Part shown: one piece after another, positions 1 through 64,000 of the stretch
Numbering within the stretch: the stretch's first letter is position 1
Layout of the letters: every line of letters starts with the position of its first letter
Origin: Candidatus Moraniibacteriota bacterium
Lineage (GTDB): Bacteria; Patescibacteriota; Minisyncoccia; Moranbacterales; GCA-2747515
Reading direction: 5' to 3'
DNA length: 64,000 bases
Assembly: GCA_016699795.1 (NCBI GenBank)
Contig: CP065011.1
Location: forward strand, 1,075,449-1,139,448
The notes under the pieces: model-generated
Database searches by the model: none
What the model saw: only the letters and a program-made list of their open reading frames with translations
Told to the model about the DNA's origin: nothing
Made by a program: the position numbers and the translations under genes

Positions 1-632
1 CTACTTTTCACATCTCCATTTCCAATAATAGGAACTTGATATTCTGAAGCCACAGTAACGGCTTTTTCAATTTCATCCCAATGAGCTTCTACTTTGGACA
101 TTTCCTTTCTTGTTCTTGCATGTACTGTTATAAAATCAGGTTTTGTTTGACAAAGATTTTTAATCCAATTTTCCGTATCTAAAACATTATATCCAATTCG
201 TGTTTTTATAGAAACAGACATTTTTCCAGCACCTTTTCGAGTTGCTTGTACAATTTCTCTCGCTCGCTTTGGATCATTGATAAGAGCAGCCCCCGCACCT
301 TGTTTTTCTACCTTTTTGTCAGGACATCCCATATTAATATCTATTCCATCAAATCCCAAACTTTCAAGAAGTTTAGCCACAGGGGTAAAATCTTTTGGGT
401 CTCCCCCAAAAACTTGAGCAATTATAGGTCTTTGCTTCTGGGTATAAAACAAATCACGAATAAGATGCTCTTTTCCTTTAGAAGAAAGTAAGCCCTTACA
501 AGAAACAAATTCTGTAAAGAAAATATCTGGAGCTGTATAGGTCGATATAAATTCTCTAAATACAACATCTGTAACTTCCGCCATAGGCGCAAGTATAAAA
601 AGGGGTTTTTCTCTTTTTTGTATATCCAACAT
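1..632 (-). CDS. tRNA-dihydrouridine synthase (Dus family), 3'-truncated by window edge
   Basis: My own minus-strand translation from the ATG at 630-632 gives MLDIQKREKPLFILAPMAEVTDVVFREF...GFDGIDINMGCPDKKVEKQGAGAALINDPKRAREIV... This is a TIM-barrel Dus-like protein (LAPMAGVTD and CP-motif equivalents). The ORF runs to position 1. Confidence 0.75.
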   Translation of the reverse strand, partial: MLDIQKREKPLFILAPMAEVTDVVFREFISTYTAPDIFFTEFVSCKGLLSSKGKEHLIRDLFYTQKQRPIIAQVFGGDPKDFTPVAKLLESLGFDGIDINMGCPDKKVEKQGAGAALINDPKRAREIVQATRKGAGKMSVSIKTRIGYNVLDTENWIKNLCQTKPDFITVHARTRKEMSKVEAHWDEIEKAVTVASEYQVPIIGNGDVKS

Positions 633-637
633 ACTTC

Positions 638-1096
638 TTATTTTTTCATTTCAGAAGAATTAATTGAATCACAAAGAAGAGATTCTCTCCCATTTTTATT
701 GGAAAAAATCATCAAAAGAAGAAAAAACAGGGAAATAAAAGTTGCTATCCAAACAAAAAACCAAACACCCAAAGATAGCTTATCAGGCATACCTATAATC
801 ATCGAGGTCAGAAAGAAAACTAAAACACCTATTCTTTTCTTCCCTAATTCCCACACAAAAGAAGCATTTTCTTTTTCAAATTTTTTCCCCAAAACAAAGG
901 AAATAAAAAATAAAAAAAGAAGAGCTAGTGTTATCTCAAAAAATGATACATGGGAGGAAAGTAAATTTGGAAGTAAAAATTCTGAAAAAATAAAAATAAA
1001 ACAAAAGAAGAGCATTATCATTAAAGCCTCAATGCTTAATTTATAGCTTATAGCGATCATCGATTTTTTCAAAAAATCATTATTCCCTTTTTTCAT
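638..1096 (-). CDS. hypothetical polytopic membrane protein
   Basis: 152-aa ORF, very hydrophobic with several predicted TM helices. No recognisable motif. Confidence 0.35.
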   Translation of the reverse strand: MKKGNNDFLKKSMIAISYKLSIEALMIMLFFCFIFIFSEFLLPNLLSSHVSFFEITLALLFLFFISFVLGKKFEKENASFVWELGKKRIGVLVFFLTSMIIGMPDKLSLGVWFFVWIATFISLFFLLLMIFSNKNGRESLLCDSINSSEMKK

Positions 1097-2394
1097 AAAC
1101 CAAATCGTTTCAAAATTCGTATTCGTAACTCAGCTAAAAACTTTCGAAAATTTTCCCCATTCACTTCTTTATCGAACGTAATGTTCATCTCAGAAAGATC
1201 CATGTTTTCATAAGCCATAAGACGAAGTTGATATTCCACTCCTCTACCATCTACATTTAAAAGAGAGGAAGAGCATCCATAACCAGAAAATATGGAATCT
1301 TCTTTCAGAATACACGATATCGATTCTGGATGTGCTTCGATAATAACAGGTGGAATATTTTCATATTGTTTGAGTATATTCTCTCCCCGTATTAAGCGTT
1401 TTTTTTCAGATTCTATAAAAAATGTTTCTCCGGAAACCGTATCAATAAAAACTGTTCCATCTATATGAGTTCGACGAGCATTATAGATTTCTCCTTGCTC
1501 ATAAGCGAGAAATTCTTCTTCTGTTATTTTTATAACATCTTCCCAAGAATATCCTTTTGAAAGAAAAGATTGTGGACTATCTATAGGGCGAGCCTTTCCT
1601 TCGCTAGAAACATAAACACCTCCCTGATAATCCATAAGCGTTCCATTAGCAAATCCCAAAACCTTTGAAACTCCTTCGTCAGGAAAATCACGATTCATAT
1701 TCCTAGCATATTCTTTTTTATACTTTGAAAGATACGCTCTTTCACTTACAAAGAAATCTATTCGATTTTCTTTTATTTGATAATACATTCCATCACGATG
1801 AAACAAACTTCCTTGAATCCAATATTCATCTTTTCTGATATCATCCCCTCTTGTCTGAAAAGAAAACTCATTTTCCCCGATAGGGAGAAATTGTTCTTTT
1901 GAAAAACCTAAAATATCAAAAATATCTTTAGGAATATATCGAGTTTTTCCCTCTGATACGATGAAAAATTTATCTTCAAGGGAAAGGAGTGTTCCATCAA
2001 AAAAAATAGCTGGAAGCCCATCTGGGTACGTCATGGCACGATATTTTCTCACAAAAGAAATCTCTCCCTTTAATTCTTGATCCTTTGAAGAAGTAAACCC
2101 CGCATGAATACTTTTAAAATCACCTTCAGCAATTGCACCAAAATTTATAAATTCACCTTTTTGAATACCTCCGTCACTCTTCAATTCCCCGATCTCACGA
2201 GGCTCAAGTAATGAATTTTTAGGATCATCATAACGAGAAAACTCGAATGTACCATAAATATCAGGAAAAACCACTTTCAGAAAAAGAACTGTTGTCAAAA
2301 ATAAAAAAAATCCATACAAAACAAAACGACCAATTCCATATACAAATTGGTATTTTTGAGGGATAATAATTTGGTGCATTCTATCGTAAATCAT
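1093..2394 (-). CDS. hypothetical N-terminally membrane-anchored extracytoplasmic protein
   Basis: 433-aa ORF. A single N-terminal TM helix (FVLYGFFLFLTTVLFLKVVF) is followed by a large soluble domain. No known motif recognised. Confidence 0.45.
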   Translation of the reverse strand: MIYDRMHQIIIPQKYQFVYGIGRFVLYGFFLFLTTVLFLKVVFPDIYGTFEFSRYDDPKNSLLEPREIGELKSDGGIQKGEFINFGAIAEGDFKSIHAGFTSSKDQELKGEISFVRKYRAMTYPDGLPAIFFDGTLLSLEDKFFIVSEGKTRYIPKDIFDILGFSKEQFLPIGENEFSFQTRGDDIRKDEYWIQGSLFHRDGMYYQIKENRIDFFVSERAYLSKYKKEYARNMNRDFPDEGVSKVLGFANGTLMDYQGGVYVSSEGKARPIDSPQSFLSKGYSWEDVIKITEEEFLAYEQGEIYNARRTHIDGTVFIDTVSGETFFIESEKKRLIRGENILKQYENIPPVIIEAHPESISCILKEDSIFSGYGCSSSLLNVDGRGVEYQLRLMAYENMDLSEMNITFDKEVNGENFRKFLAELRIRILKRFGL

Positions 2395-2464
2395 TCCTTA
2401 GTATAGGCACATTTTTCATTCTCTGAAAAGAGGTAAGAAAAACGCTCCATTATCATTTTATTTT

Positions 2465-3487
2465 ATGAAAAATATTCTTGTTACAGGAGGAGCTGGTTTT
2501 ATCGGATCACACACCGTTATAGAACTTGCCCAGGCTGGTTATAATCCTGTTATTCTAGATAACTTTTCCAATTCAGATCCTCGTATTCTTTTAGGTATAG
2601 AAAAAATACTTGGACGAAAACCTCTCTTTTATAAAGGTGATTGTTTAGATGATATTTTTCTTTCTAAGATTTTTTCTCTTTATCATTTCTCAGGGATCAT
2701 TCATTTCGCAGCATTTAAATCAGTTTCTGAGTCAATAAAAAATCCTCTTCTTTATTGGAAAAATAATATCGATTCCCTTCTTCATATTTTAGAAATAGCT
2801 CTCAAAAAAAATGTCTCAGCTTTTGTTTTTTCATCATCGGCTACTATTTATGGAGAGCCTAACGAGGTTCCCATTTCAGAAGTTTCTCCAAGAAAGCTAG
2901 CTACATGCGCTTATGGAGCAACAAAACAAGCAGGTGAAGATATTCTTCAAAATATCTGCACGACACCTGCAAACAAAAAAATATTGAAAGGAATTTCTTT
3001 GCGCTATTTCAATCCTGTTGGTGCACATCCTAGTGGACTCATCGGAGAACTTCCTCTTGGAATTCCTCAAAATCTTATTCCTTTTGTTACTCAAACCGCA
3101 GCAAAAATACGAAAAGAACTTATTATATTTGGAAATGATTATCCAACACCAGATGGAACCTGCTTACGTGACTATATTCATGTAGTCGATCTTGCAAAAG
3201 CACACATCTCAGCTCTCACCTTTCTTTTAAAAGATAACGCTCCTCAATATGATGTTTTTAACATAGGAAATGGCAAGGCTTCTAGTGTACTTGAAGTTAT
3301 CCATACGTTTCAAAAAATCACCAACGTTTCACTTCCCTATCGTATAGGTCCTCGCCGAGAAGGAGATGTTGTAAGTTGTTATGCAGAAGTCTCTAAAGCG
3401 GAAAAAATTTTGAATTGGAAAGCAGAATATACACTTGAAAACGCTCTTCGCGATGCATGGAACTGGCAAAAAAATATTCCTTTTTAA
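2465..3487 (+). CDS. galE: UDP-glucose 4-epimerase
   Basis: N-terminal Rossmann motif VTGGAGFIGSH and catalytic YGATK (YxxxK). 340 aa, typical GalE length and architecture. Confidence 0.85.
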   Translation: MKNILVTGGAGFIGSHTVIELAQAGYNPVILDNFSNSDPRILLGIEKILGRKPLFYKGDCLDDIFLSKIFSLYHFSGIIHFAAFKSVSESIKNPLLYWKNNIDSLLHILEIALKKNVSAFVFSSSATIYGEPNEVPISEVSPRKLATCAYGATKQAGEDILQNICTTPANKKILKGISLRYFNPVGAHPSGLIGELPLGIPQNLIPFVTQTAAKIRKELIIFGNDYPTPDGTCLRDYIHVVDLAKAHISALTFLLKDNAPQYDVFNIGNGKASSVLEVIHTFQKITNVSLPYRIGPRREGDVVSCYAEVSKAEKILNWKAEYTLENALRDAWNWQKNIPF

Positions 3488-3498
3488 TACGTTTTATT

Positions 3499-3855
3499 TT
3501 ACACTTTCATTTTTTCATCTTCTCGAAGCTCTGAGACAGCTCGAATAACAGCCATAACAAGAAAATAATAAGCATACACCGCATAAGCTTCCGCTTGATC
3601 TTCTCTCTCAAAAACCAAAAGAAGTGGTGTTGCACAAAGAAATATTAATGCGGGTATGGCTAACATACGACTCGGAACTTTCTCCATAATAGACCAAAGA
3701 AAAATAAAAAATATAAAAATTTCAACAAGATCCCACTGAAAGAATGCTCCCATAATGACACCAAGAATCATAAAAATTGCATGAAGCTTTTTTTCCTTCC
3801 ATAATGATACGAACCAAGATTCTATAGGAGATATTTCAATTTTTTTCATAATCAT
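3499..3855 (-). CDS. small hypothetical membrane protein
   Basis: 118-aa ORF with 3-4 hydrophobic helices. Confidence 0.3.
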   Translation of the reverse strand: MIMKKIEISPIESWFVSLWKEKKLHAIFMILGVIMGAFFQWDLVEIFIFFIFLWSIMEKVPSRMLAIPALIFLCATPLLLVFEREDQAEAYAVYAYYFLVMAVIRAVSELREDEKMKV

Positions 3856-3889
3856 TTTTTAATATAAAAAATCCCAAACAACTCACTTT

Positions 3890-6088
3890 TCATACTGAAA
3901 TAAGTTTTTTTCTTCGCTTTCGTAGATGCGCTAAAATTATTATTCCAAGGATAATAAAAAGAGAGACAAGAGAAATAATCATTCCAAGAGATGCGAATTT
4001 TTTTGGAGCGAATACAATTTCTATTTGATCACCTTCCTGTATATTTGAAAGATTCCATCCATTAAAAAATCCCAAAGATCTTTTCAAAGAAAGTGTTTCT
4101 TTTTCACCACTTGTATGTACGAGTGTCGCTGACCACAACGCATTAAATGGCTCAGAAAATGTAAGTATCTTTTGTGAAATCTTTTTATCAAAATGTATTA
4201 CATACCCTGATTCATTTTTTATATAAGAAATTGGAAGAATTTCTGTTTTATTCACATCTTCGTAAGAAGCTAAAATACTACTAGGATCATCGAGAAATGA
4301 AAAGGTAAAATTATGTACATAAAAAAGTGGGAATATCCGCTCATCTCGAAGACGATACATATCAAAAACATCTGTCTGAACAACTTTTTTCCATTCTCCT
4401 ATTTTTTCTAAATAAAGAACTTTTTCTTGAATATTTTGAAAAGATCCTGGCACTCCATCTTTATGAACAATAACATAGCGGACGTTTCCTAAACCAAGAA
4501 GAACTGTCAACCATTTTGGATCCTGATTTGATTGGGAAAAAGTTTTTGCATAATTCCATCTTTCAAAATAAGAAGATTGGGGTGATATCGTTTTTCTATC
4601 AAAAATTGAAGAAAAAATATCTTCTCCAAAATATGAATAGGAAGGAAAATAATCCCATTCACTTTCTTCGTATTTCGGTCCATAAGGAAGTCGTGCGATA
4701 AAACCATCCGCGGTACTCTCACGAAAACGCTTTCCTATTTTATAATATTCCTCAGGTAGTGTTACAAATACACCAAGGTCGAAATCATCCTCTTGTTCAA
4801 TCTCATTTTTTTCATTAATAGGAATTTGATTATTTTTATACACACCTCCCACAAAAAAAGGAAATGCAACAAAAGAAGTAAGAATAGCTGAGAGAGCTAG
4901 TGTGAAAGTAAATTTTTTAGAAAACATAGCCGCACATATCCCAATAAAAATTCCAAGGGAAGGAAGAAAAAGAAGAAAATCACTCCCATTTCCAAGAGCG
5001 GCCATTCCAGGAAGTGTCCACATTCGATTTCCAAAAAATCCTGTAAAACCAGGAAAGCCAGAAATAAAAAAAGTAAAAAATAAAAGAATAGTTGTCATTG
5101 ACCAGAAAAAACGACGACTTATTGCTAGAGAACTTTTTTTCTGTAAGAACCAGCCAGAAATAAGCCAAATAAGAGGAAGTAATGTAAGGAGTATGCCCAC
5201 TGTATGCATTCCTTTGTAGGGTGAAGCGTAAGGAAACATCTGAGCATAATTCAAAGAAAGCCATCGAGATACTTGCAATAAAGAGGAGGGCTTCTCAAGA
5301 AGATGCAAAGATTGCTCTATTCCTGTTTGTGGGAAAAAAGTATCTTTTCCATATTCAAGACGAATAAGCGCCGAAGGAATAGCATAAGCACTTACAAGAA
5401 GAAAAGAAAGGATGAGAATTCCAAAAGAAATCATCTTCTTCCAAGAAAAAAACGATTCTGTGAAAATAGCTATGGAAATTGTCATAATAAGAAAGAATAC
5501 TACGGTAACGATCAATGCTGACGGGTATAAAAATAAAGTAGAAAAAAGAAAAAAGAAAAAAGAACAAATAGCACCCATTCCAATAGAAGGGTTTCGTAAA
5601 AACATCCGATAAGAAGCAATAAATGCCGGTAAAAAGGCATAAGCAAAACCTAAAGGAGTAAAAATTTTTCCCGAAGCCACAAGATGTAAAGTAAAAATAT
5701 TTATGGCATATACAAGGGAAAAAGAAAAAACCGTAAAATGAGAAGCGTGAGGAAATACTTTATAAATAGCCCAGCGCATTGATAAAAATGAAAAAAATAA
5801 AAAGAAATCCAAATAAATAGTCAATTGTGATCCATTGCTAAAGTTAAGAGTATCTAAAAGCCAAAATACTCCATACCAAAGAAAACCTCTCCATTCACTC
5901 TCTTCTACATAAGAAAAAAAATCTTGTGAGGCATTTGTAGGCATGGAGACGCTTCCTGAAACAAGAATGGCATCATTGGCAAATGTTGCTACACCAACAA
6001 TCCATACAATAATAATAACGCCAAGAAACCGCCAACGCACATCGGAGGGGATTTTTTCTGTAAGATAAAAGAAAAGTCTTTGAAACAT
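3890..6088 (-). CDS. YfhO-like polytopic membrane protein (putative membrane glycosyltransferase)
   Basis: 732 aa. About 12 N-terminal TM helices, then a large extracytoplasmic domain and a single C-terminal TM helix (MIISLVSLFIILGIIILAHL). This architecture is typical of the YfhO family. Confidence 0.45.
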   Translation of the reverse strand: MFQRLFFYLTEKIPSDVRWRFLGVIIIVWIVGVATFANDAILVSGSVSMPTNASQDFFSYVEESEWRGFLWYGVFWLLDTLNFSNGSQLTIYLDFFLFFSFLSMRWAIYKVFPHASHFTVFSFSLVYAINIFTLHLVASGKIFTPLGFAYAFLPAFIASYRMFLRNPSIGMGAICSFFFFLFSTLFLYPSALIVTVVFFLIMTISIAIFTESFFSWKKMISFGILILSFLLVSAYAIPSALIRLEYGKDTFFPQTGIEQSLHLLEKPSSLLQVSRWLSLNYAQMFPYASPYKGMHTVGILLTLLPLIWLISGWFLQKKSSLAISRRFFWSMTTILLFFTFFISGFPGFTGFFGNRMWTLPGMAALGNGSDFLLFLPSLGIFIGICAAMFSKKFTFTLALSAILTSFVAFPFFVGGVYKNNQIPINEKNEIEQEDDFDLGVFVTLPEEYYKIGKRFRESTADGFIARLPYGPKYEESEWDYFPSYSYFGEDIFSSIFDRKTISPQSSYFERWNYAKTFSQSNQDPKWLTVLLGLGNVRYVIVHKDGVPGSFQNIQEKVLYLEKIGEWKKVVQTDVFDMYRLRDERIFPLFYVHNFTFSFLDDPSSILASYEDVNKTEILPISYIKNESGYVIHFDKKISQKILTFSEPFNALWSATLVHTSGEKETLSLKRSLGFFNGWNLSNIQEGDQIEIVFAPKKFASLGMIISLVSLFIILGIIILAHLRKRRKKLISV

Positions 6089-6104
6089 AGATAATAAGTG
6101 AAGT

Positions 6105-7613
6105 CTATTTTTTAGGAATTTTTGCTGTTATTCGAAATCTCTCTAGGCCAAACTTTCTTTTCACTTCATCTTTTGAATCAGTATAGCGAACCCGTACATA
6201 AATAAGGGCAGTATCTCCTTTCTCAGCTGTAAAAGTAAAAGAGTATTCTTGAGATTTTCCATCTAACTGAATATAAGGAATTTCTTTCCAATTTTTGGCA
6301 TCATAAGAATATTCTAATGCGATCTGATCTTCATAATTACCGTATTGACTTGCTTGGATAGTCATTTCTGAAAAAGGAGATATTGTTGAAATAGGATACA
6401 TAAAGTATTCTCCCACTTTGGAATCCCCTAAAACTCGGGATTCTTTTGGTTTAAAAGAAATGCTTGGAGTTGCTTCAGAAATATTAGCAAAATCAGAAAT
6501 TGAATTATTACTTCTATACTCATAGCGAAGATAAGGACCAACATCTTCAATTTTTGCACCAGGAAGGAGAAGATTTTTCTCATTTTCTTCAAATGCATGT
6601 CGAATCTGAGCTACAACAAAACCCTCTTTTCCATCATCAGAAGTAACACGAGAAAATTCAAGAGTTCCTTTTTTGTCTTTTTCACGATAGCGAATTCCTA
6701 AAGCATAGCTTTTTCCTGGTTTTAATGAAAAAGGAAATGGAATATCAGACATTCCAGTTTTTTTCTTATATTTATCAATATCTGCTTCTGGAAATGATAC
6801 CGAATGAATAATTTTTTTATCGACAACTTTACTTTCAGGATCATAGCCAAAAATATCGAGAACATAACGTTCGTCAGAAAGAATATCTCCTCGTCTAGCA
6901 GGGATAGAAACTGAATACATAACATCCCCAGGAGAAACAAAAGTTCCCCAAGAAATATAATTAGAACGATCAGGAAAAAAGATCTCTTTTTCAACTTTAT
7001 TATCCACGAAAACACTTGCTATTTGAGATTTTCTTAATAGCGTAGGTTGAAGATTTTTTATAGCAGTTTCATCCGTAATTTTTAATCTTGTGGTAAATAT
7101 ATCTGAAATTATAACTTTTCCTCCTCTCCATCGATCTTCTTGTGTTTCCCCACTTTTTCTAATAATAATGTCGTGATAGAAATCATTCAATTGGAAAACG
7201 AATTCTTTAAAAACTTCTTCTCCGGAACGATCTAACTGTACTATTCCTATTTCTTTCTCTTCCCCCCAATCTGAAATAGCAAGAATATGGAGCTCTTCAT
7301 CAGAGTCTAATGCACGAGCACCGACACCAATACGATACCAATCACCCTCTATAGAATCCAAGATATCAGGATATATTTTCTCTGGAATACTTCCAGAAAG
7401 ATCTGCAGAGATTTCAGATAATTTTTCTTCAGAAACTTTAAGGGCATCATTTTTTCCAAGTTCATCTGTTGGAACAACTACTACATTATACCAAATAGAA
7501 ATTATAAAAATAAAAAGAATAGCTCCATATTTTCCCCTTAAAAATAAGAAGAAATTCTTAAATAAGGAAAAATATTTATGTATCCATTCATAAGAAATCT
7601 TTTTTTCTTTCAT
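6105..7613 (-). CDS. hypothetical membrane-anchored extracytoplasmic protein
   Basis: 502-aa ORF with an N-terminal TM anchor (ILFIFIISIWYNVVVV) and a soluble remainder. Unknown family. Confidence 0.45.
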   Translation of the reverse strand: MKEKKISYEWIHKYFSLFKNFFLFLRGKYGAILFIFIISIWYNVVVVPTDELGKNDALKVSEEKLSEISADLSGSIPEKIYPDILDSIEGDWYRIGVGARALDSDEELHILAISDWGEEKEIGIVQLDRSGEEVFKEFVFQLNDFYHDIIIRKSGETQEDRWRGGKVIISDIFTTRLKITDETAIKNLQPTLLRKSQIASVFVDNKVEKEIFFPDRSNYISWGTFVSPGDVMYSVSIPARRGDILSDERYVLDIFGYDPESKVVDKKIIHSVSFPEADIDKYKKKTGMSDIPFPFSLKPGKSYALGIRYREKDKKGTLEFSRVTSDDGKEGFVVAQIRHAFEENEKNLLLPGAKIEDVGPYLRYEYRSNNSISDFANISEATPSISFKPKESRVLGDSKVGEYFMYPISTISPFSEMTIQASQYGNYEDQIALEYSYDAKNWKEIPYIQLDGKSQEYSFTFTAEKGDTALIYVRVRYTDSKDEVKRKFGLERFRITAKIPKK

Positions 7614-7751
7614 ATAACCATATTCTTTTTATTATAACCGATCTATAAATACTCTCTAAAAACCCATTCTATACTCTCTTATTATTTTTTACTAGAGGAT
7701 CTCTACTATTTAACCCTATAAAATAAAAATATTTTTTAAGTCTATACTATT

Positions 7752-7777
7752 TTCCCTAAATTTTAAAATTTAGGGAA
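7752..7777. promoter_or_regulatory. 26-bp perfect palindrome (TTCCCTAAATTTT|AAAATTTAGGGAA), candidate operator
   Basis: Perfect inverted repeat read directly in the sequence. It lies about 140 bp upstream of the start of the minus-strand gene 6105..7613. Confidence 0.4.
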
Positions 7778-7782
7778 ATATT

Positions 7783-7819
7783 TAAAAAGGCGCCTTGTTT
7801 TTTACAAGACGCCAAAAAA
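7783..7819 (-). terminator. Rho-independent terminator (bidirectional architecture)
   Basis: GC-rich hairpin GGCGCCTTGT-(T6)-ACAAGACGCC flanked by A5 and A6 runs. On the minus strand it is followed by a T-run, immediately after the stop of 7846..8472. Confidence 0.6.
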
Positions 7820-7845
7820 GAAATGAGACCCGATAAGATCAAAAG

Positions 7846-8472
7846 CTATCCAGGAGCGGATATCATTCGAACTTCTACGGATTTAAGTCCTCTCTCAACA
7901 TTTCCGCCAATTTCCAAAAAAGTTGCCACCGTAGCATCTACTCGGTTTTTTCTCGTGCACGATCTTTTGGGACAACGATCCGAAGCAAAAGCTCTCACAG
8001 ATTTCCCTGTTTTCGGATCTCGTATTTCCAACATAGATCCTAAGGGAAAGCGAGAATCTACTGCTACTGTTAATGAATTGGGATCCATGACAGCACCGCT
8101 TGCGGTACAACTGCCAGTTGGATGATAAAAAGAAAGATCTATCTTCATCCACGACTTTTTTATCGTTCGGGAATCAGAAGAGTATTCTTTTTTTACGGAA
8201 GATAATGATTTACAGCCTCCACTCCGTTTACGTACATTCTTACGCAAACTGTTCGTTGGTTCCTCAGAAATTTTTTTCTTCTTTTCTAAGGAAAGAGACT
8301 GACTTTTTTCAGCTTTTCTTACTTGGATTCTTTCCGAAGCGGATAAATCCATTGTTTGCAAAAAAAGCGAAGAAAGAATGATTAAAAACTTTGTTTTCAA
8401 TGAACCATACCTCAGTTGAAAAAGTGTCACAAAACACTTACCCAAAATACACAAGTTTTTCTCTCCCGTCAA
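7846..8472 (-). CDS. 3D-domain (MltA-like/YocH-like) secreted protein
   Basis: C-terminal region HPTGSCTASGAVMDPNSLTVAVDSRFPLGSMLEIRD...AFASDRC...RVDATVAT matches the three-conserved-Asp 3D-domain pattern. A more likely start is the TTG at 8400, preceded by GAGG and giving a (M)KTKFLIILSSLFLQ signal peptide. GC content is above the local background. Confidence 0.55.
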   Translation of the reverse strand: MTGEKNLCILGKCFVTLFQLRYGSLKTKFLIILSSLFLQTMDLSASERIQVRKAEKSQSLSLEKKKKISEEPTNSLRKNVRKRSGGCKSLSSVKKEYSSDSRTIKKSWMKIDLSFYHPTGSCTASGAVMDPNSLTVAVDSRFPLGSMLEIRDPKTGKSVRAFASDRCPKRSCTRKNRVDATVATFLEIGGNVERGLKSVEVRMISAPG

Positions 8473-8580
8473 ATTTTGTACGGTTATCTAATCAAAATTA
8501 CATTTTGAAGATTTTTGATAATTACTCTTACCAAGAAGAAAATACAAGTAAACGACTACTTTTTAAAAACATTTTGCAAA

Positions 8581-8618
8581 AAAAATAAAAAACCCGTTGA
8601 ATGTTTCCAAACAACGGG
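8581..8618 (-). terminator. Rho-independent terminator
   Basis: On the minus strand, CCCGTTG-loop-CAACGGG is followed by TTTTTTATTTTTT, just after the stop of 8638..9513. Confidence 0.65.
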
Positions 8619-8637
8619 CAAAGTGGGAGACTAACTC

Positions 8638-9513
8638 TTAGGGCTTAAAAAACGTATAAGAATCCCCCAAAAAAGTTGTTCCGAGCGGAAAATCCCACAT
8701 ATCTACCGCAACATACAGATCTCTCTCACCTGCTTTACAGACCAGGAATCCATATGTGCCAAATGGAAAGTTGGGAATGTCTGCGACTACCGTATAATCA
8801 TCCAGTTTCTTTACAGATCCCTGGATATAGGTAAAGTCAGGATTCCAAAATTGAAATCCGCAACTTGAAAGTTGCTCAGAATCCATGGGCTCCATAAGGC
8901 CATCCTTGTCCGAAAGGGCATAGATTTTATTGGTTCCGAAGTCCATTCGAACGGTATTGGTATTCTTGTCGATAATGGAAACATTTGGTTCTCTATAGTT
9001 TCCCATAGTGAAGAGATATTGTGCATCCACAGAGAATGGCTGTCCGGTCACATTAGTGACCGCCCAGTATGCCATATTAAACGGCATGTAATGGAATGTC
9101 CCTTCTTGACATGAAACTCTCATCCCGAAATATCCTTTAGCGGGATAGTTTGTCGGAACAATCATGAGGGGTCGAAAGAATTTGGCCCACGAAGCATTCT
9201 TCTCTTCCCATCCATTAAAATCGCTATGGAAAGCAACTTCGTAGGTTTCCTTTATGGGAGTACATCCAAATTCTTCAGGTGGAGTGTCAACAAGCCCGGT
9301 AAACGTAACCCGCAAGGGAAGGATGGCAAGTATCACACCCTCTGGCGTGATACGAATCTGCCCCACGCAGTTTCCCCATCCATTGTTTTGAGCTTCGCAA
9401 TTGCGCGAGCTCACCTCGACGATTCCCGCAGCCGTAAATTGCTGCAGGGAGAATGCATTCTCTGTCATGCTGACAAAGAGAACAAAAAAAATAACAACAA
9501 GTAGCCTTTTCAT
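8638..9513 (-). CDS. hypothetical secreted protein (signal peptide)
   Basis: 291 aa with an N-terminal signal peptide MKRLLVVIFFVLFVSMTENAFS. GC content is clearly elevated versus flanking genes. No family recognised. Confidence 0.5.
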   Translation of the reverse strand: MKRLLVVIFFVLFVSMTENAFSLQQFTAAGIVEVSSRNCEAQNNGWGNCVGQIRITPEGVILAILPLRVTFTGLVDTPPEEFGCTPIKETYEVAFHSDFNGWEEKNASWAKFFRPLMIVPTNYPAKGYFGMRVSCQEGTFHYMPFNMAYWAVTNVTGQPFSVDAQYLFTMGNYREPNVSIIDKNTNTVRMDFGTNKIYALSDKDGLMEPMDSEQLSSCGFQFWNPDFTYIQGSVKKLDDYTVVADIPNFPFGTYGFLVCKAGERDLYVAVDMWDFPLGTTFLGDSYTFFKP

Positions 9514-9727
9514 TGGGAACCTCTTTTTCTTAAGGTGCTTTGGAAAAAACTTTTGAATACCTATTCAAAAGTAACCATTCGCATCTATTCACATTTTCTT
9601 TATTTTGTCAAGACTTTGCACAAGATAATCGCCTAGGTAACTAACTCAAAAAATCTTTAAAATAAGCCTTTAGAGAAGATGGTCGCACATCTTCAAATTC
9701 AAGCCTTTTCAAAATATATTCATACTG

Positions 9728-12601
9728 TTATTTTCTTTCTATTTTTGCAATCGTTTTTTTTCTCCATTCTTCATAAAGAAAAACAAATCCTGTTGTAAAA
9801 AATACCACCAACCAATCATATCCATCTACAGGACGTGTTCCGAGATATTTCTGAAAGAAAGGCACGTAGAGAAAAAGTCCTAAAATAAAGAATGACATCA
9901 AAAGAGCCCCCCATGCATATTTATTACGAAACCATCCGATTTGATGCATACGCAATCGTTCACTTCTAGCTTCAAAAAGGTTTGCCATTTGTGAAACAGC
10001 AAGAACGACATATGCTGCCGTAGCAGCCTCAAGATACAATTCACTCTGCGTATCAATCGTAGCACCCCAAAACCAACCACCTCGTTGAAGAGACCAAACA
10101 AAAGCAAAAACAGCACCAATTGCCATAATTCCTCCTAAAATAATAAGACGACGAATACCTTGCACATCAATTATTTTTTGTTTTGGAAAAAGCTTCTTCA
10201 TTTTTTGATGAAAAATATTTTTTGATGAAGATGTATCTTCTCCTTTTGCTGAAGGCGTGTCTAACTTCTTTTCTGGTTCGGCCGGTTCCAATCCGAGAGC
10301 AAATGATGGGAAAACATCAGTTCCTAAATCAATAGCAAGAATTTGAACAGCGGAAATGGGTGTAGGCAATTGAAAAATAAAACCCAAAATAACCGTAAAA
10401 AGTTCACTTACGTTCGATGTAAATACATAATGAACAAACTTTCGAATATTAGAAAAAATAACACGACCCTCATGAACACCCTCTACAATGGAAGAAAAAT
10501 TATCATCCAAAAGAATCATATCCGATGCCTCTCTAGAAACATCCGTTCCTATTATACCCATAGCAATACCGATATTTGCTTTTTTTAGAGCAGGAGCATC
10601 ATTCACACCATCTCCCGTCATAGCGATAATCTCCCCCTCTGATTGAAGGATTGTTGCAATTCGAAGTTTTTGATTTGGAGCAATTCGAGCAAACACAACA
10701 TCTCTTGTGTGAATATTCTTTGCAATCTCTTTATCTGTAAGCTTTTCCAAATCTTTACCACCAATGACGTCAAAAGATTTACCTTTTTCTCCTGAAATAA
10801 TCCCAGCCTCTCGTGCGATAGCCTCCGCCGTTGTTGCATAATCACCCGTAATCATAAGAATACGAATCCCCATTTCTTTGCACTTCTTTACAGCATTCGC
10901 AACTCCAATTCGAGGAGGATCTATCATTGCCAACATTCCAACCCAAACAAGATCACGTTCCATTTCACTTTCGTAGGAACCCTCTTTTACTTGAGAAATA
11001 TCTCTAAAAGAAAAAGCTAATAATCTCAGGGCTTGACTGGATAAATTTTCATATTGATTTCGAACGGATTGTTTTTCTTCTTCAGAAAAATGAATTATAT
11101 TTCCAGATTCATCTAACCTTTTAGAGGCCAAAGAAAGAAGCACATCCGGAGATCCTTTTACATAGGAATATTTTACATTCTCTTCATTCCCTAAATAATT
11201 CTTTTTTGCTTCATAAGCAACGCTCATACACATCCTTTCTGAACTAAAAGGTATTTCCATTAACTTACCTTGTCCTGAAAGAAAAAAATTCGGTTCAGCA
11301 TTATATTTTTTTGCCGCAACAACAAGAGCACCTTCTGTAGGATCTCCCAAAATAGAATATTTTCCATTTTCTTCAACTAAATCAGCATCATTACAAAGAG
11401 ATGCTATTCGAAAAAGAAGATCTCCATGAGGAATTTCTTCGGACTTAACAGTTTTTCCATCAAGAGAAAAAACTCCTTTTGGTTCATATCCCGATCCACT
11501 TACCGAAAAAATAGAACCTCCCACAATCATTTTTGTTACCGTGAGCTCATTCTTTGTAAGCGTCCCTGTTTTGTCGGTACAAATAATAGTAACGGATCCT
11601 AATGTTTCTACAGCCGAAAGTCTTTTAGCAAGAACATTCTTTTTAAGTAATCGTTTCATCCCAAGTGCCAAAGAAACTGATATTGCTGCTGGCAATCCCT
11701 CTGGAACAACTGAAACAGCAAGAGCCAAAGCCAAAAGAAAATTTTCATACCAAGAAAAATGCAAATATTGACCCACGAGCATAACCACACCCCCAATAAA
11801 TATTGATAAAACAGCAATGCTTTTTCCCAACATCTGCATACGCTTTTGAAGTGGTGTAGGTTCTTCAACAACAGCTGTTGTTATTTTTGCTAATTTTCCC
11901 AATTCAGTTTCTTCCCCAGTTGAAACAATAACTAAACGAGCTTCTCCGGAAACGATTGACTCCCCCATAAAGATCATATTCTCAATATCAGAGAGGCCTG
12001 TTTCTTCTTTCATCACACCCACTTGTCTTTTTTCTGGACGAGATTCTCCACTAAAAATGAATCCGTCTACTCGACAAGAATAACTTTCTACAATATATCC
12101 GTCAGCAGGCATTTCAGTACCAGCATCGACAAAAACAACATCTCCAGCAACAAGGAATTGGGCTTCAATTTCTTGACGTTCTCCATCACGAAACACCAAA
12201 GCTTTGTCAGAAGTAAGTGTCCGCATTTTTTCCATAACTTTTTCAGCTTTATATTCCTGAAAAAAGCCAATACATGCATTTAAAAAAACTATGATAAGAA
12301 TAATTACACCATCTCGGGTTGCTCCAGTAGCAAAGGCGAGAGCTGAAGCCACAAGAAGAATAATAACAAGCGTATCAGAAAATTGTTCAAGAAAGAGAAT
12401 TATTGTTCGATGACTCTTTTTCTTTGGAAGCTCGTTTTTTCCATCTTGCACAAGTCGACGAGCTGCTTCATTAGAAGTTAGTCCAGAAAGAGACGTTTTT
12501 AATCCATCAAAAACTTCTTTCGCAGACATAGAATGCCATCGTTTTGATCGAGAATTAGTTTTCTGTTGAAATGCTTCTTTATTCCCTTGAAAAAAATTCA
12601 T
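9728..12601 (-). CDS. cation-transporting P-type ATPase (P2-type, Ca2+/Mg2+-like)
   Basis: Phosphorylation motif ICTDKTGTLT, hinge MTGDGVNDAPALKKANIGIAMG, MITGD, and ~10 TM helices. 957 aa. Confidence 0.9.
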   Translation of the reverse strand: MNFFQGNKEAFQQKTNSRSKRWHSMSAKEVFDGLKTSLSGLTSNEAARRLVQDGKNELPKKKSHRTIILFLEQFSDTLVIILLVASALAFATGATRDGVIILIIVFLNACIGFFQEYKAEKVMEKMRTLTSDKALVFRDGERQEIEAQFLVAGDVVFVDAGTEMPADGYIVESYSCRVDGFIFSGESRPEKRQVGVMKEETGLSDIENMIFMGESIVSGEARLVIVSTGEETELGKLAKITTAVVEEPTPLQKRMQMLGKSIAVLSIFIGGVVMLVGQYLHFSWYENFLLALALAVSVVPEGLPAAISVSLALGMKRLLKKNVLAKRLSAVETLGSVTIICTDKTGTLTKNELTVTKMIVGGSIFSVSGSGYEPKGVFSLDGKTVKSEEIPHGDLLFRIASLCNDADLVEENGKYSILGDPTEGALVVAAKKYNAEPNFFLSGQGKLMEIPFSSERMCMSVAYEAKKNYLGNEENVKYSYVKGSPDVLLSLASKRLDESGNIIHFSEEEKQSVRNQYENLSSQALRLLAFSFRDISQVKEGSYESEMERDLVWVGMLAMIDPPRIGVANAVKKCKEMGIRILMITGDYATTAEAIAREAGIISGEKGKSFDVIGGKDLEKLTDKEIAKNIHTRDVVFARIAPNQKLRIATILQSEGEIIAMTGDGVNDAPALKKANIGIAMGIIGTDVSREASDMILLDDNFSSIVEGVHEGRVIFSNIRKFVHYVFTSNVSELFTVILGFIFQLPTPISAVQILAIDLGTDVFPSFALGLEPAEPEKKLDTPSAKGEDTSSSKNIFHQKMKKLFPKQKIIDVQGIRRLIILGGIMAIGAVFAFVWSLQRGGWFWGATIDTQSELYLEAATAAYVVLAVSQMANLFEARSERLRMHQIGWFRNKYAWGALLMSFFILGLFLYVPFFQKYLGTRPVDGYDWLVVFFTTGFVFLYEEWRKKTIAKIERK

Positions 12602-12751
12602 ATTATTTTTTTATTTACTCTAAAATTTTTACATATTTCTTTCAGAATACATCAAAAAAATATTCTTCGAAAATACATAAAATATTTCTCTATTTTATTC
12701 ATCAGCATACTTATAAAAAGTTTACTCCAAAACTTCCCAGATACCTTCCAT

Positions 12752-13450
12752 TTAATATATTTGTGTACCTTCGTATGCCTCCCCTTCCAAATAAGCTCTC
12801 AATCTTTCCAGTTTTTTCCCATTCATAATTATAACCCTAAGATCATTTTCTTGAGAAAGTTTTGCCGCAATAGGATCAAATGGAGCGTTAAGCCCTGGGT
12901 TCCAAACATCGCCAACGATTTTTCGAAAGTCAGCCCATGTCGTTTCTTTAATTTTTTTTGCTTCAGGAAATATTTTTGGATCCTTATCGTAAACATAATC
13001 AATATTGGAAAGATTAATAAGGGATGATATGCCTAAATATTTTGCCAAAAGAACGGCATCATAATCAGTAGAACAACCAGGACGAAAGCCTGCTGCAATA
13101 ATAATAGGCTCTTTCGCAAAAGAAAAATCCTCAAGATCATGAGGATTTGTATTGATTCTTGGATAGGCATATTTACGAAAAATTGTTCGCATCAAATGAG
13201 CATTCAATCGTGTGGAGTGTATACCAAGCCAATCCTTATCTTCGTCAGTCAAATCTGGATCAACACGATATGCGGACTCCTGATATTTTCTCGCTGTTTT
13301 TCCTCCTCCAGTAATAAGAATAAAATTCCAACCTTTTTCAACATATTCAATAATAAGATTGTGAAAATCACTGAGATATTTCCAATCTATCTCATCAGGA
13401 ACAATAAGTGATCCACCTAAAGAAATGACACATCTTTTTTCTTTGTTCAT
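12752..13450 (-). CDS. pyrH: UMP kinase, archaeal-type amino-acid-kinase fold
   Basis: N-terminal VISLGGSLIVP followed by ILITGGG. 232 aa, the length and layout of archaeal-type PyrH. Confidence 0.7.
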   Translation of the reverse strand: MNKEKRCVISLGGSLIVPDEIDWKYLSDFHNLIIEYVEKGWNFILITGGGKTARKYQESAYRVDPDLTDEDKDWLGIHSTRLNAHLMRTIFRKYAYPRINTNPHDLEDFSFAKEPIIIAAGFRPGCSTDYDAVLLAKYLGISSLINLSNIDYVYDKDPKIFPEAKKIKETTWADFRKIVGDVWNPGLNAPFDPIAAKLSQENDLRVIIMNGKKLERLRAYLEGEAYEGTQIY

Positions 13451-13532
13451 AATTTCTTCTTTTTATCCAAAAATTATTTCTTACCTTTAATGTTGTAATG
13501 TTCTAGGATTTTTCAAATAAATTTTTTTATTC

Positions 13533-13994
13533 TTATTGTATGCATCCTTCTTGATAGCCAGCCTGTTTTGCTTCTTCGGCGTTTTTAAAGCATCGGATAT
13601 TTTCGGGTTTTATCCTCTTTGCCCAAGAACACGTAGGTGAATGATATTTATCGCTATTTTTACTTCCTACAAAAAGACAATCCGCTTTATTTCCAGATAA
13701 TCCCTCTCCTGTATTTTCTTTCGAAACAGTCTGCCCTAAAACTGTAGATGATTCTTCTTTATTAGATAATGCACATTTCGGGCAATCTTCCCTTACTTGT
13801 TCAAGAATTAGAGGCTTTTGATTCTTCTCTTGAGCGTACAAAAACCCTATTTCAAAAGATACCACGGAAGAAAAAAATATAATAGCAACTATCAAAAAAT
13901 GGAACTTATTTTCTCTAAGCCATGCTCTAAGTTTTCTTAATCGTGAAGGGAAAAATTTTCCCTTTTTATCTGTTTCTAGAAATTGTCTTGACAT
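13533..13994 (-). CDS. membrane-anchored protein with Ada-type zinc-binding domain
   Basis: N-terminal TM helix, then a C-terminal KYHSPTCSWAKRIKPENIRCFKNAEEAKQAGYQEGC. This matches the Ada N-terminal metal-binding pattern (FCRPSC...EN..F..A.EA..AGFRPC). A degenerate second copy (CPKCA) lies upstream. Confidence 0.45.
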   Translation of the reverse strand: MSRQFLETDKKGKFFPSRLRKLRAWLRENKFHFLIVAIIFFSSVVSFEIGFLYAQEKNQKPLILEQVREDCPKCALSNKEESSTVLGQTVSKENTGEGLSGNKADCLFVGSKNSDKYHSPTCSWAKRIKPENIRCFKNAEEAKQAGYQEGCIQ

Positions 13995-14071
13995 AAAGTC
14001 TTATTTTTCGTACACTCTCTTCTGATAGGAGATATATTCTCCACTGTAACGCAATCATTTTTTTTGGCAAT

Positions 14072-14365
14072 ATGGCACATAGAAAAGCAGGTGGATCGAC
14101 GCGTCTAGGACGAGATTCTATATCGAAAAGATTAGGAATCAAAATTTTTGGAGGACAGCCCGCAAAAAGCGGAAATATTATTGTTCGTCAGAGAGGAACA
14201 AAATTTCGTCCTGGGAAAAATGTAAGAAAAGGTGCAGACGATACTCTCTACGCATCAAATGATGGTATTGTAAGCTTTCTCAAAAAGAAAGTTATTAGCT
14301 ATACTGGAAAAATAGTTAAACGACAATACGTACACGTCAAAGATCCTATAGAATTAAAAAAGTAA
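14072..14365 (+). CDS. rpmA: 50S ribosomal protein L27
   Basis: [26 protein letters not shown]...[16 protein letters not shown] matches the bL27 signature. Confidence 0.9.
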
Positions 14366-14388
14366 AGAAATTTTTATTTTCCTTTTCT

Positions 14389-14418
14389 GAAAAAATCCCT
14401 CATATGAGGGATTTTTTA
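14389..14418. terminator. bidirectional Rho-independent terminator
   Basis: AAAAAA-TCCCTCATATGAGGGA-TTTTTT lies between the convergent genes rpmA (+) and pyrG (-). Confidence 0.7.
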
Positions 14419-14464
14419 AATGAAATTCTACGTTTTATCAGAAAAGAAAGTTAAAAATATATCT

Positions 14465-16135
14465 CTAGGAATTGAAATTTTTCTTTCTTTCTCCTGATTT
14501 CTTTAGAAATTCATTAAAGAGTGGATGCCCTGTTAGAGGTCTGGATTGAAGTTCTGGATGAAATTGAGTTCCCACAAAAAAGGGATGCACCTTTCGAGGG
14601 AGTTCAACAATCTCCATAAGTCTTTTGTTGGGAGATTTTCCTGAAAAAATCATTCCAGCAGTTTCAAGTTTTTCAATATACTGAGGATTCATTTCATAAC
14701 GATGACGGTGACGCTCGGAAATGCGTTCTTTTTTGTAAGCGGCATTTGCTATTGTTTGAGGAGAAATCTCAGCAATATAAGAACCTAAACGCATTGATCC
14801 TCCATAATTTTTTTTCTCAAGAAGCTCTTTTTGTTCAGGCAAAATATCAATTACAGGAAAAGAAGTTTTTGGATTAATCTCTGTTGTATGCGCATCCTTC
14901 ATACCAACAATATTTCTTGCGTATTCAACGATCGACATTTGCATTCCATAACAAATACCCAAAAATGGAATTTTTTGTTCACGAACATATTGAATTGCAA
15001 GAATTTTCCCTTCTATCCCACGCGAGCCAAATCCTCCAGGAACAATAAGTCCGTGCAAATCCTTCAATTCATCAAGTGCTTTTGGATCATTTTCATACTT
15101 TTCAGCATCAATCCAAAGTATTTCAGGTTTAAAACCATATAATGCCCCTGCATGCTTTATGGATTCTATTACGCTAATATAGGAATCAGAAAGAACAAAA
15201 TCACCAGTTGTAAAATATTTTCCAGCTATTCCAATTCGAACCTTTTTCTTTGAAGATTTCAATCGATCTACAAAAAATTTCCATTCTTTTAAGTCTGTCT
15301 TTTTGGAATCAAGATGAAGTTTCTTTAAAATAAGTTCGCTAAGATTATCTTTCTCAAAGTTAAGAGGAACTTCATAAATACTATCAATGTCAGGTGCGCT
15401 GATTACATCCTCTTCGGAAACATTACAAAACATAGCTATTTTCTCTTTTCTCTTTTTATCTATAGATTTCTCCGATCTTCCTATAATAAAATCCGGCTGT
15501 ATACCAGCTCCTTGTAAGGTTCTTGCTGCATATTGAGTTGGTTTAGTTTTCATTTCCCCTATTTTATTGGGGATGGGTAAATAACTCACCAAGACAAAAA
15601 GAACATCTTGCGGATACTTACTTTTCATCATTCGAGCCGCTTCAAGAAATAAAACATTTTGATATTCTCCAATAGTTCCTCCAATTTCAACCAAAGTAAT
15701 ATCAGCTTTTGATTTTTTTTGGGCGTTTTCTATCCTTCTGATAACTTCTAAAGGAATATGAGGAACAACTTCAACGCATTTTCCCTTGTATTCGAGATTT
15801 CTTTCTTTTTCAATAACACTCAAATACACACGACCCGTCGTCATATAATTATCATTGGGCAGATTCATATCCAAAAATCGCTCATAATTACCCATATCCT
15901 GATCGGTTTCATATCCATCTTTCAAAACAAAAACCTCTCCATGTTCCGTTGGATTCATCGTGCCCGCATCAACATTAATATAAGGATCGATTTTTAAAGC
16001 AGTTACAGAAAAACCCCTTGATTGCAATATCTTCCCAATAGAAGAAGTGGTAATTCCTTTTCCTACACCACTCATAACACCACCCACAACAAAGATATAT
16101 TTTCCCATACTTTTTAGTATTTCTTCATAAATCAA
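14465..16135 (-). CDS. pyrG: CTP synthase
   Basis: GKYIFVVGGVMSGVGKGITTSSIG at the N-terminus, and a glutamine amidotransferase C-terminal domain with GICYGMQ. The true start may be the Met at 16108. Confidence 0.9.
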   Translation of the reverse strand: MIYEEILKSMGKYIFVVGGVMSGVGKGITTSSIGKILQSRGFSVTALKIDPYINVDAGTMNPTEHGEVFVLKDGYETDQDMGNYERFLDMNLPNDNYMTTGRVYLSVIEKERNLEYKGKCVEVVPHIPLEVIRRIENAQKKSKADITLVEIGGTIGEYQNVLFLEAARMMKSKYPQDVLFVLVSYLPIPNKIGEMKTKPTQYAARTLQGAGIQPDFIIGRSEKSIDKKRKEKIAMFCNVSEEDVISAPDIDSIYEVPLNFEKDNLSELILKKLHLDSKKTDLKEWKFFVDRLKSSKKKVRIGIAGKYFTTGDFVLSDSYISVIESIKHAGALYGFKPEILWIDAEKYENDPKALDELKDLHGLIVPGGFGSRGIEGKILAIQYVREQKIPFLGICYGMQMSIVEYARNIVGMKDAHTTEINPKTSFPVIDILPEQKELLEKKNYGGSMRLGSYIAEISPQTIANAAYKKERISERHRHRYEMNPQYIEKLETAGMIFSGKSPNKRLMEIVELPRKVHPFFVGTQFHPELQSRPLTGHPLFNEFLKKSGERKKNFNS

Positions 16136-16588
16136 TTAGTTTTCTTTTGTAACAAGGATTCGAAGTTTTTCAGTAGCTTTAATCTTTGGAAAATAAATAT
16201 CTATCAAATGTTCTCCTACTGTTTTTATTCCATGATCTAAGATGATTTGCTTTTGATCCAAGTCAAATCCCTTTACTTTCAAGGCTTGAATAATTTCTTG
16301 AGCTGAAATAGAAGCGAAAAGCGAATCTCCTGAAACTTTTTTTGCAAAGGAAAGTGTTATGTTTTTCAATTGAATTCGAATTTCTTTTTCTTCTTTAGTC
16401 TTTTCTGTAATCTTCTTGATCTTAATTTGTTCTTTATTCTTTGCATCAGCTACAATTCCTGAAGTTGCTACTTTTGCAAGTTTTTTGGGAAAAAGAAAGT
16501 TACGAGCATATCCATCAGAAACTTCTTTAATTTCCCCCTTATTACCTAATTTTTTCACATTTTCCAAAAGAAATACTTTCATATTCAT
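16136..16588 (-). CDS. rplI: 50S ribosomal protein L9
   Basis: [36 protein letters not shown] is the canonical bL9 N-terminus. 150 aa. Confidence 0.85.
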
Positions 16589-16613
16589 TTTTCATTAATC
16601 TTTATATAATCTC

Positions 16614-17306
16614 TTATTTTTTCTTATCACTGCAACCCTCCGTAAGATAGAGCGAGGTAGCTTTCAAAAGAAGCGTCTTTATAATATCAGCATCTTGCGG
16701 ATTAATATGATGTCGTCTCAAAATACAGTAAGCCGAAACGCCTTCAATTTCTTCCTTCATACGAATAATAATATAAGCACCATTTTTAGTCGAACTATTC
16801 GAAGTTCGATAAAAACAAAGCTCACGATTTATCTTGGGATGAAATCCTTCTCGGGTTCCCGTTTCAAACAAAACCTTTGATTCTTTAGTATCATAAAATC
16901 CCAAAATAGCATCTTTACATCCACCAAAAATAGAAATGGCATTCAGAATAGATTGACACAAAGAATTATGAGCATTCGACGAGTCTTCATCTATTTTTTT
17001 TGAAGAAATTTTTATAACTTCTTTAAGAATTTCTATTTTTCTATTCAAAATTCCAATATAAGAATAAGAAGATGCAAGATCCTTATGAGCATCTGACATT
17101 TTCCATGTACAACTTTCTTGTCGATCTCGATATCGTTTCAGACGAAGGTCTACAATATGATATAAAGTAAGACCAACAGCTCCTAAAATAAATAAAAGAG
17201 CTATTTGCAATTCCTCTCTATTTGCATAAGGAAAAATATCCTTTTCAAATACAATATAAGGAATAAGCGTTATAAACAAAAAAAGTAGTGTAGTAAACCA
17301 GTACAA
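16614..17306 (-). CDS. hypothetical membrane protein
   Basis: 230 aa with two N-terminal TM helices and an uncharacterised soluble domain. Confidence 0.4.
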   Translation of the reverse strand: MYWFTTLLFLFITLIPYIVFEKDIFPYANREELQIALLFILGAVGLTLYHIVDLRLKRYRDRQESCTWKMSDAHKDLASSYSYIGILNRKIEILKEVIKISSKKIDEDSSNAHNSLCQSILNAISIFGGCKDAILGFYDTKESKVLFETGTREGFHPKINRELCFYRTSNSSTKNGAYIIIRMKEEIEGVSAYCILRRHHINPQDADIIKTLLLKATSLYLTEGCSDKKK

Positions 17307-17324
17307 AGCCGTGAAAATATGGAA

Positions 17325-18218
17325 TTATCTCCCCTTCTCTCGGTTGTGTATTTGTTTTTGTATGAATTTTTCTATTGGAATTCGTAAATCATCTCGGTCC
17401 ATTGCATATTCCAGATTCGCCATCACATAACTAAGTGGATCCCCAGTTGTTAACCATTTTCCATCCATTATTTCTTTTACTCGAACTATTTTCCCCGAAA
17501 GAAGATATCTTTCGATCGCATCAGTGAGCCAGAGTTCATTTCCCTTCCCCAAACTCGTTTCTCGGAGAGAATTTATAATATCCTGATCGAGAATAAAGCG
17601 CCCAAACTGAGCCAATTGAGAAGGAGCATTTTGAGGTTCAGGCTTTTCAACAATACTCTTCATTTCATTCGTACCTTCTTTGAGCTCTACGATACCATAC
17701 TTATGTACTTCATCCGGAGAAACTCTTTGTACTCCTACAATGGGAGTTTGATATTTTTCATACTCTTCTACCATTTGTTTTGTAAATGAAGTTTTTGATT
17801 TAACGAGATCATCTCCAAATGCATAAACAAAAGGTTCATCATCAACAAGAGAGGCTGCACTCAAAAGAGGTGTTCCATTACCATAAGGACCTTTTTGTCT
17901 GACATAAATAAAATTCGCCAAGTCAGCAATCCTTCTCACCTCTTGAAGCTTCTCTTCTTTTCCCGCTTTTTCCAAATCACTTTCCAATGCCCACGAACGA
18001 TCAAAATGATCTTCTAAAGGTTTTTTATCCCATTTAGTTACCAAGATAATATCTTCTATTCCAGCAGCGACCAATTCCTCCACAATAAGCTGAATAGCTG
18101 GCTTGTCCACAATAGGAAGCATTTCTTTTGGCATTGATTTGGTAGCAGGAAGTAATCTTGTTCCCGACCCAGCTACGGCAACTATGGCTTTTCTAATAGG
18201 CTTTTTTGACATAACCAA
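17325..18218 (-). CDS. galU: UTP--glucose-1-phosphate uridylyltransferase
   Basis: KAIVAVAGSGTRLLPATKSMPKEMLPIVDKP is the nucleotidyltransferase G-loop, and the overall length fits GalU. Overlaps the 3' end of the upstream gene by ~20 nt. Confidence 0.85.
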   Translation of the reverse strand: MVMSKKPIRKAIVAVAGSGTRLLPATKSMPKEMLPIVDKPAIQLIVEELVAAGIEDIILVTKWDKKPLEDHFDRSWALESDLEKAGKEEKLQEVRRIADLANFIYVRQKGPYGNGTPLLSAASLVDDEPFVYAFGDDLVKSKTSFTKQMVEEYEKYQTPIVGVQRVSPDEVHKYGIVELKEGTNEMKSIVEKPEPQNAPSQLAQFGRFILDQDIINSLRETSLGKGNELWLTDAIERYLLSGKIVRVKEIMDGKWLTTGDPLSYVMANLEYAMDRDDLRIPIEKFIQKQIHNREKGR

Positions 18219-19020
18219 AGGTAATTGATTTACTCATACGTTTTACATGATCATTATACTCAGAAATGGCTTCGTTGACAATTGGATCAAATTTTTCTCC
18301 CATAGCAGAATTCTTTGCAAACAAAGAAGCTTCCATAAGCGTTTCGAATGTTCCCGTATCAAACCATTTCCCTTCAAGGATATGAATATCCAGCATACCT
18401 TCCTTCAAATACACATTATGTATCTCTGTTATTTCAATCTCACCGCGAGCAGACGGTTTTACTTCCGAAGCAATCTTCGAAACTCTTTTGTCAAAGATAT
18501 AAATTCCTGGAATAGCATATTGACTTTTGGGCTTCTCAGGCTTTTCTTCGATAGAAATCACCTTTCCCTCTTTATTAAATTCCACAACACCAAAACGTTC
18601 AGGATCATTTACTTTTGTTGCAAATATTCTTCCCCCTGAGGTAAATGATGTAATCGCTTCGGTAAAGTCATCTTCGAAAACATTATCTCCCAGAATCATA
18701 ACAACATTATCTTCATCCAAGAAATCTTCTCCCAAAATAAAAGCATCTGCGAGCCCTCGAGGAACTTTCTGCACCATAAAAGAAATTTTGACTCCATGTT
18801 GAAGAAAAAGAGATCCCAAAAGATTAAGAAATTGACCACTATGATCAGGTGAAACAATAATCAAAATATCTTTTATCCCTGCTTTTATAAGCGTATTTAG
18901 GGGATAAAAAATCATCTGCCTATCATATATAGGAAGAAGTTGTTTTGATGTAGTTGCTGTAAGAGGAAGCAATCTTGTCCCCGATCCTCCCGCGAGAATT
19001 ATGCCTTTCATATTTTTCAT
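18193..19020 (-). CDS. glucose-1-phosphate thymidylyltransferase-like (RmlA/RfbA family)
   Basis: MKGIILAGGSGTRLLPLTATTSKQLLPIYD. The start is placed at the Met (19020) just downstream of the glyA stop. The ORF track extends it to 19056. Confidence 0.8.
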   Translation of the reverse strand: MKNMKGIILAGGSGTRLLPLTATTSKQLLPIYDRQMIFYPLNTLIKAGIKDILIIVSPDHSGQFLNLLGSLFLQHGVKISFMVQKVPRGLADAFILGEDFLDEDNVVMILGDNVFEDDFTEAITSFTSGGRIFATKVNDPERFGVVEFNKEGKVISIEEKPEKPKSQYAIPGIYIFDKRVSKIASEVKPSARGEIEITEIHNVYLKEGMLDIHILEGKWFDTGTFETLMEASLFAKNSAMGEKFDPIVNEAISEYNDHVKRMSKSITFGYVKKAY

Positions 19021-19022
19021 TC

Positions 19023-20249
19023 TTAATTTGGAGAGTAAACAGGAAATTTTTTGCAAAAAGTTTTTACTTCTTTTTGTATATATTTAAGTTTCTTTTCATC
19101 ATTATGTGATTGAATAGCTTGATCAATAAATTCAGCAATTATTTCCATTTCTTTTTTTCGCATACCCCTTGTGGTGACAGCGGGCGTTCCTAAACGAATT
19201 CCACTTGGATCCAATGGTCCACGGGAATCATCAGGAATAACATTTTTGTTTACCGTAATACCCACACTATCCAATGCTGTTTCTACTTGTTTTCCTGTGA
19301 GAGAAAAACTTTGCACTGTATCCACTACAAGCATATGTGAATCCGTTCCTCCAAAAGCAAGAACATACTTTCTTTTCTTAAATTCTTTTTCCAAAACTTT
19401 AGCATTTTCCAAAATAGATGTGGCATATTCATGAAATTCTGTTTTCAAGGCTTCACCAAATGCGACTGCCTTAGCTGCAATATTATTTTCATGAGGCCCT
19501 CCTTGAAGACCAGGGAAAACCGCTTTGTCTATAGCTTGAGCAAATTCTTTTTTACAAAGAATCATTCCTCCTCTCGGCCCTCTTAATGATTTATGCGTTG
19601 TTGTGGTAACGATATCAAAATAAGAAACAGGATTCGGATAAACCTTTCCCGCCACAAGCCCAGCGACATGCGCCATATCAAAAAAAGAAATAGCTCCGAC
19701 TTCTTTGGCGATACGACAAAAAGCTGAAAAGTCTACTCGTCTTGTATAAGAAGAAAAACCCGCAAGAAGAATTTTTGGCTTTACTTCTTTGGCCTGTTTG
19801 AGAAGTTTTTGATAATCAATCTTTCCATCACTTTCTGTCTTGTATCGTTCAAATCGATATATCTTCGCTGGAACAGTAACAGGATGTCCATGAGTCAAAT
19901 GACCTCCGTGAGAAAGATCCATTCCCAAAACAGTTTCTCCTGGTAAAAGAAGTGCGCTATATACAGCTAGATTTGCTGGAGCACCCGAAAGAGGTTGTAC
20001 ATTTATATGTTCAGCTCCAAAAAGCTCTTTAGCTCGATCAATAGCAAGCTGTTCCATTTGATCTACAAAAATTTGCCCTCCGTAATAACGCTTTCCTGGA
20101 TACCCTTCGCTATATTTATTGGTAAAAACCGATCCCAAAGCCTCCAAAACAGATAATGAGGCATAATTCTCACTCGGAATAAGCTCCATTCCTTCTTCTT
20201 GACGCTTCTTTTCTTTCTTTATAAGTTCGTACAAAATTCTGTCAGTCAT
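19023..20249 (-). CDS. glyA: serine hydroxymethyltransferase
   Basis: MTDRILYELIKKEKKRQEEGMELIPSENYASLSVLEALGS...YSEGYPGKRYYGG is the canonical SHMT N-terminus. Start chosen at the ATG at 20249 (MTDRI) rather than the upstream in-frame Met. Confidence 0.9.
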   Translation of the reverse strand: MTDRILYELIKKEKKRQEEGMELIPSENYASLSVLEALGSVFTNKYSEGYPGKRYYGGQIFVDQMEQLAIDRAKELFGAEHINVQPLSGAPANLAVYSALLLPGETVLGMDLSHGGHLTHGHPVTVPAKIYRFERYKTESDGKIDYQKLLKQAKEVKPKILLAGFSSYTRRVDFSAFCRIAKEVGAISFFDMAHVAGLVAGKVYPNPVSYFDIVTTTTHKSLRGPRGGMILCKKEFAQAIDKAVFPGLQGGPHENNIAAKAVAFGEALKTEFHEYATSILENAKVLEKEFKKRKYVLAFGGTDSHMLVVDTVQSFSLTGKQVETALDSVGITVNKNVIPDDSRGPLDPSGIRLGTPAVTTRGMRKKEMEIIAEFIDQAIQSHNDEKKLKYIQKEVKTFCKKFPVYSPN

Positions 20250-20520
20250 TTTAAGAGATTTTCTTTTCATAAAGATATGTATATAAGATATAAAGAAGAC
20301 TAAACCCAAATGTGTTTTTTTTCAATACAAATATCTTTTTATTTTTCTCTAACATCCCTCTGAACATAGTATCCCATCAAAACACAAAACCAATTAATTA
20401 CCCAGAAGTATTCTACAAAAACAATAAAATCATATTTTTTAGTACTGAATAAATTCCCATAACGAAACAGAAAGTAACCATAGAACAAAAAAAGGGGGCT
20501 CTAAAAAATTTAAGTATTTT

Positions 20521-20712
20521 TTATTTCTTCCTAAAAAATATTTTTATATTCTTTAAAAAAGAAGAAAAATTCTTTTTCTCATCAAAAAAGACTTCCTCTT
20601 TTCTATTTTTATTTAATTCTGAAAGATTAGGTATTTTTGAAACATCTTCACTTACAGGAAATTTATTTTCTAAACCAGGATATTCATCTTTTTCACCAAA
20701 ATCTATACTCAT
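20521..20712 (-). CDS. small hypothetical protein (63 aa), doubtful
   Basis: Short acidic ORF in the glyA-DUF2202 intergenic region, with no supporting motif. Confidence 0.15.
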   Translation of the reverse strand: MSIDFGEKDEYPGLENKFPVSEDVSKIPNLSELNKNRKEEVFFDEKKNFSSFLKNIKIFFRKK

Positions 20713-20854
20713 AATTTTTTTATTTTTCTTTTAATTCTATTTTCAAAAAAAGCTACGAAAACTTTCTTCATTATAAGAAGATTTTTACAAATAATCAAAT
20801 AAAAAAACAATCTCTCCCAAAAAGGAAAGACTGTTTTTTAAAAAATATTCTCTT

Positions 20855-21694
20855 TTATTTCGCGCAATTTTCAAACGCTACAAGATGTCGATTTTTGGAA
20901 GCATTCATAAGATTTACAAAAACATTGTATATATCAGGATATTCTTTTACTACATCGAGAAGTTCTTCTTCATACAATTTTACATTCTCCATTTCTGCGG
21001 TCACTCCTATCTGACAAGCGCCTTCTAATGTCGCAGGCACTGAGACAGAATCCTTGGAAATCGATTCAGGTATAGCCACTCCATATTTATCAAACAATCC
21101 TTTTAAAGAAGAAATATGTTGTTCTTCCGCTCGAATAATCATAGAAAATGGTCGTACCATACCCAACGTTTCTATTGTCTTTTCATAGGTTGCACGCGCC
21201 TTGTATTCATCATTTATAGCTTTTATAAGGGCTTCTTTGGCTCCTTGAGAAAGTTCAGCTACAGGATACTCAAGGTTATCAACAGCAAGACACTCTTCCG
21301 AAGAACATTCTTTTTCATTTGAGTTCATCATTCGTCCTCCCTGTCCCATTCCTTGTCCTGATCCCTGTCCTGATCCCTGTCCTGATCCCTGTCGATTGTT
21401 ATTCCCTTCTTTGGAACATTTTCCCGATTCCTTCATCGGACAGTTCTCATTTCCTTTTTCAAAACCCCATTCTCCATTTCCCTTTTCTTGCATATGATTT
21501 CTCATTTGAAAATCTCCATACCCTCTCTGAGAAAAAGCTCCCATTCCATCAAACCAAGACGCTGCATATCCACCACCAAAAGCAAAAACGAAGATGAGGG
21601 CTCCTATCCACAAAATCTTATTTTTTGAAACACTTTCCAAAACATTTTTCATACACATTATTTCGTTACTAATATATTTTTTATTATAGCACAA
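20855..21694 (-). CDS. ferritin-like DUF2202-family protein with N-terminal TM anchor and Gly/Ser/Gln repeat
   Basis: The C-terminal half (...RATYEKTIETLGMVRPFSMIIRAEEQHISSLKGLFDKYGV...) resembles the DUF2202 ferritin-like pattern (..IAQSEQ.H.DAV..LL.KYG). It has an N-terminal TM helix and a central GSGQGSGQGSGQGMGQG stretch. Confidence 0.55.
   Translation of the reverse strand: MCYNKKYISNEIMCMKNVLESVSKNKILWIGALIFVFAFGGGYAASWFDGMGAFSQRGYGDFQMRNHMQEKGNGEWGFEKGNENCPMKESGKCSKEGNNNRQGSGQGSGQGSGQGMGQGGRMMNSNEKECSSEECLAVDNLEYPVAELSQGAKEALIKAINDEYKARATYEKTIETLGMVRPFSMIIRAEEQHISSLKGLFDKYGVAIPESISKDSVSVPATLEGACQIGVTAEMENVKLYEEELLDVVKEYPDIYNVFVNLMNASKNRHLVAFENCAK
21340..21393. repeat. 12-bp tandem repeat (CCTGTCCTGATC x ~4) encoding (GSGQ)n
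   Basis: Direct reading gives ccttgtcctgatc / cctgtcctgatc / cctgtcctgatc / cctgtcgattg. It lies inside CDS 20855..21694 and its period is a multiple of 3. Confidence 0.8.
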
Positions 21695-21750
21695 ATACTA
21701 ATACGCATTCTTGAAGTATATTCTTTCATTTCATCCACTTCTCTTTTTTA

Positions 21751-21800
21751 AAAAAATAAAAAAGCCCCAAACAATACTAGTGTATTGTAGGGGGCTTTAT
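21751..21800 (-). terminator. Rho-independent terminator with long stem
   Basis: On the minus strand, GCCCCCTACAATAC-ACTA-GTATTGTTTGGGGC is followed by TTTTTT, right after the stop of 21804..22325. A-runs on the other side make it bidirectional. Confidence 0.65.
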
Positions 21801-21803
21801 TCT

Positions 21804-22325
21804 TTAGGTAATCGATGGAGAAGCAGACCAGGACTCGAGTGCGAAATCGATCGCGCCTTGAAAATTTACTCGGGGAAGTAAATCTTCTTTTTTCATACTC
21901 GAGAAAGAATCCTCATTCAGTATCAATTCGAGAATCTTCTTCTGAACAGCTCTTAGAGCAGTCGGAGATACTTTCCCGATAACATGAACTTTGTCGGAAA
22001 ACTCTTCTGGATCAGAAACTCTAATCCAAAGTATTCTCTCCGTCAAAACAAGATCCCCATCCCCTTCAAGGAAAAACATTTCCTCATTTCGCCAAAGCCA
22101 CTCTCCGTCTCTTACGAAATGACAGCCAGGAAGCCCTGCCTGTTTATCCGCCTCAGAGAATTCGCAAAGAGGCATAAGAGGTCGGACTAAATATGTCGGA
22201 CTAGTATCTCCTTCATAACCATCGCCATCAGGAAAAAATTCTATGACGACAAGACTTGGAAGACAAGCCTCTTCTACATAAAGGACGCTTCCAATTTCTA
22301 TGGGTTGTTTTTTCATTTCAACCAT
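21804..22325 (-). CDS. hypothetical protein (173 aa), elevated GC
   Basis: Intact ORF with about 43% GC against a ~33% background. Acidic, with no recognisable motif, and has its own strong terminator. Confidence 0.45.
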   Translation of the reverse strand: MVEMKKQPIEIGSVLYVEEACLPSLVVIEFFPDGDGYEGDTSPTYLVRPLMPLCEFSEADKQAGLPGCHFVRDGEWLWRNEEMFFLEGDGDLVLTERILWIRVSDPEEFSDKVHVIGKVSPTALRAVQKKILELILNEDSFSSMKKEDLLPRVNFQGAIDFALESWSASPSIT

Positions 22326-22383
22326 CTCCTTTTTTAAAGAAAAATTTTCTCAAATGATATTTTTATCAAATGAGGTTTACCGA

Positions 22384-22430
22384 GAATCGGTCTGCAGAAT
22401 TCAATATATTTAAATTGTACAGACCGATTC
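22384..22430. promoter_or_regulatory. 11-bp inverted repeat GAATCGGTCTG-N25-CAGACCGATTC in divergent promoter region
   Basis: Perfect arms read in the sequence. Located between the divergent genes 21804..22325 (-) and the ABC-F gene (+). Candidate operator. Confidence 0.35.
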
Positions 22431-22789
22431 CCCAATCAAATTTAAAAAGAACTTTTTTCTTTAATTTAAGAGAATTTTCTTAAACTTCAAGAAGAAAAAT
22501 ATTTACATATATATCTCATTCTGTCAAGAAATCACCCACAACTTACACTCATTTTTTATACAAAACAATGTAAATATTGAGAACATATTCTCTTGCTATT
22601 TTTTATATTTTATGTCATAAATAGTACAATGTGTTTTTCATAGGTGTGTCATTTCTTTGTGGAAGAGGTTATTCCCAAGAATATTTTCTCCTTAGAAAAC
22701 ACTTTTTTCCATCTTATTCATTATTTCGATTCGAATAAAAAACATTCCACAAAGAAGGGGGAATGTTTTAATAACTACTCTCTATATTT

Positions 22790-24244
22790 ATGGCAAAAGA
22801 CTCTGTCGTTCTTCGTCTTGATGAAGTATCTCTCGAATATTCTCACAACAAATCCGTACTTGATTCGGTAAGTTTTTCTTTGCGTCGAGGAGCAAAGTTT
22901 ACCCTTATGGGTCAAAACGGCGCTGGGAAAAGTTCTCTTTTCAAAATCATCACAGGCGAAGTAAAACCAAACGACGGAAAAGTTTCCAAAGATAAAAATA
23001 CGACCATCGCCATTGGAAAACAAACTATTCCTCGAGAAGAACTTGAGCTTTCCTTGTCTGATTATTTTTCAAAATATTTCCATGGAGAAAGTTGGGATCT
23101 TCCGAGAACTATCGCGAGTGTTTTGGATGCTGTTAATCTTCCCCTCCCTCCTCTTGAGAAGAAAATACGAGAATTTTCTGGAGGACAACAAGCACGTATA
23201 CTTTTAGCTTCCGCACTCATTCAAGATCCGGATATTCTCCTTCTTGATGAACCCACCAATAATCTCGATGCCCAAGGAATAGCTCATCTTACTCAATTTC
23301 TTATAGAATACGATAAAACCGTACTTGTCATCTCCCATGATGCTGATTTTCTTAACTCCTTTACCGAGGGAGTTCTCTATCTTGATATACATACACACAA
23401 ACTCGAACAATATTCTGGAAATTATTACGATGTAGTAGAAGAAATTTCTAGACGCATCGAGAAAGAACAAAGTGAAAATGTACGCCTCGAACGCACTATC
23501 AAACAAAAGAAGGACCAAGCGAATGTTTTTGCCAACAAAGGAGGAAAACTACGTGCTGTTGCCAAACGAATGCGTGACCTTGCAAGTGATTTAGAAGAAA
23601 ACAAAGTAACTGTTCGAAAGGAAGATAAAACACTTCCTCCTTTTCATATACCCGCTCCTGATTTAATCGGTCCTATCATAACCATACGATCTATTTCTGT
23701 TATGAAACCCTCTGGACAAACTCTCTATCCCGTTAATCTGGAAATAAAAAGAAATACTCATGTTCTTATTTCTGGTCCTAACGGTATAGGAAAGAGTACT
23801 TTTTTGGAATCGCTTGCAAAAAAGGACAGTCGCTTTGTAGACATCTCTCCAGAAGCTCGCATAGGTTATTATCGACAAGATTTTTCTACTTTAGATTTTC
23901 ATAGAACTGCCTTCGCCGCACTTCAGGAAGTTATGGAAGAAGGAACTGAAGAGACAGTATATGCCACAGCAGCAAAATTTCTCCTTCCTGGAAGTCTTCT
24001 TCATAATAAAGTAGAAAGTCTTTCTGAAGGTCAGAAAGGACTCCTTCTCTTTGCTCGACTTGTTATGCAACAGCCAAACCTTCTTATTCTTGATGAACCC
24101 ACGAATCATATAAACTTTCGTCATATTCCTGTTATCGCCAAAGCTCTTCATGAGTATAAAGGTGCTATGATTCTCGTTTCTCACGCATGGGAGTTTGTTT
24201 CACAGATTCGAATTGACGAAGAAATTGATCTTTCTCAATTCTAA
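22790..24244 (+). CDS. ABC-F family ATPase (tandem ABC domains, no TMD)
   Basis: Two Walker A motifs (GQNGAGKSS; GPNGIGKST), two signature motifs (LSGGQQAR; LSEGQKGL), and two Walker B motifs (LLLDEPTN; LILDEPTN). Confidence 0.85.
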   Translation: MAKDSVVLRLDEVSLEYSHNKSVLDSVSFSLRRGAKFTLMGQNGAGKSSLFKIITGEVKPNDGKVSKDKNTTIAIGKQTIPREELELSLSDYFSKYFHGESWDLPRTIASVLDAVNLPLPPLEKKIREFSGGQQARILLASALIQDPDILLLDEPTNNLDAQGIAHLTQFLIEYDKTVLVISHDADFLNSFTEGVLYLDIHTHKLEQYSGNYYDVVEEISRRIEKEQSENVRLERTIKQKKDQANVFANKGGKLRAVAKRMRDLASDLEENKVTVRKEDKTLPPFHIPAPDLIGPIITIRSISVMKPSGQTLYPVNLEIKRNTHVLISGPNGIGKSTFLESLAKKDSRFVDISPEARIGYYRQDFSTLDFHRTAFAALQEVMEEGTEETVYATAAKFLLPGSLLHNKVESLSEGQKGLLLFARLVMQQPNLLILDEPTNHINFRHIPVIAKALHEYKGAMILVSHAWEFVSQIRIDEEIDLSQF

Positions 24245-24442
24245 GAAACGTATTTTTTCAAGGATATCCTTCTTGAGAATCTACTATTTTTGTTCTATAC
24301 TTAGACTGTTATTTACTTCATTTCATAATAAAATTTTCAAATCTTTTTCAGTTTGTAAAAGGAATTTGAAAATTGTAAAAGAAAACAAGCCAACTCTAGC
24401 CCCCTACATAAGCCTTGTAAAAAATTATTTAAAAAAGTATCT

Positions 24443-25126
24443 ATGTTTACCTTTTTACGTTTGTGGAGAGATGCTCCACGGTTTCAAAAATTCATTCAAT
24501 CAAAACCTGTTCTTTTTTCACTTTCCCTCCTCAACTGGCCCAGAAAGAAAATTCGATCTCTCTATACTTGGGTTGTGGGTTGGGCTGAAACCAAGAGAGC
24601 TGAACAAGCACTTGCTACTCTATCCTTTGCGGAAAGTTCTTTCTTTCCCATACCTCCCGATCCCCTTCTTATCGCTATGGTCATGGCAAATCCTTCTCAC
24701 TTTCTTCGTCATGCCGCTATCTGTACTGTCTCAAGTGCTCTGGGTGGAATATTGGGCTATGCCATTGGTGTACTTCTTTTCTCTAGCGTAGGTCTGTGGA
24801 TAGTAAACACCTATGGACTTCAAGAAGAATTTATTCTCATAGGAAACAAATACGAAGCTAATGCTTTTCTTACCGTCTTCACAGCTGCATTTACTCCCAT
24901 TCCCTACAAACTTATCACTATCGCTGCGGGAGTATTTAAAATAAATTTTCTTTCTTTTGTTATTGCATCTCTTATCGGTAGAGGAATGCGTTTTTTCTTA
25001 GTAGCTTTCCTTATGCATCATTTAGGAAGACGTTACAAAGATTCCATAGAAAAATATATCGATATTCTTTCCCTTGTTTTTGTCGCTCTTATTATTCTTG
25101 GTTTTATGACCTTAAAATACTTATAA
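24443..25126 (+). CDS. YqaA/DedA-family (SNARE-associated domain) membrane protein
   Basis: FAESSFFPIPPDPLLIAMVMANP with multiple TM helices is typical of YqaA-like proteins. The overlapping ORF 24195..24791 is judged spurious. Confidence 0.55.
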   Translation: MFTFLRLWRDAPRFQKFIQSKPVLFSLSLLNWPRKKIRSLYTWVVGWAETKRAEQALATLSFAESSFFPIPPDPLLIAMVMANPSHFLRHAAICTVSSALGGILGYAIGVLLFSSVGLWIVNTYGLQEEFILIGNKYEANAFLTVFTAAFTPIPYKLITIAAGVFKINFLSFVIASLIGRGMRFFLVAFLMHHLGRRYKDSIEKYIDILSLVFVALIILGFMTLKYL

Positions 25127-25127
25127 A

Positions 25128-25199
25128 CGACTCGATGTTTTTTCTCAAAGATGTTTTTGGAAAGGATGATTTTCTTTTCCAAAAAAATTCTTTTTACCC
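25128..25199. repeat. ~70-bp direct repeat, copy A (partner at 25631..25704)
   Basis: tttctcaaagatgtttttggaaaggatgattttcttttccaaaaaaattcttttta is near-identical to tccctcaaagaaatttttggaaaggatgcttttcttttcaaaaaaattcttgta. The two copies bracket msrB. Confidence 0.8.
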
Positions 25200-25209
25200 T
25201 ATTTTTTGA

Positions 25210-25575
25210 TCATATAGTTGTAGTATCGGGGATGAATTTTAAAGAAAGGGAATTTACACAATGACGTTTATTTTTGTCTGTCAGATTTTCCCCTACAAAT
25301 ATATGCCCCAGATGACCCCCGCACGAAGCACAGAGTATCTCCGTGCGTATACCATCAGCATCTCTTTGTTTTTTTATAGCGCCTTTTATTTCATCATCAA
25401 AACTTGGCCAACCGCATTGAGATTCGAATTTATCTTTTGAGGTATAGAGTGGGGCGTTGCACTGACGACATACATATATTCCCTTTTCCATAGTATATAC
25501 ATACTCTCCCAAAAAAGGCGCCTCTGTTCCCTTATCAATAATTATTCTTTTTTCTTTTTCAGATAATATATTCAT
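25210..25575 (-). CDS. msrB: peptide-methionine (R)-S-oxide reductase
   Basis: CGWPSF...[17 protein letters not shown] and CxxC...CxxC zinc ligands. 121 aa. Confidence 0.85.
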
Positions 25576-25630
25576 TGGATTTATTTCTTATACATTTTTT
25601 ACACGGCGTAGCAAGACTGTTTTCATTGGA

Positions 25631-25704
25631 GATGTTATGTGTTTTTTATTCTTTTTCCCTCAAAGAAATTTTTGGAAAGGATGCTTTTCTTTTCAAAAAA
25701 ATTC
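25631..25704. repeat. ~70-bp direct repeat, copy B (partner at 25128..25199)
   Basis: See copy A. Copy B overlaps the last codons (...EGLQEFF*) of the minus-strand gene ending at 25693. Confidence 0.8.
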
Positions 25705-26421
25705 TTGTAGCCCCTCAATATATTCTCGAAATGATGTCTTGTTTCGATATTTCTTTTCTAATCGTTCTTTGAGATCAGAGAGTTGCGAATAGTCTGAAAG
25801 AAACCTATCGAATCCTTGCTGATTTTTTGACCACAGCATATTCATATCTTGTTCTAATCCAAGTATTGCTACTGTGGTAATTTCGTTCGCACCCCAGAAA
25901 AAATCTTCATTTTCAGTAACCGTTTGCTCCCCAAAAACATGTTCAAAAACTTTCCACATATGAATCATAAGTATTTCATGTGCGGTAATTCTCGAATGAT
26001 CTTTTGGATCATCAAATATTCATCGAAACACTACATTGTCATTTCTATTACTGATCCCGCGATGAAATGCGCTTAATATCACGCGATACTTCGAAAACTC
26101 CCAGGGAATCTCGGTAAGGGTTTCAATTTTCGAATAAAATACTCGTGAAATCTTTTCCCATTCTTCATGATAGCTACGTTTTACAATCGGAAAAAGCAAT
26201 TGGTGTCGTTCATATATTTCCCCCACAAAAGCTTCGATAGATTGAGCACATACGTCATACTCTTTACACTGCGCGATACGCTTGGCTTCTAAAATATCCA
26301 TACCCGTATCATGCGAAAAACGTAAAGGCTCATCCTTTCCAAAAAAACGCAATCTGACCCAAATCTGAAATGCATCTTTATCTTTATCGATAGAAAAAAG
26401 TGTTTTTTGTATCATACGCAT
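25693..26421 (-). pseudogene. hypothetical protein interrupted by one in-frame TGA (the ORF track splits it as 26020..26421 + 25693..25968)
   Basis: My own minus-strand translation reads ...NDNVVFR-TGA-IFDDPKDHSRITAHEILMIHMWKVFEHV... in a single frame, so the two listed ORFs are one ~241-codon reading frame with one internal stop. Neighbouring long genes have no in-frame TGA, so code-4/25 recoding is excluded. Confidence 0.5.
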
Positions 26422-26493
26422 AACAGTAGTTTACACTACTAAAAATTTAATAAAAAGAGCGTCTCAATCCTTTGAGAACGCCCTATCTTCACA

Positions 26494-26742
26494 CTATTTC
26501 ACCATTTTTTCGTACAGGTCCCAAATAAGCCATTCCAATGTTCTTTTTGAGTGGACGCAAAATCGATCATCCAACTCCCAAATGGAACCTTTTTCTATAT
26601 CAGCCTGCAAGGGACACCCTCCTCCGCAAATTCCCAATGCAACGCACTCTTGACATTGCCCCATAAACAGAGAGGATCGACGACTCCAAAATTGGTGCAT
26701 TATTCTACTATAAAAATAACACTGGGGAAATAAAAAGTGCAT
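26494..26742 (-). pseudogene. orphan SPASM-motif fragment (remnant of a radical-SAM/SPASM maturase C-terminus)
   Basis: The 82-aa ORF contains GQCQECVALGICGGGCP, which is the CX2CX5CX3C SPASM motif, but no CX3CX2C radical-SAM core exists upstream. Only 22 bp separate it from the next + gene. Confidence 0.4.
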
Positions 26743-26764
26743 TATTATTTTTGTTTGTGTTATA

Positions 26765-27406
26765 TTGAAAAAAATAAATAAATTTTTTTACTTCATCTTT
26801 ATGGAAATTTTTGTAGAAAAGAAATATCAATTTTTTATATTTCTTCTCCTCATCAAAGCAATTCAATTCTTCTTATATTATATACGAAATAGTTTTCTCA
26901 TAACTGCTTCACTTTTTCTCTTCTTTATTATCGCGCTTACGATAATTTTTTCTCAAGAGAATCTGGATGAAAACTCTCTTTCCGCTTTTGTTGAAAAACT
27001 CCCCATAGAAATACCGTTTTCAGAACAAGAGGAAATGTCCTTTGACGAAAAGGATCTCTCTCTTCTTTTTATACAAGCTTCATTGTACCTTACCATTATC
27101 ACTGAAATTTTCAGAAATATTGCTCGATATTTTTTCAAGAAAGAATTTCATTCCACAAAAGAAGGACTCAAAAAGAGAATATGGTTCGTTATCATAAGTA
27201 CGATCATACTCTACAGTTTTGCCTTCGCATATCTCTTTACAGAAACACCCAATGATCTCCTTATTATGTTCTTTGTTTTGTTATTTTTTTGGATGATATG
27301 CTGTGGTAGTGCCATTATTTTTTTACTACTTGATCACTCTATTTCCAAATTTAATGAGCAATCAATTACCATTCGCACAAAAGACCACGAAAGAATACAA
27401 AATTAA
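26765..27406 (+). CDS. hypothetical polytopic membrane protein
   Basis: 213 aa with about 4 TM helices. No motif recognised. Confidence 0.4.
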   Translation: MKKINKFFYFIFMEIFVEKKYQFFIFLLLIKAIQFFLYYIRNSFLITASLFLFFIIALTIIFSQENLDENSLSAFVEKLPIEIPFSEQEEMSFDEKDLSLLFIQASLYLTIITEIFRNIARYFFKKEFHSTKEGLKKRIWFVIISTIILYSFAFAYLFTETPNDLLIMFFVLLFFWMICCGSAIIFLLLDHSISKFNEQSITIRTKDHERIQN

Positions 27407-27437
27407 AAAAATCAAGGAGTCCTCAGAAAAATCATTT

Positions 27438-27755
27438 TTATCCCCTTTCTTCAAATCCTATTTTTCCGGAAGCGTCGGCTGGGGATTCGGAGGGGGCGAT
27501 TTTTCCAAATTGTTCTTCATATCTTTTTAAATTTTCTTGCATAGCACCGATTATTCTTTTGAAATGTCCCGGGGAGAGAATAATTCTTCCATTGAGTATA
27601 CCTGTCGGAGGGAAAACGTTGAGAAAATCCAAAACAAACTCTTCTTTGGTATGAAGAATTTGCATAACATTAGAATACTCTCCTTTAAGTTTTTCATCTG
27701 AAGCTTTTATCTGAACTTGATTTTGCTGTTGTTGATTGTTCTGTTGTTGATTCAT
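27438..27755 (-). CDS. DUF3467-family protein
   Basis: LKGEYSNVMQILHTKEEFVLDFLNVFP...GRIILSPGHFKRIIGAMQENLKRYEEQFG matches the DUF3467 consensus (EYSNL..I.HS..EFVLDF......K...RIIM.P.HAKRLL.AL..N..KYE). Gln-rich N-terminus. Confidence 0.6.
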   Translation of the reverse strand: MNQQQNNQQQQNQVQIKASDEKLKGEYSNVMQILHTKEEFVLDFLNVFPPTGILNGRIILSPGHFKRIIGAMQENLKRYEEQFGKIAPSESPADASGKIGFEERG

Positions 27756-27979
27756 ATATTTTTTATTATTTCATAAACCCTCTTGTAATTTTCAAGCTCC
27801 GAATAAAGAACAAGAACATTTTTTGAATTGAAAACATTACTTTTTCTCTTCTCGCTGTTGCACTTCATCCAATATTTTCCGATCTCTGTTATAACCAACG
27901 GAAAAATTTTTTATATATCCTTATAGTATTTGTCTCTTTCTCGAATACATCTACAAGTATATACTATTATCTAAAAAGA

Positions 27980-28678
27980 TTAGAGGAAACAAATCAAATC
28001 ACAAGGATCTATCCAATTATCCAAGAGCGCCTCGGATCTTACATAGCCCAAAAAATTTTCTTTATCGCCCTTAATAACTCCCAAATGAAGATGTTTTCTT
28101 TCTCCATCAGTTTCTTTTGAATTTCCTTTTCCAAGAAACCCAAGTTTCATCCCTACTTCTACCCGATCACCCAATGAAAAAAGTGCGCGATCTTTATCTA
28201 TATGTCCATACAACACAATTATTGGTTGTTCTTCATAGAAACATCTCTGGAGCATCACCCCTCCATACCCATTCACTCCTTCTAAGAAAAAAATCTCTCC
28301 AGAACATAAAGCTCTTACCTCAACATCTTCATTTTCTTCTCCCGGAAATATCTCAAAATCAACTCCCGTATGATATCCCAAAAATCTTTCTGGAAAAATG
28401 GGAGAATTTTGAGAATCTACCCATATTCCAAAGGGCTTTTTATTTATACGTTCTTGAGGATTGTTTAAAGGAGAAACAAATTCTCTCTCTTGCTTCTCTT
28501 CTGAAAGAATAGAATCTTTCATTTCTTCCACTCTATATTGCTCATTCTCTTTTTCTTCGCTTGGCGGTAGTTGTTCTGATATTTTTTCATTTTTTGGTTT
28601 TTGATACAACAAAAAAAGAAAACTTATAAGAAAAAATATTACACAGAAAATACCGAAAAAAATACGATGCTTTCTCAT
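27980..28678 (-). CDS. M23-family metalloendopeptidase (LytM-like), membrane-anchored
   Basis: YHTGVDF...ALCSGEI....GYGGVM...HIDK and a C-terminal HLHLGV (the HxH motif). N-terminal TM helix. Confidence 0.8.
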   Translation of the reverse strand: MRKHRIFFGIFCVIFFLISFLFLLYQKPKNEKISEQLPPSEEKENEQYRVEEMKDSILSEEKQEREFVSPLNNPQERINKKPFGIWVDSQNSPIFPERFLGYHTGVDFEIFPGEENEDVEVRALCSGEIFFLEGVNGYGGVMLQRCFYEEQPIIVLYGHIDKDRALFSLGDRVEVGMKLGFLGKGNSKETDGERKHLHLGVIKGDKENFLGYVRSEALLDNWIDPCDLICFL

Positions 28679-28689
28679 AAGAGAATTCT

Positions 28690-29211
28690 TTATATCTCCA
28701 TTTCTATCTCTAAAATACCTATGTCTCCTTGCGAAAAACGCTCGTCTACAAAACTCTTTCCATTCTCACAAAATCCAAGTTTTTTATAAAACGTAATCGC
28801 TTTATTATTGTAATCTGCCACAGATACAAATGTTTTTTTATTTGGATCAAAAATCTTTTTTCCTTCTTCCCATAGGCGAGTTCCGATACCATGACCTTGA
28901 TACTCTGGAAGTACATAGAGCATTTTGAGAATATTTTGATCATCGTTTTGGAGAAATCGACCCACTCCCACGATATTTGTCCCCTCTTGAGCTACCAAAA
29001 TCTTGAGCGTATCACTTTGATTTTTTATATCCTCCAAACGACGCTGAAGATTTTCTGGGGTATTTTTCTTTTCAAAGAGTTTTTCTATCCATTCTTTGGT
29101 AATACCTAGCGATGTATTGGGGTACGTTACTAGCCATGTCTCATATACAATTTCTCCGATACGAGCGAGATCTTCTTCTTTCGCCTGCCGTACGCGTATT
29201 TCTTTTGTCAT
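28690..29211 (-). CDS. GNAT-family N-acetyltransferase
   Basis: YVLPEYQGHGIGTRLW (acetyl-CoA-binding Q/RxxGxG/A) and AITFYKKLGF. 173 aa. Confidence 0.75.
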   Translation of the reverse strand: MTKEIRVRQAKEEDLARIGEIVYETWLVTYPNTSLGITKEWIEKLFEKKNTPENLQRRLEDIKNQSDTLKILVAQEGTNIVGVGRFLQNDDQNILKMLYVLPEYQGHGIGTRLWEEGKKIFDPNKKTFVSVADYNNKAITFYKKLGFCENGKSFVDERFSQGDIGILEIEMEI

Positions 29212-29316
29212 ATTTTTCTTATGAGTGTTTTTTAAAAAAGATTTCTAAACTTTTTCTATCTCTTGTAATTTCTCCAAACATTCTTTTTTTTCTTTGTTCA
29301 TAGAGGTATATTATTT

Positions 29317-30504
29317 TTATTCTTCTTGAAACGCTTGGGAGAGGACGGATTGTTCGAGGGAGGTGAGACTATGCGTGTTTTGAATATGAAGTTCTCGAAG
29401 TTTTTTGGCTTTCTCCGATATCGCATCTAGTCGATCAACGATTTCTTTTTGTTCAGAAAGAGATGGGAGAGGGATTTTTATTTTTTTAAGTATTGTTTGA
29501 CTTAAATTTGGCTGAGCACCACCCCACGCCTTCAACAAAATATCATTTCTTTTTTTTAAAAGAAAATAATACAAATATTTATTATTTAATTTTTCTTTAT
29601 TCACAGTCATTCCTGCTATTGCTTGGTTTGTGCTCGCATCAATTCCAAGTATACCCGTCTTACCAGCCGTAGCACCATACATAGCAAATAAAACCGCTCC
29701 CTTGGAAAAGATTTTCGCACTACTTTTTTGCACAGCTTCTTTTGAAATTTTTTCTTTTGAATCCAAAATATTTACAGAATCTTTCAATTCTCCTGATTTT
29801 AACCATACAATATCTCCTTTATAATAACTTTCCATTGATCGCTTTGGAGTACCTCCGCTTGTCATTTTTAAAATCGAAGAATTTCCCAACTCTTTTTCCT
29901 CCCACCCTTTCTCTTTTCCTCCCGCAAATATTTTTGAAAGTTCGGCGGGAAGGAGCTGATTGATATCCGACAATGCTTCTTCATTGATTCGTTTGGCGTT
30001 TTGTATCTCCCCCAAAACCCTCTCTAACCTCTTCACAATCCTCTTTTGCTCTTCCAAAGAAGGAAGCGGGATTTCTATTTCCGAACATTTACTTTTATTT
30101 ATAATTGGCACAGTTGTTTTAGAAGATTTACTTTCAAAATCTTTTATCTTAGTCTGAAGAATGTAATATAAATATTCTGAATCTACCAAATTTTTAATAG
30201 GAACAAATGAATTAATTTGTTGATTTGTAGCCATTTCTTTCTTGGCTATGCTCAATTTTCCGATATTACCAATGCAACTCATTAAAACTGATCCTGACGA
30301 TATCCTTCTAATTCCAGACTCATAAAAACCCTTGTTTGATAATTTTTTCTTTGTTTCCAAAATATACTTCCCTTGATCTAAGTCTGATGGTCCTGCCCAC
30401 AAATAAGAATTTCCATAATAATCAATAATAGAAGTCTTTGGAGTATTCCCCGTTATAATCTCACACACTTCCCCAAGTTTTTTTCTTTGCCAATTATTTT
30501 TCAT
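29317..30504 (-). CDS. hsdS: Type I restriction-modification specificity subunit
   Basis: Two target-recognition domains, each followed by a conserved coiled-coil repeat (LPSLEEQKRIVKRLE; LPSLSEQKEIVDRLD). N-terminal KLGEVCEIITGNTP. Confidence 0.9.
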   Translation of the reverse strand: MKNNWQRKKLGEVCEIITGNTPKTSIIDYYGNSYLWAGPSDLDQGKYILETKKKLSNKGFYESGIRRISSGSVLMSCIGNIGKLSIAKKEMATNQQINSFVPIKNLVDSEYLYYILQTKIKDFESKSSKTTVPIINKSKCSEIEIPLPSLEEQKRIVKRLERVLGEIQNAKRINEEALSDINQLLPAELSKIFAGGKEKGWEEKELGNSSILKMTSGGTPKRSMESYYKGDIVWLKSGELKDSVNILDSKEKISKEAVQKSSAKIFSKGAVLFAMYGATAGKTGILGIDASTNQAIAGMTVNKEKLNNKYLYYFLLKKRNDILLKAWGGAQPNLSQTILKKIKIPLPSLSEQKEIVDRLDAISEKAKKLRELHIQNTHSLTSLEQSVLSQAFQEE

Positions 30505-31129
30505 AATGCTTTTTCATGTGTGGAATAAGATTGTCAAAAACATCAATTATTGAGGTTACTGACATTTCCATAAGTGAATTATTTTCAATTTTTTCTCCAC
30601 CTAAACTTTTTGGATGCACAGTATTTCGCAAGGCAACGAGGTCTTGTAAATATTTAATTGCAATATCGGTTTTAAAAAATTTAACTTGTTTGTAAAGCTC
30701 TACTAAATATCCTAAACCTAAATTCTTTGACTTTATTTTTTCTTCTGAAACTTTTTTTAAAAAACAATTTGTAGAACCTTTGTTACATTGATATTGCATA
30801 TAATCCAAAAGCAATCCTTCTACAATTGCTCCGACAATCTGGCAAATTACAAATTTATGATTTCTTTTAAAAATCGAATTGGGTTTTAAAAAAGTATATA
30901 TACTCACATGATAATCTAAAGCCATTCTTAATTCTGCAAGATTCTCTTTTAAAGTTTCGTCACAAATAAAGTCAAATACATTTCTATATCCCGTAAGACT
31001 CTTTGGGGAAATTTTTCCGCTTGGTGAATAATCTCTCCATGTACAATATTTGTCTGGTAAAAATTCCAAATTACCATGAACTTTTTCAAAACTTTCTTCC
31101 AATTCTTTCTTTTTCTTTTTCCAATCCAT
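30494..31129 (-). CDS. hypothetical alpha-helical protein embedded in R-M operon (possible HEPN-like; R-x3-H near C-terminus)
   Basis: Start placed at the ATG at 31129, 2 nt after the stop of the upstream gene. The ORF track extends it to 31219. It contains ALRNTVHP, a HEPN-like Arg/His motif with non-canonical spacing, and overlaps the hsdS start by 11 nt, implying translational coupling. Confidence 0.45.
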   Translation of the reverse strand: MDWKKKKKELEESFEKVHGNLEFLPDKYCTWRDYSPSGKISPKSLTGYRNVFDFICDETLKENLAELRMALDYHVSIYTFLKPNSIFKRNHKFVICQIVGAIVEGLLLDYMQYQCNKGSTNCFLKKVSEEKIKSKNLGLGYLVELYKQVKFFKTDIAIKYLQDLVALRNTVHPKSLGGEKIENNSLMEMSVTSIIDVFDNLIPHMKKHYEK

Positions 31130-31131
31130 AT

Positions 31132-31542
31132 TTATTTTTGAGAAAAATACATCAATCCTGTAAATAATGCTGTAAATATAGTTGCCAAACTCACTAAAAA
31201 CCCCATAATAATCTGCCAATTTCTCACAAACCAGTTTTTTGTTTTCTCTCTTCCTTTTGGAGTAAGGAAGAAAGATTGATTCTTAATTTCTCGACCTTCC
31301 AATAAAACCTCCCTCGCTTCCCCCGTCATTCCATCAATATATCCTTCTCGATAGAGATGCGCCAATGCGTTTGTAATATTCCCCGTTCCACAACCTTCTA
31401 ATTTCCATTTTTTAGGAATGGCATTTTGTAATTCAGTTGCATCCGTGTATGCCTTTTCTTTTGTAAGTTCTTCTATAATTCTAAGAACTTGTATGGTGTC
31501 TAGTTCGAAATAACTCATACTGTTTTTCTTATTTAAAGCCAT
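31132..31542 (-). CDS. PadR-like winged-helix protein with C-terminal transmembrane helix
   Basis: The N-terminal YFELDTIQVLRIIEELTKE...ALAHLYREGYIDG...FFLTPKGRE follows the PadR/wHTH pattern (L..L..EG.I...YY.LT..GR). The C-terminus has WQIIMGFLVSLATIFTALFTGLMYF. The ORF track starts at a TTG (31563); the first ATG is at 31542. Confidence 0.45.
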   Translation of the reverse strand: MALNKKNSMSYFELDTIQVLRIIEELTKEKAYTDATELQNAIPKKWKLEGCGTGNITNALAHLYREGYIDGMTGEAREVLLEGREIKNQSFFLTPKGREKTKNWFVRNWQIIMGFLVSLATIFTALFTGLMYFSQK

Positions 31543-31571
31543 TATTTCACAAAATGGTGACAAAATCCAAT

Positions 31572-31701
31572 TTTGGGTGTACTATGTGTGTAGGCGTAAG
31601 TCCTATCAGGGTTGTTCTCGATGTTCCCATCCATCGGTTGGCAAAAGTCGGGACATAACGGGCCTTGTAGGCAGTCGCCCCCTTCTGGGGGTTTTTGTTT
31701 T
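31572..31701 (+). ncRNA. GC-rich ~130-nt structured element ending in an intrinsic terminator (candidate small RNA); identity unknown
   Basis: Sharp local GC rise in an AT-rich genome. It has an internal TGTAGGC direct repeat and several short stems (CGATG/CATCG; GGGC/GCCC). The 3' end is CCCCC-TTCT-GGGGG-TTTTTGTTTT (31678-31701) on the + strand. No protein-coding potential consistent with the neighbours. Confidence 0.3.
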
Positions 31702-32350
31702 ACAAAAACAACTCATCAAACAAAACTTTTTCTCGAAACACACCGAGCCATTCCCTGTCATTTCTTTCATAGTTTCGGAATATTCCCCACGAAAGCATAT
31801 CTACAACTTGTAATCCTCTATTTTCATGAGATTTACAATGGTCAATATCCAATAAAATACTAGGAGCAAGTCTTCCTTCTAATTGCTTTCTAATATACGC
31901 ATTAAATTCTTCTATCTCTGGCTTTCCCATACATCTATCAAGGATGAATTCTACTCTATCGCCAGAATTTCTTTCAAAAGGTATTTGATCTAAGACTTTT
32001 CGTGCAACATAATTATATACACGAGATTTATTTCTTGTCAGTCTTTCGAAGACTTTCTTTTTATTAAGCGTTATCGAATACACACCAAAACGAACATCTT
32101 TTATCTGTTTATAGAAATATTTTTTTATTTCCAAAGTTGTAGAGGAGCCTTTTAATTCTTCTATTTTTCGTTTTTTGCTCTTTGATTTGTTCAATTTTCT
32201 TCTCAATGTCAGACTTACTGCTTTATGAAGTTTCCTATTTGCATCAAGTGAGCTGACTGCGACTATAGTAATAGTAAAAAACTTTGATGGTCGTTTGTTT
32301 ACGAAATCAAAACCAAGATCTCCACTTTCATCTAAATATAAATGCCACAT
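31700..32350 (-). CDS. DUF3800-family protein
   Basis: The N-terminal MWHLYLDESGDLGFDF matches the hallmark (Y/I)(I/L)DESG motif of DUF3800, and the C-terminal LQVVDMLSWGIFRNYE matches its conserved tail. 216 aa. Confidence 0.6.
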   Translation of the reverse strand: MWHLYLDESGDLGFDFVNKRPSKFFTITIVAVSSLDANRKLHKAVSLTLRRKLNKSKSKKRKIEELKGSSTTLEIKKYFYKQIKDVRFGVYSITLNKKKVFERLTRNKSRVYNYVARKVLDQIPFERNSGDRVEFILDRCMGKPEIEEFNAYIRKQLEGRLAPSILLDIDHCKSHENRGLQVVDMLSWGIFRNYERNDREWLGVFREKVLFDELFL

Positions 32351-32502
32351 ATAAATACTATTTTCTTTGTTTCTTTATTTTGCTATATTATATTTGGTCG
32401 CGAAGGTATATTCGCGCCCATGAAAATTGAGTCTTCTCATAGTGAAAGTCGGCAACATGGCCGTGCGTTGGAAAACCAACCTAGCTAGAGAGGGCTCTTT
32501 TT

Positions 32503-33924
32503 TCATATCTCTTTTTTCAATTCCTCCACCAGTTTCATTATTTCTTTTTCTCTCTCCTCTATCCCTTCAAGAATTTCTTTGGGTTCTCGGTGTATTTCTG
32601 TTTGAGCTGATGCGGGATGTTTACTATCGAGGTTGAAATCTTTTTTTTCTATTTCTTCTCGGGAAACTTTCCAAGCGTATTCGTTTTCCTTTCTATCGTT
32701 CCACCACTTTTTGAGAGGTGTAAATTCCTCATCCGTTATCCCTCGGTTTTTGGTGTATTGAGTCTTGAGATCTTTGGGAAGTGGGAGTTTGTAGTACCAA
32801 ATTTCTTTGGTGGGTTCACCTTTGGTGAAAAAAAGAAGATTCGTGTTTACTCCTGCATACGGACTAAATACCCCTTGCGGAAGTCGAACAATCGTATGAA
32901 GATTGCACGTTTCAAGAAGATGCTTCTTGATTCTCGTGGCAACGCCTTCGGCAAAGAGTACACCATCAGGAAGGACGATTCCCGCTCGTCCCCCATCTCT
33001 CAAAAGATGCACGAAAAGAAAAAGGAATAAAAGCTCTGTCGCTTTGGTTCGAAAGTCCGCAGGAAAGTTTTGCTCTACGCCATCTTTTACCGCTCCACCA
33101 AAAGGAGGATTTGCCACGATAATATCTACACGATCTTTGGCTGTGTATTCTTGATACGATTTGGCAAGCATATCATCATGCTTGATATTGTCGGGAATTT
33201 CTACGCCATGAAGGATGAGATTGGTACTTGCGAGAAGATACGGAAGATGTTTTATTTCGCATCCTCGAATACTCTCGTGAATTTTCTTTCGATCTTCGGT
33301 TGTTTTTTCTTTGGTTTCTTTGAGATATTCTAGAGCGTTTATGAGAAATCCTCCTGTACCACATGCGGGATCAAAAAGAGTTTCTCCTATTTTAGGATCA
33401 AGTGTTTCTATGATGAATTTCGTAAGCGGTCGTGGGGTATAAAATTCTCCATAGCTCCCAGCATTTTGTAGTCCCTTGAGAATCGTTTCATAAATATCAT
33501 TGAGATGGTGGCGATCTTTGTTTTTGGTAAAGTCGATTTCATTTATTTCATTGATCACTTGCCTGAGAAGTGTTCCTGACTTCATATAGTTGTATGCTTC
33601 AGAAAACATTTCCCGAACAAACAAAGCATCTTCCCTTTCTGTTTCGAGTTTTTTGAGTGTAGGGAAAAGCGTTGTATTGACGAAACTCAGAAGCTCTTCT
33701 CCTGTGATTCCCTCTTTGTCACTTGCCCAATTTCGCCATCTGATATTTTCGGGAAAGGGTGAGGAATATGAAAGATTTTCAAGTTCTCGAATTTTTTCTT
33801 GATCATCGAAAATTTTAAGAAACAAGAGCCATACGATTTGTTCGATTCTCTGAGCATCGCCTCCAATTCCTTCATCTTGTCGCATTACATTGCGGATTCG
33901 CTTGATCATTCCTTCTATGGGCAT
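32503..33924 (-). CDS. hsdM: Type I restriction-modification DNA methyltransferase subunit (N6-adenine)
   Basis: SAM-binding FDPACGTGGFL and catalytic NPPFGG. The N-terminal HsdM helical domain is present. 473 aa. Confidence 0.9.
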   Translation of the reverse strand: MPIEGMIKRIRNVMRQDEGIGGDAQRIEQIVWLLFLKIFDDQEKIRELENLSYSSPFPENIRWRNWASDKEGITGEELLSFVNTTLFPTLKKLETEREDALFVREMFSEAYNYMKSGTLLRQVINEINEIDFTKNKDRHHLNDIYETILKGLQNAGSYGEFYTPRPLTKFIIETLDPKIGETLFDPACGTGGFLINALEYLKETKEKTTEDRKKIHESIRGCEIKHLPYLLASTNLILHGVEIPDNIKHDDMLAKSYQEYTAKDRVDIIVANPPFGGAVKDGVEQNFPADFRTKATELLFLFLFVHLLRDGGRAGIVLPDGVLFAEGVATRIKKHLLETCNLHTIVRLPQGVFSPYAGVNTNLLFFTKGEPTKEIWYYKLPLPKDLKTQYTKNRGITDEEFTPLKKWWNDRKENEYAWKVSREEIEKKDFNLDSKHPASAQTEIHREPKEILEGIEEREKEIMKLVEELKKEI

Positions 33925-33927
33925 ACG

Positions 33928-36285
33928 CTATTTTTGTTGTTGGTAAATATGATTTTGTATTTCTTGTACCGCTTCGAGATAGCGATCACGACCACCAAAA
34001 GCTTCGACGATTTCAAATTGTGATCCGAATGTTATAAACGGAGCGACTTTGAGATCTTCTATTCCATCGATTGCTTCTACTCCCTGATCAGCATATTTTT
34101 CCAAAAGAGCTTCGATAACTTTTTGTGCCATTCCTTCATATTTTGTGAAAATGTCTCGTTTTTTTACTTCATCAACTCGTTCTTTTCTTGTAAGCGGTTT
34201 CTTGCCATAGGCAAGGTGCATAATAATATCAAATTCATCTATGTCTTCCATTCCGATTTCTTTTTTGAGTTCGTCAAAAAGTATTCCTTGTTCGATAAGC
34301 TCTTGTATAAGAGTTGTTTTGCGAATGTCTTTATTCCAGTCATTGAGAAAATCTTCTAAATTTTGATATCGATTTTTGAGTTGTTCACTCGCATAGGTTA
34401 TGAGAGATTCTGTAGTGAGCTTTCCTGTTTTTGGATCAATAATAGAAACGACACGATGTATCACATTGAAATCTACTTGTCCTTCTTGTATAACAATTCT
34501 CGTTTTCTTTTTTTCTTCCTCTTCATCTCTTGGAAGAAGTATTTCTTCTTCAGGATATTCTTCTCGTATTTCTTCGGGAGTTTGAGAAGTTTCGTTTATT
34601 TCTTTGGGATCAAGTTCCTCGCTTTCATTGTCTTTTATAATAGCTCGAACGGGCTCACCATCAAAATCTTTATCAGCAAAAAGTCGAGTTGCACCCGAAA
34701 AATCAAGAATAGTAAAATAGTATTTATCAAAATCACTATTGATTCTCGTTCCTCGTCCAATAATTTGCTTAAATTTGGTCATAGAGTTTATGGCACTGTC
34801 AAGAATGATCAATCGACATGTTTGTGCATCTACTCCCGTAGTAAGAAGTTCTGATGTCGTTACAATCGTTGGATAGGGAGATTCGGGGTTGATGAAATTT
34901 TCTATTTCTCTTTTACCCTCTTCTTCATCTCCCGTCATACGCATAATATAGCGACGATTCTTTTTCATCTCTTGGGGATTCCTCTGGACAAGTGCCTGTC
35001 GCATTCGTTCAGCATGTTCGATATTGGCACAAAAGATAATCGTTTTTTGCATGGGGTCAGTCTCTTGAAGATACTCGGTTATTTTATCAGCTACTTCATT
35101 GATACGATCTTCGACAATAATTTTCTTGTTATAATCCGAAACATTGTATACACCATCTTCTATACGATCGCCATCTTGATCTTTTATATATGCATCGGGA
35201 CGCCATTCAATATCTTTGTCCATTATGTAGCGAACAACTCGATAAGGAGCAAGAAAACCATCTTCTATTCCTTGCTTGAGGCTATAGGTATAGACGGGTT
35301 CTCCAAAATATTTATAATTGTCTGCACCTTCTATGGATTTCGGGGTAGCGGTAAGTCCTATATGCGTTGCGTGAGAAAAATAATCCAGGACCTCTCGCCA
35401 TGTTCCATCTTCATTGATCCCTCCTCGATGACACTCGTCGATAACGACAAGATCAAAAAAGTCCTGAGAAAACTCTCGAAAAAGTTGCTTTTCCTCTTCG
35501 TTTCCTGTTATACCTTGGTACAAAGAAATATAGACTTCATACGAATGATCTGCTTTTCTATTTTTGATAAGTGTCATTTTTTCTCCAAAGGGACGGAAAT
35601 CTTTTTGCATTGTCTGGTATGCAAGAGCCTTTCTATCTACAAGAAAAAGAATTCTCTTCTTTGTTCGAGATTTCCAAAGACGATATATAATCTGAAAAGC
35701 AGTATACGTTTTCCCTGTTCCTGTCGCCATCACAAGCATCATCCGTTTCTTTCCTTTGGCAACATGTTCAACAACCTCATTAACAGCTCTTGTTTGAAAA
35801 TATCGGGGAGTTCGTCCACTTGTGTCTATAAAATATTCTTCAGCAACAATGCCTTTTTCTTCTTCGGTTTGAATACCCTTTACTCTAAGATATCGCTCAT
35901 AGAGTTTTTCAGGAGTTGGAAAATTATCCATTTCGATCATAGTTTCTTTCCCTGTAGAAAAATCATATTCCACAAAAGCATCTCCGTTGGTCGCATAACA
36001 AAAAGGAAGTCCTATTTTTTCAGCGTATTTTTTCGCCTGCTCTAATCCATCGAAAACTCTATGTTCATTATCTTTTGCTTCAATTATTGCAAGAGGAATA
36101 TTTGATTTATATTGTAATATATAATCAGCTCGTAATGGTTTACCTCGAGAAACTACAGTTCCACGAACAATAATTCGCCCATCAGTAAAACTCACTTCTC
36201 TTCGTATTTGAGAAGGTTTCCATCCAGACTTTTCAAGGGATGGATCAATTTTTTGTGCTCGTATATCTTCTTCAGAATATTTCAT
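33928..36285 (-). CDS. hsdR: Type I restriction enzyme R subunit (endonuclease/helicase)
   Basis: N-terminal PD-(D/E)xK nuclease region (AIIEAKD), then an SF2 helicase with Walker A (MATGTGKTYTA) and DEAH-like (DECHRG). Its stop is 1-3 nt from the hsdM start. Confidence 0.9.
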   Translation of the reverse strand: MKYSEEDIRAQKIDPSLEKSGWKPSQIRREVSFTDGRIIVRGTVVSRGKPLRADYILQYKSNIPLAIIEAKDNEHRVFDGLEQAKKYAEKIGLPFCYATNGDAFVEYDFSTGKETMIEMDNFPTPEKLYERYLRVKGIQTEEEKGIVAEEYFIDTSGRTPRYFQTRAVNEVVEHVAKGKKRMMLVMATGTGKTYTAFQIIYRLWKSRTKKRILFLVDRKALAYQTMQKDFRPFGEKMTLIKNRKADHSYEVYISLYQGITGNEEEKQLFREFSQDFFDLVVIDECHRGGINEDGTWREVLDYFSHATHIGLTATPKSIEGADNYKYFGEPVYTYSLKQGIEDGFLAPYRVVRYIMDKDIEWRPDAYIKDQDGDRIEDGVYNVSDYNKKIIVEDRINEVADKITEYLQETDPMQKTIIFCANIEHAERMRQALVQRNPQEMKKNRRYIMRMTGDEEEGKREIENFINPESPYPTIVTTSELLTTGVDAQTCRLIILDSAINSMTKFKQIIGRGTRINSDFDKYYFTILDFSGATRLFADKDFDGEPVRAIIKDNESEELDPKEINETSQTPEEIREEYPEEEILLPRDEEEEKKKTRIVIQEGQVDFNVIHRVVSIIDPKTGKLTTESLITYASEQLKNRYQNLEDFLNDWNKDIRKTTLIQELIEQGILFDELKKEIGMEDIDEFDIIMHLAYGKKPLTRKERVDEVKKRDIFTKYEGMAQKVIEALLEKYADQGVEAIDGIEDLKVAPFITFGSQFEIVEAFGGRDRYLEAVQEIQNHIYQQQK

Positions 36286-36314
36286 TATTTTAGATATTTA
36301 ACAGATATACCCCC

Positions 36315-36425
36315 ATCCTACTCCTCCCCCAAGCCAAGATCAAGGAAAAAAAGCTATTTTTCTTTCCTCTTATATTTTTTATTTTAAAAATGAAAAAAAG
36401 CTTAGCTCCCCTTCTTATTTTTTCA
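36315..36425. repeat. ~111-bp direct repeat, copy 1 (partner at 38775..38885, ~92% identity)
   Basis: Direct base-by-base comparison: atcctactcct(c/g)cc(c/t)caagcca(a/g)(g/a)atcaaggaaaaaaagct...aaaagcttagctcc(c/a)cttcttattttttcag. The copy includes the last codons (LKK-stop) of the RhuM-Doc gene. Confidence 0.85.
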
Positions 36426-37374
36426 GCAATTGCAAAATTAACCCGATCATTTTGTCTTTATCTTTGGGATCGCTCTCGGCAACCAAGAGTGTAAGAGCTG
36501 TCAGTGCTTGGGGTGACATTTTGTCTTTGTGTAATATTCCCACTTTGTTCAAAAACCAAACAAAGGCAAACGCTCCACTTCTTTTGTTGCCATCGGTAAA
36601 TGGATGATTTTTGACGAAAAAATAAAGGAGATGTGCGGATTTTTCTTCCAGAGTTTCATATGCATCACGTCCAAAGAAAGATTGAAAAACATTACCCGAA
36701 ATACCAGAAACTGCATCTTTTTGTTTTTCTTGAGCGAATAGTTCTGTTGCTTCTTCTTTCCTTTGTAAATTATATTTCAATGTTGCGATAGCATTTTCTA
36801 ATTCTTTGGCTGTTATTTTTGCTTGTTTTTTGGTCATTCCCCTTTTCGGAAAAGTTGACGTGTCATAGGCATTGAGCGATAACCACGTATCAGCAAACAT
36901 TTTCACAAGCTCCAACGTATCTCCAGCTTTAACATTTCCATTTTTTGGCAAAAGTTTTTGAACCGATTCGATCGCGCGTAGAAATTCATCGTAATTTTTG
37001 GTAATACGTTTTTTGTTTATCGTGTATCCCGTGACAATATGTTGACGTAAAGTCTTGGTCGCCCATTGACGAAATTTTGTAGCATTTACCGAGTTTACAC
37101 GATACCCCACAGAAAGAATCACATCGAGGTCAAAATATTCCACTTGATATGTTTTTCCATCACTGGCAGTTGTTGCAAAAAATGCAACAACTGAATCTCT
37201 GTGTAATTCTTCCTCTTTGAATATATTTTTTATATGACGTGAAATAACTGATTTGTCACGACCAAAAAGATCAGCAATTTGTTGCAAACTTGCCCAAAGG
37301 GTTTCTTTTTTTAGATCACCTTTAAACTCTATTTCACCATTTTTCGACTGAAAAATAATAATCTCTTTTTTCAT
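36415..37374 (-). CDS. RhuM-family protein with C-terminal Fic/Doc domain (Doc-type toxin motif)
   Basis: The N-terminal half resembles RhuM (IADLFGRDKSVISRHIKNIF...ATTASDGKTYQVEYFDLDVILSVGYRVNS..ATKFRQWAT). The C-terminal half carries HPFTDGNKRSGAFAF, the Doc/Fic HxFx(D/N)GNKR motif. Confidence 0.7.
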   Translation of the reverse strand: MKKEIIIFQSKNGEIEFKGDLKKETLWASLQQIADLFGRDKSVISRHIKNIFKEEELHRDSVVAFFATTASDGKTYQVEYFDLDVILSVGYRVNSVNATKFRQWATKTLRQHIVTGYTINKKRITKNYDEFLRAIESVQKLLPKNGNVKAGDTLELVKMFADTWLSLNAYDTSTFPKRGMTKKQAKITAKELENAIATLKYNLQRKEEATELFAQEKQKDAVSGISGNVFQSFFGRDAYETLEEKSAHLLYFFVKNHPFTDGNKRSGAFAFVWFLNKVGILHKDKMSPQALTALTLLVAESDPKDKDKMIGLILQLLKK

Positions 37375-37475
37375 ATATCCAGGTTAAATCCTACATTTTG
37401 GAGTTATTTTTTTATTCCCTGATCCAGGTTTTTTTCTTTCATCTTCTTGTAATATTTTTATAGATTCCACGGAAG

Positions 37476-38519
37476 TTATTTTTCCTCACTATCCGGTACG
37501 AGTTCCAAAAACTTATCAAAATCACTCCTAAAAATTTTATCTTGGGTGATGCGATATATTTCAAACTGTGTCTCTGCGTGGAGCTTGGCTTCTTCGTGGG
37601 TAATTTTACCAACGCCGGTCAAAATCTCTGCTTCGTTGAATTCCAAGAAACCATCCAAACGATTCGCCCAATCCTCCATCGTCATCGGGATACGGCGTTC
37701 TGCCTGAAGCTCGGCATAATCAAGGTACATTGAAACAAGACGCTCCAAAAAATCCATTTCTTTTTGAGTCAGATAGTTTTTTGCGATAGACACATCAAAC
37801 CTTTGTATTTTTCCTTCTGGTGCAGCCTCCCACGAGGTGAGTCCCATATGCTTTTTTTGCGCATTTGCTCGCTTGACTATAAGTTCAGCCGCGGTGTGCC
37901 TATGTACTGCATAATGAAGCTTATTTTGAACCATTTTGAAGAAATCTTTTGTCGTTTTTGCCGATGAGTCATAATCCACACTTGTTGCATAAATATCGGT
38001 CACTTTCTGATAAAACATTCGCTCACTTAGACGTATTTCTCGTATCAATTGCAACTGGCGATCAAAATATTCATCGGTAAACATGTGACCTTTTTTGAGG
38101 CGCTCTACATCCATCGTCCATCCTTGTATGGTATAGTCCTTGACGATTTGACGTGCCCATTTTCGAAACTGCACAGCACGTTCATTTTCTATCTTGAAAC
38201 CCACTGAAATAATAGCTTGGAGATTGTAATGTGCTGTTTTGTAATTCTTACCATCAGTTGCAGTTATTAAGTATTGCTTAATAACTGAATCGTTTAGCTC
38301 ACCATCTTCAAAAAGTTTTTTCAAGTGCTGGTTTATTGCCGGCACGCTAACGCCGTACAATTCCGCCATCATCTTTTGTGTCATCCAAATATTTTCATCT
38401 TCATAGCGCATTTCGATGGATTGCTCCACGTCACCTTTTGTGGCTATAAACGTCAAATATTCAGCAGTAGCTGATGTATGCGATGATACGTGTAACTTTT
38501 TTCCCATTATCTTCTTCAT
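37476..38519 (-). CDS. RhuM-family protein (second paralogue, no Fic motif)
   Basis: ITATDGKNYKTAHYNLQAIISVGFKIENERAVQFRKWARQIVKDYTIQGWTMDVERLKKG is the conserved RhuM core. 347 aa. Confidence 0.7.
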   Translation of the reverse strand: MKKIMGKKLHVSSHTSATAEYLTFIATKGDVEQSIEMRYEDENIWMTQKMMAELYGVSVPAINQHLKKLFEDGELNDSVIKQYLITATDGKNYKTAHYNLQAIISVGFKIENERAVQFRKWARQIVKDYTIQGWTMDVERLKKGHMFTDEYFDRQLQLIREIRLSERMFYQKVTDIYATSVDYDSSAKTTKDFFKMVQNKLHYAVHRHTAAELIVKRANAQKKHMGLTSWEAAPEGKIQRFDVSIAKNYLTQKEMDFLERLVSMYLDYAELQAERRIPMTMEDWANRLDGFLEFNEAEILTGVGKITHEEAKLHAETQFEIYRITQDKIFRSDFDKFLELVPDSEEK

Positions 38520-38774
38520 ATGTTCGTAGTGTATTGGTATTCTCGAATAGTATTTTCAGATTTACTTTTTCGCGTTGAGTTATTTTTTGGATTTCATTCT
38601 TATCTTTTATACTCTTTCCCAAATTAGATTACGTAGAGTGAAATTTTGAAATTTCGAGCGAAAATCGTAAAAATCAAGAAGTGCTATCAAGATAACACAA
38701 TGAGATTTTTATCGATTTGCATCCGAAATAGTAAGGTTTCACACGTACTATGGTTTGGGAAAAAATATATTTCA

Positions 38775-38885
38775 ATCCTACTCCTGCCTCAAGCCAAAAT
38801 CAAGGAAAAAAAGCTGTTTTTTCCCTCTTATATTTTTTATTTTAAAAATGAAAGAAAAAGCTTAGCTCCACTTCTTATTTTTTCA
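38775..38885. repeat. ~111-bp direct repeat, copy 2 (partner at 36315..36425)
   Basis: See copy 1. This copy includes the last codons (LKK-stop) of the FHA-domain gene 38875..40914. Confidence 0.85.
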
Positions 38886-40914
38886 GTGACATCCTTCTCT
38901 TTATTTCGGGGAAAAACCCATAGTCTTTTCGAAAGTTAAAAGCGGGATTTTGAGGATCAACTTGATATTTTAAACATACTCTAGAAAATACCGAATCGAA
39001 ATTAAAATTTGGATCAGTCATTGCATGACGAAAGTTTCTCGCTTCCATAAAAACTTCAGCAAGAATTTTAGTACGTATAGTTCCAAACGATTCATTTCGA
39101 AACAATGGCTCCTCCGCAAATCCAACTCCCAACATTTTTTCGTTTCGTTGATTTTTTACTTCAACAGTAAAACGAGGAACGCCCGTTTCATCGAATCCCT
39201 CTATATTATTTTTGTGTAAATTTTCCAAAATCTGTAAGACTTTTTGTTCTTCTTCGGCATCAAAATAAATCACCATTTTATCAAAACGATTAAATGCCTT
39301 TGCATTTCCGTACAGAGGAATTTTCATTTGACTATGCAAACCGCTCTCATGAAATGCCTCAACTGTCTTAGAAAAAATTTGTTTAACATATTCTGGCTTT
39401 AAATTAAAATAAAGTCTTCCAAGAGAACTCTGATTACGAAAACCTCCATTTACATTACAATAAAGCCAATATCCATTATCTCCGATCATTACCCCCTTCC
39501 CCTTTTGAGATTCTTCCTTTAAATTCTCTCTCATTTTTTTAATTTGAGTAGAATATTCCCATGCCCACCGCTGAACAGTTGCATCATTTTCTTTATATCT
39601 GGGATTATCAATGTTTTTATTATAAAAATCATGATAAAAAAGCTCATCTAAATCACGCCCTTGTTGCAAATCTCTTTCAATTTCCAATTCATGTTTTTTG
39701 GTAAACTCAAAAAATTTTTCGATAGCGAGTTCTTTTTCAGAACTAGATTTTTGAATCTCAATTTGTTCTTTATTTAATCGCCTCGGCCTTTCTACTTGTA
39801 ACGTAGTCCCATTCATAGAGCCTACATCTTCTATAAGCAATTTCTCATCTCGCAACTCTATTCTAAGATGAGCGCGCGAAACAGTATCGGGAAATTGAAA
39901 CCGAAACGCATTATTTCTACCAATAGTAAAGGGTTCGTTTTTTCTAATTCCTTTGTAGCCCATTCTCGGATTTTCTTGATCAAACGTCGCAGGATCAATA
40001 AGAAGATAATCAGCATTCCAACGCAAATCGTTTCGCACATCAATAATTTGCAAGTATTTATTGGCAAGATATACATCAATAGGTATTCCCGAATATTCAA
40101 TTTCTTTCTCTGATCCTTTTAAATTAAACCGCTCTGACAAAATTTCTTTTCCGGAAGTTCCTATTTCCTCTTGTAGCTCTTCTAAAGCTAAGCCGGATTT
40201 TTCTTTAATTCTTTTGACAGCATTTTCAATATCCGAATCAGCACTCTCCGGAAATGCTTGTTTCCAAATTTCAAAAAATGTTTCTTTTATTTGAATTATT
40301 CTTCTTGCTTCATCAGGAGTAAATTCTTGATTCATTGCTGAGAGAATATTCTTCTTTACATAATCTCGCTGAGTTGCTGAAATAGTATGGGGATCTGCTT
40401 TTCTTATCGAAGTAGCAAGGTTTCCGAAAATTCTTATTTTATTTTCTTCAGAAGATGTAGCACCAAATTTCTCATATATTGGACCCAATGCATTTATAAT
40501 GCCAGAAACAGCTTCTCTTTTATACTGTACTTTTTTTTCTTGAACAATTTGATTATATTGTTCTTGTGTCCATCCTTTTTGAAAAAAAACTCCTATTTGT
40601 TCATCGACAACTTCACACAAATCAGTCTGCATATCTTCAATGATTGGATATTTTTTTCGTAATGATTCTACAAAATGATCCACATTGAGTGCATATAGAT
40701 CTTCTTGATTTGGAAAATAACCACGCTCCACCAAAGTCAAAAGCCTTAACGCTCTTTCATTTATTTTTATTGTCTCCACAGCTTTAGTAAAGAAGTCTTT
40801 TTCTGATACAGCTTGTGATTCTGATAAAGTAGAATTAGGCTTCTCGATAAATTCCGAAGAAGATGGGTTTTGAAATTGTTTTATTCTTTCTTCCATATTC
40901 TCTATATTACACAA
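38875..40914 (-). CDS. large FHA-domain protein of unknown function
   Basis: The central FTIGRNNAFRFQFPDTVSRAHLRIELRDEKLLIEDVGSMNGTTLQ is a canonical FHA pattern (G-R...S/T..H......D.GS.NGT). The rest is an ~330-aa helical N-terminus and a ~250-aa uncharacterised C-terminal domain. Confidence 0.55.
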   Translation of the reverse strand: MCNIENMEERIKQFQNPSSSEFIEKPNSTLSESQAVSEKDFFTKAVETIKINERALRLLTLVERGYFPNQEDLYALNVDHFVESLRKKYPIIEDMQTDLCEVVDEQIGVFFQKGWTQEQYNQIVQEKKVQYKREAVSGIINALGPIYEKFGATSSEENKIRIFGNLATSIRKADPHTISATQRDYVKKNILSAMNQEFTPDEARRIIQIKETFFEIWKQAFPESADSDIENAVKRIKEKSGLALEELQEEIGTSGKEILSERFNLKGSEKEIEYSGIPIDVYLANKYLQIIDVRNDLRWNADYLLIDPATFDQENPRMGYKGIRKNEPFTIGRNNAFRFQFPDTVSRAHLRIELRDEKLLIEDVGSMNGTTLQVERPRRLNKEQIEIQKSSSEKELAIEKFFEFTKKHELEIERDLQQGRDLDELFYHDFYNKNIDNPRYKENDATVQRWAWEYSTQIKKMRENLKEESQKGKGVMIGDNGYWLYCNVNGGFRNQSSLGRLYFNLKPEYVKQIFSKTVEAFHESGLHSQMKIPLYGNAKAFNRFDKMVIYFDAEEEQKVLQILENLHKNNIEGFDETGVPRFTVEVKNQRNEKMLGVGFAEEPLFRNESFGTIRTKILAEVFMEARNFRHAMTDPNFNFDSVFSRVCLKYQVDPQNPAFNFRKDYGFFPEIKRRMSLKK

Positions 40915-41031
40915 TTTTTTAATTTATCATACGTCCACATAAACATTTCAAATTACCTCTTTAGTTTTTTGCTCATAAATATCAATCAGTTTTTGGCAAT
41001 ATTTACATACTCTTTCTTCTCTCCCCTCATT

Positions 41032-41805
41032 CTATCGTTTTACGCTATCCCAATTAAATTTCCAAGGATCGGTTTTTCGTTCAGGAGCAATATCAGCATG
41101 ACCTACTATGTTTTTTATCTTATAACGACTTTTGATATCAGAAATAAGCGCATTGAGAGCACTATATTGTTGAGCATCAAAACCACTTTCTTTTGTTCCC
41201 ATAAGTTCAATACCAATCGAAAAATCATTTACATTTTTTCGCCCATCTGGAAGTTTTGATACTCCCGCATGATAGGCGATATTTTTCTCTTCTATAAGGC
41301 GATAAACCCCGCCTCGTCTGTCGATAAGATAATGAGCTCCAACTCCGTAATCTTTATATTGTTGTATAATCTTTTCCCGATCATATACATCACCTCCCGA
41401 AGCATTATACGAAGAGTGAATAACGATAGTATCGATATTTCGCAATTGTTCAGGCGTATGATAACCGAAAGAAAGTAATGTTTCTTTTATTTCAAGAGAT
41501 GTTTCTTTTTTCTCTTTTGAAATTGGTTTTTCTTGTTTTGGAAGAATTTTTTCTTTTTGCGTATCATTCAAAACCTCTGGAGAATTTTCTTTTTCCAAAG
41601 AATCTTTTTCTGAAGACAAAGGAAGTTCGGATACGTTTTCTTGAGGAATACTTTCTTGATATGTCTCCTCTTGATGAAAAGAAGGTGAATCGGAAGGTAA
41701 AGAATTTTGAAAAGATTCTTGTTTTTCTCCTCCCACAAAAAAGAAAAAGAGAGCAAAAAAAAGACATACCAAGAAAATACTTCCATACACGATGAAGTGA
41801 TACAT
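41032..41805 (-). CDS. N-acetylmuramoyl-L-alanine amidase (Amidase_2/PGRP fold), membrane-anchored
   Basis: IVIHSS...YHAGVS...NDFSIGIEL.G...F...Q...L..LI.....YKIKNIVGHADIAPERKTDPWKFNW carries the Amidase_2 Zn ligands and the GH.DIAP.RK.DPG pattern. N-terminal TM helix plus a low-complexity linker. Confidence 0.75.
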   Translation of the reverse strand: MYHFIVYGSIFLVCLFFALFFFFVGGEKQESFQNSLPSDSPSFHQEETYQESIPQENVSELPLSSEKDSLEKENSPEVLNDTQKEKILPKQEKPISKEKKETSLEIKETLLSFGYHTPEQLRNIDTIVIHSSYNASGGDVYDREKIIQQYKDYGVGAHYLIDRRGGVYRLIEEKNIAYHAGVSKLPDGRKNVNDFSIGIELMGTKESGFDAQQYSALNALISDIKSRYKIKNIVGHADIAPERKTDPWKFNWDSVKR

Positions 41806-41929
41806 ATTTTATTTTCTTATGAAAAAATTTCCATCATCCCTACCTCTTTCTAGTATAGAAGAAAAAGCCTCTCCTGTAGAGAGTCTCTTTTCTTTCTTCC
41901 ATTTTGTATATAAAAAAGTTTTTCACTTT

Positions 41930-42994
41930 TTACTTTAAACCTATTCGCTTAAAAAGATTTTCATATTCACACACCATACGATCTATTGAAAATCGTTTTT
42001 CTATTGTTTCTCGACATTTTTTTGTTGAAATTATTTCTATTTTTTTTACAGCTTCTACCATTTGATCGACGGTATCTACAATAAATCCATTGATCGTGTC
42101 CTGAATTATTTCTGATACAGAACCCCGCCTAAAAGCAACAACAGGAGTTCCGCATGCCAGAGCCTCAATCATAACCAATCCGAAAGGCTCTTCCCAAAGA
42201 ATTGGAAAAAGAAGGCATTTTGCTTTTTTCAAATATTCCGTTTTCTCGAAAAAATTTGCCTCTCCGACATACTGAACATATTTTCCATCAATCTCTTTTT
42301 TTACTTCTTTCTCAAAAAAGTCTTTGTCTACAGGATCCACTTTGGCCACAATAATCAAAGGAATTTTAGTTTTTTTGGCAACAAAAATAGCTTCCAAAAT
42401 TCCTTTGAAGGGGGTGATTCTTCCAAGAAACAAAAGATACTCTTCTTTTTTCGCCTCAAATGGAAATTTTTCAATAGGAATAGCATTATAAATAACCTGC
42501 GTGTGGGGAAAAAAAGCTAATGGTTGACGCTGATTCTCACTAATATACACCATCTCATGTCGATAGAGTGATAAAGTTTTTCGATAGTATTCTTCATGGG
42601 CTTGAATATGGGTAGTATTGTGAAAGGTTACTACCAAAGGAACTGTAAAAAAATCTAGAAAATTTATTGTATTTCCCTCAAGAAAAAAGCGAAATACAAT
42701 AGGTTCATAATGGAAATGAATACAATCAAATTCATGTTGTCGACGAAGGACGGTAGCTATTTGATCTAGCTCCCATCTTCTATTTTCTTCTCTATGTTCA
42801 TCGGTTGGATAAGGACTCGTTTCGACACGAGTAATGCCTTCTTGTTTTAGAGTTGAACCTCCACAGCAAAATAAAGTTACCTCATGTCCTTTTTGAGCTA
42901 AACCACGAGCTAGCTCATCAACAATACGTTCGATACCTCCATACTTTTTCGGAGGAACAGGGACCATAACAGGTGAAACAATAGCTATTTTCAT
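41930..42994 (-). CDS. GT4-family glycosyltransferase
   Basis: N-terminal KIAIVSP..VPPKKYGGIERIV and C-terminal EPFGLVMIEALACGTPVVA (the GT4 E-x7-E region). Confidence 0.8.
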   Translation of the reverse strand: MKIAIVSPVMVPVPPKKYGGIERIVDELARGLAQKGHEVTLFCCGGSTLKQEGITRVETSPYPTDEHREENRRWELDQIATVLRRQHEFDCIHFHYEPIVFRFFLEGNTINFLDFFTVPLVVTFHNTTHIQAHEEYYRKTLSLYRHEMVYISENQRQPLAFFPHTQVIYNAIPIEKFPFEAKKEEYLLFLGRITPFKGILEAIFVAKKTKIPLIIVAKVDPVDKDFFEKEVKKEIDGKYVQYVGEANFFEKTEYLKKAKCLLFPILWEEPFGLVMIEALACGTPVVAFRRGSVSEIIQDTINGFIVDTVDQMVEAVKKIEIISTKKCRETIEKRFSIDRMVCEYENLFKRIGLK

Positions 42995-42999
42995 TTATT

Positions 43000-44034
43000 T
43001 TATTCTTTTAATTTTTTATAAACATTTTCATAATTTTTTGCCATAACAGAAATATCAAAATTTTCTTCAGCATCAATCCGACAAGTCTCTCTTGATAACT
43101 CACCAACTTTTTGTAAAGCCTCTTGAAATAATATTTCATTTTCCACAACAAATCCTGTTTTACCATTTTTGAGAACTTCTTTTATCGCTCCATTATTTAA
43201 AGCAACAACAGGAGTTCCGCATGCCAAAGCCTCAATCATAACCAATCCAAAGGCTTCATTCCAACGAGATGGAAACAATAATGCAGAAGCATGCGCAAGT
43301 AAAAAGGATTTTTCTTTATGACCAATTTCTCCAATAAAAGTAATATTCTTTCCGTCGATATAGGGGAAGACCTCTTTTTTCAGAAAAGGAATATCTTCTT
43401 CTCTTATTTCCCCTGCGATTATTAATTGTTTTTTCAATTGATGAGCGGCTCGAACAGCAATATCAATTCCTTTTCTTTCTGAAAGAGTTCCAAGAAAAAG
43501 AAAAGTGTCATTCTTTATTTTTTCAAAATTTGGATGAAACGTTTTCACATCAATTCCATGATATACCGTAGCAACATAATGAAGATCTGGGGAAAGTTTT
43601 CGTTGAGCATTACTAATAGATACAAATGGATATGCTTTGAAAGCTTCTGCCAAACAAGGAAAATCTGGCGGTAAACTGCTGTGCAATGTTGTTACCATCG
43701 GAAGAGACAAGAAGGGTGCGAAAGATAAGGGATGAAATCCCATATGATTATGTATCACATCAAAATCTCCAATACGTTTTGCTATTTCAAAAAAGGAAAG
43801 AAATTCATACTGCTTAATTCCATTCCAATCAAAACCACCAATAAGCTCATACATCGATTTGGGAATAACCGAAACAAGTTTTCCTCGAACATGAGATCCC
43901 CCACAAGCAAAGGTGGTAACATCATGACCCAAATGAGTTAATCCTTTTGCAAGATTAGCTACTATCAATTCAGAACCACCATATTTTTCAGGGGGAACTC
44001 TTTTCCAAAGTGGCGCAAGTAAAGCTATTCTCAT
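43000..44034 (-). CDS. GT4-family glycosyltransferase (paralogue)
   Basis: RIALLAP...PPEKYGGSELIV and EAFGLVMIEALACGTPVVA. Adjacent to the previous GT4 with a 5-bp gap. Confidence 0.8.
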   Translation of the reverse strand: MRIALLAPLWKRVPPEKYGGSELIVANLAKGLTHLGHDVTTFACGGSHVRGKLVSVIPKSMYELIGGFDWNGIKQYEFLSFFEIAKRIGDFDVIHNHMGFHPLSFAPFLSLPMVTTLHSSLPPDFPCLAEAFKAYPFVSISNAQRKLSPDLHYVATVYHGIDVKTFHPNFEKIKNDTFLFLGTLSERKGIDIAVRAAHQLKKQLIIAGEIREEDIPFLKKEVFPYIDGKNITFIGEIGHKEKSFLLAHASALLFPSRWNEAFGLVMIEALACGTPVVALNNGAIKEVLKNGKTGFVVENEILFQEALQKVGELSRETCRIDAEENFDISVMAKNYENVYKKLKE

Positions 44035-44041
44035 ATTTTAT

Positions 44042-45619
44042 TCAGATCTTATTTTTTAGTGTTTCAATGTTTATAAGATAGGGTTCATATTTTTTCTCCA
44101 TAACACGGAGTAATTTTTTAGAATATTCTTTTGTTGAAGCAATTTTCCAATAAACATAAAAAATACAAAATAAAACCATAGCTGCAATAAAAAAAGTTAT
44201 TTGTGTAGTAATTCTTTCTCCTACATAGAAAACCTCTACAATTCCAATCAAAAACCACACACCCAAAACAAGCTCCTTGTAGGTATTTTTGAACAAGCTT
44301 GGCATTTTCAACAATATAAATTTATTTGTTCGTTCAAAAACTGATTTCGTTCGAAAAAGAAATGCCAACCAAGCTTCGGAATAAACTAAAGTCATTCCCA
44401 TGTGAATGAGGAAAGCTCGCCATGAACGTCGTAAAGATTTTTTTTGATTTTTAAGCGATGCCCAAAAAAGAATTCTCTTTGATACTAATGTTATAAGTAA
44501 AGAAAGAGAAGCGATATCAAAAAGGTAACGATGATGTTCAGTTAATGTAATAAAAGGTAAGAGCAAAATAACATACGAAGAAATTACCGCGAAAGGCAAA
44601 AAATTTAAATGGTCCCAAGCAGTAAGATGAAGTAAAAAGCCAAACCAAGATTTAAAAGGAATTTTTCCAAATAAAGAAAATAATTTTATCAAAGATTGTG
44701 CATTACCAAAGGCCCATCGCCATTTTTGATGTTTATACGCCTCAAGATCATAGGGCATTAAACCATAACCCACCAAACGATCCACATAAATACCCCGATA
44801 ACCCGCTTCATACATTCGCAATCCCACATCAGCATCTTCTGTCAACGCTTCTCCCCTAAAACCACATAAAAGTTTTAAAATTTTGGATCTATATACACTA
44901 ATCGTTCCCGTCGAAGGAACACAATCCAAATGATTTGCCATATTCATATAGATACCAAAAAAATGTCGGTATTCATCGGCAATGGGTTGATTCTTCTCGT
45001 TACGATTTCGATAATGCTGAGGAAATTGAACAAGGGCAATGCTTTCTTGTGAAAAATACGAGAGGGCTGTAAGAAGAAAATCTGATTTTACGATATAATC
45101 AGCATCAATAACCGCAATATATTCCGCTTTTTTACTTATTCGTTTTAAAAGATAATTCAACGATCCTGCTTTAAATCCAGAAAGAGGATCGACATGAAAA
45201 AAGTGGAATCTTTCTCCAAGCGTTTGAGAAAAAATCTTTACTGGTTTCCAAATAGCACTATCCTTCGTATTATTGTCTATAATAAGAACCTCAAAATTTT
45301 TGTACTCAAGATGTGCTAATGTATCCAGCGTTTGCATCAAAATAGTTGGCGGCTCATTGTACGCAGGAACAAGAATCGAAACAAACGGCTCTGTCTGCAA
45401 ATTTCTCCTTTCTGGCTTAAAATCAGGAAGAAGTGCAATAATTATCTGAAAAATAGAAAGAAAAAGTCCGAAAAAAAGATTCAATACTATAAAAACCAAA
45501 ACAAATTCAGGTATAAAAATAGAGATTATTATAATGAGAACAAAAAATAATATGATTCCCATATAATAAATGTCTAGTATGTCTAAAAAGCTGATGTGTG
45601 TCGATGAACAAAAAAACAC
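44042..45619 (-). CDS. GT2-family processive glycosyltransferase with integral membrane domains (CesA/NodC-like synthase)
   Basis: VSILVPAYNEPP, DADY (DxD), TEDADVGLR (TED), HQKWRWAFG (QxxRW), and multiple TM helices at both ends. Confidence 0.8.
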   Translation of the reverse strand: MFFCSSTHISFLDILDIYYMGIILFFVLIIIISIFIPEFVLVFIVLNLFFGLFLSIFQIIIALLPDFKPERRNLQTEPFVSILVPAYNEPPTILMQTLDTLAHLEYKNFEVLIIDNNTKDSAIWKPVKIFSQTLGERFHFFHVDPLSGFKAGSLNYLLKRISKKAEYIAVIDADYIVKSDFLLTALSYFSQESIALVQFPQHYRNRNEKNQPIADEYRHFFGIYMNMANHLDCVPSTGTISVYRSKILKLLCGFRGEALTEDADVGLRMYEAGYRGIYVDRLVGYGLMPYDLEAYKHQKWRWAFGNAQSLIKLFSLFGKIPFKSWFGFLLHLTAWDHLNFLPFAVISSYVILLLPFITLTEHHRYLFDIASLSLLITLVSKRILFWASLKNQKKSLRRSWRAFLIHMGMTLVYSEAWLAFLFRTKSVFERTNKFILLKMPSLFKNTYKELVLGVWFLIGIVEVFYVGERITTQITFFIAAMVLFCIFYVYWKIASTKEYSKKLLRVMEKKYEPYLINIETLKNKI

Positions 45620-45787
45620 CCCTCCAAAAAAACGGTGTTATGCAATCTTCTCACATTGATTGTTCATCCTCTTCTAAGAGTCTACCACAGAATACGAAAT
45701 TCTCCTAATATAAAAGAAAAAATATAAATAGCCTCCTCAAAAATTTTAAGCTTTTCAAATAAATTTTACCTACCCTAAGAAGTAAGT

Positions 45788-46711
45788 TTATGTAATTTTT
45801 CTGATCTTATGTATCGTATTTTGAGCCATTGGATCATTTGCATTTAAAATAACCGCTTTCGATAATTTTTCATTTATATACACAATAAGAAAAATTACAG
45901 AAACTACAAATAAATTTTCTGAAAAATATTTATATTCAAAATTCAATAAAAGTAAAGCCACTAAAAGTATAGAAGTTACTATAAATAAAAGTGTGTTGAT
46001 ATTAAGTTTTTGGAAGGATGCTCCTAGTAATAAGAAATGTTCCTTAACTTCTGCTCTCCGACGAGCGATAGCGTGCTCACTTTTATCACTTAGTGGAATA
46101 AACATTATCAAATATATGATAAGAACATAAATATATAATCCAATACTTCCTGCTAAAAAAGTTGTTGCGTAAGATGAATATGCATAATCTTTAGGAGCTA
46201 CCGAAATATAATAAATATTTATAAATGCGGTAAAAATTGAAAGTACTAAATACCAGATACATAAAAATCCTTTTTGAGAATTACTTAAATCTTTTTTAAA
46301 AAACAAAAACAATATACTGATTATTGTGGGGATATAAAAAAATATTGCAAAGAAATGAACATAACCCAAACGAGTAGTTATGTAATAAAGAAAAATTATA
46401 TTTAAAATCAAAAGCGACACTTGATTTACCTTAGGTAATAGCCTTCTTCTAAAACTCATTGCAAACGCTGTACAAAATACGAAAAAAAAGGTGTATATAA
46501 AAACAAATAAAATTTCTGATAAAGTTAATTCTCCCATAGCGCCATCTATTGCAACAAAAAATAATGCAATAGTAGCAAATAGTAAACCGCTACCAATATC
46601 TTTTATCAATTCTTTTATATCCTCTTTTTTAAATTCAGGATGAATGAAAAAATATGATTGAAATATTATACCCAAACCAAAATAAATATTGTAAACAATA
46701 TCAGTCTGCAT
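45788..46711 (-). CDS. hypothetical polytopic membrane protein
   Basis: 307 aa with about 8 TM helices, downstream of the glycosyltransferase cluster. Confidence 0.4.
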   Translation of the reverse strand: MQTDIVYNIYFGLGIIFQSYFFIHPEFKKEDIKELIKDIGSGLLFATIALFFVAIDGAMGELTLSEILFVFIYTFFFVFCTAFAMSFRRRLLPKVNQVSLLILNIIFLYYITTRLGYVHFFAIFFYIPTIISILFLFFKKDLSNSQKGFLCIWYLVLSIFTAFINIYYISVAPKDYAYSSYATTFLAGSIGLYIYVLIIYLIMFIPLSDKSEHAIARRRAEVKEHFLLLGASFQKLNINTLLFIVTSILLVALLLLNFEYKYFSENLFVVSVIFLIVYINEKLSKAVILNANDPMAQNTIHKIRKIT

Positions 46712-47151
46712 ATTTTTATTTTTTTATAAATTCATTCAAAGCAACGCCCAGAGCGATAGTTATTTTCTTAATCATTTCAATTATCAAGGTTAGCTTAATC
46801 CCGTCCTCAATTTTTACAATCATATAGAAAGTAATATTAATTTTTTTTGAAAATATACCCTGAGAAATATCAACTGACACTCCTTTATATTATAATCAAT
46901 TATATCATCCTCCTTTGGCAATATTCGTATAACTATACAAGATGTTAGTTAAAAAAGATAATAATATTATAATTTAATATATACAATTCTCTGGATGGAA
47001 TCAATTTTCTACAATACCTCTCACAAAGTAAAATACAAAATTCAGCGATGACGAAAAAGGAGGGGCAAAAAAATTCGTCCCTCTATATGCGCACACACTA
47101 CCCCATAATTTTTTTAAAATAGAGAAGGATTTAAAACAATAAAAACACTAT

Positions 47152-47228
47152 TGGTGGGCGATCCAAGACTCGAACTTGGGACCTCGTCATTATCAGTGAC
47201 GCGCTCTAACCATCTGAGCTAATCGCCC
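47152..47228 (-). tRNA. tRNA-Ile (anticodon GAU), CCA encoded
   Basis: The reverse complement GGGCGATTAGCTCAGATGGTTAGAGCGCGTCACTGATAATGACGAGGTCCCAAGTTCGAGTCTTGGATCGCCCACCA folds as a perfect cloverleaf (7-bp acceptor, GCTC/GAGC D-stem, CGTCA/TGACG anticodon stem with loop CTGATAA, CCAAG/CTTGG T-stem). Confidence 0.9.
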
Positions 47229-47303
47229 AAAAAAACAACACGTAAAAAGGATACCTCACGAAAAAAAATGCGTCAACCCTATGGAAAAAACTCCTATTTA
47301 AAC

Positions 47304-48176
47304 CTATTCCTTCCCTACTATATAATGTGAGGCAATTTCTTTCAAGTGCTCCGGGTTATAATACCGTTCAAAAAGAGGCTCTTTATCTTCCTCATACACG
47401 CCCAATCCCTCAGAAAACGTTTTTTCTTTTTTCGGATTTACATACAAAACACCAAGTGGATATTTCTCATCTTCCCAGGCTTTCTGAATAGCAGCTACCC
47501 TATCAGTCGGATCATAGTCTTCTGGCAAAATATAGGAATGTTCCTTATACCAGTTATATGTATTTAGCTTATTAAAAACAACACATGGTTGGAAAATATC
47601 CAAAAGAGCAAAACCTTTATGAGTAACTGCCCTCTTTATCATTTCTTTGGTATGCATAAGATTTCCGATATTGGCACGAGCTACAAAACTTGCTCCCAAA
47701 GCAATAGCGACTGCCATAGGATTGAAAGGTTCTTGCCACACACCCTCGACCTGAATCGGAGTTTTCATTCCTTTGAGCGTTGTAGGTGATGCTTGTCCTT
47801 TGGTAAGTCCATAAATCATATTATTATGAACAATAACAGCGATATCAGGATTTCTTCGAATAGCATGAATAAAATGATTTCCTCCTTCGCCATAAATATC
47901 CCCATCTCCTGATTCTGCGATTACAGTAAGATTAGGGTTTGAAGCTTTTATCCCTTCAGCAACAGGAAGTGCTCGCCCATGAAGTCCATTGAAATAATGT
48001 GATTTGATATATTGAGGTGTTTTTGCTGCCTGACCAATACCCGAAGAAAGTACTGTTTTCTTCGGATCAATTCCAAGCTCATCAAGAGCCATTTTTACCG
48101 CGCTAAGAATACCGAAGTTCCCACAAGCAGGACACCAGGCAATATCAACTTTATGATCAAGATCAAATGATTTCAT
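47304..48176 (-). CDS. 2-oxoacid:ferredoxin oxidoreductase beta subunit (TPP-binding)
   Basis: WCPACGNFGIL and SGDGD (TPP/Mg binding GDG-x-N). 290 aa. No alpha subunit is adjacent. Confidence 0.75.
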   Translation of the reverse strand: MKSFDLDHKVDIAWCPACGNFGILSAVKMALDELGIDPKKTVLSSGIGQAAKTPQYIKSHYFNGLHGRALPVAEGIKASNPNLTVIAESGDGDIYGEGGNHFIHAIRRNPDIAVIVHNNMIYGLTKGQASPTTLKGMKTPIQVEGVWQEPFNPMAVAIALGASFVARANIGNLMHTKEMIKRAVTHKGFALLDIFQPCVVFNKLNTYNWYKEHSYILPEDYDPTDRVAAIQKAWEDEKYPLGVLYVNPKKEKTFSEGLGVYEEDKEPLFERYYNPEHLKEIASHYIVGKE

Positions 48177-48390
48177 ATATGCAAATTTTTATGAGACCAT
48201 TGCTAATCTCCTTTCGTATATGAAATTTTCAAATTTTTATCGAATTTGCAACGAAAATTTGAAAATTGCAATAGAAAATGGAGGTTAGTAATAGTTCTTT
48301 TATATTTTTTCACTTCTCTCTCGTGTGTTTGCATCTTTTCTCTTCCTTTCTTGTTTCAAGATGCGTCTTCTCTAAACTATTGTAAGTTTA

Positions 48391-49980
48391 TCACATTTTT
48401 TCAGGAGCAGAAACCCCACAAAGATCCAAAGTTGAAGCAAGGAGAATTTTTGTCGCTTCGGAAAGTTCCAAACGAATTCGTGTTCGCTCTTTATCCTTTT
48501 CATTGATCACTCTACATACAGCATAAAAAGAATGAAAACTATCTGCGAGTTCTCTTGCATACTGAGGAAGACGATGTACTTCGTACGTATCCGCTACCGT
48601 ATCAAAAACATCATAGAATCGAAAAATAGCCAAAGCTAATTCTCTTTCTTTCGTATGAATAAAGATATTCTTTGAAAAGGATTCCTCTACACTTTTTTTA
48701 TGCTCATCTGCCTTCCTTAATATCCCAGAGATTCGAGCGTGTGCATACTGCACATAATAGACAGGATTTTTCTCACTTTGTTCTCGAGCAATATTAATAT
48801 CAAAAGATATATGCGATCCCGATGAATAAGAAAGGAAAATAAATCGAACAGCATCTCGTCCAACTTCTTCTATGAGATCATCCATGGCATAATACGTCCC
48901 TCTTCGTTTGGACATTTTCACTTCCACACCATCCTTCATTATTCGAACGAATTGCGTAATGACATACGTATAGGTATTTTTCTTTTGCAAAATATTCTCG
49001 ATATATGCCTTCATTTCTTTCGCCTCGCTCAAATGATCTGCACCAAGAACCGTAACAAGTTGAGAAAAATTCCTATCAAATTTGTCCTTATGATAAGCAA
49101 AATCAGCCAATCTATAGGTGACTGATGTATCAGTTCGAAGAATAACTCTATCTTTATCATCACCAAAAAGTGTGGATCGGTACCAAAGAGCACCATCTTT
49201 TTCATAAGTAAGATTCTGCTCTTGTAAGAGTTTCAAAATATCCTCAATTTTTCCCTTTGCATACAGAGATGATTCGAGAAAAAAAGTATCAAAAGAAATC
49301 CCCAATTTTTTGCAAGTTGGTTCTATAAGTGTTTCGAGAATATGATGACCAGCCCAAATACCTACTTCTCGAGGAGTATTAATATTTTCTGGTTTTATCT
49401 TTGCAAGATCATCTATATAATCTCCCCGATACTGAGTGTTTTCATCTTTGAGAACAGAATGCCCCAAGATTTCAATTTGTTTCCCGAAATCATTCACATA
49501 AAATTCACGCCAAACAGAATGTCCTAGTTTTTCAAGAACTCGCGCTATCGTATCTCCTACAGGACCACCACGAGCATTTCCCAAATGAATAGGTCCCGTA
49601 GGGTTCGATGAAACAAATTCAACAAGAATACGCTCAGGTTTTTTCTTCGCAATCAAACCAAAAGGATTTCCTTCTTGTACAATAGAGGTAATGCCTTCGA
49701 AGAAAACTTTTTCAGTCAAAAAAATATTGATGTATCCAGGCAAAATAACATCGACTTTCTCTACTCGAGAATCTTTTTGTATTTCTTCTGCCAAATCTTT
49801 CGCAATATCAAAAGGATTGCGTTTAAGTCTTGAGGCAAGTATCATAGAAACGTTAACAGAATAATCCCCCATTTCAATTTTTGGAGGATACAACACGTCA
49901 AAATCAATATTTTCTTTTGGAGAAAGAAAGTGTACTGCTTTGAGTGCATCTGCAACAATTTCGCGAATGAGAGATTTCAT
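48391..49980 (-). CDS. argS: arginine--tRNA ligase
   Basis: SSNPTGPIHLGNARGGPVGD is the class-I HIGH-equivalent region of ArgS, and the C-terminal anticodon-binding DALR region is present. Start chosen at the Met (49980; MKSLIREIV) rather than the upstream hydrophobic extension to 50034. Confidence 0.85.
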   Translation of the reverse strand: MKSLIREIVADALKAVHFLSPKENIDFDVLYPPKIEMGDYSVNVSMILASRLKRNPFDIAKDLAEEIQKDSRVEKVDVILPGYINIFLTEKVFFEGITSIVQEGNPFGLIAKKKPERILVEFVSSNPTGPIHLGNARGGPVGDTIARVLEKLGHSVWREFYVNDFGKQIEILGHSVLKDENTQYRGDYIDDLAKIKPENINTPREVGIWAGHHILETLIEPTCKKLGISFDTFFLESSLYAKGKIEDILKLLQEQNLTYEKDGALWYRSTLFGDDKDRVILRTDTSVTYRLADFAYHKDKFDRNFSQLVTVLGADHLSEAKEMKAYIENILQKKNTYTYVITQFVRIMKDGVEVKMSKRRGTYYAMDDLIEEVGRDAVRFIFLSYSSGSHISFDINIAREQSEKNPVYYVQYAHARISGILRKADEHKKSVEESFSKNIFIHTKERELALAIFRFYDVFDTVADTYEVHRLPQYARELADSFHSFYAVCRVINEKDKERTRIRLELSEATKILLASTLDLCGVSAPEKM

Positions 49981-50020
49981 AAAAAAACTGTATCGCATTT
50001 TGGAGTAAAAAGCAAAATAT

Positions 50021-50833
50021 ATGAAGAAAACCATTATTGTAAAACTCGGGGGAAGTGTAATTACAAGGAAAAGCTCTCTTAAGCCCTATGTACGAAAGAA
50101 ACTTCTTGGAAAAATAGCGACTAGTCTCAAAAAAGCACTTCACAATGAAGCAGTTCAAATTATTCTTATTCACGGAGCAGGATCTATTGGACATCAAATT
50201 GCTCATGCCTACAATCTTTCTGAAGGCGTGAATAATGACAAGAAAAAGCTTCAGGGCTCTCTAGAGATACGTCTTAAAAATCAAATTCTCAATGCTCGAA
50301 TATTCTCTACATTTCTCGAACATTCACTTTCAGTAATACCTATTCATACAGGATCAGCCATTATTTCAAATACAAAATCAATATCCTCGATCAATTATCC
50401 CCTCATCGACCTTTCTCTCAAAAATAATCTTATACCTATTCTTTATGGAGAAATGGTATTTGATACAACATTAGGAATGTCTGTTTGTTCTGGCGATGCT
50501 ATTGCTGCCCAGTTGGCAACCTACTATCAAGCCGAGCGTGTCGTTTTTGCTTCTGATGTGGATGGAATTTATTCCAAAGATCCTTATTATCATGCTGATG
50601 CTAAGATAATTCCTTCCGCCTCTATAAAAGAACTTCTCTCCCCTGAAAACACTTCACTTTCTGGATCACACAGTATCGATGTTACAGGAGGAATACGAAA
50701 TAAGATTCTTTCTTTTCAAAAGTTTTCCTCTCCTTTTATAAAAGATATTATTATTTTCAATGGTCTTCACAGTGAGAATTTTGAGAAAATCTTTCACAAA
50801 ACTCCTCCAGGAACAAAAATACTTTTCTCATAA
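50021..50833 (+). CDS. isopentenyl phosphate kinase-like (amino-acid-kinase family)
   Basis: IIVKLGGSVIT and ILIHGAGSIGHQ (the HGxGxxGH pattern characteristic of IPK/FomA-type kinases). 270 aa. Confidence 0.5.
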   Translation: MKKTIIVKLGGSVITRKSSLKPYVRKKLLGKIATSLKKALHNEAVQIILIHGAGSIGHQIAHAYNLSEGVNNDKKKLQGSLEIRLKNQILNARIFSTFLEHSLSVIPIHTGSAIISNTKSISSINYPLIDLSLKNNLIPILYGEMVFDTTLGMSVCSGDAIAAQLATYYQAERVVFASDVDGIYSKDPYYHADAKIIPSASIKELLSPENTSLSGSHSIDVTGGIRNKILSFQKFSSPFIKDIIIFNGLHSENFEKIFHKTPPGTKILFS

Positions 50834-50875
50834 AAAAACGCGCTCTTTTTGAGATACGCGTTTTGCACAGCTATT

Positions 50876-51313
50876 CTAAATATTTTTTTTCTTCTTCTTC
50901 AAAAACATGATGGTTTCTAGGATACCCAAACGAATATCTTGCGAAATAATTTCGTCCAGGAACATCCACCCGTGAAAAGTCACATCTGTGGAGTCTTTGG
51001 GTCTTGCGATAAACTCCTCATCGCAATACGCCAAATAAACAAACACTTCAGCGCGAAGATCGCTTCTATCGATCCAAGGAACTTTTCCTATGAATTCAGG
51101 ATTTTCCTTGGGTGGGTCGATTCCCACTTCTTCGCCAAAAACTCTTCCCAATGCAGATTCTTTGCTCTCTCCCAAGAATATAGTTTCTGCAGGAAAAGAA
51201 AGTTGTCCTTCTCTCTTAATTCCCTTCTTGGACTGAAGTTCTTGAATAACAAGGAAGCGCCCTGTTTCGCGACTTTTTAGAGCTAGCATAGCTCCATTTA
51301 AAAACTTTTTCAT
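50876..51313 (-). CDS. Nudix hydrolase
   Basis: Nudix-box-like GESKESALGRVFGEEVGI (REx2EExG core). 145 aa. Confidence 0.55.
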   Translation of the reverse strand: MKKFLNGAMLALKSRETGRFLVIQELQSKKGIKREGQLSFPAETIFLGESKESALGRVFGEEVGIDPPKENPEFIGKVPWIDRSDLRAEVFVYLAYCDEEFIARPKDSTDVTFHGWMFLDEIISQDIRLGILETIMFLKKKKKNI

Positions 51314-51406
51314 CGAAAAAGAACTCCCAAAAAAAATGGTATTTTTCTTATAACATTCATTCCCAAAAAAAGCAAAAAAATAAACACTCCTCCAAGACTT
51401 TTCCTC

Positions 51407-52381
51407 CTAAGCACAAAGAATCTGAAATGTTGTTTTTCCCACATTGGAAGATCTTTTCTTTATCAAATCAAAAGCCATTTCGTCATCCAAAAGACAATGA
51501 TCGCTCTTTTTTACAAGTTCCCAATAACAAGCTTTTCTATGAGGAAATGAAGCGTCAGCAACATTCTCATACAAACCTATTTGACCCACAGGTACGTCCG
51601 CAAGTGATCGGACATAAAGAGCATTTATGGGCTCAGTGTCATTTATTATTACACGGACTTCTTTTGATGCCGACGTCTTGAGTCGATTACGAAGAGCTTT
51701 TCCATCACGAACGCTCAATCGAACATTTCCAAAACGATCTGCGTAAGCAAATTCTATTTCCGAAGATTGTTCCGGTATAATCTGGGGATGTAATCCCGCT
51801 TGTTTGGCAGATAGAATATCTTCAATCGTTGCATATTCATATATGGTTTCCATAACTTCAGGACAAAACCGACTTGAAGCAATGATGGAAGATCGGAATT
51901 GCTCTTTTGTGCCATCTGTAAAAGGAATATGTTCATTAGGAATTCGATAAAGCGCCACTATTTCATTACGAGTTTCCAGTGCAGACAATGTTTCCAATGG
52001 AGTAGCGAAAAAACACACACCTCCAGCAGTAATCGCCAGATGAAAATCCATTCCGTTTGGAAACTTTTCTCTATCATGTCCTTCTCTTGGCAAAGAATTA
52101 AGAATAGAAAAAAGTGTTGATTCAGAAACCCTTTTCTCTTCTTTGATAAAAGAAAGTATCTGAAAACGCTCTCGAAAAAGATCATTGAGGAGAACAGCTC
52201 CGTATCCCGCCAAAGAAGCACGTGCTCCCACAAAATATGTTTTATCCGTAAGCGTTCCGATATTTCTCAAAATGACGGTAAGTTCCGCATCGAAATCCTG
52301 TTCATTCCCAGAAAAAACATCGCTAAAATGAATAATAGCTTCCGCTGGTCTTGAAAGAATATTTTTATAGTGTGATTTCAT
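51407..52381 (-). CDS. hypothetical protein, weak similarity to SAM hydroxide adenosyltransferase (DUF62) fold
   Basis: The C-terminal YADRFGNVRLSV resembles the DUF62 D.FGN..tN motif. Overall assignment is tentative. Confidence 0.3.
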   Translation of the reverse strand: MKSHYKNILSRPAEAIIHFSDVFSGNEQDFDAELTVILRNIGTLTDKTYFVGARASLAGYGAVLLNDLFRERFQILSFIKEEKRVSESTLFSILNSLPREGHDREKFPNGMDFHLAITAGGVCFFATPLETLSALETRNEIVALYRIPNEHIPFTDGTKEQFRSSIIASSRFCPEVMETIYEYATIEDILSAKQAGLHPQIIPEQSSEIEFAYADRFGNVRLSVRDGKALRNRLKTSASKEVRVIINDTEPINALYVRSLADVPVGQIGLYENVADASFPHRKACYWELVKKSDHCLLDDEMAFDLIKKRSSNVGKTTFQILCA

Positions 52382-52387
52382 ACTATT

Positions 52388-53512
52388 CTACGTGTTATTG
52401 TTTATATAATTTTTCTTTTTTTCCATAAATTCTTTGAAAGAATTTTCTATGTACGTACGTATTTTTTCTTGAAAAAGTTTTTTATCAAATTTCTTTGCAA
52501 CGGCTTGTATTTCTTTGGCATTAAATTGATGTTTTTCAAATTGTTTCACAACATCAATAACACCTTTAGCTGTTTGCTCTGTAAAAAATAAACCTTCTTT
52601 TCCATGCGTTATGTGTTCTACAATATCTCCCCCTTGAAAAGCTAAAATTGGTTTACCTGAAGCAAGCGCCTCAATAGCGACGATGCCAAAATCTTCTTCT
52701 TGAGGAAAAATAAATGCCCGAGAAGATGCATATTGAGAAGCAAGTTCTTTATCATCAACATGTCCCAGAAAAGTTATATTATTTCGAGCTTGTTTTTTTA
52801 ACCTCGCCTCTTCTGGACCTTGTCCAATAATACGAAGTGGCAGACCTAATGTATTGAAAGCATCTATAACAATATCATGTCTTTTGTAAGATATGAGTCT
52901 TCCTACCATAAGAAAATATCCTTTATCTTTTTTTGTATAAAAAGAATCAATTTCTACAGGTGGATGTATTACTTGGGAATTTCTCCGATAATATTTTTGT
53001 ATTCGACGAGCTACAAAATCAGAATTAGCAATAATTTTATCAGGCCGTTTTGAACTTACTCGATCCCACATACGAAGTCCATTTACAAAATAGGGTACCA
53101 AGGATTTTATAAATTTTAGTTGATGAAATTCACGAGTATATCGTTGACAATCATCCCAAGCATAACGCATCGGTGTATGCATATAACAAATATGCAGAGT
53201 ATCAGCATGTGTAATTATTCCCTTAGCAAAACTTGAAGAATCAGAAAGAACAACATCATAACGAGAAAAATCAAATTGTTCCATTGCTATAGGCATAAGA
53301 AGGGGGAAAAGCCGATGTTGTTTTTTAATAAAAGGAGCTTTTTGTAAAAAAGATGTTTTGATCACTCGATCTTGAAATCTTTTATGCGTTGCATCTTCAT
53401 CATAAACAAGTGTATAAATCGGGGCATTTGGAAAAAGTTCGCAAAAACTTTCCAAAACTCTTTCGGCTCCCCCATACTGCACGAGATAGTCGTGAACCAA
53501 AGCTATTTTCAT
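52388..53512 (-). CDS. GT4-family glycosyltransferase
   Basis: MKIALVHDYLVQYGGAERVLE... with a C-terminal E-x7-E region (GIVAIEALASGKPILA). Confidence 0.75.
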   Translation of the reverse strand: MKIALVHDYLVQYGGAERVLESFCELFPNAPIYTLVYDEDATHKRFQDRVIKTSFLQKAPFIKKQHRLFPLLMPIAMEQFDFSRYDVVLSDSSSFAKGIITHADTLHICYMHTPMRYAWDDCQRYTREFHQLKFIKSLVPYFVNGLRMWDRVSSKRPDKIIANSDFVARRIQKYYRRNSQVIHPPVEIDSFYTKKDKGYFLMVGRLISYKRHDIVIDAFNTLGLPLRIIGQGPEEARLKKQARNNITFLGHVDDKELASQYASSRAFIFPQEEDFGIVAIEALASGKPILAFQGGDIVEHITHGKEGLFFTEQTAKGVIDVVKQFEKHQFNAKEIQAVAKKFDKKLFQEKIRTYIENSFKEFMEKKKNYINNNT

Positions 53513-53526
53513 AGTAACGAATATTT

Positions 53527-54882
53527 TTATTCCTTTCTTTCTTTTCCCTCTTTTTCAAAACGAAATTTATTTTTTGTTCGTATCCAATCTTTTCCTTCAG
53601 AGACTCCGGGATGTGCGAGATTGGTCATTTCATTGAGGATTCTCATTCTTCGTTTCTTTTCCTCCAAAGGAATGCTATCTTCCATATTTTTCGTTGCTTG
53701 TGTTCCTGGTCGCTCTGAATAGCAAGCGATAAATGCCCGAACAAATCCTGCCTGACGAACCAAATCAACAGTTTCCTGAAAATCTTCTTCCGTTTCTCCT
53801 GGAAATCCCACAATAATATCAGTAATAAATTTCACTTCAGGAATTCTTTTTTGTATTCGTTGCAAAAGCTCCAAATATGCTTCCTTTGTATACCAACGAT
53901 TCATTGCATGAAGAATTTTCGTACTCCCTGATTGAACCGGGAGATGTAATAACCTATCTATATTCTCATTTCGTTGGATAACTTCGATAAGTTCATCCGA
54001 AAAATCCCATGGATTAGAACTTGTAAAAGTAATAGTTTCAATTCCTGGAATATGAGCAATGTCTTCCAATAAATACGGAAAAAGAGTAGGAATACGTTGA
54101 CGCCCCAGATGTTTTACCATCACAGGAGCTACTGTCTTTCCATTAAAAAGAGTATATCCTTCGCGAGTTTCTAAGTCTTGAGATTTTTTATCATGATCTT
54201 GTGTTTCCAAGTTTCTTTTTTCTGACTTCTCGTCTTGAGTTTCAGATTCAAAATCTTGAGCCTTTCCCTTAAGAATAAGATCGCTTCCATACGAATTTAC
54301 ATTTTGTCCCAGTAATGTAACGCTAGAATACCCATGAGCCACCATATCCTGAACTTCTTCTATTATCTCTTTGTAGGACCTTGAAACCTCTCGTCCACGA
54401 GAAAAAGGAACGATGCAAAATGCACAATAATTATTACATCCATTAGAAATTACTACCCACCCGTGTTTTTTCTTTTCCAATGCATTTCCTTTAGAAGAAG
54501 TATTTTCTTGCCGAATAGGAGGATATTCAAAACCAACTTCATCAATAGAAAGAAGCTCGACATCAGGTATTCGTTTCTCAAGTTTTTTCTTCATCTTTCC
54601 ACTCGGTTCTCGTGCCGCAGCTCCAACAATACAACCCGTCAAAACAATTCGTAATAAGGCAGAAGAACGACTTTTTCGAAGATTACGAATATAGCCATAT
54701 ACCCTTTCTTCAGCCTTATCTCGTATCATACAGCTATTGATAACCACCAGGTCGGATTCCTTTTCATCCTTGCCTAAAGTATATCCACGAGAAACATAAT
54801 ACGAAACAATTCTTTCAGAATCCGCTACATTTTGTTGGCAACCAAATGTTTTGATAAACAATTTCATTTTCTCTTTTTTCAT
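53527..54882 (-). CDS. radical-SAM methylthiotransferase (MiaB/RimO family)
   Basis: MTTase N-domain FIKTFGCQQNVADSE, radical-SAM CNNYCAFC (CxxxCxxC), and a TRAM-like C-terminus. The start may be the Met at 54867. Confidence 0.85.
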   Translation of the reverse strand: MKKEKMKLFIKTFGCQQNVADSERIVSYYVSRGYTLGKDEKESDLVVINSCMIRDKAEERVYGYIRNLRKSRSSALLRIVLTGCIVGAAAREPSGKMKKKLEKRIPDVELLSIDEVGFEYPPIRQENTSSKGNALEKKKHGWVVISNGCNNYCAFCIVPFSRGREVSRSYKEIIEEVQDMVAHGYSSVTLLGQNVNSYGSDLILKGKAQDFESETQDEKSEKRNLETQDHDKKSQDLETREGYTLFNGKTVAPVMVKHLGRQRIPTLFPYLLEDIAHIPGIETITFTSSNPWDFSDELIEVIQRNENIDRLLHLPVQSGSTKILHAMNRWYTKEAYLELLQRIQKRIPEVKFITDIIVGFPGETEEDFQETVDLVRQAGFVRAFIACYSERPGTQATKNMEDSIPLEEKKRRMRILNEMTNLAHPGVSEGKDWIRTKNKFRFEKEGKERKE

Positions 54883-55046
54883 TGTTCCCTTGATAAAAAA
54901 TAAAGAATCATTTTATAGTAACGAATTTTCTTCTTTTATACAATAAATCTTTTTATTGACAGTGTTTCAAATACGTTTTAGGATAATTCGTCGCACACTA
55001 TTTTCAATAAAAGATTGTTATTTGTCGACACAGGAAACCCAAAACC

Positions 55047-55226
55047 GTGACTGATCATTCCCAAAATTCCTTAGAGGAAATATCTCAAGAAGTGGAGAAA
55101 GCTCTTTGTTCTTTGAGAGATCCTCTAAGTCGCCTATCTAGTGAAACATCACTCATTCTCATAGAACAACAACTTGATCTCATACTACAGCTTCTCTTTC
55201 GAGCAATGCACTCGAACGATAGGTAA
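55047..55226 (+). CDS. possible small protein (59 aa, GTG start), speculative
   Basis: My own translation gives VTDHSQNSLEEISQEVEKALCSLRDPLSRLSSETSLILIEQQLDLILQLLFRAMHSNDR. It is below the ORF-track length cutoff and is followed by a strong intrinsic terminator. Confidence 0.2.
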   Translation: MTDHSQNSLEEISQEVEKALCSLRDPLSRLSSETSLILIEQQLDLILQLLFRAMHSNDR

Positions 55227-55245
55227 GATCAAACTGTTTTAAACA

Positions 55246-55281
55246 AGAGCCTGAACTATTGTATCAGGCTTTTTCTTTTTT
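55246..55281 (+). terminator. Rho-independent terminator
   Basis: AGCCTGA-ACTATTGTA-TCAGGCT followed by TTTTTCTTTTTT on the + strand. Confidence 0.65.
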
Positions 55282-55362
55282 ATAAAAGAAAGTTTTCTTA
55301 GAAATTTTCTCAAAAAATAAAACTCTATTTTTCTCGAACAGTATTTCCAAACGTCTTATTTT

Positions 55363-55788
55363 TTATTTCATTGTTATAAGAAATGCTCCCATAGCAACAA
55401 ATACCGATCCAAGTGCCGTCTTCCAACCAAACGATTCACCCAGAAAAAGAGTAGCAAAAATAACAATAAAAACAATACTCAATCGATCAATAGCACTTAC
55501 AGGACCAGCCTCTCCGTTCTTCAAAGCATAAAAACCAAAAAGCCAAGACAGAGCTCCTGCAATGCCAGCTAAAGTAATAAATACCCAATCTTTTGCCTTT
55601 ATTTCTGCAAGTAATTGTGGACTAAATTTATTAAGTCCCAAACTCACCAAAACCAAAAAACCCGCCATGATTATACCGCGAACCGTTGTAGCAAGAGTTG
55701 AATCAATATTCTTGATACCAATTTTTGCAAATATAGTAACAAGTGCTGCAAATATTGCCGAAAGAAAGGCGTACCCAATCCAAGACAT
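55363..55788 (-). CDS. EamA-like (DMT superfamily) small transporter
   Basis: 141 aa with 4 TM helices. The LSAIFAAL.....KIGIK and GE..GWKTALG patterns are typical of single EamA domains. Confidence 0.5.
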   Translation of the reverse strand: MSWIGYAFLSAIFAALVTIFAKIGIKNIDSTLATTVRGIIMAGFLVLVSLGLNKFSPQLLAEIKAKDWVFITLAGIAGALSWLFGFYALKNGEAGPVSAIDRLSIVFIVIFATLFLGESFGWKTALGSVFVAMGAFLITMK

Positions 55789-55820
55789 AGAAAAAAAATT
55801 AAAAACTCATGGATTTTTAT

Positions 55821-56228
55821 TTAAAATGGCAAACCTCGCAAAGGAGGTCGTTTAGAAGCATTTGCTTGGCCATATCCAACACTTCCAAAAACACCACCTT
55901 TTTTCCTCAAGTCAGAATCTGCTGCCAAATCTTTTCGAGATAAATCTTTTGCACCAAGAGCATTACCCAATTTAATCGTTTCTTTAAACGTAAGAGAATC
56001 CCCTGTTTTATATTTAAGATCTGCCAATGCTGCGCGAACTTCTTCTTGCGTTACATCCTTACTATTACTTGCGTAGGATTTTAATTTTTCTACAAACTGA
56101 CGCTGTTCTACATTTTTATCTAAAATTTTGGCAACATCTTCATTTTTTAATATCTCTTTCAACGCTCTTGACTTTAAGGGATTTCCCAAAAAATCCTTTT
56201 TTCTAAAGACAACATCATTATCGCTCAT
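55821..56228 (-). CDS. hypothetical protein
   Basis: 135-aa basic/acidic soluble ORF with no motif. Confidence 0.35.
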   Translation of the reverse strand: MSDNDVVFRKKDFLGNPLKSRALKEILKNEDVAKILDKNVEQRQFVEKLKSYASNSKDVTQEEVRAALADLKYKTGDSLTFKETIKLGNALGAKDLSRKDLAADSDLRKKGGVFGSVGYGQANASKRPPLRGLPF

Positions 56229-56252
56229 ATATTTTATTATTATTCACTTATT

Positions 56253-58118
56253 TTATTTTAATACCGCTTTCACACGACGAATACCTGCTCCGGAGGATTG
56301 CTCTTTGATAATAGCAAATTTTCCGGAAATAGCATTTGTACTTTCCACATGAGGACCACCGCAAAGTTCGCGAGAATATATTGTTCCATCATCACTTTCA
56401 ACACTATACACACTCACTCGGTTAGGATATTTTTCCCAAAAACTTCCCTCAACACCTTCAGCTTTTGCTTCATCCTTACTCATTTCTTTTATAAAGACAT
56501 GACATCCATTAACAATGGCTTCATTAACATATTTTTCAACTTTTTTTAGAATCTCACTTTCTACTTTTTCTCCATGAGTAAAATCAAAACGAATTCGTTC
56601 TTGTGTTATATTTGAGCCAGCTTGGTGTACATGATCTCCGAGATACTTTCGTAACCCTGCAAGCATAAGATGTGTTGTCGTGTGAAGCATGGTAGTCTTT
56701 TCACTGGAATCCGCTAGACCTCCTTTGAATGTTCCTGCGGAAGCTGTTCGTGAAAGGTTTCTATGTTCTTCGAATTCTTTTTCATACTGACTTCGATCAA
56801 CGGAGATACCCTTTTCCAAAGATAATTCTTGCGTCATCTCCATAGGAAATCCATACGTAGAAAAAAGCACAAAAGCATCTTTGCCACTAATAGAACCAGC
56901 TTGCGCTCGTTTTTCAAATTCTTTTATTCCTTTCGTAAGTGTGTTTCTAAATTTTTTCTCCTCTTCTTCTAAAAGATTTTTTATCTTAGAACTATTCTCT
57001 TGAAGTGAGCTGTACATTTCTGAATAATTTAAAATAACAGCATCTACAAGTGAGGTAAGTTTTCCCTGAGGAATATTCAGAGAGTCCGCAAATCGAATAG
57101 CTCTTCGAAGAAGCCTACGCAAAACATACCCTTGTCCTGTATTGGAAGGAAATACCCCATCATTCATAATAAAAACACTTGCTCGAATATGATCAGAAAG
57201 AATACGAAAGGCTCTTTTATCTTCTTCATATTTCTTTTTGGAATACTCTTCTATACAGGCAATGATGGATTGAAAAATGTCTATACAAAAAACATCGTTT
57301 TTATTTTCTGAAGCCGCAGTAATTCGCTCTAATCCTCCACCAAAATCAACATTTCTTTGTGGCAACACATCGAAACCTTTTTTGGATCGCAAAAATTCCA
57401 TAAATACAGAATTTCCAATTTCCATATACCGACCACAATCACAATTGGGATGACAATACTTTCCAAATTTTGAAGAATGTTCTACGGTTTCAAATTCAAA
57501 AAAAACTTCACTATCAGGCCCCCCTGGTTCTCCTATTGGCATATTTTGAGGAATACCCGAACGACTCCACCAATTTTTCTTTACTCCATAAGCAAAAATT
57601 CTTCCTCCCTGCATACCAAGCTGACCTCCATTTTCTTCAGTTTCTAGATGAACAACTTTTGCATCAATATCGTATTGAGAGAAGAAGTCTTTCCACAATG
57701 CAACAGATTCATCATCTTTACGAATGTCATTCGTATCATCACCGGAAAAAACCGTCACATACAAACGACGAGGATCAATACCTATTTCCTTTACAAGAAA
57801 AGTAAAAAAATATTGTAATTGCTCTTTTTTAAAATAATCTCCAAGAGACCAATTGCCCAACATTTCAAAAAAAGTAGTATGTCGATTATCTCCAATTTCC
57901 TCAATATCTTCTGCTCGAAAACATTTCTGGGAATTTACCAAACGATTTCCCATAGGATGGTCTTTTCCCAAGAGATAAGGAATAAGTGGTTGCATACCAG
58001 AACCTGTAAAAAGTGTTGTGGGATCATTTTCTGGAGTAAGTGGAGATGATGGAATTATGGCATGTCCTTCTTGAGAAAAAAAATCAAAATATTTCTTTCG
58101 AACTTCGTGAAGTTTCAT
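56253..58118 (-). CDS. alaS: alanine--tRNA ligase (short form lacking C-Ala domain)
   Basis: N-terminal FFSQEGHAIIPSSPLTPENDPTTLFTGSGMQP...SQKCFRAEDIEEIGDNRHTTFFEMLGNWSLGDYFK, and an editing-domain HxxxH...CGGPHV. It is 621 aa against ~870 aa for typical bacterial AlaS. Confidence 0.85.
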   Translation of the reverse strand: MKLHEVRKKYFDFFSQEGHAIIPSSPLTPENDPTTLFTGSGMQPLIPYLLGKDHPMGNRLVNSQKCFRAEDIEEIGDNRHTTFFEMLGNWSLGDYFKKEQLQYFFTFLVKEIGIDPRRLYVTVFSGDDTNDIRKDDESVALWKDFFSQYDIDAKVVHLETEENGGQLGMQGGRIFAYGVKKNWWSRSGIPQNMPIGEPGGPDSEVFFEFETVEHSSKFGKYCHPNCDCGRYMEIGNSVFMEFLRSKKGFDVLPQRNVDFGGGLERITAASENKNDVFCIDIFQSIIACIEEYSKKKYEEDKRAFRILSDHIRASVFIMNDGVFPSNTGQGYVLRRLLRRAIRFADSLNIPQGKLTSLVDAVILNYSEMYSSLQENSSKIKNLLEEEEKKFRNTLTKGIKEFEKRAQAGSISGKDAFVLFSTYGFPMEMTQELSLEKGISVDRSQYEKEFEEHRNLSRTASAGTFKGGLADSSEKTTMLHTTTHLMLAGLRKYLGDHVHQAGSNITQERIRFDFTHGEKVESEILKKVEKYVNEAIVNGCHVFIKEMSKDEAKAEGVEGSFWEKYPNRVSVYSVESDDGTIYSRELCGGPHVESTNAISGKFAIIKEQSSGAGIRRVKAVLK

Positions 58119-58129
58119 AAGCTTCTCTT

Positions 58130-58357
58130 TTATACTATTTTTCGAACACAGTCTTCTAATCCCTTATATTGAGACTTATTCAATCGATATAACGTGGATT
58201 GAGCACGAACTTTTTCCAAAGCATCGATGGGTGTTATTTGCCCAGAAGAAACCTTGAACGAAATTCGCTCTATGGGATTTCTTGTTGAAACATCAAGAGT
58301 GAATCCATCAATATCCTCAAGATACTTCAAAACAACTTCTGCAAATGATTTTCTCAT
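58130..58357 (-). CDS. small hypothetical protein (75 aa)
   Basis: ORF immediately upstream of alaS on the same strand. No motif. Confidence 0.25.
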   Translation of the reverse strand: MRKSFAEVVLKYLEDIDGFTLDVSTRNPIERISFKVSSGQITPIDALEKVRAQSTLYRLNKSQYKGLEDCVRKIV

Positions 58358-58624
58358 ACAATTATACTTTATTTCTCAAGCCTATCAGAAAAGACCATTC
58401 TTTTCAATATTTCCGAAAGGTTTCAAAAAAAATCAACCTAAAAAATAAATATATACTCAATAATAACACTTCTTAAAGATTTGGAATAAGTGTATTTTAT
58501 AAAGTTTTTCATCTATTCGCCTAAAAATAGCGTAAAGATGTTACATATGTTAAAATTTAAAAATCTATAAATTTATATAAAAATATCAATAACTTTATTA
58601 ACTAATTATTTATAATTAAAACGT

Positions 58625-59248
58625 ATGGAATTTCTAAAGAAAAACTTCGTTATATTCCTTGCTTTTACATTGCCTATCCTATTTATAATAGGCGTTGCTT
58701 TGAGTATCTATATTCCATCATTCTTTCTATCCACTAATTATAATTTTGTTTACATATATTGTGCTGAGATTGAGACATATCTTTATGCGAGTTGCCCCGC
58801 TTATCTTGAAAAGCGTTATTCAGTTGTAGGCAATAAACTGATCACTCATGACTTAGATTATTCCGCCTTAAATTTAGACAATAATGAAATGCTGAAACCT
58901 AGAGAAGTCTATGACATCAAAAATTATGACATCCATTTTTTCGTACATGATACGAAAAAAAATGAAGGTAAAGAAATTACATTTGAAGAAACTCAATCCT
59001 TAACACTAAATAATCTCTCAGCATCACCTGATGGTGTTACGATTTCAGACTATGACTATTACGATAGAAGAAGAGGAAGTATTTTTTTTAACTTTTTCGG
59101 AGGAGATTCTTCTTCTTCTTATGGTTATTATCTTACGAAAGGAAATGGTAAAACTAAAATAAACCTATTCAATACTATTAATAATAAATATGATTATCAA
59201 GAAAATGATTTTCATTTTATAGGATGGGTGTTACCCGGAAGAAATTAA
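58625..59248 (+). CDS. hypothetical membrane-anchored protein
   Basis: 207 aa with an N-terminal TM helix and an Asn/Tyr-rich extracytoplasmic region. Confidence 0.4.
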   Translation: MEFLKKNFVIFLAFTLPILFIIGVALSIYIPSFFLSTNYNFVYIYCAEIETYLYASCPAYLEKRYSVVGNKLITHDLDYSALNLDNNEMLKPREVYDIKNYDIHFFVHDTKKNEGKEITFEETQSLTLNNLSASPDGVTISDYDYYDRRRGSIFFNFFGGDSSSSYGYYLTKGNGKTKINLFNTINNKYDYQENDFHFIGWVLPGRN

Positions 59249-59273
59249 CTAATACTATTTTTTAATACTCTTT

Positions 59274-60251
59274 ATGGATAAAGAAGAATTATTACAAGAA
59301 CTTTCAGCGAAAATATATACGGGAGAAATAAGTCGTGAAGAAATAGTAAATCGTTTTGTTCTTGCTCAAACAGCACAAAATGAAGTTAAAATGGAAAATT
59401 TGAAAGACACCCCCTTCTTTTCCATAACAAAAATGCTTTATGTTTTAGGAATAGCTATTGTAATTATTGGAATTATTATTTTCATCTCTCAAATTTGGTA
59501 TGATTTGGGATCTTTTGGTCGTATAATCATTACCTTGGGACTTGGTTTTCTGTTCGCCGCTATTGGTTCTCTATTGCTCAAAAATAAACCTGATGAAAAT
59601 ATTGGTGCTATTTTTCATTTCATTGGGGGCGTATTAATTCCTGGGGGATCACTTGTTACACTTTCAGAATTAAGTACTGGATCTGATTCTTTATGGCCAC
59701 TCGCCTTTACCTTTGGTATTATTTTTATATTTTATCTCTTACTCAATTCTGTACACAAAAATGCTATTTTAACTTTTTTTGCGATAATTAATGGCACAGC
59801 CTTTGTTTATTTTCTTTTTGATGCAATTACAAACGCTTCACTTTATAGTGAAGATTTATACGCCTATCTCACTATGATAATGGGATTGAGTTACTTATTG
59901 TTAGCACATACGTTCCGTAATGGCTGGAATGAGAAACTTATTAGGATTCTTTATTTTTTCGGCGCGCTTGGTTTTTTTGGAGCTGCTTTTTCGCAAGTAT
60001 TTGATTCTGTTTTATGGCAAATATTTTATTTTATTCTTGTTATTGGAGGTCTTTTCTTATCTATATATATGAAAAGTCGTAGCATTTTAATCATAAGCAC
60101 TCTTTTTCTTATCGCACATGTCTCGTATATCACAAGTGAATATTTTGCAAATTCACTTGGTTGGCCAATTTCTCTTGTGATTCTCGGTCTCATCTTTATT
60201 GGACTTGGTTATATTTCAATCAATATTAACAGAAAATACATTGCCAATTAG
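59274..60251 (+). CDS. hypothetical polytopic membrane protein
   Basis: 325 aa. An ~50-aa cytoplasmic N-terminus is followed by 8-9 TM helices. Confidence 0.45.
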   Translation: MDKEELLQELSAKIYTGEISREEIVNRFVLAQTAQNEVKMENLKDTPFFSITKMLYVLGIAIVIIGIIIFISQIWYDLGSFGRIIITLGLGFLFAAIGSLLLKNKPDENIGAIFHFIGGVLIPGGSLVTLSELSTGSDSLWPLAFTFGIIFIFYLLLNSVHKNAILTFFAIINGTAFVYFLFDAITNASLYSEDLYAYLTMIMGLSYLLLAHTFRNGWNEKLIRILYFFGALGFFGAAFSQVFDSVLWQIFYFILVIGGLFLSIYMKSRSILIISTLFLIAHVSYITSEYFANSLGWPISLVILGLIFIGLGYISININRKYIAN

Positions 60252-60414
60252 ATTTTTTCTCCAATAAAAAATCTTTAGCAATTCCCTCTTTCTTCATCAT
60301 TTCAATCGAGTAAGCGTAGTGAGTGAGTCGAGACTTGGTCCACCTCTGGTGGAGATCCCTCCTTTTTATGAATATAAGTTCAAAGAGTTTTTTTCCTCCT
60401 CCCCTCCTCCCCTC

Positions 60415-63400
60415 CTACCCTCCCGTCCAAGCAAAGATTTCTTTGAAGTTCTTTATGATGAGTTCTACAACAGATTCTTTTGTTTGTGGTGTAAGGGTGA
60501 TGTAGTCTTTGGTTATGGTTTCATTCCCACTCAGATCTTTTACTATGACTTTGTAAGAGTAGAGAGTTCCTGGTTTCCAAGAGGTGAGTACAATGATGTG
60601 ATTCTTTGTTGGGGAAGAACTTACATTCACTGTTTTTTCTTCTCCTGCTCTTCCTTCTTTGTAGATGAGGGAGGAAGAAGCATCTTCATCTGTTTGCCAG
60701 TTAATAATCATTTGTACTTTTCCGTTTTGTGAAAGAGCGGAGTCGGTAGAGACTCTTTCTACTGTAGGAGAAGTTTCATCTTTTTGCATAGTGAATTCTA
60801 TCTCATCAGAGAGAGTTTCATTTCCCATATCATCTCTGACTCGTACAGTAAGAACGTAGTTTTCTCCAGGAGTGAGTTCTTTGAGGGTGAGGGAGTGAGT
60901 TTGGAGGAGGGAGGGATTTCCTTCACTCTTTTGATCTTCTTCTTTGTTTTTGTTTTTGTAGGTTACAAGAGAGTCGGTAAGAGTATCAGTAAGGAAGTTT
61001 ACTTTTGCTTCTCTGTCTGAAAGAACTTCTATCTTGATTTCTTTGATTTGTGGTGGAGACTTTGGTTCAAAGGTAGAGTCGGAAGAAGAGAAGAGATTTT
61101 TTGATTCATCTTCTCCTTTTACTCGGAAGTGGTAGGTAGAGTTTTCTAAAAGATTGTTTATGATAATTTCATGATCTTTTTTGAGTTCTTCACTTTTTCT
61201 TGTTTGTCCATAGTTTTCTGTGTTTCCATATTCAACAATAGAGGTAGTGGGAGTGGAAGTTTTCCATGTGATAGTTGTTTCCCCTATTTGTTTGGAAGAA
61301 GCTTTAATGGAAGAGATGGAAGAAGGAGATTGCGTTTGGAAGGTTTGTTGGGAGGAGGTGCCTATGTTTCCGGCGGTGTCGGAAGAACTTGCTCTAAAAA
61401 AATACTTTGTTGAAGGAATGAGTCCTCTCATAACAACAGAATGAGAAGTTGTGTATTTAGTAAGATCTGTATTTACAACGTCATTTCCCACAATAAGTCC
61501 ATATTCTTTTGTATTTCCGTATTGAACATTACTATTCCCCACTTCATCCGTCTCCCAACTCACCACAGCACTCTCTCCTGTAATGTCTTTGACTTTGACT
61601 CCTGAGATAGAGGGAGGAGTAGATTCTGCTTGTTCACTTCCACTGTCTACTTGTTTGAGTTTTGTTGTGAAGCTTTTTTCTTCACTCTCTATGAGGGTTC
61701 CAAGATTATCTTCACAAAGAAGTTTGTAGAAGTAGGTTGTGTTAAAGATGAGTCCTCCAAGATGCAGGGAATGGAGTGTGTCATAGATTCCTGTCGCTTC
61801 TGTTTGAGGAATTTCATTGTAGGATCTACTGGTTGTGCCATATTCCAAGACACAGTTAGCGATTTGGTCCGTTTCGAAAGTAATCACCGCTTTTGTATCA
61901 GTAAGAATATGAGGAGGATTCGATATATTGGTAATACTCGTTATTGGAGGATGATCGTATTCAGGATCTACCAAAGTAGTAAATGTTTTAAGATCACTCT
62001 GTGCTTCGTTTTGATTGATATCTCGTACGACGAATCGATATTCATACGTAGTTTCAGGAAGGAGATTTTTTATGATGATATAGTGTGATCTGTCATAGGT
62101 GGAAGTCGTTGTGGTTTCTTGGAAACTAGCACTTCCTTGTTTTCGGAAATATAGTTTGTTACTTGAAGGTTCATCGGTAGTAAATGTGATCACTGCATCA
62201 TTATTGGAAACCACAGGTGTTTCGATATTAGAAAACACAGGAGGATCAGTATCAAGTGTCGTACGGAATTGAAAATAGTTTCCTCCATTATTGTCATTGG
62301 CAATGTTTCCTTGTGAGTCGGTGGAGGTAACGCGAAAATAATGATCCGTTCCTTGACTCAGTCCGGAAAGCGTTATGGAATGATTCTTGGTAAGAACACT
62401 GGAACCAGAGATAGTAATGGGATCTTGAAGTTGTCCATTGTTTTTTTGTTCACTGTAATTTATGACGGTATTAGCAGGAACATTAGTATCCCAAACAATA
62501 GTAGCTTGATTGTTGTAAGACGATGCGACAGAAACATTACTGATAGAAGGTCCAGGATTCGTTGTGACTTCATATCCATTGCCATTATTGTCATTGACTC
62601 CGGTATTGCCTTGAGGATCAGTAGAGGCAACTTTGAAATAGTACGTGGTATTGGGTGTGAGGTTGGTAACGGTAACACTGTGAATACCCGCTCCTCCCCC
62701 TCCATCGGAAAAGGTAGGAACACCTACTTGTTTGGTATAGATTCCTTGAGAGGTTCCATATTCTATTGTTGAGTTGGAGAGTTCATCTGTTTCCCAGGTA
62801 GCCGTGAATGTTGTGGTGTCTATTTGAGTAATTGTTACATTAGCAAGAGTAGGAACATCTCCATCACTTCCTCCTCCCCCTTCTCCGAAGTCTTGGACTC
62901 CATTGGCTTTGGCGGTAACGGTTTGTGAGAAGAAAGAAACATTTCCTTGTTGATCGGTTGTCTTTACTTTGTAAGCATAGAGTATACTCTCTTGCGTTGT
63001 GGCATCGGTAAGGAAATTATTCGTTCGAGAGGTTACGCTATTTAAGAGGGTGAAGGCTCCTTCATTTTCACTTCGATAGAGTTTGTAATTAGCAAATCCT
63101 CCTATAGGTTCTGCTACCGTTTTAAATCCTACAAAGACTCGATACTCAGGAGGAGTCATGAGCATATTACTCGTATCTTGTGTCATGATTCTTGTAGGAG
63201 TCTCTATCGTTTGGGTGGAGATAATTGGCGTTTCATTTCCGTATTGATCTTTGAAGCGGACATAGATAATGTCAGGATCAGTTTCAAGTTTGATAGTTGT
63301 GTTTGCATTAAATACTTCCCAGTTTGCATCAGAGAGATCAGCAAGGAGGGAGATTTTCATAGAAACATTAGAGTCATCACTCATTCCAAGAGTGAGAGCT

Positions 63401-64000
63401 GATGTGGTGGAGGGAATGGTGAGGTCTTGAGTAGAAGCATCGACAAGGAGGGAGGGATTGGTGGGAGTTTTTGTATCCAGTGTAAAGGTATTGGATTCTT
63501 GTGTTGCTGTATTGTTTGCTCCTTCATTGTCCCCTATAGTGACACGAATCTTGGCTGATCCAGAAAGATAGAGATTTGAGTGAGAAAGTGAAGGAGTCCA
63601 GGTAGCTGTGTGTGTTGTGTACGAATCTTGATTCACTGCTTTGTTTTGTACATCTTCGGGAGCTAGAGTATTAGAAGCAATGCTTTCCCATGAATCTCCA
63701 TCCCAATAGGAAAAGCTCGGAGTAATAAATCCTGGAGTATTGGTTCCTGTAGTTGTATCAGGATCTTTGACTTCGTAGGTGATATCTACTGTTTTATCTG
63801 TATTGGGAGTAGCAGTTACATTTTGAATCATAGGAGAAGCGTTTACCAGATAGGTAAGCGTTACTTGAGAAAGTGTTGGAGTGGCTCCGGTGTTTTCATT
63901 AGAAAGCCAGGTAGCATACTGTAACCATTGATCATTGTTTCCTTCTAGATGTATGGGATTGGTAGATTCTCCTTGTGGTGTTGTTTCGTAAAAACTCGAA
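60415..64000 (-). CDS. giant surface protein with tandem fibronectin-type-III-like repeats (5'-truncated by window edge)
   Basis: At least 8 repeats of the pattern L.P.T.Y.FRV...D..GN (e.g. VTVTNLTPNTTYYFKVASTDPQGNTG; ITLSGLSQGTDHYFRVTSTDSQGNIA). Thr/Ser/Asn-rich. My translation upstream of the listed Met (63831) stays open to position 64000, so the gene continues beyond the window. Confidence 0.6.
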   Translation of the reverse strand, partial: SSFYETTPQGESTNPIHLEGNNDQWLQYATWLSNENTGATPTLSQVTLTYLVNASPMIQNVTATPNTDKTVDITYEVKDPDTTTGTNTPGFITPSFSYWDGDSWESIASNTLAPEDVQNKAVNQDSYTTHTATWTPSLSHSNLYLSGSAKIRVTIGDNEGANNTATQESNTFTLDTKTPTNPSLLVDASTQDLTIPSTTSALTLGMSDDSNVSMKISLLADLSDANWEVFNANTTIKLETDPDIIYVRFKDQYGNETPIISTQTIETPTRIMTQDTSNMLMTPPEYRVFVGFKTVAEPIGGFANYKLYRSENEGAFTLLNSVTSRTNNFLTDATTQESILYAYKVKTTDQQGNVSFFSQTVTAKANGVQDFGEGGGGSDGDVPTLANVTITQIDTTTFTATWETDELSNSTIEYGTSQGIYTKQVGVPTFSDGGGGAGIHSVTVTNLTPNTTYYFKVASTDPQGNTGVNDNNGNGYEVTTNPGPSISNVSVASSYNNQATIVWDTNVPANTVINYSEQKNNGQLQDPITISGSSVLTKNHSITLSGLSQGTDHYFRVTSTDSQGNIANDNNGGNYFQFRTTLDTDPPVFSNIETPVVSNNDAVITFTTDEPSSNKLYFRKQGSASFQETTTTSTYDRSHYIIIKNLLPETTYEYRFVVRDINQNEAQSDLKTFTTLVDPEYDHPPITSITNISNPPHILTDTKAVITFETDQIANCVLEYGTTSRSYNEIPQTEATGIYDTLHSLHLGGLIFNTTYFYKLLCEDNLGTLIESEEKSFTTKLKQVDSGSEQAESTPPSISGVKVKDITGESAVVSWETDEVGNSNVQYGNTKEYGLIVGNDVVNTDLTKYTTSHSVVMRGLIPSTKYFFRASSSDTAGNIGTSSQQTFQTQSPSSISSIKASSKQIGETTITWKTSTPTTSIVEYGNTENYGQTRKSEELKKDHEIIINNLLENSTYHFRVKGEDESKNLFSSSDSTFEPKSPPQIKEIKIEVLSDREAKVNFLTDTLTDSLVTYKNKNKEEDQKSEGNPSLLQTHSLTLKELTPGENYVLTVRVRDDMGNETLSDEIEFTMQKDETSPTVERVSTDSALSQNGKVQMIINWQTDEDASSSLIYKEGRAGEEKTVNVSSSPTKNHIIVLTSWKPGTLYSYKVIVKDLSGNETITKDYITLTPQTKESVVELIIKNFKEIFAWTGG

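Follow-up and report, generated by a model that had tools for sequence, protein, structure and literature searches.

We conclude that the spacer between hsdM and hsdS in a Type I restriction-modification (R-M) operon of a Candidatus Moraniibacteriota genome is a variable docking site for accessory units and forms a composite accessory islet. The cargo probably consists of two independent units, one of which carries ORF3, a protein that we infer to be a latent RNase held by the R-M system. Unit A pairs a gene for a DUF3800 nuclease with a DUF3800-V small RNA that is roughly 100 nt long and convergent with it, and the pair is portable. Unit B comprises ORF3, a HEPN protein that is small and stands alone and is preceded only in this lineage by ORF2, a small, translationally coupled and tail-anchored protein. 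The window refers to the whole 64,000-nucleotide stretch of DNA that was analysed, and L-numbers (L001, L002 and so on) refer to the related loci compared with it; L001 represents a sister lineage. All operon and cargo genes of the window are on the minus strand and the DUF3800-V RNA is on the plus strand, as follows:

29317..30504, minus strand: hsdS, Type I specificity subunit, 395 aa (Methylase_S twice, E=3.9e-58; PADLOC Specificity_I)

30494..31129, minus strand: ORF3, 211 aa, with the R168-N-T-V-H172 motif (ALRNTVHP) and invariant E104, D72, Y73 and P83

31132..31518, minus strand: ORF2, 128 aa, NCBI IPN70_05170, hypothetical protein

31557..31702, plus strand: DUF3800-V sRNA unit, opposite to the genes, with a promoter-like site, the RNA motif and an intrinsic terminator

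31700..32350, minus strand: DUF3800-a, 216 aa (PF12686, E=1.3e-14, 55.6 bits against a cut-off of 21)

32396..32419, minus strand: conserved palindromic element GGGCGCGAATATACCTTCGCGACC in the hsdM-DUF3800 spacer

32503..33924, minus strand: hsdM, Type I methyltransferase, 473 aa (Pfam N6_Mtase, E=1.4e-72, and HsdM_N)

33928..36285, minus strand: hsdR, Type I restriction subunit, 785 aa (Pfam ResIII, Helicase_C, EcoEI_R_C and HSDR_N)

The host operon is intact, as an earlier note made from the sequence had stated, with hsdR, hsdM and hsdS all full-length by Pfam and PADLOC. The hsdR product matched PADLOC REase_I (E=9e-286) over profile positions 9-801 of 807, the hsdM product matched MTase_I over nearly its full length (E=8e-186), and hsdS contained two Methylase_S stretches, as expected for two target-recognition domains.

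ORF2 and ORF3 are conserved in relatives (66-82% and 77-98% amino acid identity, respectively), indicating that both are genuine genes. The description of ORF3 in the earlier note proved accurate: it encodes 211 aa with an ALRNTVHP motif, and its stop codon overlaps the hsdS start by 11 nt (ATGAAAAATAA), an overlap also present in L001. Scans of ORF3 against Pfam, NCBIfam, PADLOC and PHROG returned nothing significant, and PDB sequence and profile searches gave only noise. An exhaustive search of representatives yielded 32 clusters of homologues in 1.84e9, whereas k-mer searches recovered only 2-5 relatives. R168, H172, E104, D72, Y73 and P83 were invariant in 30 sequences of 22-77% identity, and the residue after R was N or D. 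About 55 N-terminal residues, with P25, W31, Y48 and F54, form an extension that is also conserved in the family. Two of its members weakly matched HEPN families (DUF4145, E=0.013; RiboL-PSP, E=0.077).

The structure of ORF3 was predicted by AF2. A model from a 3-sequence alignment (pLDDT 42) was replaced by one from the 30-sequence alignment (pLDDT 91.2, pTM 0.88), and the latter model shows the HEPN fold that the earlier note had suspected, with a four-helix up-down bundle as its core. In this model, R168 ends helix 155-168, H172 lies in the next loop, and E104 lies in helix 85-116 (helix 2). These are the positions described for HEPN active sites, in which R stands at the helix end, H follows in an Rx4-6H arrangement, and an acidic residue is found in helix 2 (PMC3710099). 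The R-to-H spacer of ORF3 is three residues (Rx3H), compared with the defined HEPN range of Rx4-6H. The top structural neighbours of the model were HEPN toxins of HEPN-MNT systems (5yep, 7ae2 and 8xdj; 10-15% sequence identity), from which ORF3 differs by its N-terminal extension, a helical insert (117-154), an unlike motif spacing and a locus that has no MNT nucleotidyltransferase partner. Foldseek searches of PDB and BFVD returned no significant match. ORF3 is the first described member of a rare, previously unclassified HEPN family, one that is missed by current Pfam, NCBIfam, PADLOC and PHROG models and whose spacing is shortened to Rx3H.

The ORF3 family is very rare, and the named genomes sampled are mostly Patescibacteria (CPR). 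Related loci were searched for with a 9-sequence subset of the family alignment. In 11 of 15 informative lineages, the ORF3 homologue was located within or adjacent to R-M genes of Type I, II, IIG-like or III. This count includes many short contigs, and the lineages may be less independent than they seem where contigs are related. Stop and start codons of the family often overlap in these operons, so that overlapping reading frames wire it into Type I, II and III restriction operons, mostly in Patescibacteria (CPR). The contexts were as follows:

Type I R-M: window and L002; L001 and L020

Type III R-M in the order mod, ORF3 homologue, res, with 4-nt and 1-nt overlaps: L004-L011, L012/13 and L017

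Type III R-M in the order res, ORF3 homologue, with an 11-nt overlap: L018 and L024-27

Type II R-M: L015 (Tsp45I) and L035 (HinfI/BglII)

Eco57I-like / MmeI-like methyltransferase neighbours: L021 and L023

Dam/GmrSD/DpnII cluster: L037

Four of the 15 informative lineages placed the gene away from R-M genes; the neighbours there were a TIR protein, a GIY-YIG/SLFN helicase, a UvrD-like helicase and a tRNA synthetase. A 194-aa second gene in L036 was considered as an ORF3 paralogue and rejected, as it falls outside the family. The tblastn search for ORF3 in plasmids was negative, as were searches with the query P0021 in viral contigs, plasmids and phages.

ORF3 is most likely a PrrC-style R-M guardian with predicted RNase activity. 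In the mechanism we propose, ORF3 would be a latent metal-independent RNase that is produced with the R-M subunits and kept inactive by them. A phage that blocks or overwhelms restriction would release ORF3, and the released protein would stop translation and abort the infection. This scheme would follow the logic of PrrC minus its ATPase domain. The PrrC and RloC anticodon nucleases likewise have a HEPN-type RNase gene within a restriction operon and likely share the latent-RNase guard logic; prrC is embedded in a Type IC locus, according to a review. They fuse an N-terminal ABC-ATPase to a C-terminal HEPN nuclease, whereas ORF3 is 211 aa long without an ATPase (no Pfam or PADLOC match) and has no sequence similarity to them. 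In addition, the ORF3 family accompanies Type II and Type III systems and not only Type I. The earlier note had invoked prrC as a precedent for insertion between hsdM and hsdS, where ORF3 lies; prrC itself is reportedly located between hsdS and hsdR. Several features speak against a guardian role, namely the Rx3H spacer, which is shorter than the HEPN-defining Rx4-6H, the lack of the ABC-ATPase regulatory domain of PrrC/RloC, and the four of 15 informative lineages that are not beside R-M genes.

R-M-linked HEPN proteins have already been described in at least 16 clades, DUF4145 among them (Anantharaman et al. 2013, PMC3710099). The label "uncharacterised" given in the earlier note is therefore limited to the ORF3 family and does not extend to the concept. 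ORF3 resembles the described proteins in its HEPN fold, in an R...H motif with a polar residue after R, in the acidic helix-2 residue, in being embedded in several R-M operon types and in the PrrC-like back-up role proposed. It differs from them in that no Pfam HEPN model recognises its family, in Rx3H against Rx4-6H, in the N-terminal extension of about 55 residues and in its great rarity. The general picture, in which HEPN RNases cluster with R-M systems, is unaltered. ORF3 joins the short list with PrrC and PARIS as a compact, domain-minimal candidate R-M guardian, and one small protein could, in principle, be tested against three R-M types.

ORF2 had been described as a PadR-type protein that ends in a transmembrane helix. 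The helix was supported (residues 101-126, Kyte-Doolittle hydropathy 2.07), but the PadR assignment was not supported by any profile. No PadR/HTH match was obtained for ORF2 in Pfam at E<=1, nor for four homologues at E<=5; NCBIfam and PADLOC gave no match, PHROG nothing significant, and the PDB profile search was without hit. The N-terminal part appears wHTH-like by pattern only. The conserved start of ORF2 is the ATG at 31518, matching the NCBI annotation; therefore, the gap between DUF3800 and ORF2 is 181 nt and not a tight junction. The 2-nt ORF2-ORF3 and 11-nt ORF3-hsdS junctions are as the earlier note gave them. ORF2 was seen only with ORF3, in the window, L001, L002, L003 and L020, and is specific to the Moraniibacteria lineage.

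Possible roles of ORF2 are to regulate locally, to act as an antitoxin or to tether ORF3 to the membrane. As an antitoxin, it would form with ORF3 a classical toxin-antitoxin pair, in which a HEPN toxin and a DNA-binding antitoxin would stabilise the R-M operon and would not sense inhibition of restriction. We regard this as possible but unlikely. The two genes are coupled, with a 2-nt gap in the window (ORF2 end 31132, ORF3 ATG 31129) and a 4-nt overlap in L001, and always occur together in Moraniibacteria loci. ORF2 evolves faster than ORF3 (82% versus 98% identity between the window and L002), and the HEPN-MNT toxins that neighbour the ORF3 model in structure also fit a toxin. However, ORF2 is absent from all other ORF3-family loci, most of which are flanked by R-M subunits instead. 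It has a transmembrane anchor and no detectable DNA-binding or MNT domain, and the neighbouring genes that were scanned or Pfam-annotated, both in the window and in the homologous loci, showed no nucleotidyltransferase domain.

Among the three proteins of the cargo, only the DUF3800 protein was recognised in the profile searches, where ORF2 and ORF3 gave nothing significant. The PF12686 match agrees with the DUF3800 assignment made earlier from the YLDESG motif, and the protein also matches phrog_9243 (E=1.2e-20, PHROG). DUF3800 proteins are characterised by a DE motif near the N-terminus and a QxxD motif near the C-terminus (PMC7736814). Both were read from the translation of DUF3800-a, the former as D7-E8 in the N-terminus MWHLYLDESGD and the latter as QVVD at residues 181-184. 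An RNase-H-like fold has been reported for DUF3800 in the literature.

The GC-rich RNA-like element of the earlier note is real and corresponds to Rfam RF02964, DUF3800-V (31585-31683; 46.8 bits versus a gathering threshold of 37.4, E=7.6e-08), but it lies on the plus strand, antisense to the genes. The promoter scan placed a promoter-like site (GTGACA-17-TACTAT) at 31557-31585 on the plus strand, and the terminator scan placed an intrinsic terminator at 31677-31692 plus a T run, which abuts the DUF3800 stop codon; 17 nt separate the end of the RNA motif from this codon. The folding energy was -32.8 kcal/mol for the plus strand versus -25.4 kcal/mol for the minus strand, and compensatory changes were found in 8 of 30 pairs among five RNAs. 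A Type III toxin-antitoxin (ToxIN-like) system, which has tandem RNA repeats upstream of the toxin gene, was rejected: positions 29000-33000 contain one copy of the RNA and no such array. As in the DUF3800 RNA motifs of Weinberg et al. 2017 (RF02964), the gene adjoins a structured RNA that scores above gathering, an intrinsic terminator comes after the RNA, and the RNA may be on the strand of the gene or on the opposite one. The present pair differs in that it is nested within the operon of a Type I R-M system, with its RNA antisense to the transcript of that operon, and in that the sister lineage keeps the RNA and exchanges the DUF3800 subfamily. The locus gives these unexplained RNA motifs a compact natural setting, and the retention of the RNA while DUF3800 was exchanged, together with its antisense orientation to the operon transcript, suggests concrete experiments.

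The independence of the two units was supported by several comparisons. First, no DUF3800, ORF2 or RNA was found near ORF3 homologues outside the Moraniibacteria lineage (about 14 other lineages); the three genes do not form a conserved module. Second, DUF3800-a and the RNA occur alone on the Tenderia (gammaproteobacterial) plasmid CP013100, where the homologue is 43% identical and has the same tail-to-tail antisense RNA. Third, the DUF3800 gene of L001 belongs to an unrelated subfamily (DUF3800-b). The DNA homology between L001 and the window begins only at the RNA and continues through hsdS; a segment homologous to the palindromic element lies between DUF3800-b and the RNA, i.e. on the other side of DUF3800. 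Finally, L002 has an additional, unrelated 236-aa gene between ORF3 and hsdS. The RNA was also present in a phage contig, with no DUF3800 within the 2.4 kb examined there. The viral-contig scan and tblastn against phages were negative for DUF3800-a.

These observations tell against the model of the earlier note, in which DUF3800, the RNA, ORF2 and ORF3 would act together as a single integrated defence system associated with R-M, and we consider that model improbable. The order of the four parts is indeed kept co-linear in the window, L002, L003 (partial), L001 and L020, L001 retains a DUF3800 gene beside the RNA despite the swap, and DUF3800 is found beside retron and CRISPR defence loci elsewhere in the literature. 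However, the loci with the full set belong to one narrow lineage (66-98% protein identity), and the spacer takes unrelated cargo such as the 236-aa gene of L002.

We also weighed whether ORF3 might be a non-catalytic R-M accessory of HEPN fold, acting as an assembly, nucleotide-binding or regulatory subunit and not as a toxin. The non-canonical R-H spacer agrees with this, and the close translational coupling points to assembly with R-M subunits in stoichiometric amounts. However, R-M systems of the same types are known to function without such a subunit. Moreover, R, H and E are invariant at the active-site positions across 22-77% identity, and this signature has been tied to RNase activity (PMC3710099). 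A non-catalytic role is thus very unlikely. Equally hard to credit is a single RNA-gated guardian circuit of the sRNA, DUF3800, tail-anchored ORF2 and the HEPN protein. In such a circuit, base pairing of the sRNA with the hsdM-hsdS spacer region of the operon transcript would yield a duplex for DUF3800 to process, and the resulting amounts of ORF2, HEPN protein and HsdS would couple HsdS supply to an RNase of abortive infection; the 11 orphan DUF3800 RNA motifs would then have a first function, if this reading is true.

A direct repeat flanking the cargo (29276-29318 / 32353-32395, 72%) was rejected as a transposition footprint, since it is AT-rich and of low complexity. Two further genes lie upstream of hsdR:

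36415-37374, minus strand: RhuM-N/Fic gene (Pfam Virulence_RhuM and Fic; PADLOC PDC-S23/PDC-S05)

37476-38519, minus strand: RhuM gene (Pfam Virulence_RhuM; PADLOC PDC-S23/PDC-S05)

Both are frequent neighbours of R-M systems and are located outside the cargo.

The window, part of a Candidatus Moraniibacteriota MAG, holds an intact Type I restriction-modification (R-M) operon with three cargo genes between hsdM and hsdS:

33928-36285, minus strand, hsdR of the intact Type I operon
32503-33924, minus strand, hsdM of the same operon
31700-32350, minus strand, DUF3800 gene (PF12686, E=1.3e-14; DE and QxxD motifs)
31132-31518, minus strand, ORF2, 128 aa, conserved start ATG at 31518
30494-31129, minus strand, ORF3, 211 aa
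29317-30504, minus strand, hsdS of the same operon

We re-read the gene positions, the 2 nt separating ORF2 from ORF3, and the 11 nt (ATGAAAAATAA) shared by the hsdS start and the ORF3 end; the coordinates and motifs reported for the cargo in the earlier note are therefore correct. That observation is confirmed, and its interpretation, a single defence module, is borne out in part. Directly upstream of hsdR lie a RhuM-N/Fic gene and a RhuM gene (36415-38519; PADLOC PDC-S23 and PDC-S05), and genes of the RhuM type also occur close to the ORF3 homologues of L015/L028 and L026. The 679-aa protein encoded at 38875-40914 has both an FHA domain and a HopA1 effector-family domain (E=4.5e-21). A single 242-aa ORF of the close relative L002 (8646-9374) is represented in the window by separate 133-aa and 91-aa ORFs at 25693-26421, which suggests a frameshift, pseudogene or assembly error in the window.

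The proposed recurrent association with R-M genes held for ORF3, whose homologues have an R-M context in 11 of 15 informative lineages, but DUF3800, ORF2 and the DUF3800-V RNA were absent from ORF3-family loci outside the Moraniibacteria lineage. The contexts are Type I (window, L002, L003; L001, L020), Type III as mod/X/res with 4-nt and 1-nt overlaps (L004-11, L012/13, L017) or res/X with an 11-nt overlap (L018, L024-27), Type II (L015/L028, Tsp45I; L035, HinfI/BglII), Eco57I-like and MmeI-like methyltransferases (L021, L023), and a Dam/GmrSD/DpnII cluster (L037). The other four lineages adjoin a TIR protein, a GIY-YIG/SLFN helicase, a UvrD-like helicase or a tRNA synthetase. Small, mutually unrelated membrane proteins beside ORF3 homologues in L014, L015, L017, L021, L022, L002 and L004 could be due to chance. 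In L017, a Candidatus Nomurabacteria contig, some 5 kb separate a LOOT RNA (RF03000, 13702-13820, 84.3 bits) from the Type III operon with the ORF3 homologue.

ORF3 had no match in Pfam, NCBIfam, PADLOC or PHROG, and when 1.84 billion representatives were searched exhaustively with an HMM, the family came to just 32 clusters. Across an alignment of 30 sequences (22-77% identity), D72, Y73, P83, E104, R168 and H172 are invariant, and the family shares the pattern R-[ND]-x-[IVM]-H. AlphaFold on this alignment gave a pLDDT of 91.2. Helix 155-168 of the model ends with R168, H172 is first in the next loop, and E104 lies inside helix 85-116, the predicted positions being those described for HEPN active sites (PMC3710099). 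The R-to-H spacer falls one residue short of the Rx4-6H definition (PMC3710099). Foldseek found no significant match in PDB or BFVD. We count the HEPN fold as shown at the level of the predicted model, and the R and H of the ALRNTVHP pointed out in the earlier note are among the invariant residues. ORF3 is a new addition to the already known R-M-linked HEPN proteins.

Of the readings considered, the one with most support makes ORF3 a guardian RNase and backup of R-M that would act like PrrC (PMC3710099); its activity, silencing and trigger are inferred, whereas the invariant residues and operon embedding are plainly observed. ORF3 would be produced together with the R-M subunits, which would keep it silent, and blocked restriction would release it. 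A rival reading, for which the short spacer speaks, makes ORF3 a non-catalytic accessory. Another takes ORF2 and ORF3 for a toxin-antitoxin pair; the close spacing of the two genes speaks for it, and the confinement of ORF2 homologues to Moraniibacteria loci against it.

ORF2 (identical to NCBI protein IPN70_05170) has one C-terminal transmembrane helix, supported by hydropathy. Its PadR label did not hold: no PadR or other HTH profile matched it in Pfam, NCBIfam or a PDB profile search, with homologues also scanned, and a winged-helix nature is suggested solely by sequence pattern. Between the window (31132-31518) and L002 (4612-4998), identity is 82% for ORF2, 98% for ORF3 and about 99.5% for DUF3800. 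The ORF2 changes are concentrated in the N-terminal half and may reflect diversifying selection.

The GC-rich element noticed among the genes is real: it is the Rfam DUF3800-V RNA (RF02964; 31585-31683), which scores 46.8 bits where the gathering cut-off is 37.4 and lies on the plus strand, antisense to all cargo and operon genes. Four features support this strand. First, a promoter-like GTGACA-17-TACTAT stops exactly at the first base of the motif, its -35 element and spacing being kept in L001. Second, the motif is followed by an intrinsic terminator of canonical form (GCCCCCTTCTGGGGGT and a T run, 31677-31702), which abuts the DUF3800 stop codon. Third, predicted folding energy is -32.8 kcal/mol on the plus strand versus -25.4 on the minus strand. 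Finally, in five RNAs drawn from three widely differing genomes, the loops GTAAGTCCT and TCCATCGGTTGGC are invariant and compensatory changes occur at 8 of the 30 pairs. DUF3800 RNA motifs have been described, their function there unexplained (Weinberg 2017). DUF3800 is reported as an RNase-H-fold nuclease that accompanies type VII retrons and some Cas12 and Cas13 loci.

L002 keeps the window gene order, as a third rival reading, a single integrated four-part system (DUF3800, RNA, ORF2 and ORF3), would have it, with an extra gene between ORF3 and hsdS (5654-6364). This gene encodes a 236-aa membrane protein that has two hydrophobic helices and lacks a Pfam match. The HsdS target-recognition domains of L002 differ from those of the window, and together with the insertion this points to the spacer as a hot spot of cargo turnover. 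The sister lineage L001 and L020 retains RNA-ORF2-ORF3-hsdS (ORF3 77% identical to the window), but its DUF3800 belongs to a different subfamily, DUF3800-b (25% identity to the window subfamily, DUF3800-a, over just 36 residues), and DNA homology with the window begins exactly at the RNA terminator. In the window a conserved palindrome, GGGCGCGAATATACCTTCGCGACC, is found upstream of DUF3800-a (32396-32419); in L001 it is downstream of DUF3800-b, before the RNA (~895-920). It might be an operator or hairpin.

On a Candidatus Tenderia electrophaga plasmid, a DUF3800-a homologue (43% identical) is accompanied by this RNA too, likewise antisense and immediately behind the stop codon, with no R-M genes, ORF2 or ORF3 near the pair. 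The high-GC phage contig L033 (IMGVR_UViG_3300037067_018877) has a DUF3800-V RNA at 995-1092 (37.8 bits, barely over the cut-off), antisense to the flanking 146-aa and SSB genes; no DUF3800 gene was found in the 2.4 kb covered. The L002 gene, the DUF3800 exchange, the palindrome shift and these plasmid and phage RNAs argue, from sequence comparison, that DUF3800-a is portable together with its RNA and that the hsdM-hsdS spacer serves as a variable docking site. The exchange and the solitary plasmid pair speak against the single module of the earlier note and make the integrated system an unlikely rival; the cargo is composite, with ORF3 adjoining a known, unexplained DUF3800/RNA pair. A further structured-RNA family adjoins DUF3800 on the Ligilactobacillus salivarius plasmid NZ_CP101531.1 (L031), where three salivarius-1 copies (RF03030, 62-71 bits; 4284-4737 and 4986-5645) closely precede a DUF3800 gene.

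Follow-up and report, generated by a model that had tools for sequence, protein, structure and literature searches.

A DUF3800-V RNA gene convergent with a DUF3800 gene inside a type I restriction-modification operon of a Moraniibacteriota genome

The window, a stretch of 64,000 nucleotides from a Candidatus Moraniibacteriota bacterium (contig CP065011.1), contains a short GC-rich element that is almost certainly the gene for a DUF3800-V small RNA (RF02964). As predicted from its sequence and from those of its relatives, the RNA is structured, about 95-110 nt long, and has its own plus-strand promoter and its own intrinsic terminator. It is convergent with a gene for a DUF3800 protein, and comparison with related loci indicates that RNA and gene are transferred together from genome to genome; in this one they sit in a type I restriction-modification (R-M) operon, between hsdM and hsdS. 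The element belongs to an Rfam family that is catalogued already and is neither a new RNA class nor a new kind of element. The best explanation overall is a DUF3800-V RNA gene and DUF3800 cassette in which the RNA would be a protein-bound, antitoxin-like partner; we give this explanation about an even chance of being right.

A first-pass annotation, made from the letters alone, had described the element as an independently transcribed small RNA and had suggested that it acts as an antitoxin, guide or regulatory RNA for the surrounding module. The observation is confirmed, and the interpretation is right in part. The coordinates of all features are collected in Table 1.

Table 1. Features of the RNA gene, the cassette and the surrounding operon, in window positions.
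Feature	Positions	Strand	Basis or remark
Small-RNA promoter	31557-31585	+	-35 GTGACA 31557-31562, 17-nt spacer, -10 TACTAT 31580-31585
DUF3800-V RNA	31585-31683	+	RF02964 full-length match, covariation, fold energy
Intrinsic terminator	31677-31701	+	stem GCCCCC-TTCT-GGGGGT 31677-31692, then T5-G-T4 to 31701
DUF3800 gene, 216 aa	31700-32350	-	PF12686 E 1.3e-14; RNase HII-like fold
Two-part cassette (DUF3800 ORF and convergent RNA gene with promoter)	31557-32351	-	796 bp, homology to L082
Two cargo ORFs (143 aa, 241 aa)	31132-31563 and 30494-31219	-	between RNA and hsdS
Type I R-M operon (context, outside cassette)	29317-36285	-	Pfam
hsdR	33928-36285	-	Pfam
hsdM	32503-33924	-	Pfam
hsdS	29317-30504	-	Pfam

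Identity and transcription signals of the RNA gene

In a scan of the whole window with Rfam 15, two matches lie above the gathering score: a tRNA-Ile elsewhere, and RF02964 at the element (46.8 bits against a gathering score of 37.4, E 4.8e-7). The latter covers positions 1-96 of the 96 positions of the model and is recovered again in a local search. Within 29000-34000, no other Rfam family is found at E up to 1 except for a chance match to mir-375. Our own covariance model, see below, scores the same RNA at 89.7 bits. The window holds one copy, placed in a 180-nt gap between two minus-strand genes.

The family was described in 2017 by Weinberg et al. (NAR 45:10811, PMC5737381), and according to the main text of that paper its discoverers saw no obvious functional hypothesis for the DUF3800-linked RNAs. 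No later study on the function of DUF3800, drum or skipping-rope RNAs came up in a search of the literature. The window copy shares with RF02964 the score, the nested helices with covariation, the adjoining PF12686 gene and the 3' Rho-independent terminator, and nothing in it is different in kind. PMC5737381 describes terminators of this type at the end of several DUF3800 motifs.

The first-pass annotation could not match the element to SRP RNA, 6S, tmRNA or tRNA by eye and proposed an Rfam/Infernal scan; RF02964 fits, which its reader could not know. The borders that it drew, 31572-31701, are about right, with a predicted transcript from about 31592 to about 31701 on the plus strand. The GC enrichment that it noticed is real as well (0.54 in 31600-31699 versus 0.22-0.35 in most of the flanking 100-nt windows), and no plus-strand protein gene lies upstream, only short spurious ORFs overlapping the segment.

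The promoter is sigma-70-like and matches the consensus at 9 of 12 positions. The predicted start of transcription, at ~31591-31593, is the first base of helix P1. An element of the form TTGACA-N16-18-TATAAT with at least 9 of 12 matches is present in 67 of the 81 homologous copies, many of them at 11/12, and it mostly ends 0-7 nt 5' of the model start. At the same threshold it is found in 71 of the 111 copies of an independent set that was ascertained through the RNA. The closest relative, locus L082, has GTGACA-N17-TAGTAT at the equivalent place. Unlike the near-consensus promoter of the RNA, no conserved promoter of the DUF3800 gene was found.

At the 3' end, the hairpin and T-run of the plus-strand terminator are present as the first-pass annotation had read them, and the run ends in two T's that, read on the minus strand, belong to the DUF3800 stop codon (31700-31702). 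Taken alone, the terminator is no more than chance would give here, as 2 sites were found in this region and 1.4 +/- 1.1 are expected; a 3' T-run terminator is present in 77 of the 81 homologous copies. Two styles can be distinguished. In 48 copies P1 (GAGCG...CGCUC) is directly followed by U4-8. The other style, with an additional CCCC-loop-GGGG hairpin and a T-run, is that of 27 copies, most of them from Patescibacteria and the window copy among them. In the window, the 5' arm of the terminator shares 2-3 nt with the 3' strand of P1, and the two stems compete for these positions. No U-tract follows the hairpin on the minus strand, so the DUF3800 mRNA is likely to continue into the RNA gene.

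Fold, covariation and transcribed strand

The complementary segments noticed in the first pass are conserved helices, and the comparative alignment that had been proposed there as a check reveals extensive covariation. On an alignment of 81 sequences, a five-helix structure, P1-P5, has 94% of its cells paired, and 23 of the 27 pairs have compensatory double changes. The number of double-change cells is 432, versus 122 +/- 10 in column shuffles. When the partner columns are slid by 1-3 positions as a control, only 20-40% of the cells are paired. P1, which was left out of the model used for building the alignment, is 88% paired, and all five of its pairs covary. The window copy is paired throughout except for 2-3 cells of the outer stem, and its P1 pairs GGCG (31593-31596) with CGCC (31676-31679).

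Among the paired cells, there are 261 of G-U or U-G and 25 of A-C or C-A, and therefore the transcribed strand is the one opposite to the DUF3800 gene. The plus strand folds at -38.9 kcal/mol (z -2.3), the minus strand at -27.7 (z -1.25). An RNA element acting in cis within the DUF3800 mRNA, be it a riboswitch, a leader or a 3' UTR, was considered and rejected, as the RNA lies on the opposite strand and has its own promoter and terminator.

It is extremely improbable that there is no independent RNA here at all, i.e., that the segment is protein-coding or is the 3' UTR or terminator of the DUF3800 mRNA on the minus strand. Mechanical ORFs do overlap it (31577-31813 and 31612-31863 on the plus strand, 31606-31770 on the minus strand), and in L082-L084 gene callers put a 37-aa ORF over the equivalent region. 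However, the substitutions are compensatory in the helices and not codon-patterned, which speaks against the conserved protein-coding frame that the first-pass annotation had named as an alternative. Read on the minus strand, the 261:25 ratio means mismatches, and that strand also folds worse, while the promoter and the T-run terminator are conserved on the plus strand. These signals together with the covariation and the excess of G-U over A-C argue strongly for the independently transcribed, structured plus-strand RNA of the first-pass annotation.

The unpaired columns are more conserved than the paired ones (1.27 versus 1.05 bits). The conserved unpaired elements include GUAAG and an apical GUGUUCCCAUCCAUCGGUUGGC, the latter at ~31621-31642 in the window. 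Both ends of the RNA are closed by P1, so that there is no variable guide-like segment, and none was found in the 81-sequence alignment. The guide role that had been among the suggestions of the first pass is thus disfavoured: in a programmable guide RNA a variable segment would be expected, and here it is absent and the loops are more conserved than the stems.

The apical GUUCCCAUCC box presumably resembles part of some bacterial 5S rRNAs, which we take as a lead only; the Rfam scan gave no match of the 5S model to the window RNA. An internal direct repeat of 15 nt, also described in the first pass, shrinks to the exact 7-mer TGTAGGC at 31589-31595 and 31666-31672 and is ascribed to chance. 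It is not a feature of the family, because in other members the two positions are the 5' strand of P1 and the 3' strand of P2 and are of different sequence. Tandem repeats in 31000-32600 amount to three short AT-rich arrays, all of them elsewhere, and no antitoxin array was found there.

Distribution, borders and partners of the cassette

At E below 1e-5, 1631 homologues of the DUF3800 protein are found. The top 120 among them have 63-100% identity and a length of about 216 aa, and the few with a named source are from Patescibacteria. Scanning one genome per species gave 448 relatives, from which 80 loci with 52-72% identity were kept. These loci span Patescibacteria, Omnitrophota, Actinomycetota, Nitrospirota, Deltaproteobacteria, Elusimicrobiota, a Nanoarchaeia MAG and others, and the spread of such DUF3800-V loci across phyla points to horizontal transfer.

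Rfam detects a DUF3800-V RNA in 20 of 20 loci tested, on the opposite strand and ending 3-25 nt past the stop codon. A covariance model was built from these copies and run on all 80 loci. In 78 of them the model finds the RNA directly behind the DUF3800 stop codon, on the other strand. The remaining two, L011 and L016, have contigs that break off at the DUF3800 gene, so that every one of the 78 testable loci has the RNA. The distance to the stop is mostly within 25 nt, often with an overlap, and one locus (L069) has a gap of about 100 nt. The RNA also adjoins a 43%-identical DUF3800 homologue on a gammaproteobacterial plasmid, and among the testable loci found through the protein it is kept across 37-100% protein identity. 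No intact DUF3800 gene without the RNA was found among the testable loci. RNA without DUF3800 does occur: second RNA copies without the gene are present in L011, where the copy lies elsewhere, and in L076, L085 and L159. In locus L009, a DUF3800-IX match adjoins the V RNA. A tblastn search for a phage origin against 50,697 phage records found nothing, and the core pattern of the RNA has no match in 2.9 million viral contigs.

The borders of the cassette can be seen from L082, the closest relative with usable context (87% protein identity). There the cassette follows a ribosomal-protein operon and a glycosyltransferase gene, with no R-M genes. The DNA homology between the two loci is 78.8% over 796 bp and runs exactly from 32351 (the DUF3800 ATG) to 31557 (the -35 hexamer). 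Because this homology with a locus outside R-M ends exactly at the cassette borders, gene and RNA can be regarded as a two-part mobile cassette.

The RNA gene of the window lies between the two copies of an imperfect 13-nt direct repeat, which is short and AT-rich. It is probably a product of chance in AT-rich DNA, since the unit common to the window and L082 is gene plus RNA and not the RNA alone.

The first-pass annotation had placed the element between cargo genes of an R-M operon. This is correct: RNA gene and DUF3800 gene face each other in the cargo between hsdM and hsdS. R-M genes are also the most recurrent neighbours of related cassettes. N6_Mtase is the commonest left neighbour (8/68 loci), and homologues of hsdM, hsdS and hsdR are found in 12, 6 and 6 of the 80 loci, respectively; about 15% of the DUF3800-V cassettes sit in R-M loci. 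No conserved third gene was found in the 80 loci, where the neighbour families are heterogeneous. The 143-aa ORF, which had been called PadR-like, has neither a PadR nor any significant Pfam match, even at E up to 10. Both cargo ORFs lack a family match in Pfam, PADLOC and NCBIfam, and neither is found in any of the 80 related loci, which takes the 143-aa ORF out of the module to which it had been assigned. No reverse transcriptase was found by Pfam in the neighbouring ORFs of the window, nor is it among the 25 most frequent Pfam families of immediate neighbours on either flank (68 loci per flank).

Searching by the RNA itself gives a second view. Metagenome contigs were scanned for the apical core motif, which yielded 123 RNA copies. 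Among the 99 with enough 3' sequence, 75 have a convergent DUF3800 gene and 24 do not. The 24 include three divergent DUF3800 genes and one frameshifted remnant, and the rest, about 20, are complete RNA genes. These copies, about 20% of those ascertained through the RNA, adjoin other genes, usually of toxin or defence type, and in nearly all of the DUF3800-free copies the nearest sizeable 3' ORF is convergent. The swapped partners are AbiEii; NYN; PLD with HhH; and Schlafen AlbA_2, HATPase_c_4 and wHTH. In two contig pairs the upstream flank and the RNA are the same, and the partner is AbiEii in one contig and of the Schlafen-like kind in its counterpart. Thus the RNA gene can persist without its original partner or take on a different one. 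In one lineage, units of promoter, RNA and terminator occur in at least four different neighbourhoods, with the partners swapped.

These units, together with the gene-free second copies in four of the protein-ascertained loci, could be seen as the mark of an autonomous element. In that case we would be dealing with a small RNA gene, or a selfish mini-element, at the edge of a variable defence slot, whose border it marks; it would act in trans on host targets or merely as a bidirectional terminator or insulator, and its link to DUF3800 would be mainly historical. The bracketing repeat could be counted in favour, being as short and AT-rich as described and probably fortuitous. We find this improbable, as the RNA is present in every testable locus found through the protein, across phyla, and the mobile unit is the gene with the RNA. 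An insulator, moreover, requires neither a promoter nor conserved loops.

The DUF3800 protein and the possible role of the RNA

The invariant residues of the DUF3800 protein are D7 and E8, in the N-terminal LYLDESGDLGFDF (LYLDESGD), D138, and Q181 and D184, in the C-terminal GLQxxDxxxWG. The AlphaFold2 model (pLDDT 77, pTM 0.78) has a globular alpha/beta fold, and its best Foldseek matches are archaeal RNase HII, 1eke (E 1e-5, TM 0.57) followed by 1uax and 2dff. A PDB sequence search with the protein profile gave nothing at E up to 1, so RNase HII is reached only via the fold. We infer that the invariant D7, E8, D138, Q181 and D184 make up a DEDD-like active site and that the enzyme is probably capable of catalysis. 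Residues ~48-67 form a basic loop of low confidence in the model, which could be an RNA-binding segment.

The RNase HII-like reading is in keeping with Mestre et al. 2020 (PMC7736814) and with Altae-Tran et al. 2023 (PMC10910872). DUF3800 surfaces repeatedly as an effector or accessory: type VII retrons have it as their effector domain (PMC7736814), Cas12a2/Cas12a3-type (V-A2) loci carry it as an accessory, and so, according to PMC12669027, do VI-F (Cas13) loci. For the window protein, PADLOC gave only PDC-M10A with a non-significant E of 0.01, and NCBIfam gave nothing.

We lean towards a role of the RNA as a protein-bound partner of DUF3800. What suggests this is that helices and loops are both under selection, that the RNA is constantly inherited together with the protein when loci are found through the latter, and that, according to the main text of PMC5737381, this one protein family has 11 unrelated RNA folds linked to it, with at least one fold occurring in both orientations. 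The RNA would then bind DUF3800 through its conserved fold and loops and would be neither a guide nor a simple antisense RNA.

That this partner is specifically an antitoxin-like inhibitor is a tentative and somewhat doubtful proposal. It is favoured by the strong promoter of the RNA, with none for DUF3800, and by the existence of orphan RNAs without orphan nucleases, as well as by the defence-island and R-M context and the use of DUF3800 as a retron effector. We suggest that RNA made in excess from the near-consensus promoter would keep the nuclease silent, and that the RNA level would fall upon infection or loss of the cassette and the nuclease would be released. The module would be an RNA-protein toxin-antitoxin or abortive infection system that backs up restriction from within the R-M locus. 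The antitoxin or regulatory RNA of the first-pass annotation is a plausible reading. Against an antitoxin stand the 24 of 99 RNA-ascertained copies without a close DUF3800 gene, several of which are convergent to AbiEii, NYN, PLD or Schlafen-like genes. Such re-partnered copies are hard to reconcile with a strictly protein-specific antitoxin; they would fit a position-dependent role, as antisense or terminator, or a persistence of the RNA after a partner swap.

A position-dependent role by cis-antisense or transcriptional interference is the main rival, albeit in our judgement an unlikely one. The RNA would pair with the read-through 3' UTR of any opposite gene and lead to its processing or to a block of read-through; in the window, the transcript running from hsdM over DUF3800 to hsdS would have to cross the RNA gene in antisense. 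The convergent, stop-abutting layout is also what a 3'-overlapping antisense regulator would look like. The orientation is fixed, with the 3' end of the RNA at or over the stop codon in nearly all copies, and the DUF3800 mRNA, lacking a U-tract on its strand, probably runs into the RNA gene. The partner is also swapped precisely at the 3' end of the RNA (AbiEii, NYN, PLD, Schlafen-like), with the upstream flank kept. However, a pure antisense RNA has no need for a fold, yet covariation is seen in 23 of the 27 pairs, and conservation is highest in the loops. The main text of PMC5737381 has other DUF3800-linked motifs on either side of the gene and in either orientation. Further, the RNA stops at the stop codon, so any overlap hinges wholly on the 3' end of the mRNA, and the toxin would be an enzyme of 216 aa and no small membrane peptide.

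The RNA could also be an obligatory cofactor, scaffold or substrate of DUF3800, such as a structural subunit of an RNP nuclease, a sensor cleaved or modified upon infection, or the RNA strand of an RNA-DNA hybrid on which the enzyme acts, with a programmable guide as the least likely version; we regard this as quite unlikely. Protein and RNA are indeed inherited together without exception when followed via the protein, enzymes with an RNase HII-like fold act on RNA-containing duplexes, other non-coding nucleic acids accompany DUF3800 elsewhere (retron msDNA and crRNA loci), and the basic loop at ~48-67 could bind RNA. For a guide, however, the RNA offers neither a variable nor a free single-stranded segment, its ends being locked in P1. 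No specific pairing with the 5' region of the gene was found either: in a crude test with RNAduplex, in which the duplex length was unrestricted, the RNA and the DUF3800 translation-initiation region of 58 loci give -35.5 kcal/mol for cognate pairs, -34.2 for non-cognate pairs and -35.9 with the mRNA reversed, i.e., no signal. Orphan RNA copies exist without the enzyme, and a near-consensus promoter for the RNA versus none for DUF3800 fits an inhibitor in excess better than a stoichiometric subunit.

The protein-bound, antitoxin-like reading can be compared with several known systems. Its logic is that of the type III toxin-antitoxin systems (ToxIN, AbiQ/antiQ, CptIN), where a nuclease is likewise checked by an adjacent structured RNA, often in abortive infection. 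There, however, the antitoxin is a tandem-repeat array that is cut into monomers by the toxin, and its RNA lies upstream in the same operon, whereas the DUF3800-V RNA is single-copy and convergent with its own promoter. ToxN, AbiQ and CptN are also endoribonucleases of a different type; DUF3800 is the only Pfam match here and the nearest solved folds are RNase HII.

In the 3'-overlapping type I toxin-antitoxin systems, txpA/RatA and bsrG/SR4, the toxin gene likewise faces, at its 3' end, a convergent gene for a small RNA. In our case the genes abut and the RNA ends at the stop codon, and an overlap with the mRNA would depend on the 3' end of the latter. The type I toxin is a small hydrophobic peptide and DUF3800 a soluble enzyme of 216 aa, and in the DUF3800-V RNA the fold and the loops are under strong selection. 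PrrC and RloC are anticodon nucleases embedded in type I R-M (hsd/prr) loci. They too are latent nuclease genes in such an operon and possibly a back-up defence, but PrrC is silenced by the R-M proteins and not by RNA, the protein family is unrelated to DUF3800, and only ~15% of the cassettes sit in R-M loci.

Type VII retrons pair the same DUF3800 effector domain with a structured non-coding nucleic acid. Their reverse transcriptase is adjacent or fused, whereas the DUF3800-V cassette has none in or beside it. The DUF3800 clade of the retrons also lacks the Q of the QxxD motif (PMC7736814), and Q181 is invariant in the DUF3800-V loci. The remaining RNAs of this kind, DUF3800-I to XI, drum and skipping-rope, are likewise structured and tied to DUF3800-type genes, but their sequences and folds are unrelated to the V motif.

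Any Rfam-based annotation would label the RNA of the window, and the value of the locus lies in its context. The window shows a minimal system of 796 bp, an RNase HII-like gene and a convergent RNA gene in a type I R-M operon, and the comparative data set out exactly what to clone and mutate. The new findings are of a descriptive kind and concern the architecture and borders of the cassette, the promoter of the RNA, DnaA boxes in relatives and the re-partnered copies. For the V motif, the strict convergent stop-abutting layout, the conserved promoter, the 796-bp borders and the orphan or re-partnered copies go beyond the main text of PMC5737381. If the antitoxin-like model were true, an RNA-controlled nuclease module, especially common in Patescibacteria (CPR), would join the defence and addiction systems.

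It can be speculated further that the cassette is a new type of RNA-protein toxin-antitoxin or abortive-infection system, beyond types I and III, wired to DnaA in Patescibacteria and with an RNA gene that is a portable border. We consider this unlikely as a whole. In such a scheme, one copy of a folded RNA, made from a strong promoter of its own, would restrain the RNase HII-like nuclease. A consensus DnaA box next to the -35 element would, in Patescibacteria, let replication status, or titration of DnaA by phage, set the level of the RNA. The RNA gene would, in addition, be carried along as border or partner of other toxins, such as those of the AbiEii, NYN, PLD and Schlafen-like kinds.

DnaA boxes at the RNA promoter

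In related loci, a DnaA box with the consensus TTATCCACA or TGTGGATAA, in either orientation, adjoins the -35 hexamer of the DUF3800-V RNA (Rfam RF02964) promoter. Within the set of 81 copies found via the DUF3800 protein, 22 have a box at this hexamer (match of at least 8/9), and all of these are Patescibacteria-type loci. The independent set, found by the RNA core motif in metagenome contigs, has the box at the promoter in 33 of its 111 copies. Across the loci and the window together (627 kb), 28 exact DnaA boxes occur where about 5 would be expected; roughly 17 of the 28 occupy one and the same position, next to the -35 of the RNA promoter. This enrichment suggests that the RNA is under DnaA-coupled control in the Patescibacteria-type lineage. 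The RNA promoter of the window is without a consensus box; only a degenerate ttatttcaca is found there, see table.

Exchange of partners and extra RNA copies

Metagenome loci also contain full genes for the DUF3800-V RNA, promoter and terminator included in every case, that adjoin other toxin- or defence-type genes in place of DUF3800. The majority of these partner ORFs are convergent with the RNA, and several touch its 3' end. The upstream flank and the RNA are common to L126, L190 and L184, while the partner genes of L126 and L190 differ from that of L184; the same is seen between L104 and L154.

Four loci contain a second copy of the RNA, and no DUF3800 gene is detectable beside any of these second copies. 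The flank of the one in L076 resembles the final codons of a decayed DUF3800 gene. L009 holds a member of another Rfam family as well, RF02968 (DUF3800-IX; 46.6 bits against a gathering score of 36.8), situated on the same strand as the DUF3800-V RNA and some 150 nt upstream of it.

Features of the related loci (L numbers) and of the window; the loci given for DnaA boxes are examples
Feature	Locus	Position	Strand
DnaA box at RNA promoter	L004	~4797-4805	
DnaA box at RNA promoter	L001	4798	
DnaA box at RNA promoter	L003	1696	
Four tandem DnaA boxes at RNA promoter	L060	4800-4846	
Degenerate DnaA box	window	31538-31547	
AbiEii partner	L104, L126, L190, L174		
Schlafen AlbA_2/HATPase_c_4/wHTH partner	L184, L175, L154		
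PLD + HhH partner	L193		
NYN partner	L159, L011		
RDD partner	L158		
Radical SAM partner	L099		
Second DUF3800-V RNA copy	L076	5101-5197	
Second DUF3800-V RNA copy	L011	2761-2857	
Second DUF3800-V RNA copy	L085, L159		
DUF3800-IX RNA	L009	4912-4979	-
37-aa call over RNA gene	L082	6667-6780	
37-aa call over RNA gene	L083	1875-1988	
37-aa call over RNA gene	L084	1631-1744	
13-nt direct repeat	window	31542-31554, 31695-31707	
Cargo ORFs (143 aa, 241 aa) between RNA gene and hsdS	window	30494-31563	-
hsdM-DUF3800 spacer	window	32351-32502	
RhuM-family + Fic/DOC domain gene, directly upstream of hsdR	window	36415-37374	-

Gene calls and neighbouring features

In three related loci, the public annotation has a 37-aa "protein" on the strand of the DUF3800 gene, coinciding precisely with the RNA gene. 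These calls are probably a systematic mis-annotation of the DUF3800-V RNA in metagenome assemblies.

In the window, the RNA gene with its promoter is flanked on both sides by an imperfect 13-nt direct repeat (TTATTTCACAAAA and TTGTTTTACAAAA, 11/13 identical), which probably arose by chance in AT-rich DNA. The two cargo ORFs have no matches in Pfam, NCBIfam or PADLOC, and homologues are absent from the 80 related loci. A later ATG near 31519 is the more plausible start of the 143-aa ORF, since the listed TTG start would overlap the RNA promoter.

The 152-nt hsdM-DUF3800 spacer reaches a GC content of 0.49 at 32400-32499 and contains, on the minus strand, a small inverted repeat, CGCGAA-tatacc-TTCGCG, followed at once by a TATAAT-like box. 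In the DNA comparison this repeat is not common to the closest relative, L082, because the homology begins at the DUF3800 ATG. The RhuM and Fic/DOC gene is a further accessory gene of a type often adjoining type I R-M loci.

Follow-up and report, generated by a model that had tools for sequence, protein, structure and literature searches.

The window (the whole 64-kb stretch of a Candidatus Moraniibacteriota chromosome contig analyzed here) carries a complete type I restriction-modification (R-M) system of type IB, the EcoAI family, with hsdR, hsdM, and hsdS together. It is preceded on the minus strand by the genes for an FHA- and HopA1-domain protein (FHA-HopA1), a RhuM family protein, and a fusion of an N-terminal RhuM region with Fic/Doc (RhuM-Doc). 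The fusion is composed of an N-terminal RhuM-type region and a C-terminal Fic/Doc domain within about 320 aa, as defines the PDC-S23 family, and has more than 8000 homologs, some of which are annotated "virulence protein RhuM/Fic/DOC family protein". RhuM and RhuM-Doc are distant paralogs with no DNA-level repeat between them. The hairpin in the leader of RhuM has a minimum free energy of −58.7 kcal/mol (z −4.9), and none of 200 shuffles was equally stable; the leader matched no Rfam family and had no counterpart in the DNA with which it was compared. The neighborhood is chromosomal and includes aminoacyl-tRNA synthetases, SHMT, and a tRNA gene, and a scan of the ORFs of 170 aa or more between approximately 17 and 64 kb of the window revealed no recombinase, integrase, or transposase.

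Table 1. Genes and sequence features at the R-M locus, numbered from the first letter of the window; functions of the parts of the repeat are putative
Feature	Position	Strand	Basis or remark
hsdS	29317-30504	-	Pfam and PADLOC
DUF3800	31700-32350	-	within R-M block 29317-33924
Two unknown ORFs	within 29317-33924	-	R-M block
hsdM	32503-33924	-	Pfam and PADLOC
hsdR, EcoAI/FtnUII family (type IB)	33928-36285	-	NF046051, 1049.9 bits against a cutoff of 550
Repeat copy 1	36315-36426	-	between RhuM-Doc stop codon and hsdR
Promoter-like core, copy 1: TTGATC (36343-36338), 17-nt spacer, TAGGAT (36320-36315)	36315-36343	-	hsdR ATG 29 nt past the copy
A-tract/T-tract GAGGAAAGAAAAATAGCTTTTTTTCC, upstream of -35 hexamer, UP-like or weak hairpin	36344-36369	-	within ~58-nt element common to relatives
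Terminator-like hairpin GAAGGGGAGCTAAGCTTTTTTTC, then T run, copy 1	36392-36414	-	consensus scan and folds
CTGAAAAAATAA, native L-K-K-stop of RhuM-Doc	36415-36426	-	first 12 nt of copy 1
RhuM(N-terminal)-Fic/Doc fusion, 319 aa	36415-37374	-	PF13310 (1e-20) and PF02661 (1.8e-11); PADLOC candidate PDC-S23, 1.1e-111 over full length
RhuM family protein, 347 aa	37476-38519	-	Pfam PF13310, 4.7e-104; PADLOC candidate PDC-S05
Leader, copy 2 to RhuM start codon, 255 nt	38520-38774	-	~165 nt form a single long imperfect hairpin
Repeat copy 2 (derived)	38775-38886	-	between FHA-HopA1 stop codon and RhuM leader
Promoter-like core, copy 2: TTGATT (38803-38798), 17-nt spacer, TAGGAT (38780-38775)	38775-38803	-	
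Equivalent of the hairpin in copy 2, with 2-nt insertion	38850-38874	-	folds
CTGAAAAAATAA, copied onto FHA-HopA1 end, now ...KRRMS-LKK-stop	38875-38886	-	
FHA + HopA1-domain protein	38875-40914 (38875-40896, 673 aa, as called in NCBI)	-	last three codons and stop inside copy 2

Two direct repeats of 112 nt each flank the RhuM and RhuM-Doc genes, 2460 nt apart from start to start. The copies are identical in 104 of the 114 columns of a gapped alignment (91.2%) with two 2-nt indels (blastn E 1.6e-34), and the identity ends abruptly on either side. No other such pair and no further copy occurs in the window, which represents 5.4% of the 1.19-Mb contig. A separately assembled Logan contig, SRR11674012 (L001, 18,335 nt), is 100% identical to window positions 28875–47209, both copies included, and the two-copy arrangement is therefore not an artifact of MAG assembly. 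The original prediction had described these repeats as 111 bp long and ~92% identical, which is close to what we find, with coordinates accurate to within 1 base; its description of the intervening 2.46-kb block also holds, RhuM and RhuM-Fic/Doc being the only two genes between the copies by Pfam.

Both copies open on the minus strand with CTGAAAAAATAA, which encodes L-K-K-stop and forms, as had been noted, the end of RhuM-Doc in copy 1 and the end of FHA-HopA1 in copy 2. The LKK C terminus is present in 44 of 120 RhuM-Doc homologs (consensus IGLILQLLKK), and the RhuM-Doc of a relative, L009, uses identical codons for LKK-stop, while LKK ends none of 29 FHA-HopA1 homologs, a family in which the tails past ELKRRM are variable. 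The LKK end is thus native to RhuM-Doc and foreign to FHA-HopA1, so that copy 2, after the FHA gene, is the derived copy, duplicating the RhuM-Doc 3′ end together with the RhuM-Doc/hsdR intergenic region. Its left edge coincides with a synteny breakpoint relative to the population represented by L010 (described below). The repeat had been taken for a portable 3′-end module, possibly inserted by recombination with a resident gene 3′ end. Given the ownership of the LKK end, it is not a neutral module that captured two genes alike, and the FHA gene did not supply the target 3′ end but acquired a copied RhuM-Doc end. One further occurrence of the 12-mer in the window (982–993; mean of 0.07 occurrences in shuffles) was rejected as a third gene end, as it lies inside or antisense to a membrane-protein ORF and is attributed to chance.

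Downstream of the gene end, each copy contains a terminator-like hairpin, an A/T-rich tract, and a promoter-like core. The hairpin is confined to the two copies in the window, and the closing pairs of the hairpin that the A/T-rich tract could form are not kept in relatives. The 29-nt core is found in ten distinct copies in four assemblies, all of which match TTGATnTTGnCTTGnGGnAnGAGTAGGAT (TTGATy-17 nt-TAGGAT), and resembles a sigma-70 promoter in its putative -35 and -10 hexamers. Same-strand start codons lie 21–40 nt past TAGGAT where measured, the exception being the 255-nt RhuM leader that follows copy 2. Only 8 of 12 positions in the core agree with the E. coli consensus, which is why a consensus scanner made no promoter call there. 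Within the lineage the 17-nt spacer is conserved as strongly as the hexamers, and a site bound by a protein or used by a recombinase would explain this equally well. A diverged variant from another lineage (L110), TTGAAA-17-TAGGAT/TGGAAT, is positioned between RhuM-Doc, Fic, and KilA-N genes and keeps the hexamers and their spacing with a different spacer sequence. One copy in a relative (L010_b) faces the 3′ end of a gene in the opposite orientation, where a promoter would be of no obvious use. The conserved, functional-looking portion of the repeat is, on these comparisons, the promoter-like 3′ ~58 nt (hereafter the element), which recurs in relatives without the LKK/terminator portion.

Several other assignments within the repeat were rejected. 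We accept neither a leader peptide nor an SD-ATG within the element, since an ATG follows TAGGAT in some copies only and the frames are not conserved; an alternative promoter, TTGrGG-17-TATAT, is likewise found in some copies only. A 70% match between RhuM and RhuM-Doc (37375–37475) had suggested a degenerate third copy, which gained no support from a multiple alignment. Folds argue against an attC-like or otherwise structured RNA or DNA: z scores for the whole repeat (−0.8, −0.2, −1.0, and −0.4 for the two strands of the two copies) are no better than shuffles, and no Rfam family matched the repeat/leader region.

In three other assemblies of Moraniibacteriota, each locus has two to three copies of the element, placed at the borders of cassettes. 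The units that it borders include RhuM-Doc, DinD/Bro-N, DKNYY, an Apyc1-like block, and different hsdR alleles. In L013, an element is followed by RhuM-Doc, three further genes, and a Bro-N pseudogene, and then by a second element and hsdR. L010, L011, and L017 share this order as far as the second element, which is followed by the Apyc1-like block, another element, and a different hsdR; L020 (MAG M50B92) has the order element, DinD/Bro-N, element, DKNYY, element, and hsdR. The right edge of the element is constant (...GTAGGAT), and the left edge of homology varies, at 32, ~58, or 112 nt. Recombination breakpoints are positioned at the element: L013 and L010 share 99.84% identity along a stretch of 3729 nt that ends with the final base of TAGGAT, beyond which they are unalignable or about 72% identical, and the middle copy in L017 is a chimera of copies a and b. 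Over its 3′ 57 nt, copy 1 matches the element that precedes hsdR in L013–L016 at 96.5% identity, whereas copies 1 and 2 have about 7 differences over the same 57 nt and are thus less alike than copy 1 and the sister-lineage copy. Between the window and L010, the GNAT flank is common at 95.4% identity, and the R-M systems and left flanks differ; the variable region ends near 29259, upstream of the GNAT gene, where 95% identity to the sister lineage resumes. RhuM-Doc itself forms a mosaic when compared with L010 (47–60% identity over nt 1–270, 97–100% over nt 406–855, and 86% over the last 100 nt). The region is, judging from these alignments, a recombination hot spot.

Every element copy in the related assemblies lies within an analogous array, and L010 has no element beyond its three array copies in 21 kb. 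Among 185,579 GTDB species genomes, a collection to which the source genome does not belong, a looser core pattern was found in one contig and a stricter DNA pattern had zero matches; the core had no match in JGI metagenomes or IMG/VR. No recombinase was present among the called genes adjoining the arrays in L010–L020. The proposal that the repeat lies at the border of a cassette, in a stretch immediately before hsdR that recombines and varies among strains, is supported. Relatives carry other cassettes between their element copies rather than the same two-copy arrangement, and they include an occupied/empty polymorphism for a different block, the Apyc1-like one. Recent mobilization of the RhuM pair was not substantiated; the two window copies differ by 9%. 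An empty site with the FHA gene abutting hsdR and a single repeat copy was sought through FHA-HopA1 homologs and none was found, because these homologs are at most 66% identical and show no downstream synteny.

We propose that the repeats are, on balance probably, composite terminator/promoter modules that would provide transcription signals and also portable homology for the gain, loss, and swapping of cassettes, in a manner similar to the PeSLs of T4-type phages. Read on the minus strand, the module would consist of the last three codons and stop of RhuM-Doc, the terminator-like hairpin and T run, the A/T-rich tract, and the sigma-70-like promoter. Near-identical promoter parts (~32–58 nt) would front each unit of a strain-variable array of defense- or toxin-type cassettes that ends in the type I R-M operon. 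The module is predicted to halt transcription of the upstream unit and to restart it for the next. Since the same sequence flanks unrelated cassettes, it could serve as portable homology, and recombination between copies in the same genome or in incoming DNA of a relative would delete, duplicate, insert, or swap cassettes, with loop-out circles and Campbell-type re-insertion as expected intermediates; the block of RhuM and RhuM-Doc would be one such unit between two copies. We infer homologous recombination as the mechanism. The extra ~55 nt (LKK-stop and hairpin) in the window copies were copied from the RhuM-Doc 3′ flank onto the FHA-HopA1 end, possibly as the scar of a former RhuM-Doc copy farther upstream, since lost by deletion or rearrangement, or through break repair that began in the shared element and copied beyond it. 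Against the module model, an extra event is needed to place the last 12 nt of RhuM-Doc in copy 2, and 32–58 nt of homology is short for RecA-type recombination. If the model is correct, the logic of the T4-type phage module, an expression signal joined to a recombination handle, would also operate in the chromosome of an ultra-small CPR bacterium, where such modules would have built and remodeled an array of defense genes before a type I R-M system. This would offer a simple, recombinase-free account of how defense islets diversify in reduced genomes, and the element would be a sequence tag for finding new cassettes in these lineages.

Direct repeats also accompany RhuM-Doc genes elsewhere. 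Among 61 RhuM-Doc genes from metagenomes, six lie tightly between direct repeats of 32–224 nt that are specific to their locus, compared with 7 of 4304 control positions (0.16%). The bracketing repeat corresponds to the initial ~210 nt of hsdR in L061 and the 3′ end of a neighboring gene in L032 and L045. This excess of flanking duplications suggests a characteristic insertion mode for these widespread candidate defense genes.

An in-situ tandem duplication, now diverging, would explain why the copies are direct, 2.46 kb apart, and 91% identical, and why copy 2 bears the last codons of RhuM-Doc, as a duplicated RhuM-Doc end would; the duplicated segment would have held the RhuM-Doc 3′ end, the intergenic region, and neighboring DNA, and the repeats would be its decaying ends, with no role in cassette exchange. 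We consider this improbable. The unit between the copies is not duplicated, the two RhuM-type genes lacking any shared DNA-level repeat, and a further precise deletion would therefore be needed. Moreover, three other assemblies have the promoter-like part at the borders of unrelated cassettes, near-identical strains diverge at it, and copy 1 is nearer to the sister-lineage copy upstream of hsdR than to copy 2 over its 3′ 57 nt.

We also regard as unlikely a site-specific process in which the ~32-nt core is an att-like site at which a dedicated, trans-acting recombinase (integron-like or Xer-like) captures cassettes. The near-invariance of the 29–32 nt core, spacer included, in ten copies fits such a site, as do the constant right and variable left edges, the strain breakpoint exactly at the constant edge, and the L010_b copy that flanks a block in reverse orientation. 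However, the scanned window ORFs and the array neighbors in L010–L020 include no integrase, recombinase, or transposase, the repeat lacks dyad symmetry, an attC-like fold, and R″/R′ core motifs, homologous exchange also gives a sharp edge where homology stops, and the diverged L110 variant retains the promoter hexamers and not the spacer. By an extension of this idea that we hold to be similarly doubtful, the core may be a dedicated recombination site, or a site bound by a recombinase or regulator, belonging to a Moraniibacteriota platform for the capture of defense cassettes before type I R-M operons, with integron-like logic and a promoter for each cassette. RhuM-Doc genes (PDC-S23) would then possibly be small non-autonomous mobile cassettes that insert beside gene ends and duplicate 30–220 nt of flank, and the six bracketed metagenomic genes would be their footprints.

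The excess of bracketed RhuM-Doc genes over control positions, and the identity of the repeats in L061, L032, and L045 with parts of neighboring genes, favor a duplicative insertion specific to RhuM-Doc cassettes, with the 112-nt repeat as a long duplicated target. For the window this is quite unlikely, since its repeat opens with the last 12 nt of RhuM-Doc itself and is therefore not a plain duplication of a pre-existing FHA-hsdR target. In addition, the bracketed unit comprises two genes and a 255-nt leader, the same element borders cassettes without RhuM-Doc in L020, and no known RhuM or Fic/Doc enzyme activity would produce such a duplication. A generic, genome-wide intergenic repeat (REP/MITE-like or a common terminator family) present twice by chance is very improbable given only two copies in 64 kb, the confinement of relatives' copies to the analogous array, the lack of terminal inverted repeats, and the single GTDB contig matching the core. 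A transposon or MITE with target-site duplication was rejected because the block has no terminal inverted repeats and the repeats are 112 nt long, 91% identical, and hold the end of the inserted gene.

Among known systems, the module that we favor is most readily compared with PeSLs, which flank variable genes of T4-type phages and mediate their shuffling through mini-circles, and in which an upstream stop codon is followed by an A/T-rich tract, -35 and -10 sequences, a stem-loop, and then an SD sequence and the next start codon (Arbiol et al. 2010, PMC2839356; Comeau et al. 2014, PMC4122927). Both are short intergenic modules that run from the upstream stop codon through an A/T-rich tract to sigma-70-like -35 and -10 sequences (here putative). 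Several near-identical copies lie around variable, non-essential genes (the window, L010–L019, and L020), the points at which close relatives begin to differ fall in the module (L013/L010 and the L017 chimera), and shuffling by recombination between copies is proposed in both. Unlike PeSLs, the element resides in a CPR (Moraniibacteriota) chromosome and not in the hyperplastic region of a T4-type phage, only two to three copies are seen per locus, all in one array before the type I R-M operon, the cassettes are defense- or toxin-type genes, there is no sequence similarity to phage PeSLs, and promoter activity, terminator activity, and mini-circles are predictions here. The element thus appears to resemble a PeSL in its working without being a member of the PeSL family, given its chromosomal neighborhood and its absence from IMG/VR.

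Integron arrays likewise consist mostly of one-gene cassettes in one orientation, with similar repeats of ~60–120 nt that start at or near the stop codon. They differ in that no IntI or attI is found at the array, the repeat, with fold z of −0.2 to −0.8, does not form an imperfect palindrome and lacks RYYYAAC/GTTRRRY cores, and each cassette here has its own promoter-like element in place of one shared Pc promoter. As in attL/attR pairs, direct repeats that hold the end of a coding sequence bracket inserted genes, but an integrase is lacking, identity between the copies is only 91%, and the coding end in the repeat is that of the inserted RhuM-Doc gene rather than that of the resident FHA-HopA1 gene.

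RhuM-like and DOC genes occur in R-M operons (Anantharaman et al. 2013, PMC3710099), and this report and the homolog loci together support the earlier statement that type I R-M systems repeatedly carry RhuM proteins, here RhuM and RhuM-Doc, as passengers. As with such passengers, both genes adjoin hsdR, hsdM, and hsdS, and whole R-M alleles are swapped among close relatives at a fixed chromosomal site; the window RhuM genes differ in their position upstream of hsdR, where they are separately bounded between repeated putative regulatory modules. An adjacent RhuM and RhuM-Doc pair was found in none of 80 metagenomic loci. The nearest homologs of RhuM are positioned inside operons between hsdM and hsdS, without the element and with overlapping stop and start codons.

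The repeat around the RhuM and RhuM-Doc genes is best understood, by analogy with the PeSLs (promoter-early stem-loops) of T4-type phages, as a PeSL-like terminator/promoter module at the borders of exchangeable defence cassettes that precede a type I R-M operon. As the original prediction held, two direct repeats do bracket this gene pair upstream of hsdR, both by alignment and in a separately assembled Logan contig that matches the window at 100% over 18.3 kb with both copies included. In this AT-rich DNA (~35% G+C), the copies are identical in 104 of 114 alignment columns (91.2%; 2 indels of 2 nt; blastn E 1.6e-34), and identity drops sharply at either end. A third copy was not found in the 64-kb window, which places two copies within 5.4% of the genome.

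Repeats and genes of the window, and RhuM-Doc genes bracketed by direct repeats in metagenome loci
Feature	Position	Strand	Remarks
Repeat copy 1	36315-36426	minus-strand genes	112 nt, direct
Repeat copy 2	38775-38886	minus-strand genes	112 nt, direct
Genes upstream of FHA-HopA1		minus	glycosyltransferases, then amidase
FHA-HopA1 (FHA + HopA1 protein gene)	40914/40896-38875	minus	followed by copy 2
Leader	38520-38774	minus	255 nt, between copy 2 and RhuM start codon
RhuM	38519-37476	minus	PADLOC candidate PDC-S05
RhuM-Doc, RhuM(N)-Fic/Doc	37374-36415	minus	followed by copy 1; PADLOC candidate PDC-S23
hsdR	36285-33928	minus	EcoAI/FtnUII family, type IB
Genes past hsdR		minus	hsdM, DUF3800, two unknown ORFs, hsdS, then GNAT acetyltransferase
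Bracketed RhuM-Doc locus	L061 5160-6695		repeat: leader and first ~210 nt of hsdR
Bracketed RhuM-Doc locus	L032 526-1690		repeat: FtsX-type gene 3' end
Bracketed RhuM-Doc locus	L045 5890-7060		repeat: cstA 3' end
Bracketed RhuM-Doc locus	L099 26-1569
Bracketed RhuM-Doc locus	L051 464-2246
Bracketed RhuM-Doc locus	L083 5463-7028

Each copy opens, as was also predicted, with CTGAAAAAATAA, which encodes the L-K-K-stop of the gene terminating there. The RhuM-Fic/Doc family is very large and well conserved (>8000 matches), some members being annotated 'virulence protein RhuM/Fic/DOC family protein', and its conserved C-terminus, ...IGLILQLLKK, is LKK-final in 44 of the best 120 homologues among the >8000; the closest relative has identical LKK codons, TTGCTGAAAAAATAA. 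The tail of the FHA-HopA1 family past ELKRRM is variable (2-6 residues), and an LKK ending is present in 0 of 29 homologues. The first 12 coding bases of the repeat are therefore those of RhuM-Doc, which reverses one part of the earlier proposal, namely that the 3' end of a resident gene had served as the insertion target. Copy 2, which now terminates FHA-HopA1, is the derived copy; it duplicates the RhuM-Doc end and the RhuM-Doc/hsdR intergenic region and is fused to the FHA gene directly past ...KRRMS. The FHA and HopA1 fusion itself (~675 aa; window 38875-40914, and contigs L002-L008) is a conserved family of unknown function, with 29 homologues at 48-66% identity. A 90-aa ATP-cone protein directly precedes it in L002-L004, and the genomic context of the family is otherwise unconserved.

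The left half of the repeat in the window contains a terminator-like hairpin, GAAGGGGAGCTAAGCTTTTTTTC, and then a T run. The 3' portion, the element, closes with a core whose consensus, TTGATyTTGrCTTGrGGsArGAGTAGGAT, is common to ten distinct copies and is preceded by ...AGAAAAATAGCTTTTTT.... A diverged version separates RhuM-Doc, Fic and KilA-N genes in a more distant relative (contig L110), where TTGAAA-17 nt-TAGGAT/TGGAAT retains the hexamers and the 17-nt spacing with a changed spacer sequence. Same-strand start codons lie 21-40 nt past TAGGAT in the copies measured, with the clear exception of window copy 2 and its long leader. We infer that the core is a promoter of the sigma-70 type, preceded by an A/T-rich tract; a consensus scanner made no call on it because just 8 of 12 positions match the E. 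coli consensus. An attC-like site is unlikely, since the repeat folds no better than shuffled sequence (z -0.2 to -1.0, both strands) and has no match in Rfam.

Exact-protein look-ups retrieved a 3147-bp contig (L009) and ten further contigs (L010-L019), in which RhuM-Doc is 80-95% identical in protein sequence to that of the window. The GNAT gene and 50 nt upstream in the L010-L019 population are 95.4% identical to window 29259-28868, and by this measure the population and the window organism are closely related. Between the GNAT flank and RhuM-Doc, everything differs: the R-M system of the relatives is not that of the window and consists of hsdR, a KilA-N gene, an hsdM-S fusion and T5orf172. 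Three other genes and a Bro-N pseudogene come after RhuM-Doc, and the left flank is pirin in place of FHA. Each of these loci carries 2-3 copies of the element, all at block borders; the copies stand in front of RhuM-Doc, hsdR and, where present, an Apyc1-like metallo-beta-lactamase block. Among 185,579 GTDB species genomes, the degenerate core pattern was found in one contig (L020, Moraniibacteriota MAG M50B92), in the order element, DinD/Bro-N gene, element, DKNYY gene, element, hsdR. Copies in relatives are confined to the analogous array, and the element has no counterpart in IMG/VR. The Apyc1-like gene (Pfam 'Anti-Pycsar_Apyc1'; L010 13141-13947, minus strand) is a divergent insertion just upstream of hsdR; L017 has the same block with the gene apparently broken. 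The KilA-N gene lies between hsdR and the fused hsdM-S gene, followed by the T5orf172 gene (L010 16644-20530).

Two contigs of this sister population, L013 and L010, match at 99.84% over 3729 nt, and the match ends exactly at the last base of the element. Beyond it L010 has the Apyc1-like block and a further element copy, and the hsdR alleles of the two contigs are ~72% identical. At the junction level the pair forms an occupied/empty polymorphism, with two copies around the block (the right one 32 nt) versus one copy without it. The middle element copy of L017 is chimeric, built from two others; element copies therefore exchange sequence. RhuM-Doc is also mosaic: comparison of window 36415-37374 with L010 10001-10981 gives nucleotide identities of 47-60% for nt 1-270, 97-100% for nt 406-855 and 86% for the final 100 nt. 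The middle segment is closer to L010 than the orthologous GNAT flank is (95%). The larger ORFs of window ~17-64 kb and the called genes adjoining the arrays in related loci yielded no domain of a recombinase, integrase or transposase.

The repeat would be a composite terminator/promoter module. Near-identical copies of it flank unrelated cassettes, so 30-110 bp of portable homology is provided. Exchange between copies is predicted to loop out cassettes, to re-insert the resulting circles, or to let incoming DNA from relatives replace the interval from the element to the conserved GNAT flank. The cassette idea of the original prediction is right in spirit, with the coding end of the repeat derived from RhuM-Doc rather than from the FHA gene.

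The nearest described system is the PeSL, which runs from the preceding gene's stop codon, set in an A/T-rich tract, through a sigma-70-like promoter and then a stem-loop to the SD and start codon of the following gene (PMC2839356; PMC4122927). PeSLs are enriched beside variable ORFans, explain indels between close relatives and form mini-circles (PMC2839356; PMC4122927). The window element probably works in a PeSL-like way, yet it falls outside the PeSL family, being located on a bacterial chromosome with housekeeping genes around it rather than in a T4-type phage. What would be new here is module-mediated shuffling in a CPR chromosome, as a variant of a known system. The genes themselves are of a familiar type, in agreement with the view of RhuM as a passenger of R-M loci: RhuM-like and DOC proteins have been described in R-M neighbourhoods (PMC3710099), and both genes are PADLOC candidates. 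The nearest RhuM homologues, at 85-87% aa identity (L021-L029), are encoded within type I operons immediately past hsdM, with hsdS after RhuM and overlapping stop/start codons in L021 and L022; SduA_C, OLD-like/AAA_15, GmrSD_N and DUF3800 genes also occur in these loci.

The element shared among relatives spans ~58 nt (32 nt at one side of the Apyc1-like block), and the homology of the window repeats extends leftward by another 55 nt, taking in the hairpin and the last three codons of RhuM-Doc. One history that fits is that another RhuM-Doc gene once preceded copy 2, as it would if, for example, a RhuM/RhuM-Doc circle had integrated into or beside a resident RhuM-Doc, and that a later deletion or rearrangement joined FHA to the last 12 nt of that gene. 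Circle integration agrees with the mosaic RhuM-Doc gene, and the left edge of copy 2 is a synteny breakpoint when compared with the sister lineage. Break repair would also fit: a break upstream of copy 2 would have been repaired from copy 1, with priming in the shared element, copying that ran past it, and illegitimate sealing in the FHA tail. Neither plain target duplication nor Campbell insertion into an FHA-hsdR site accounts for homology that reaches into the RhuM-Doc codons. The pair had been called recently mobilised; the 9% divergence between copies argues against a very recent event, though on few sites. Copy 1 is 96.5% identical over 57 nt to the hsdR-proximal copy of the sister lineage and copy 2 is 91.5% identical over 47 nt, again few sites.

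Self-comparison of 80 JGI metagenome loci encoding RhuM-Doc relatives, with both flanks available for 61 genes, identified tight direct-repeat bracketing of six of the 61, by repeats of 32-224 nt, 82-91% identity and locus-specific sequence. The contigs are unrelated, and the repeats are copies of parts of the gene next door, as tabulated for L061, L032 and L045. Control positions in the same loci were bracketed likewise in 7 of 4304 cases (0.16%; binomial P ~1e-9, with control positions that are not independent). In four of the six, the inserted DNA ends on its right side within ~-10 to +30 nt of the stop codon of RhuM-Doc. L061 has hsdS and a KwaB-like gene upstream, and then a truncated hsdR', RhuM-Doc and full hsdR. 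This pattern suggests a characteristic duplication-associated arrival of RhuM-Doc genes beside gene ends, and the bracketing repeats may be either duplicated target sequence or homology arms brought in from the donor. Genes of the hsd type are nearby in 13 of 39 long loci. An adjacent full-length RhuM paralogue is present in 0 of the 80 loci, so the RhuM and RhuM-Doc pair of the window is unusual.

Several other features of the window were observed. The hsdM/hsdS order of its type I operon (29317-33924) is interrupted by DUF3800 (31700-32350) and two ORFs (31132-31563 and 30494-31219) without a Pfam, NCBIfam or PADLOC match. Within the RhuM leader, ~165 nt form a single long imperfect hairpin (MFE -58.7 kcal/mol versus -38.8 +/- 4.1 for shuffles; z -4.9; a stability reached by none of 200 shuffles), the ends of which resemble terminal inverted repeats (TATAyTyTTTCCCAAA). 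The leader matches no Rfam family and is single-copy across the fetched DNA; candidate readings are a MITE-like insertion and a structured 5' leader. Adjacent family-4 glycosyltransferase paralogues have 77 nt in common at 87% identity (42132-42208 and 43199-43275), which suggests gene conversion or recent tandem duplication. An unexplained 49-nt direct repeat of 88% identity (25138-25186 and 25653-25701, spacing 515 nt) lies downstream of a VTT-domain gene in a stretch without a larger scanned ORF. Finally, a 61-nt intergenic motif with abundant TTTGAAAATT palindromes occurs at 24325-24385 and 48218-48278 (70% identity), the second copy being spanned by an inverted repeat at 48196-48295. It resembles L110 96-142, upstream of RhuM-Doc (85% over 48 nt), and may be a second lineage-typical promoter/operator motif.
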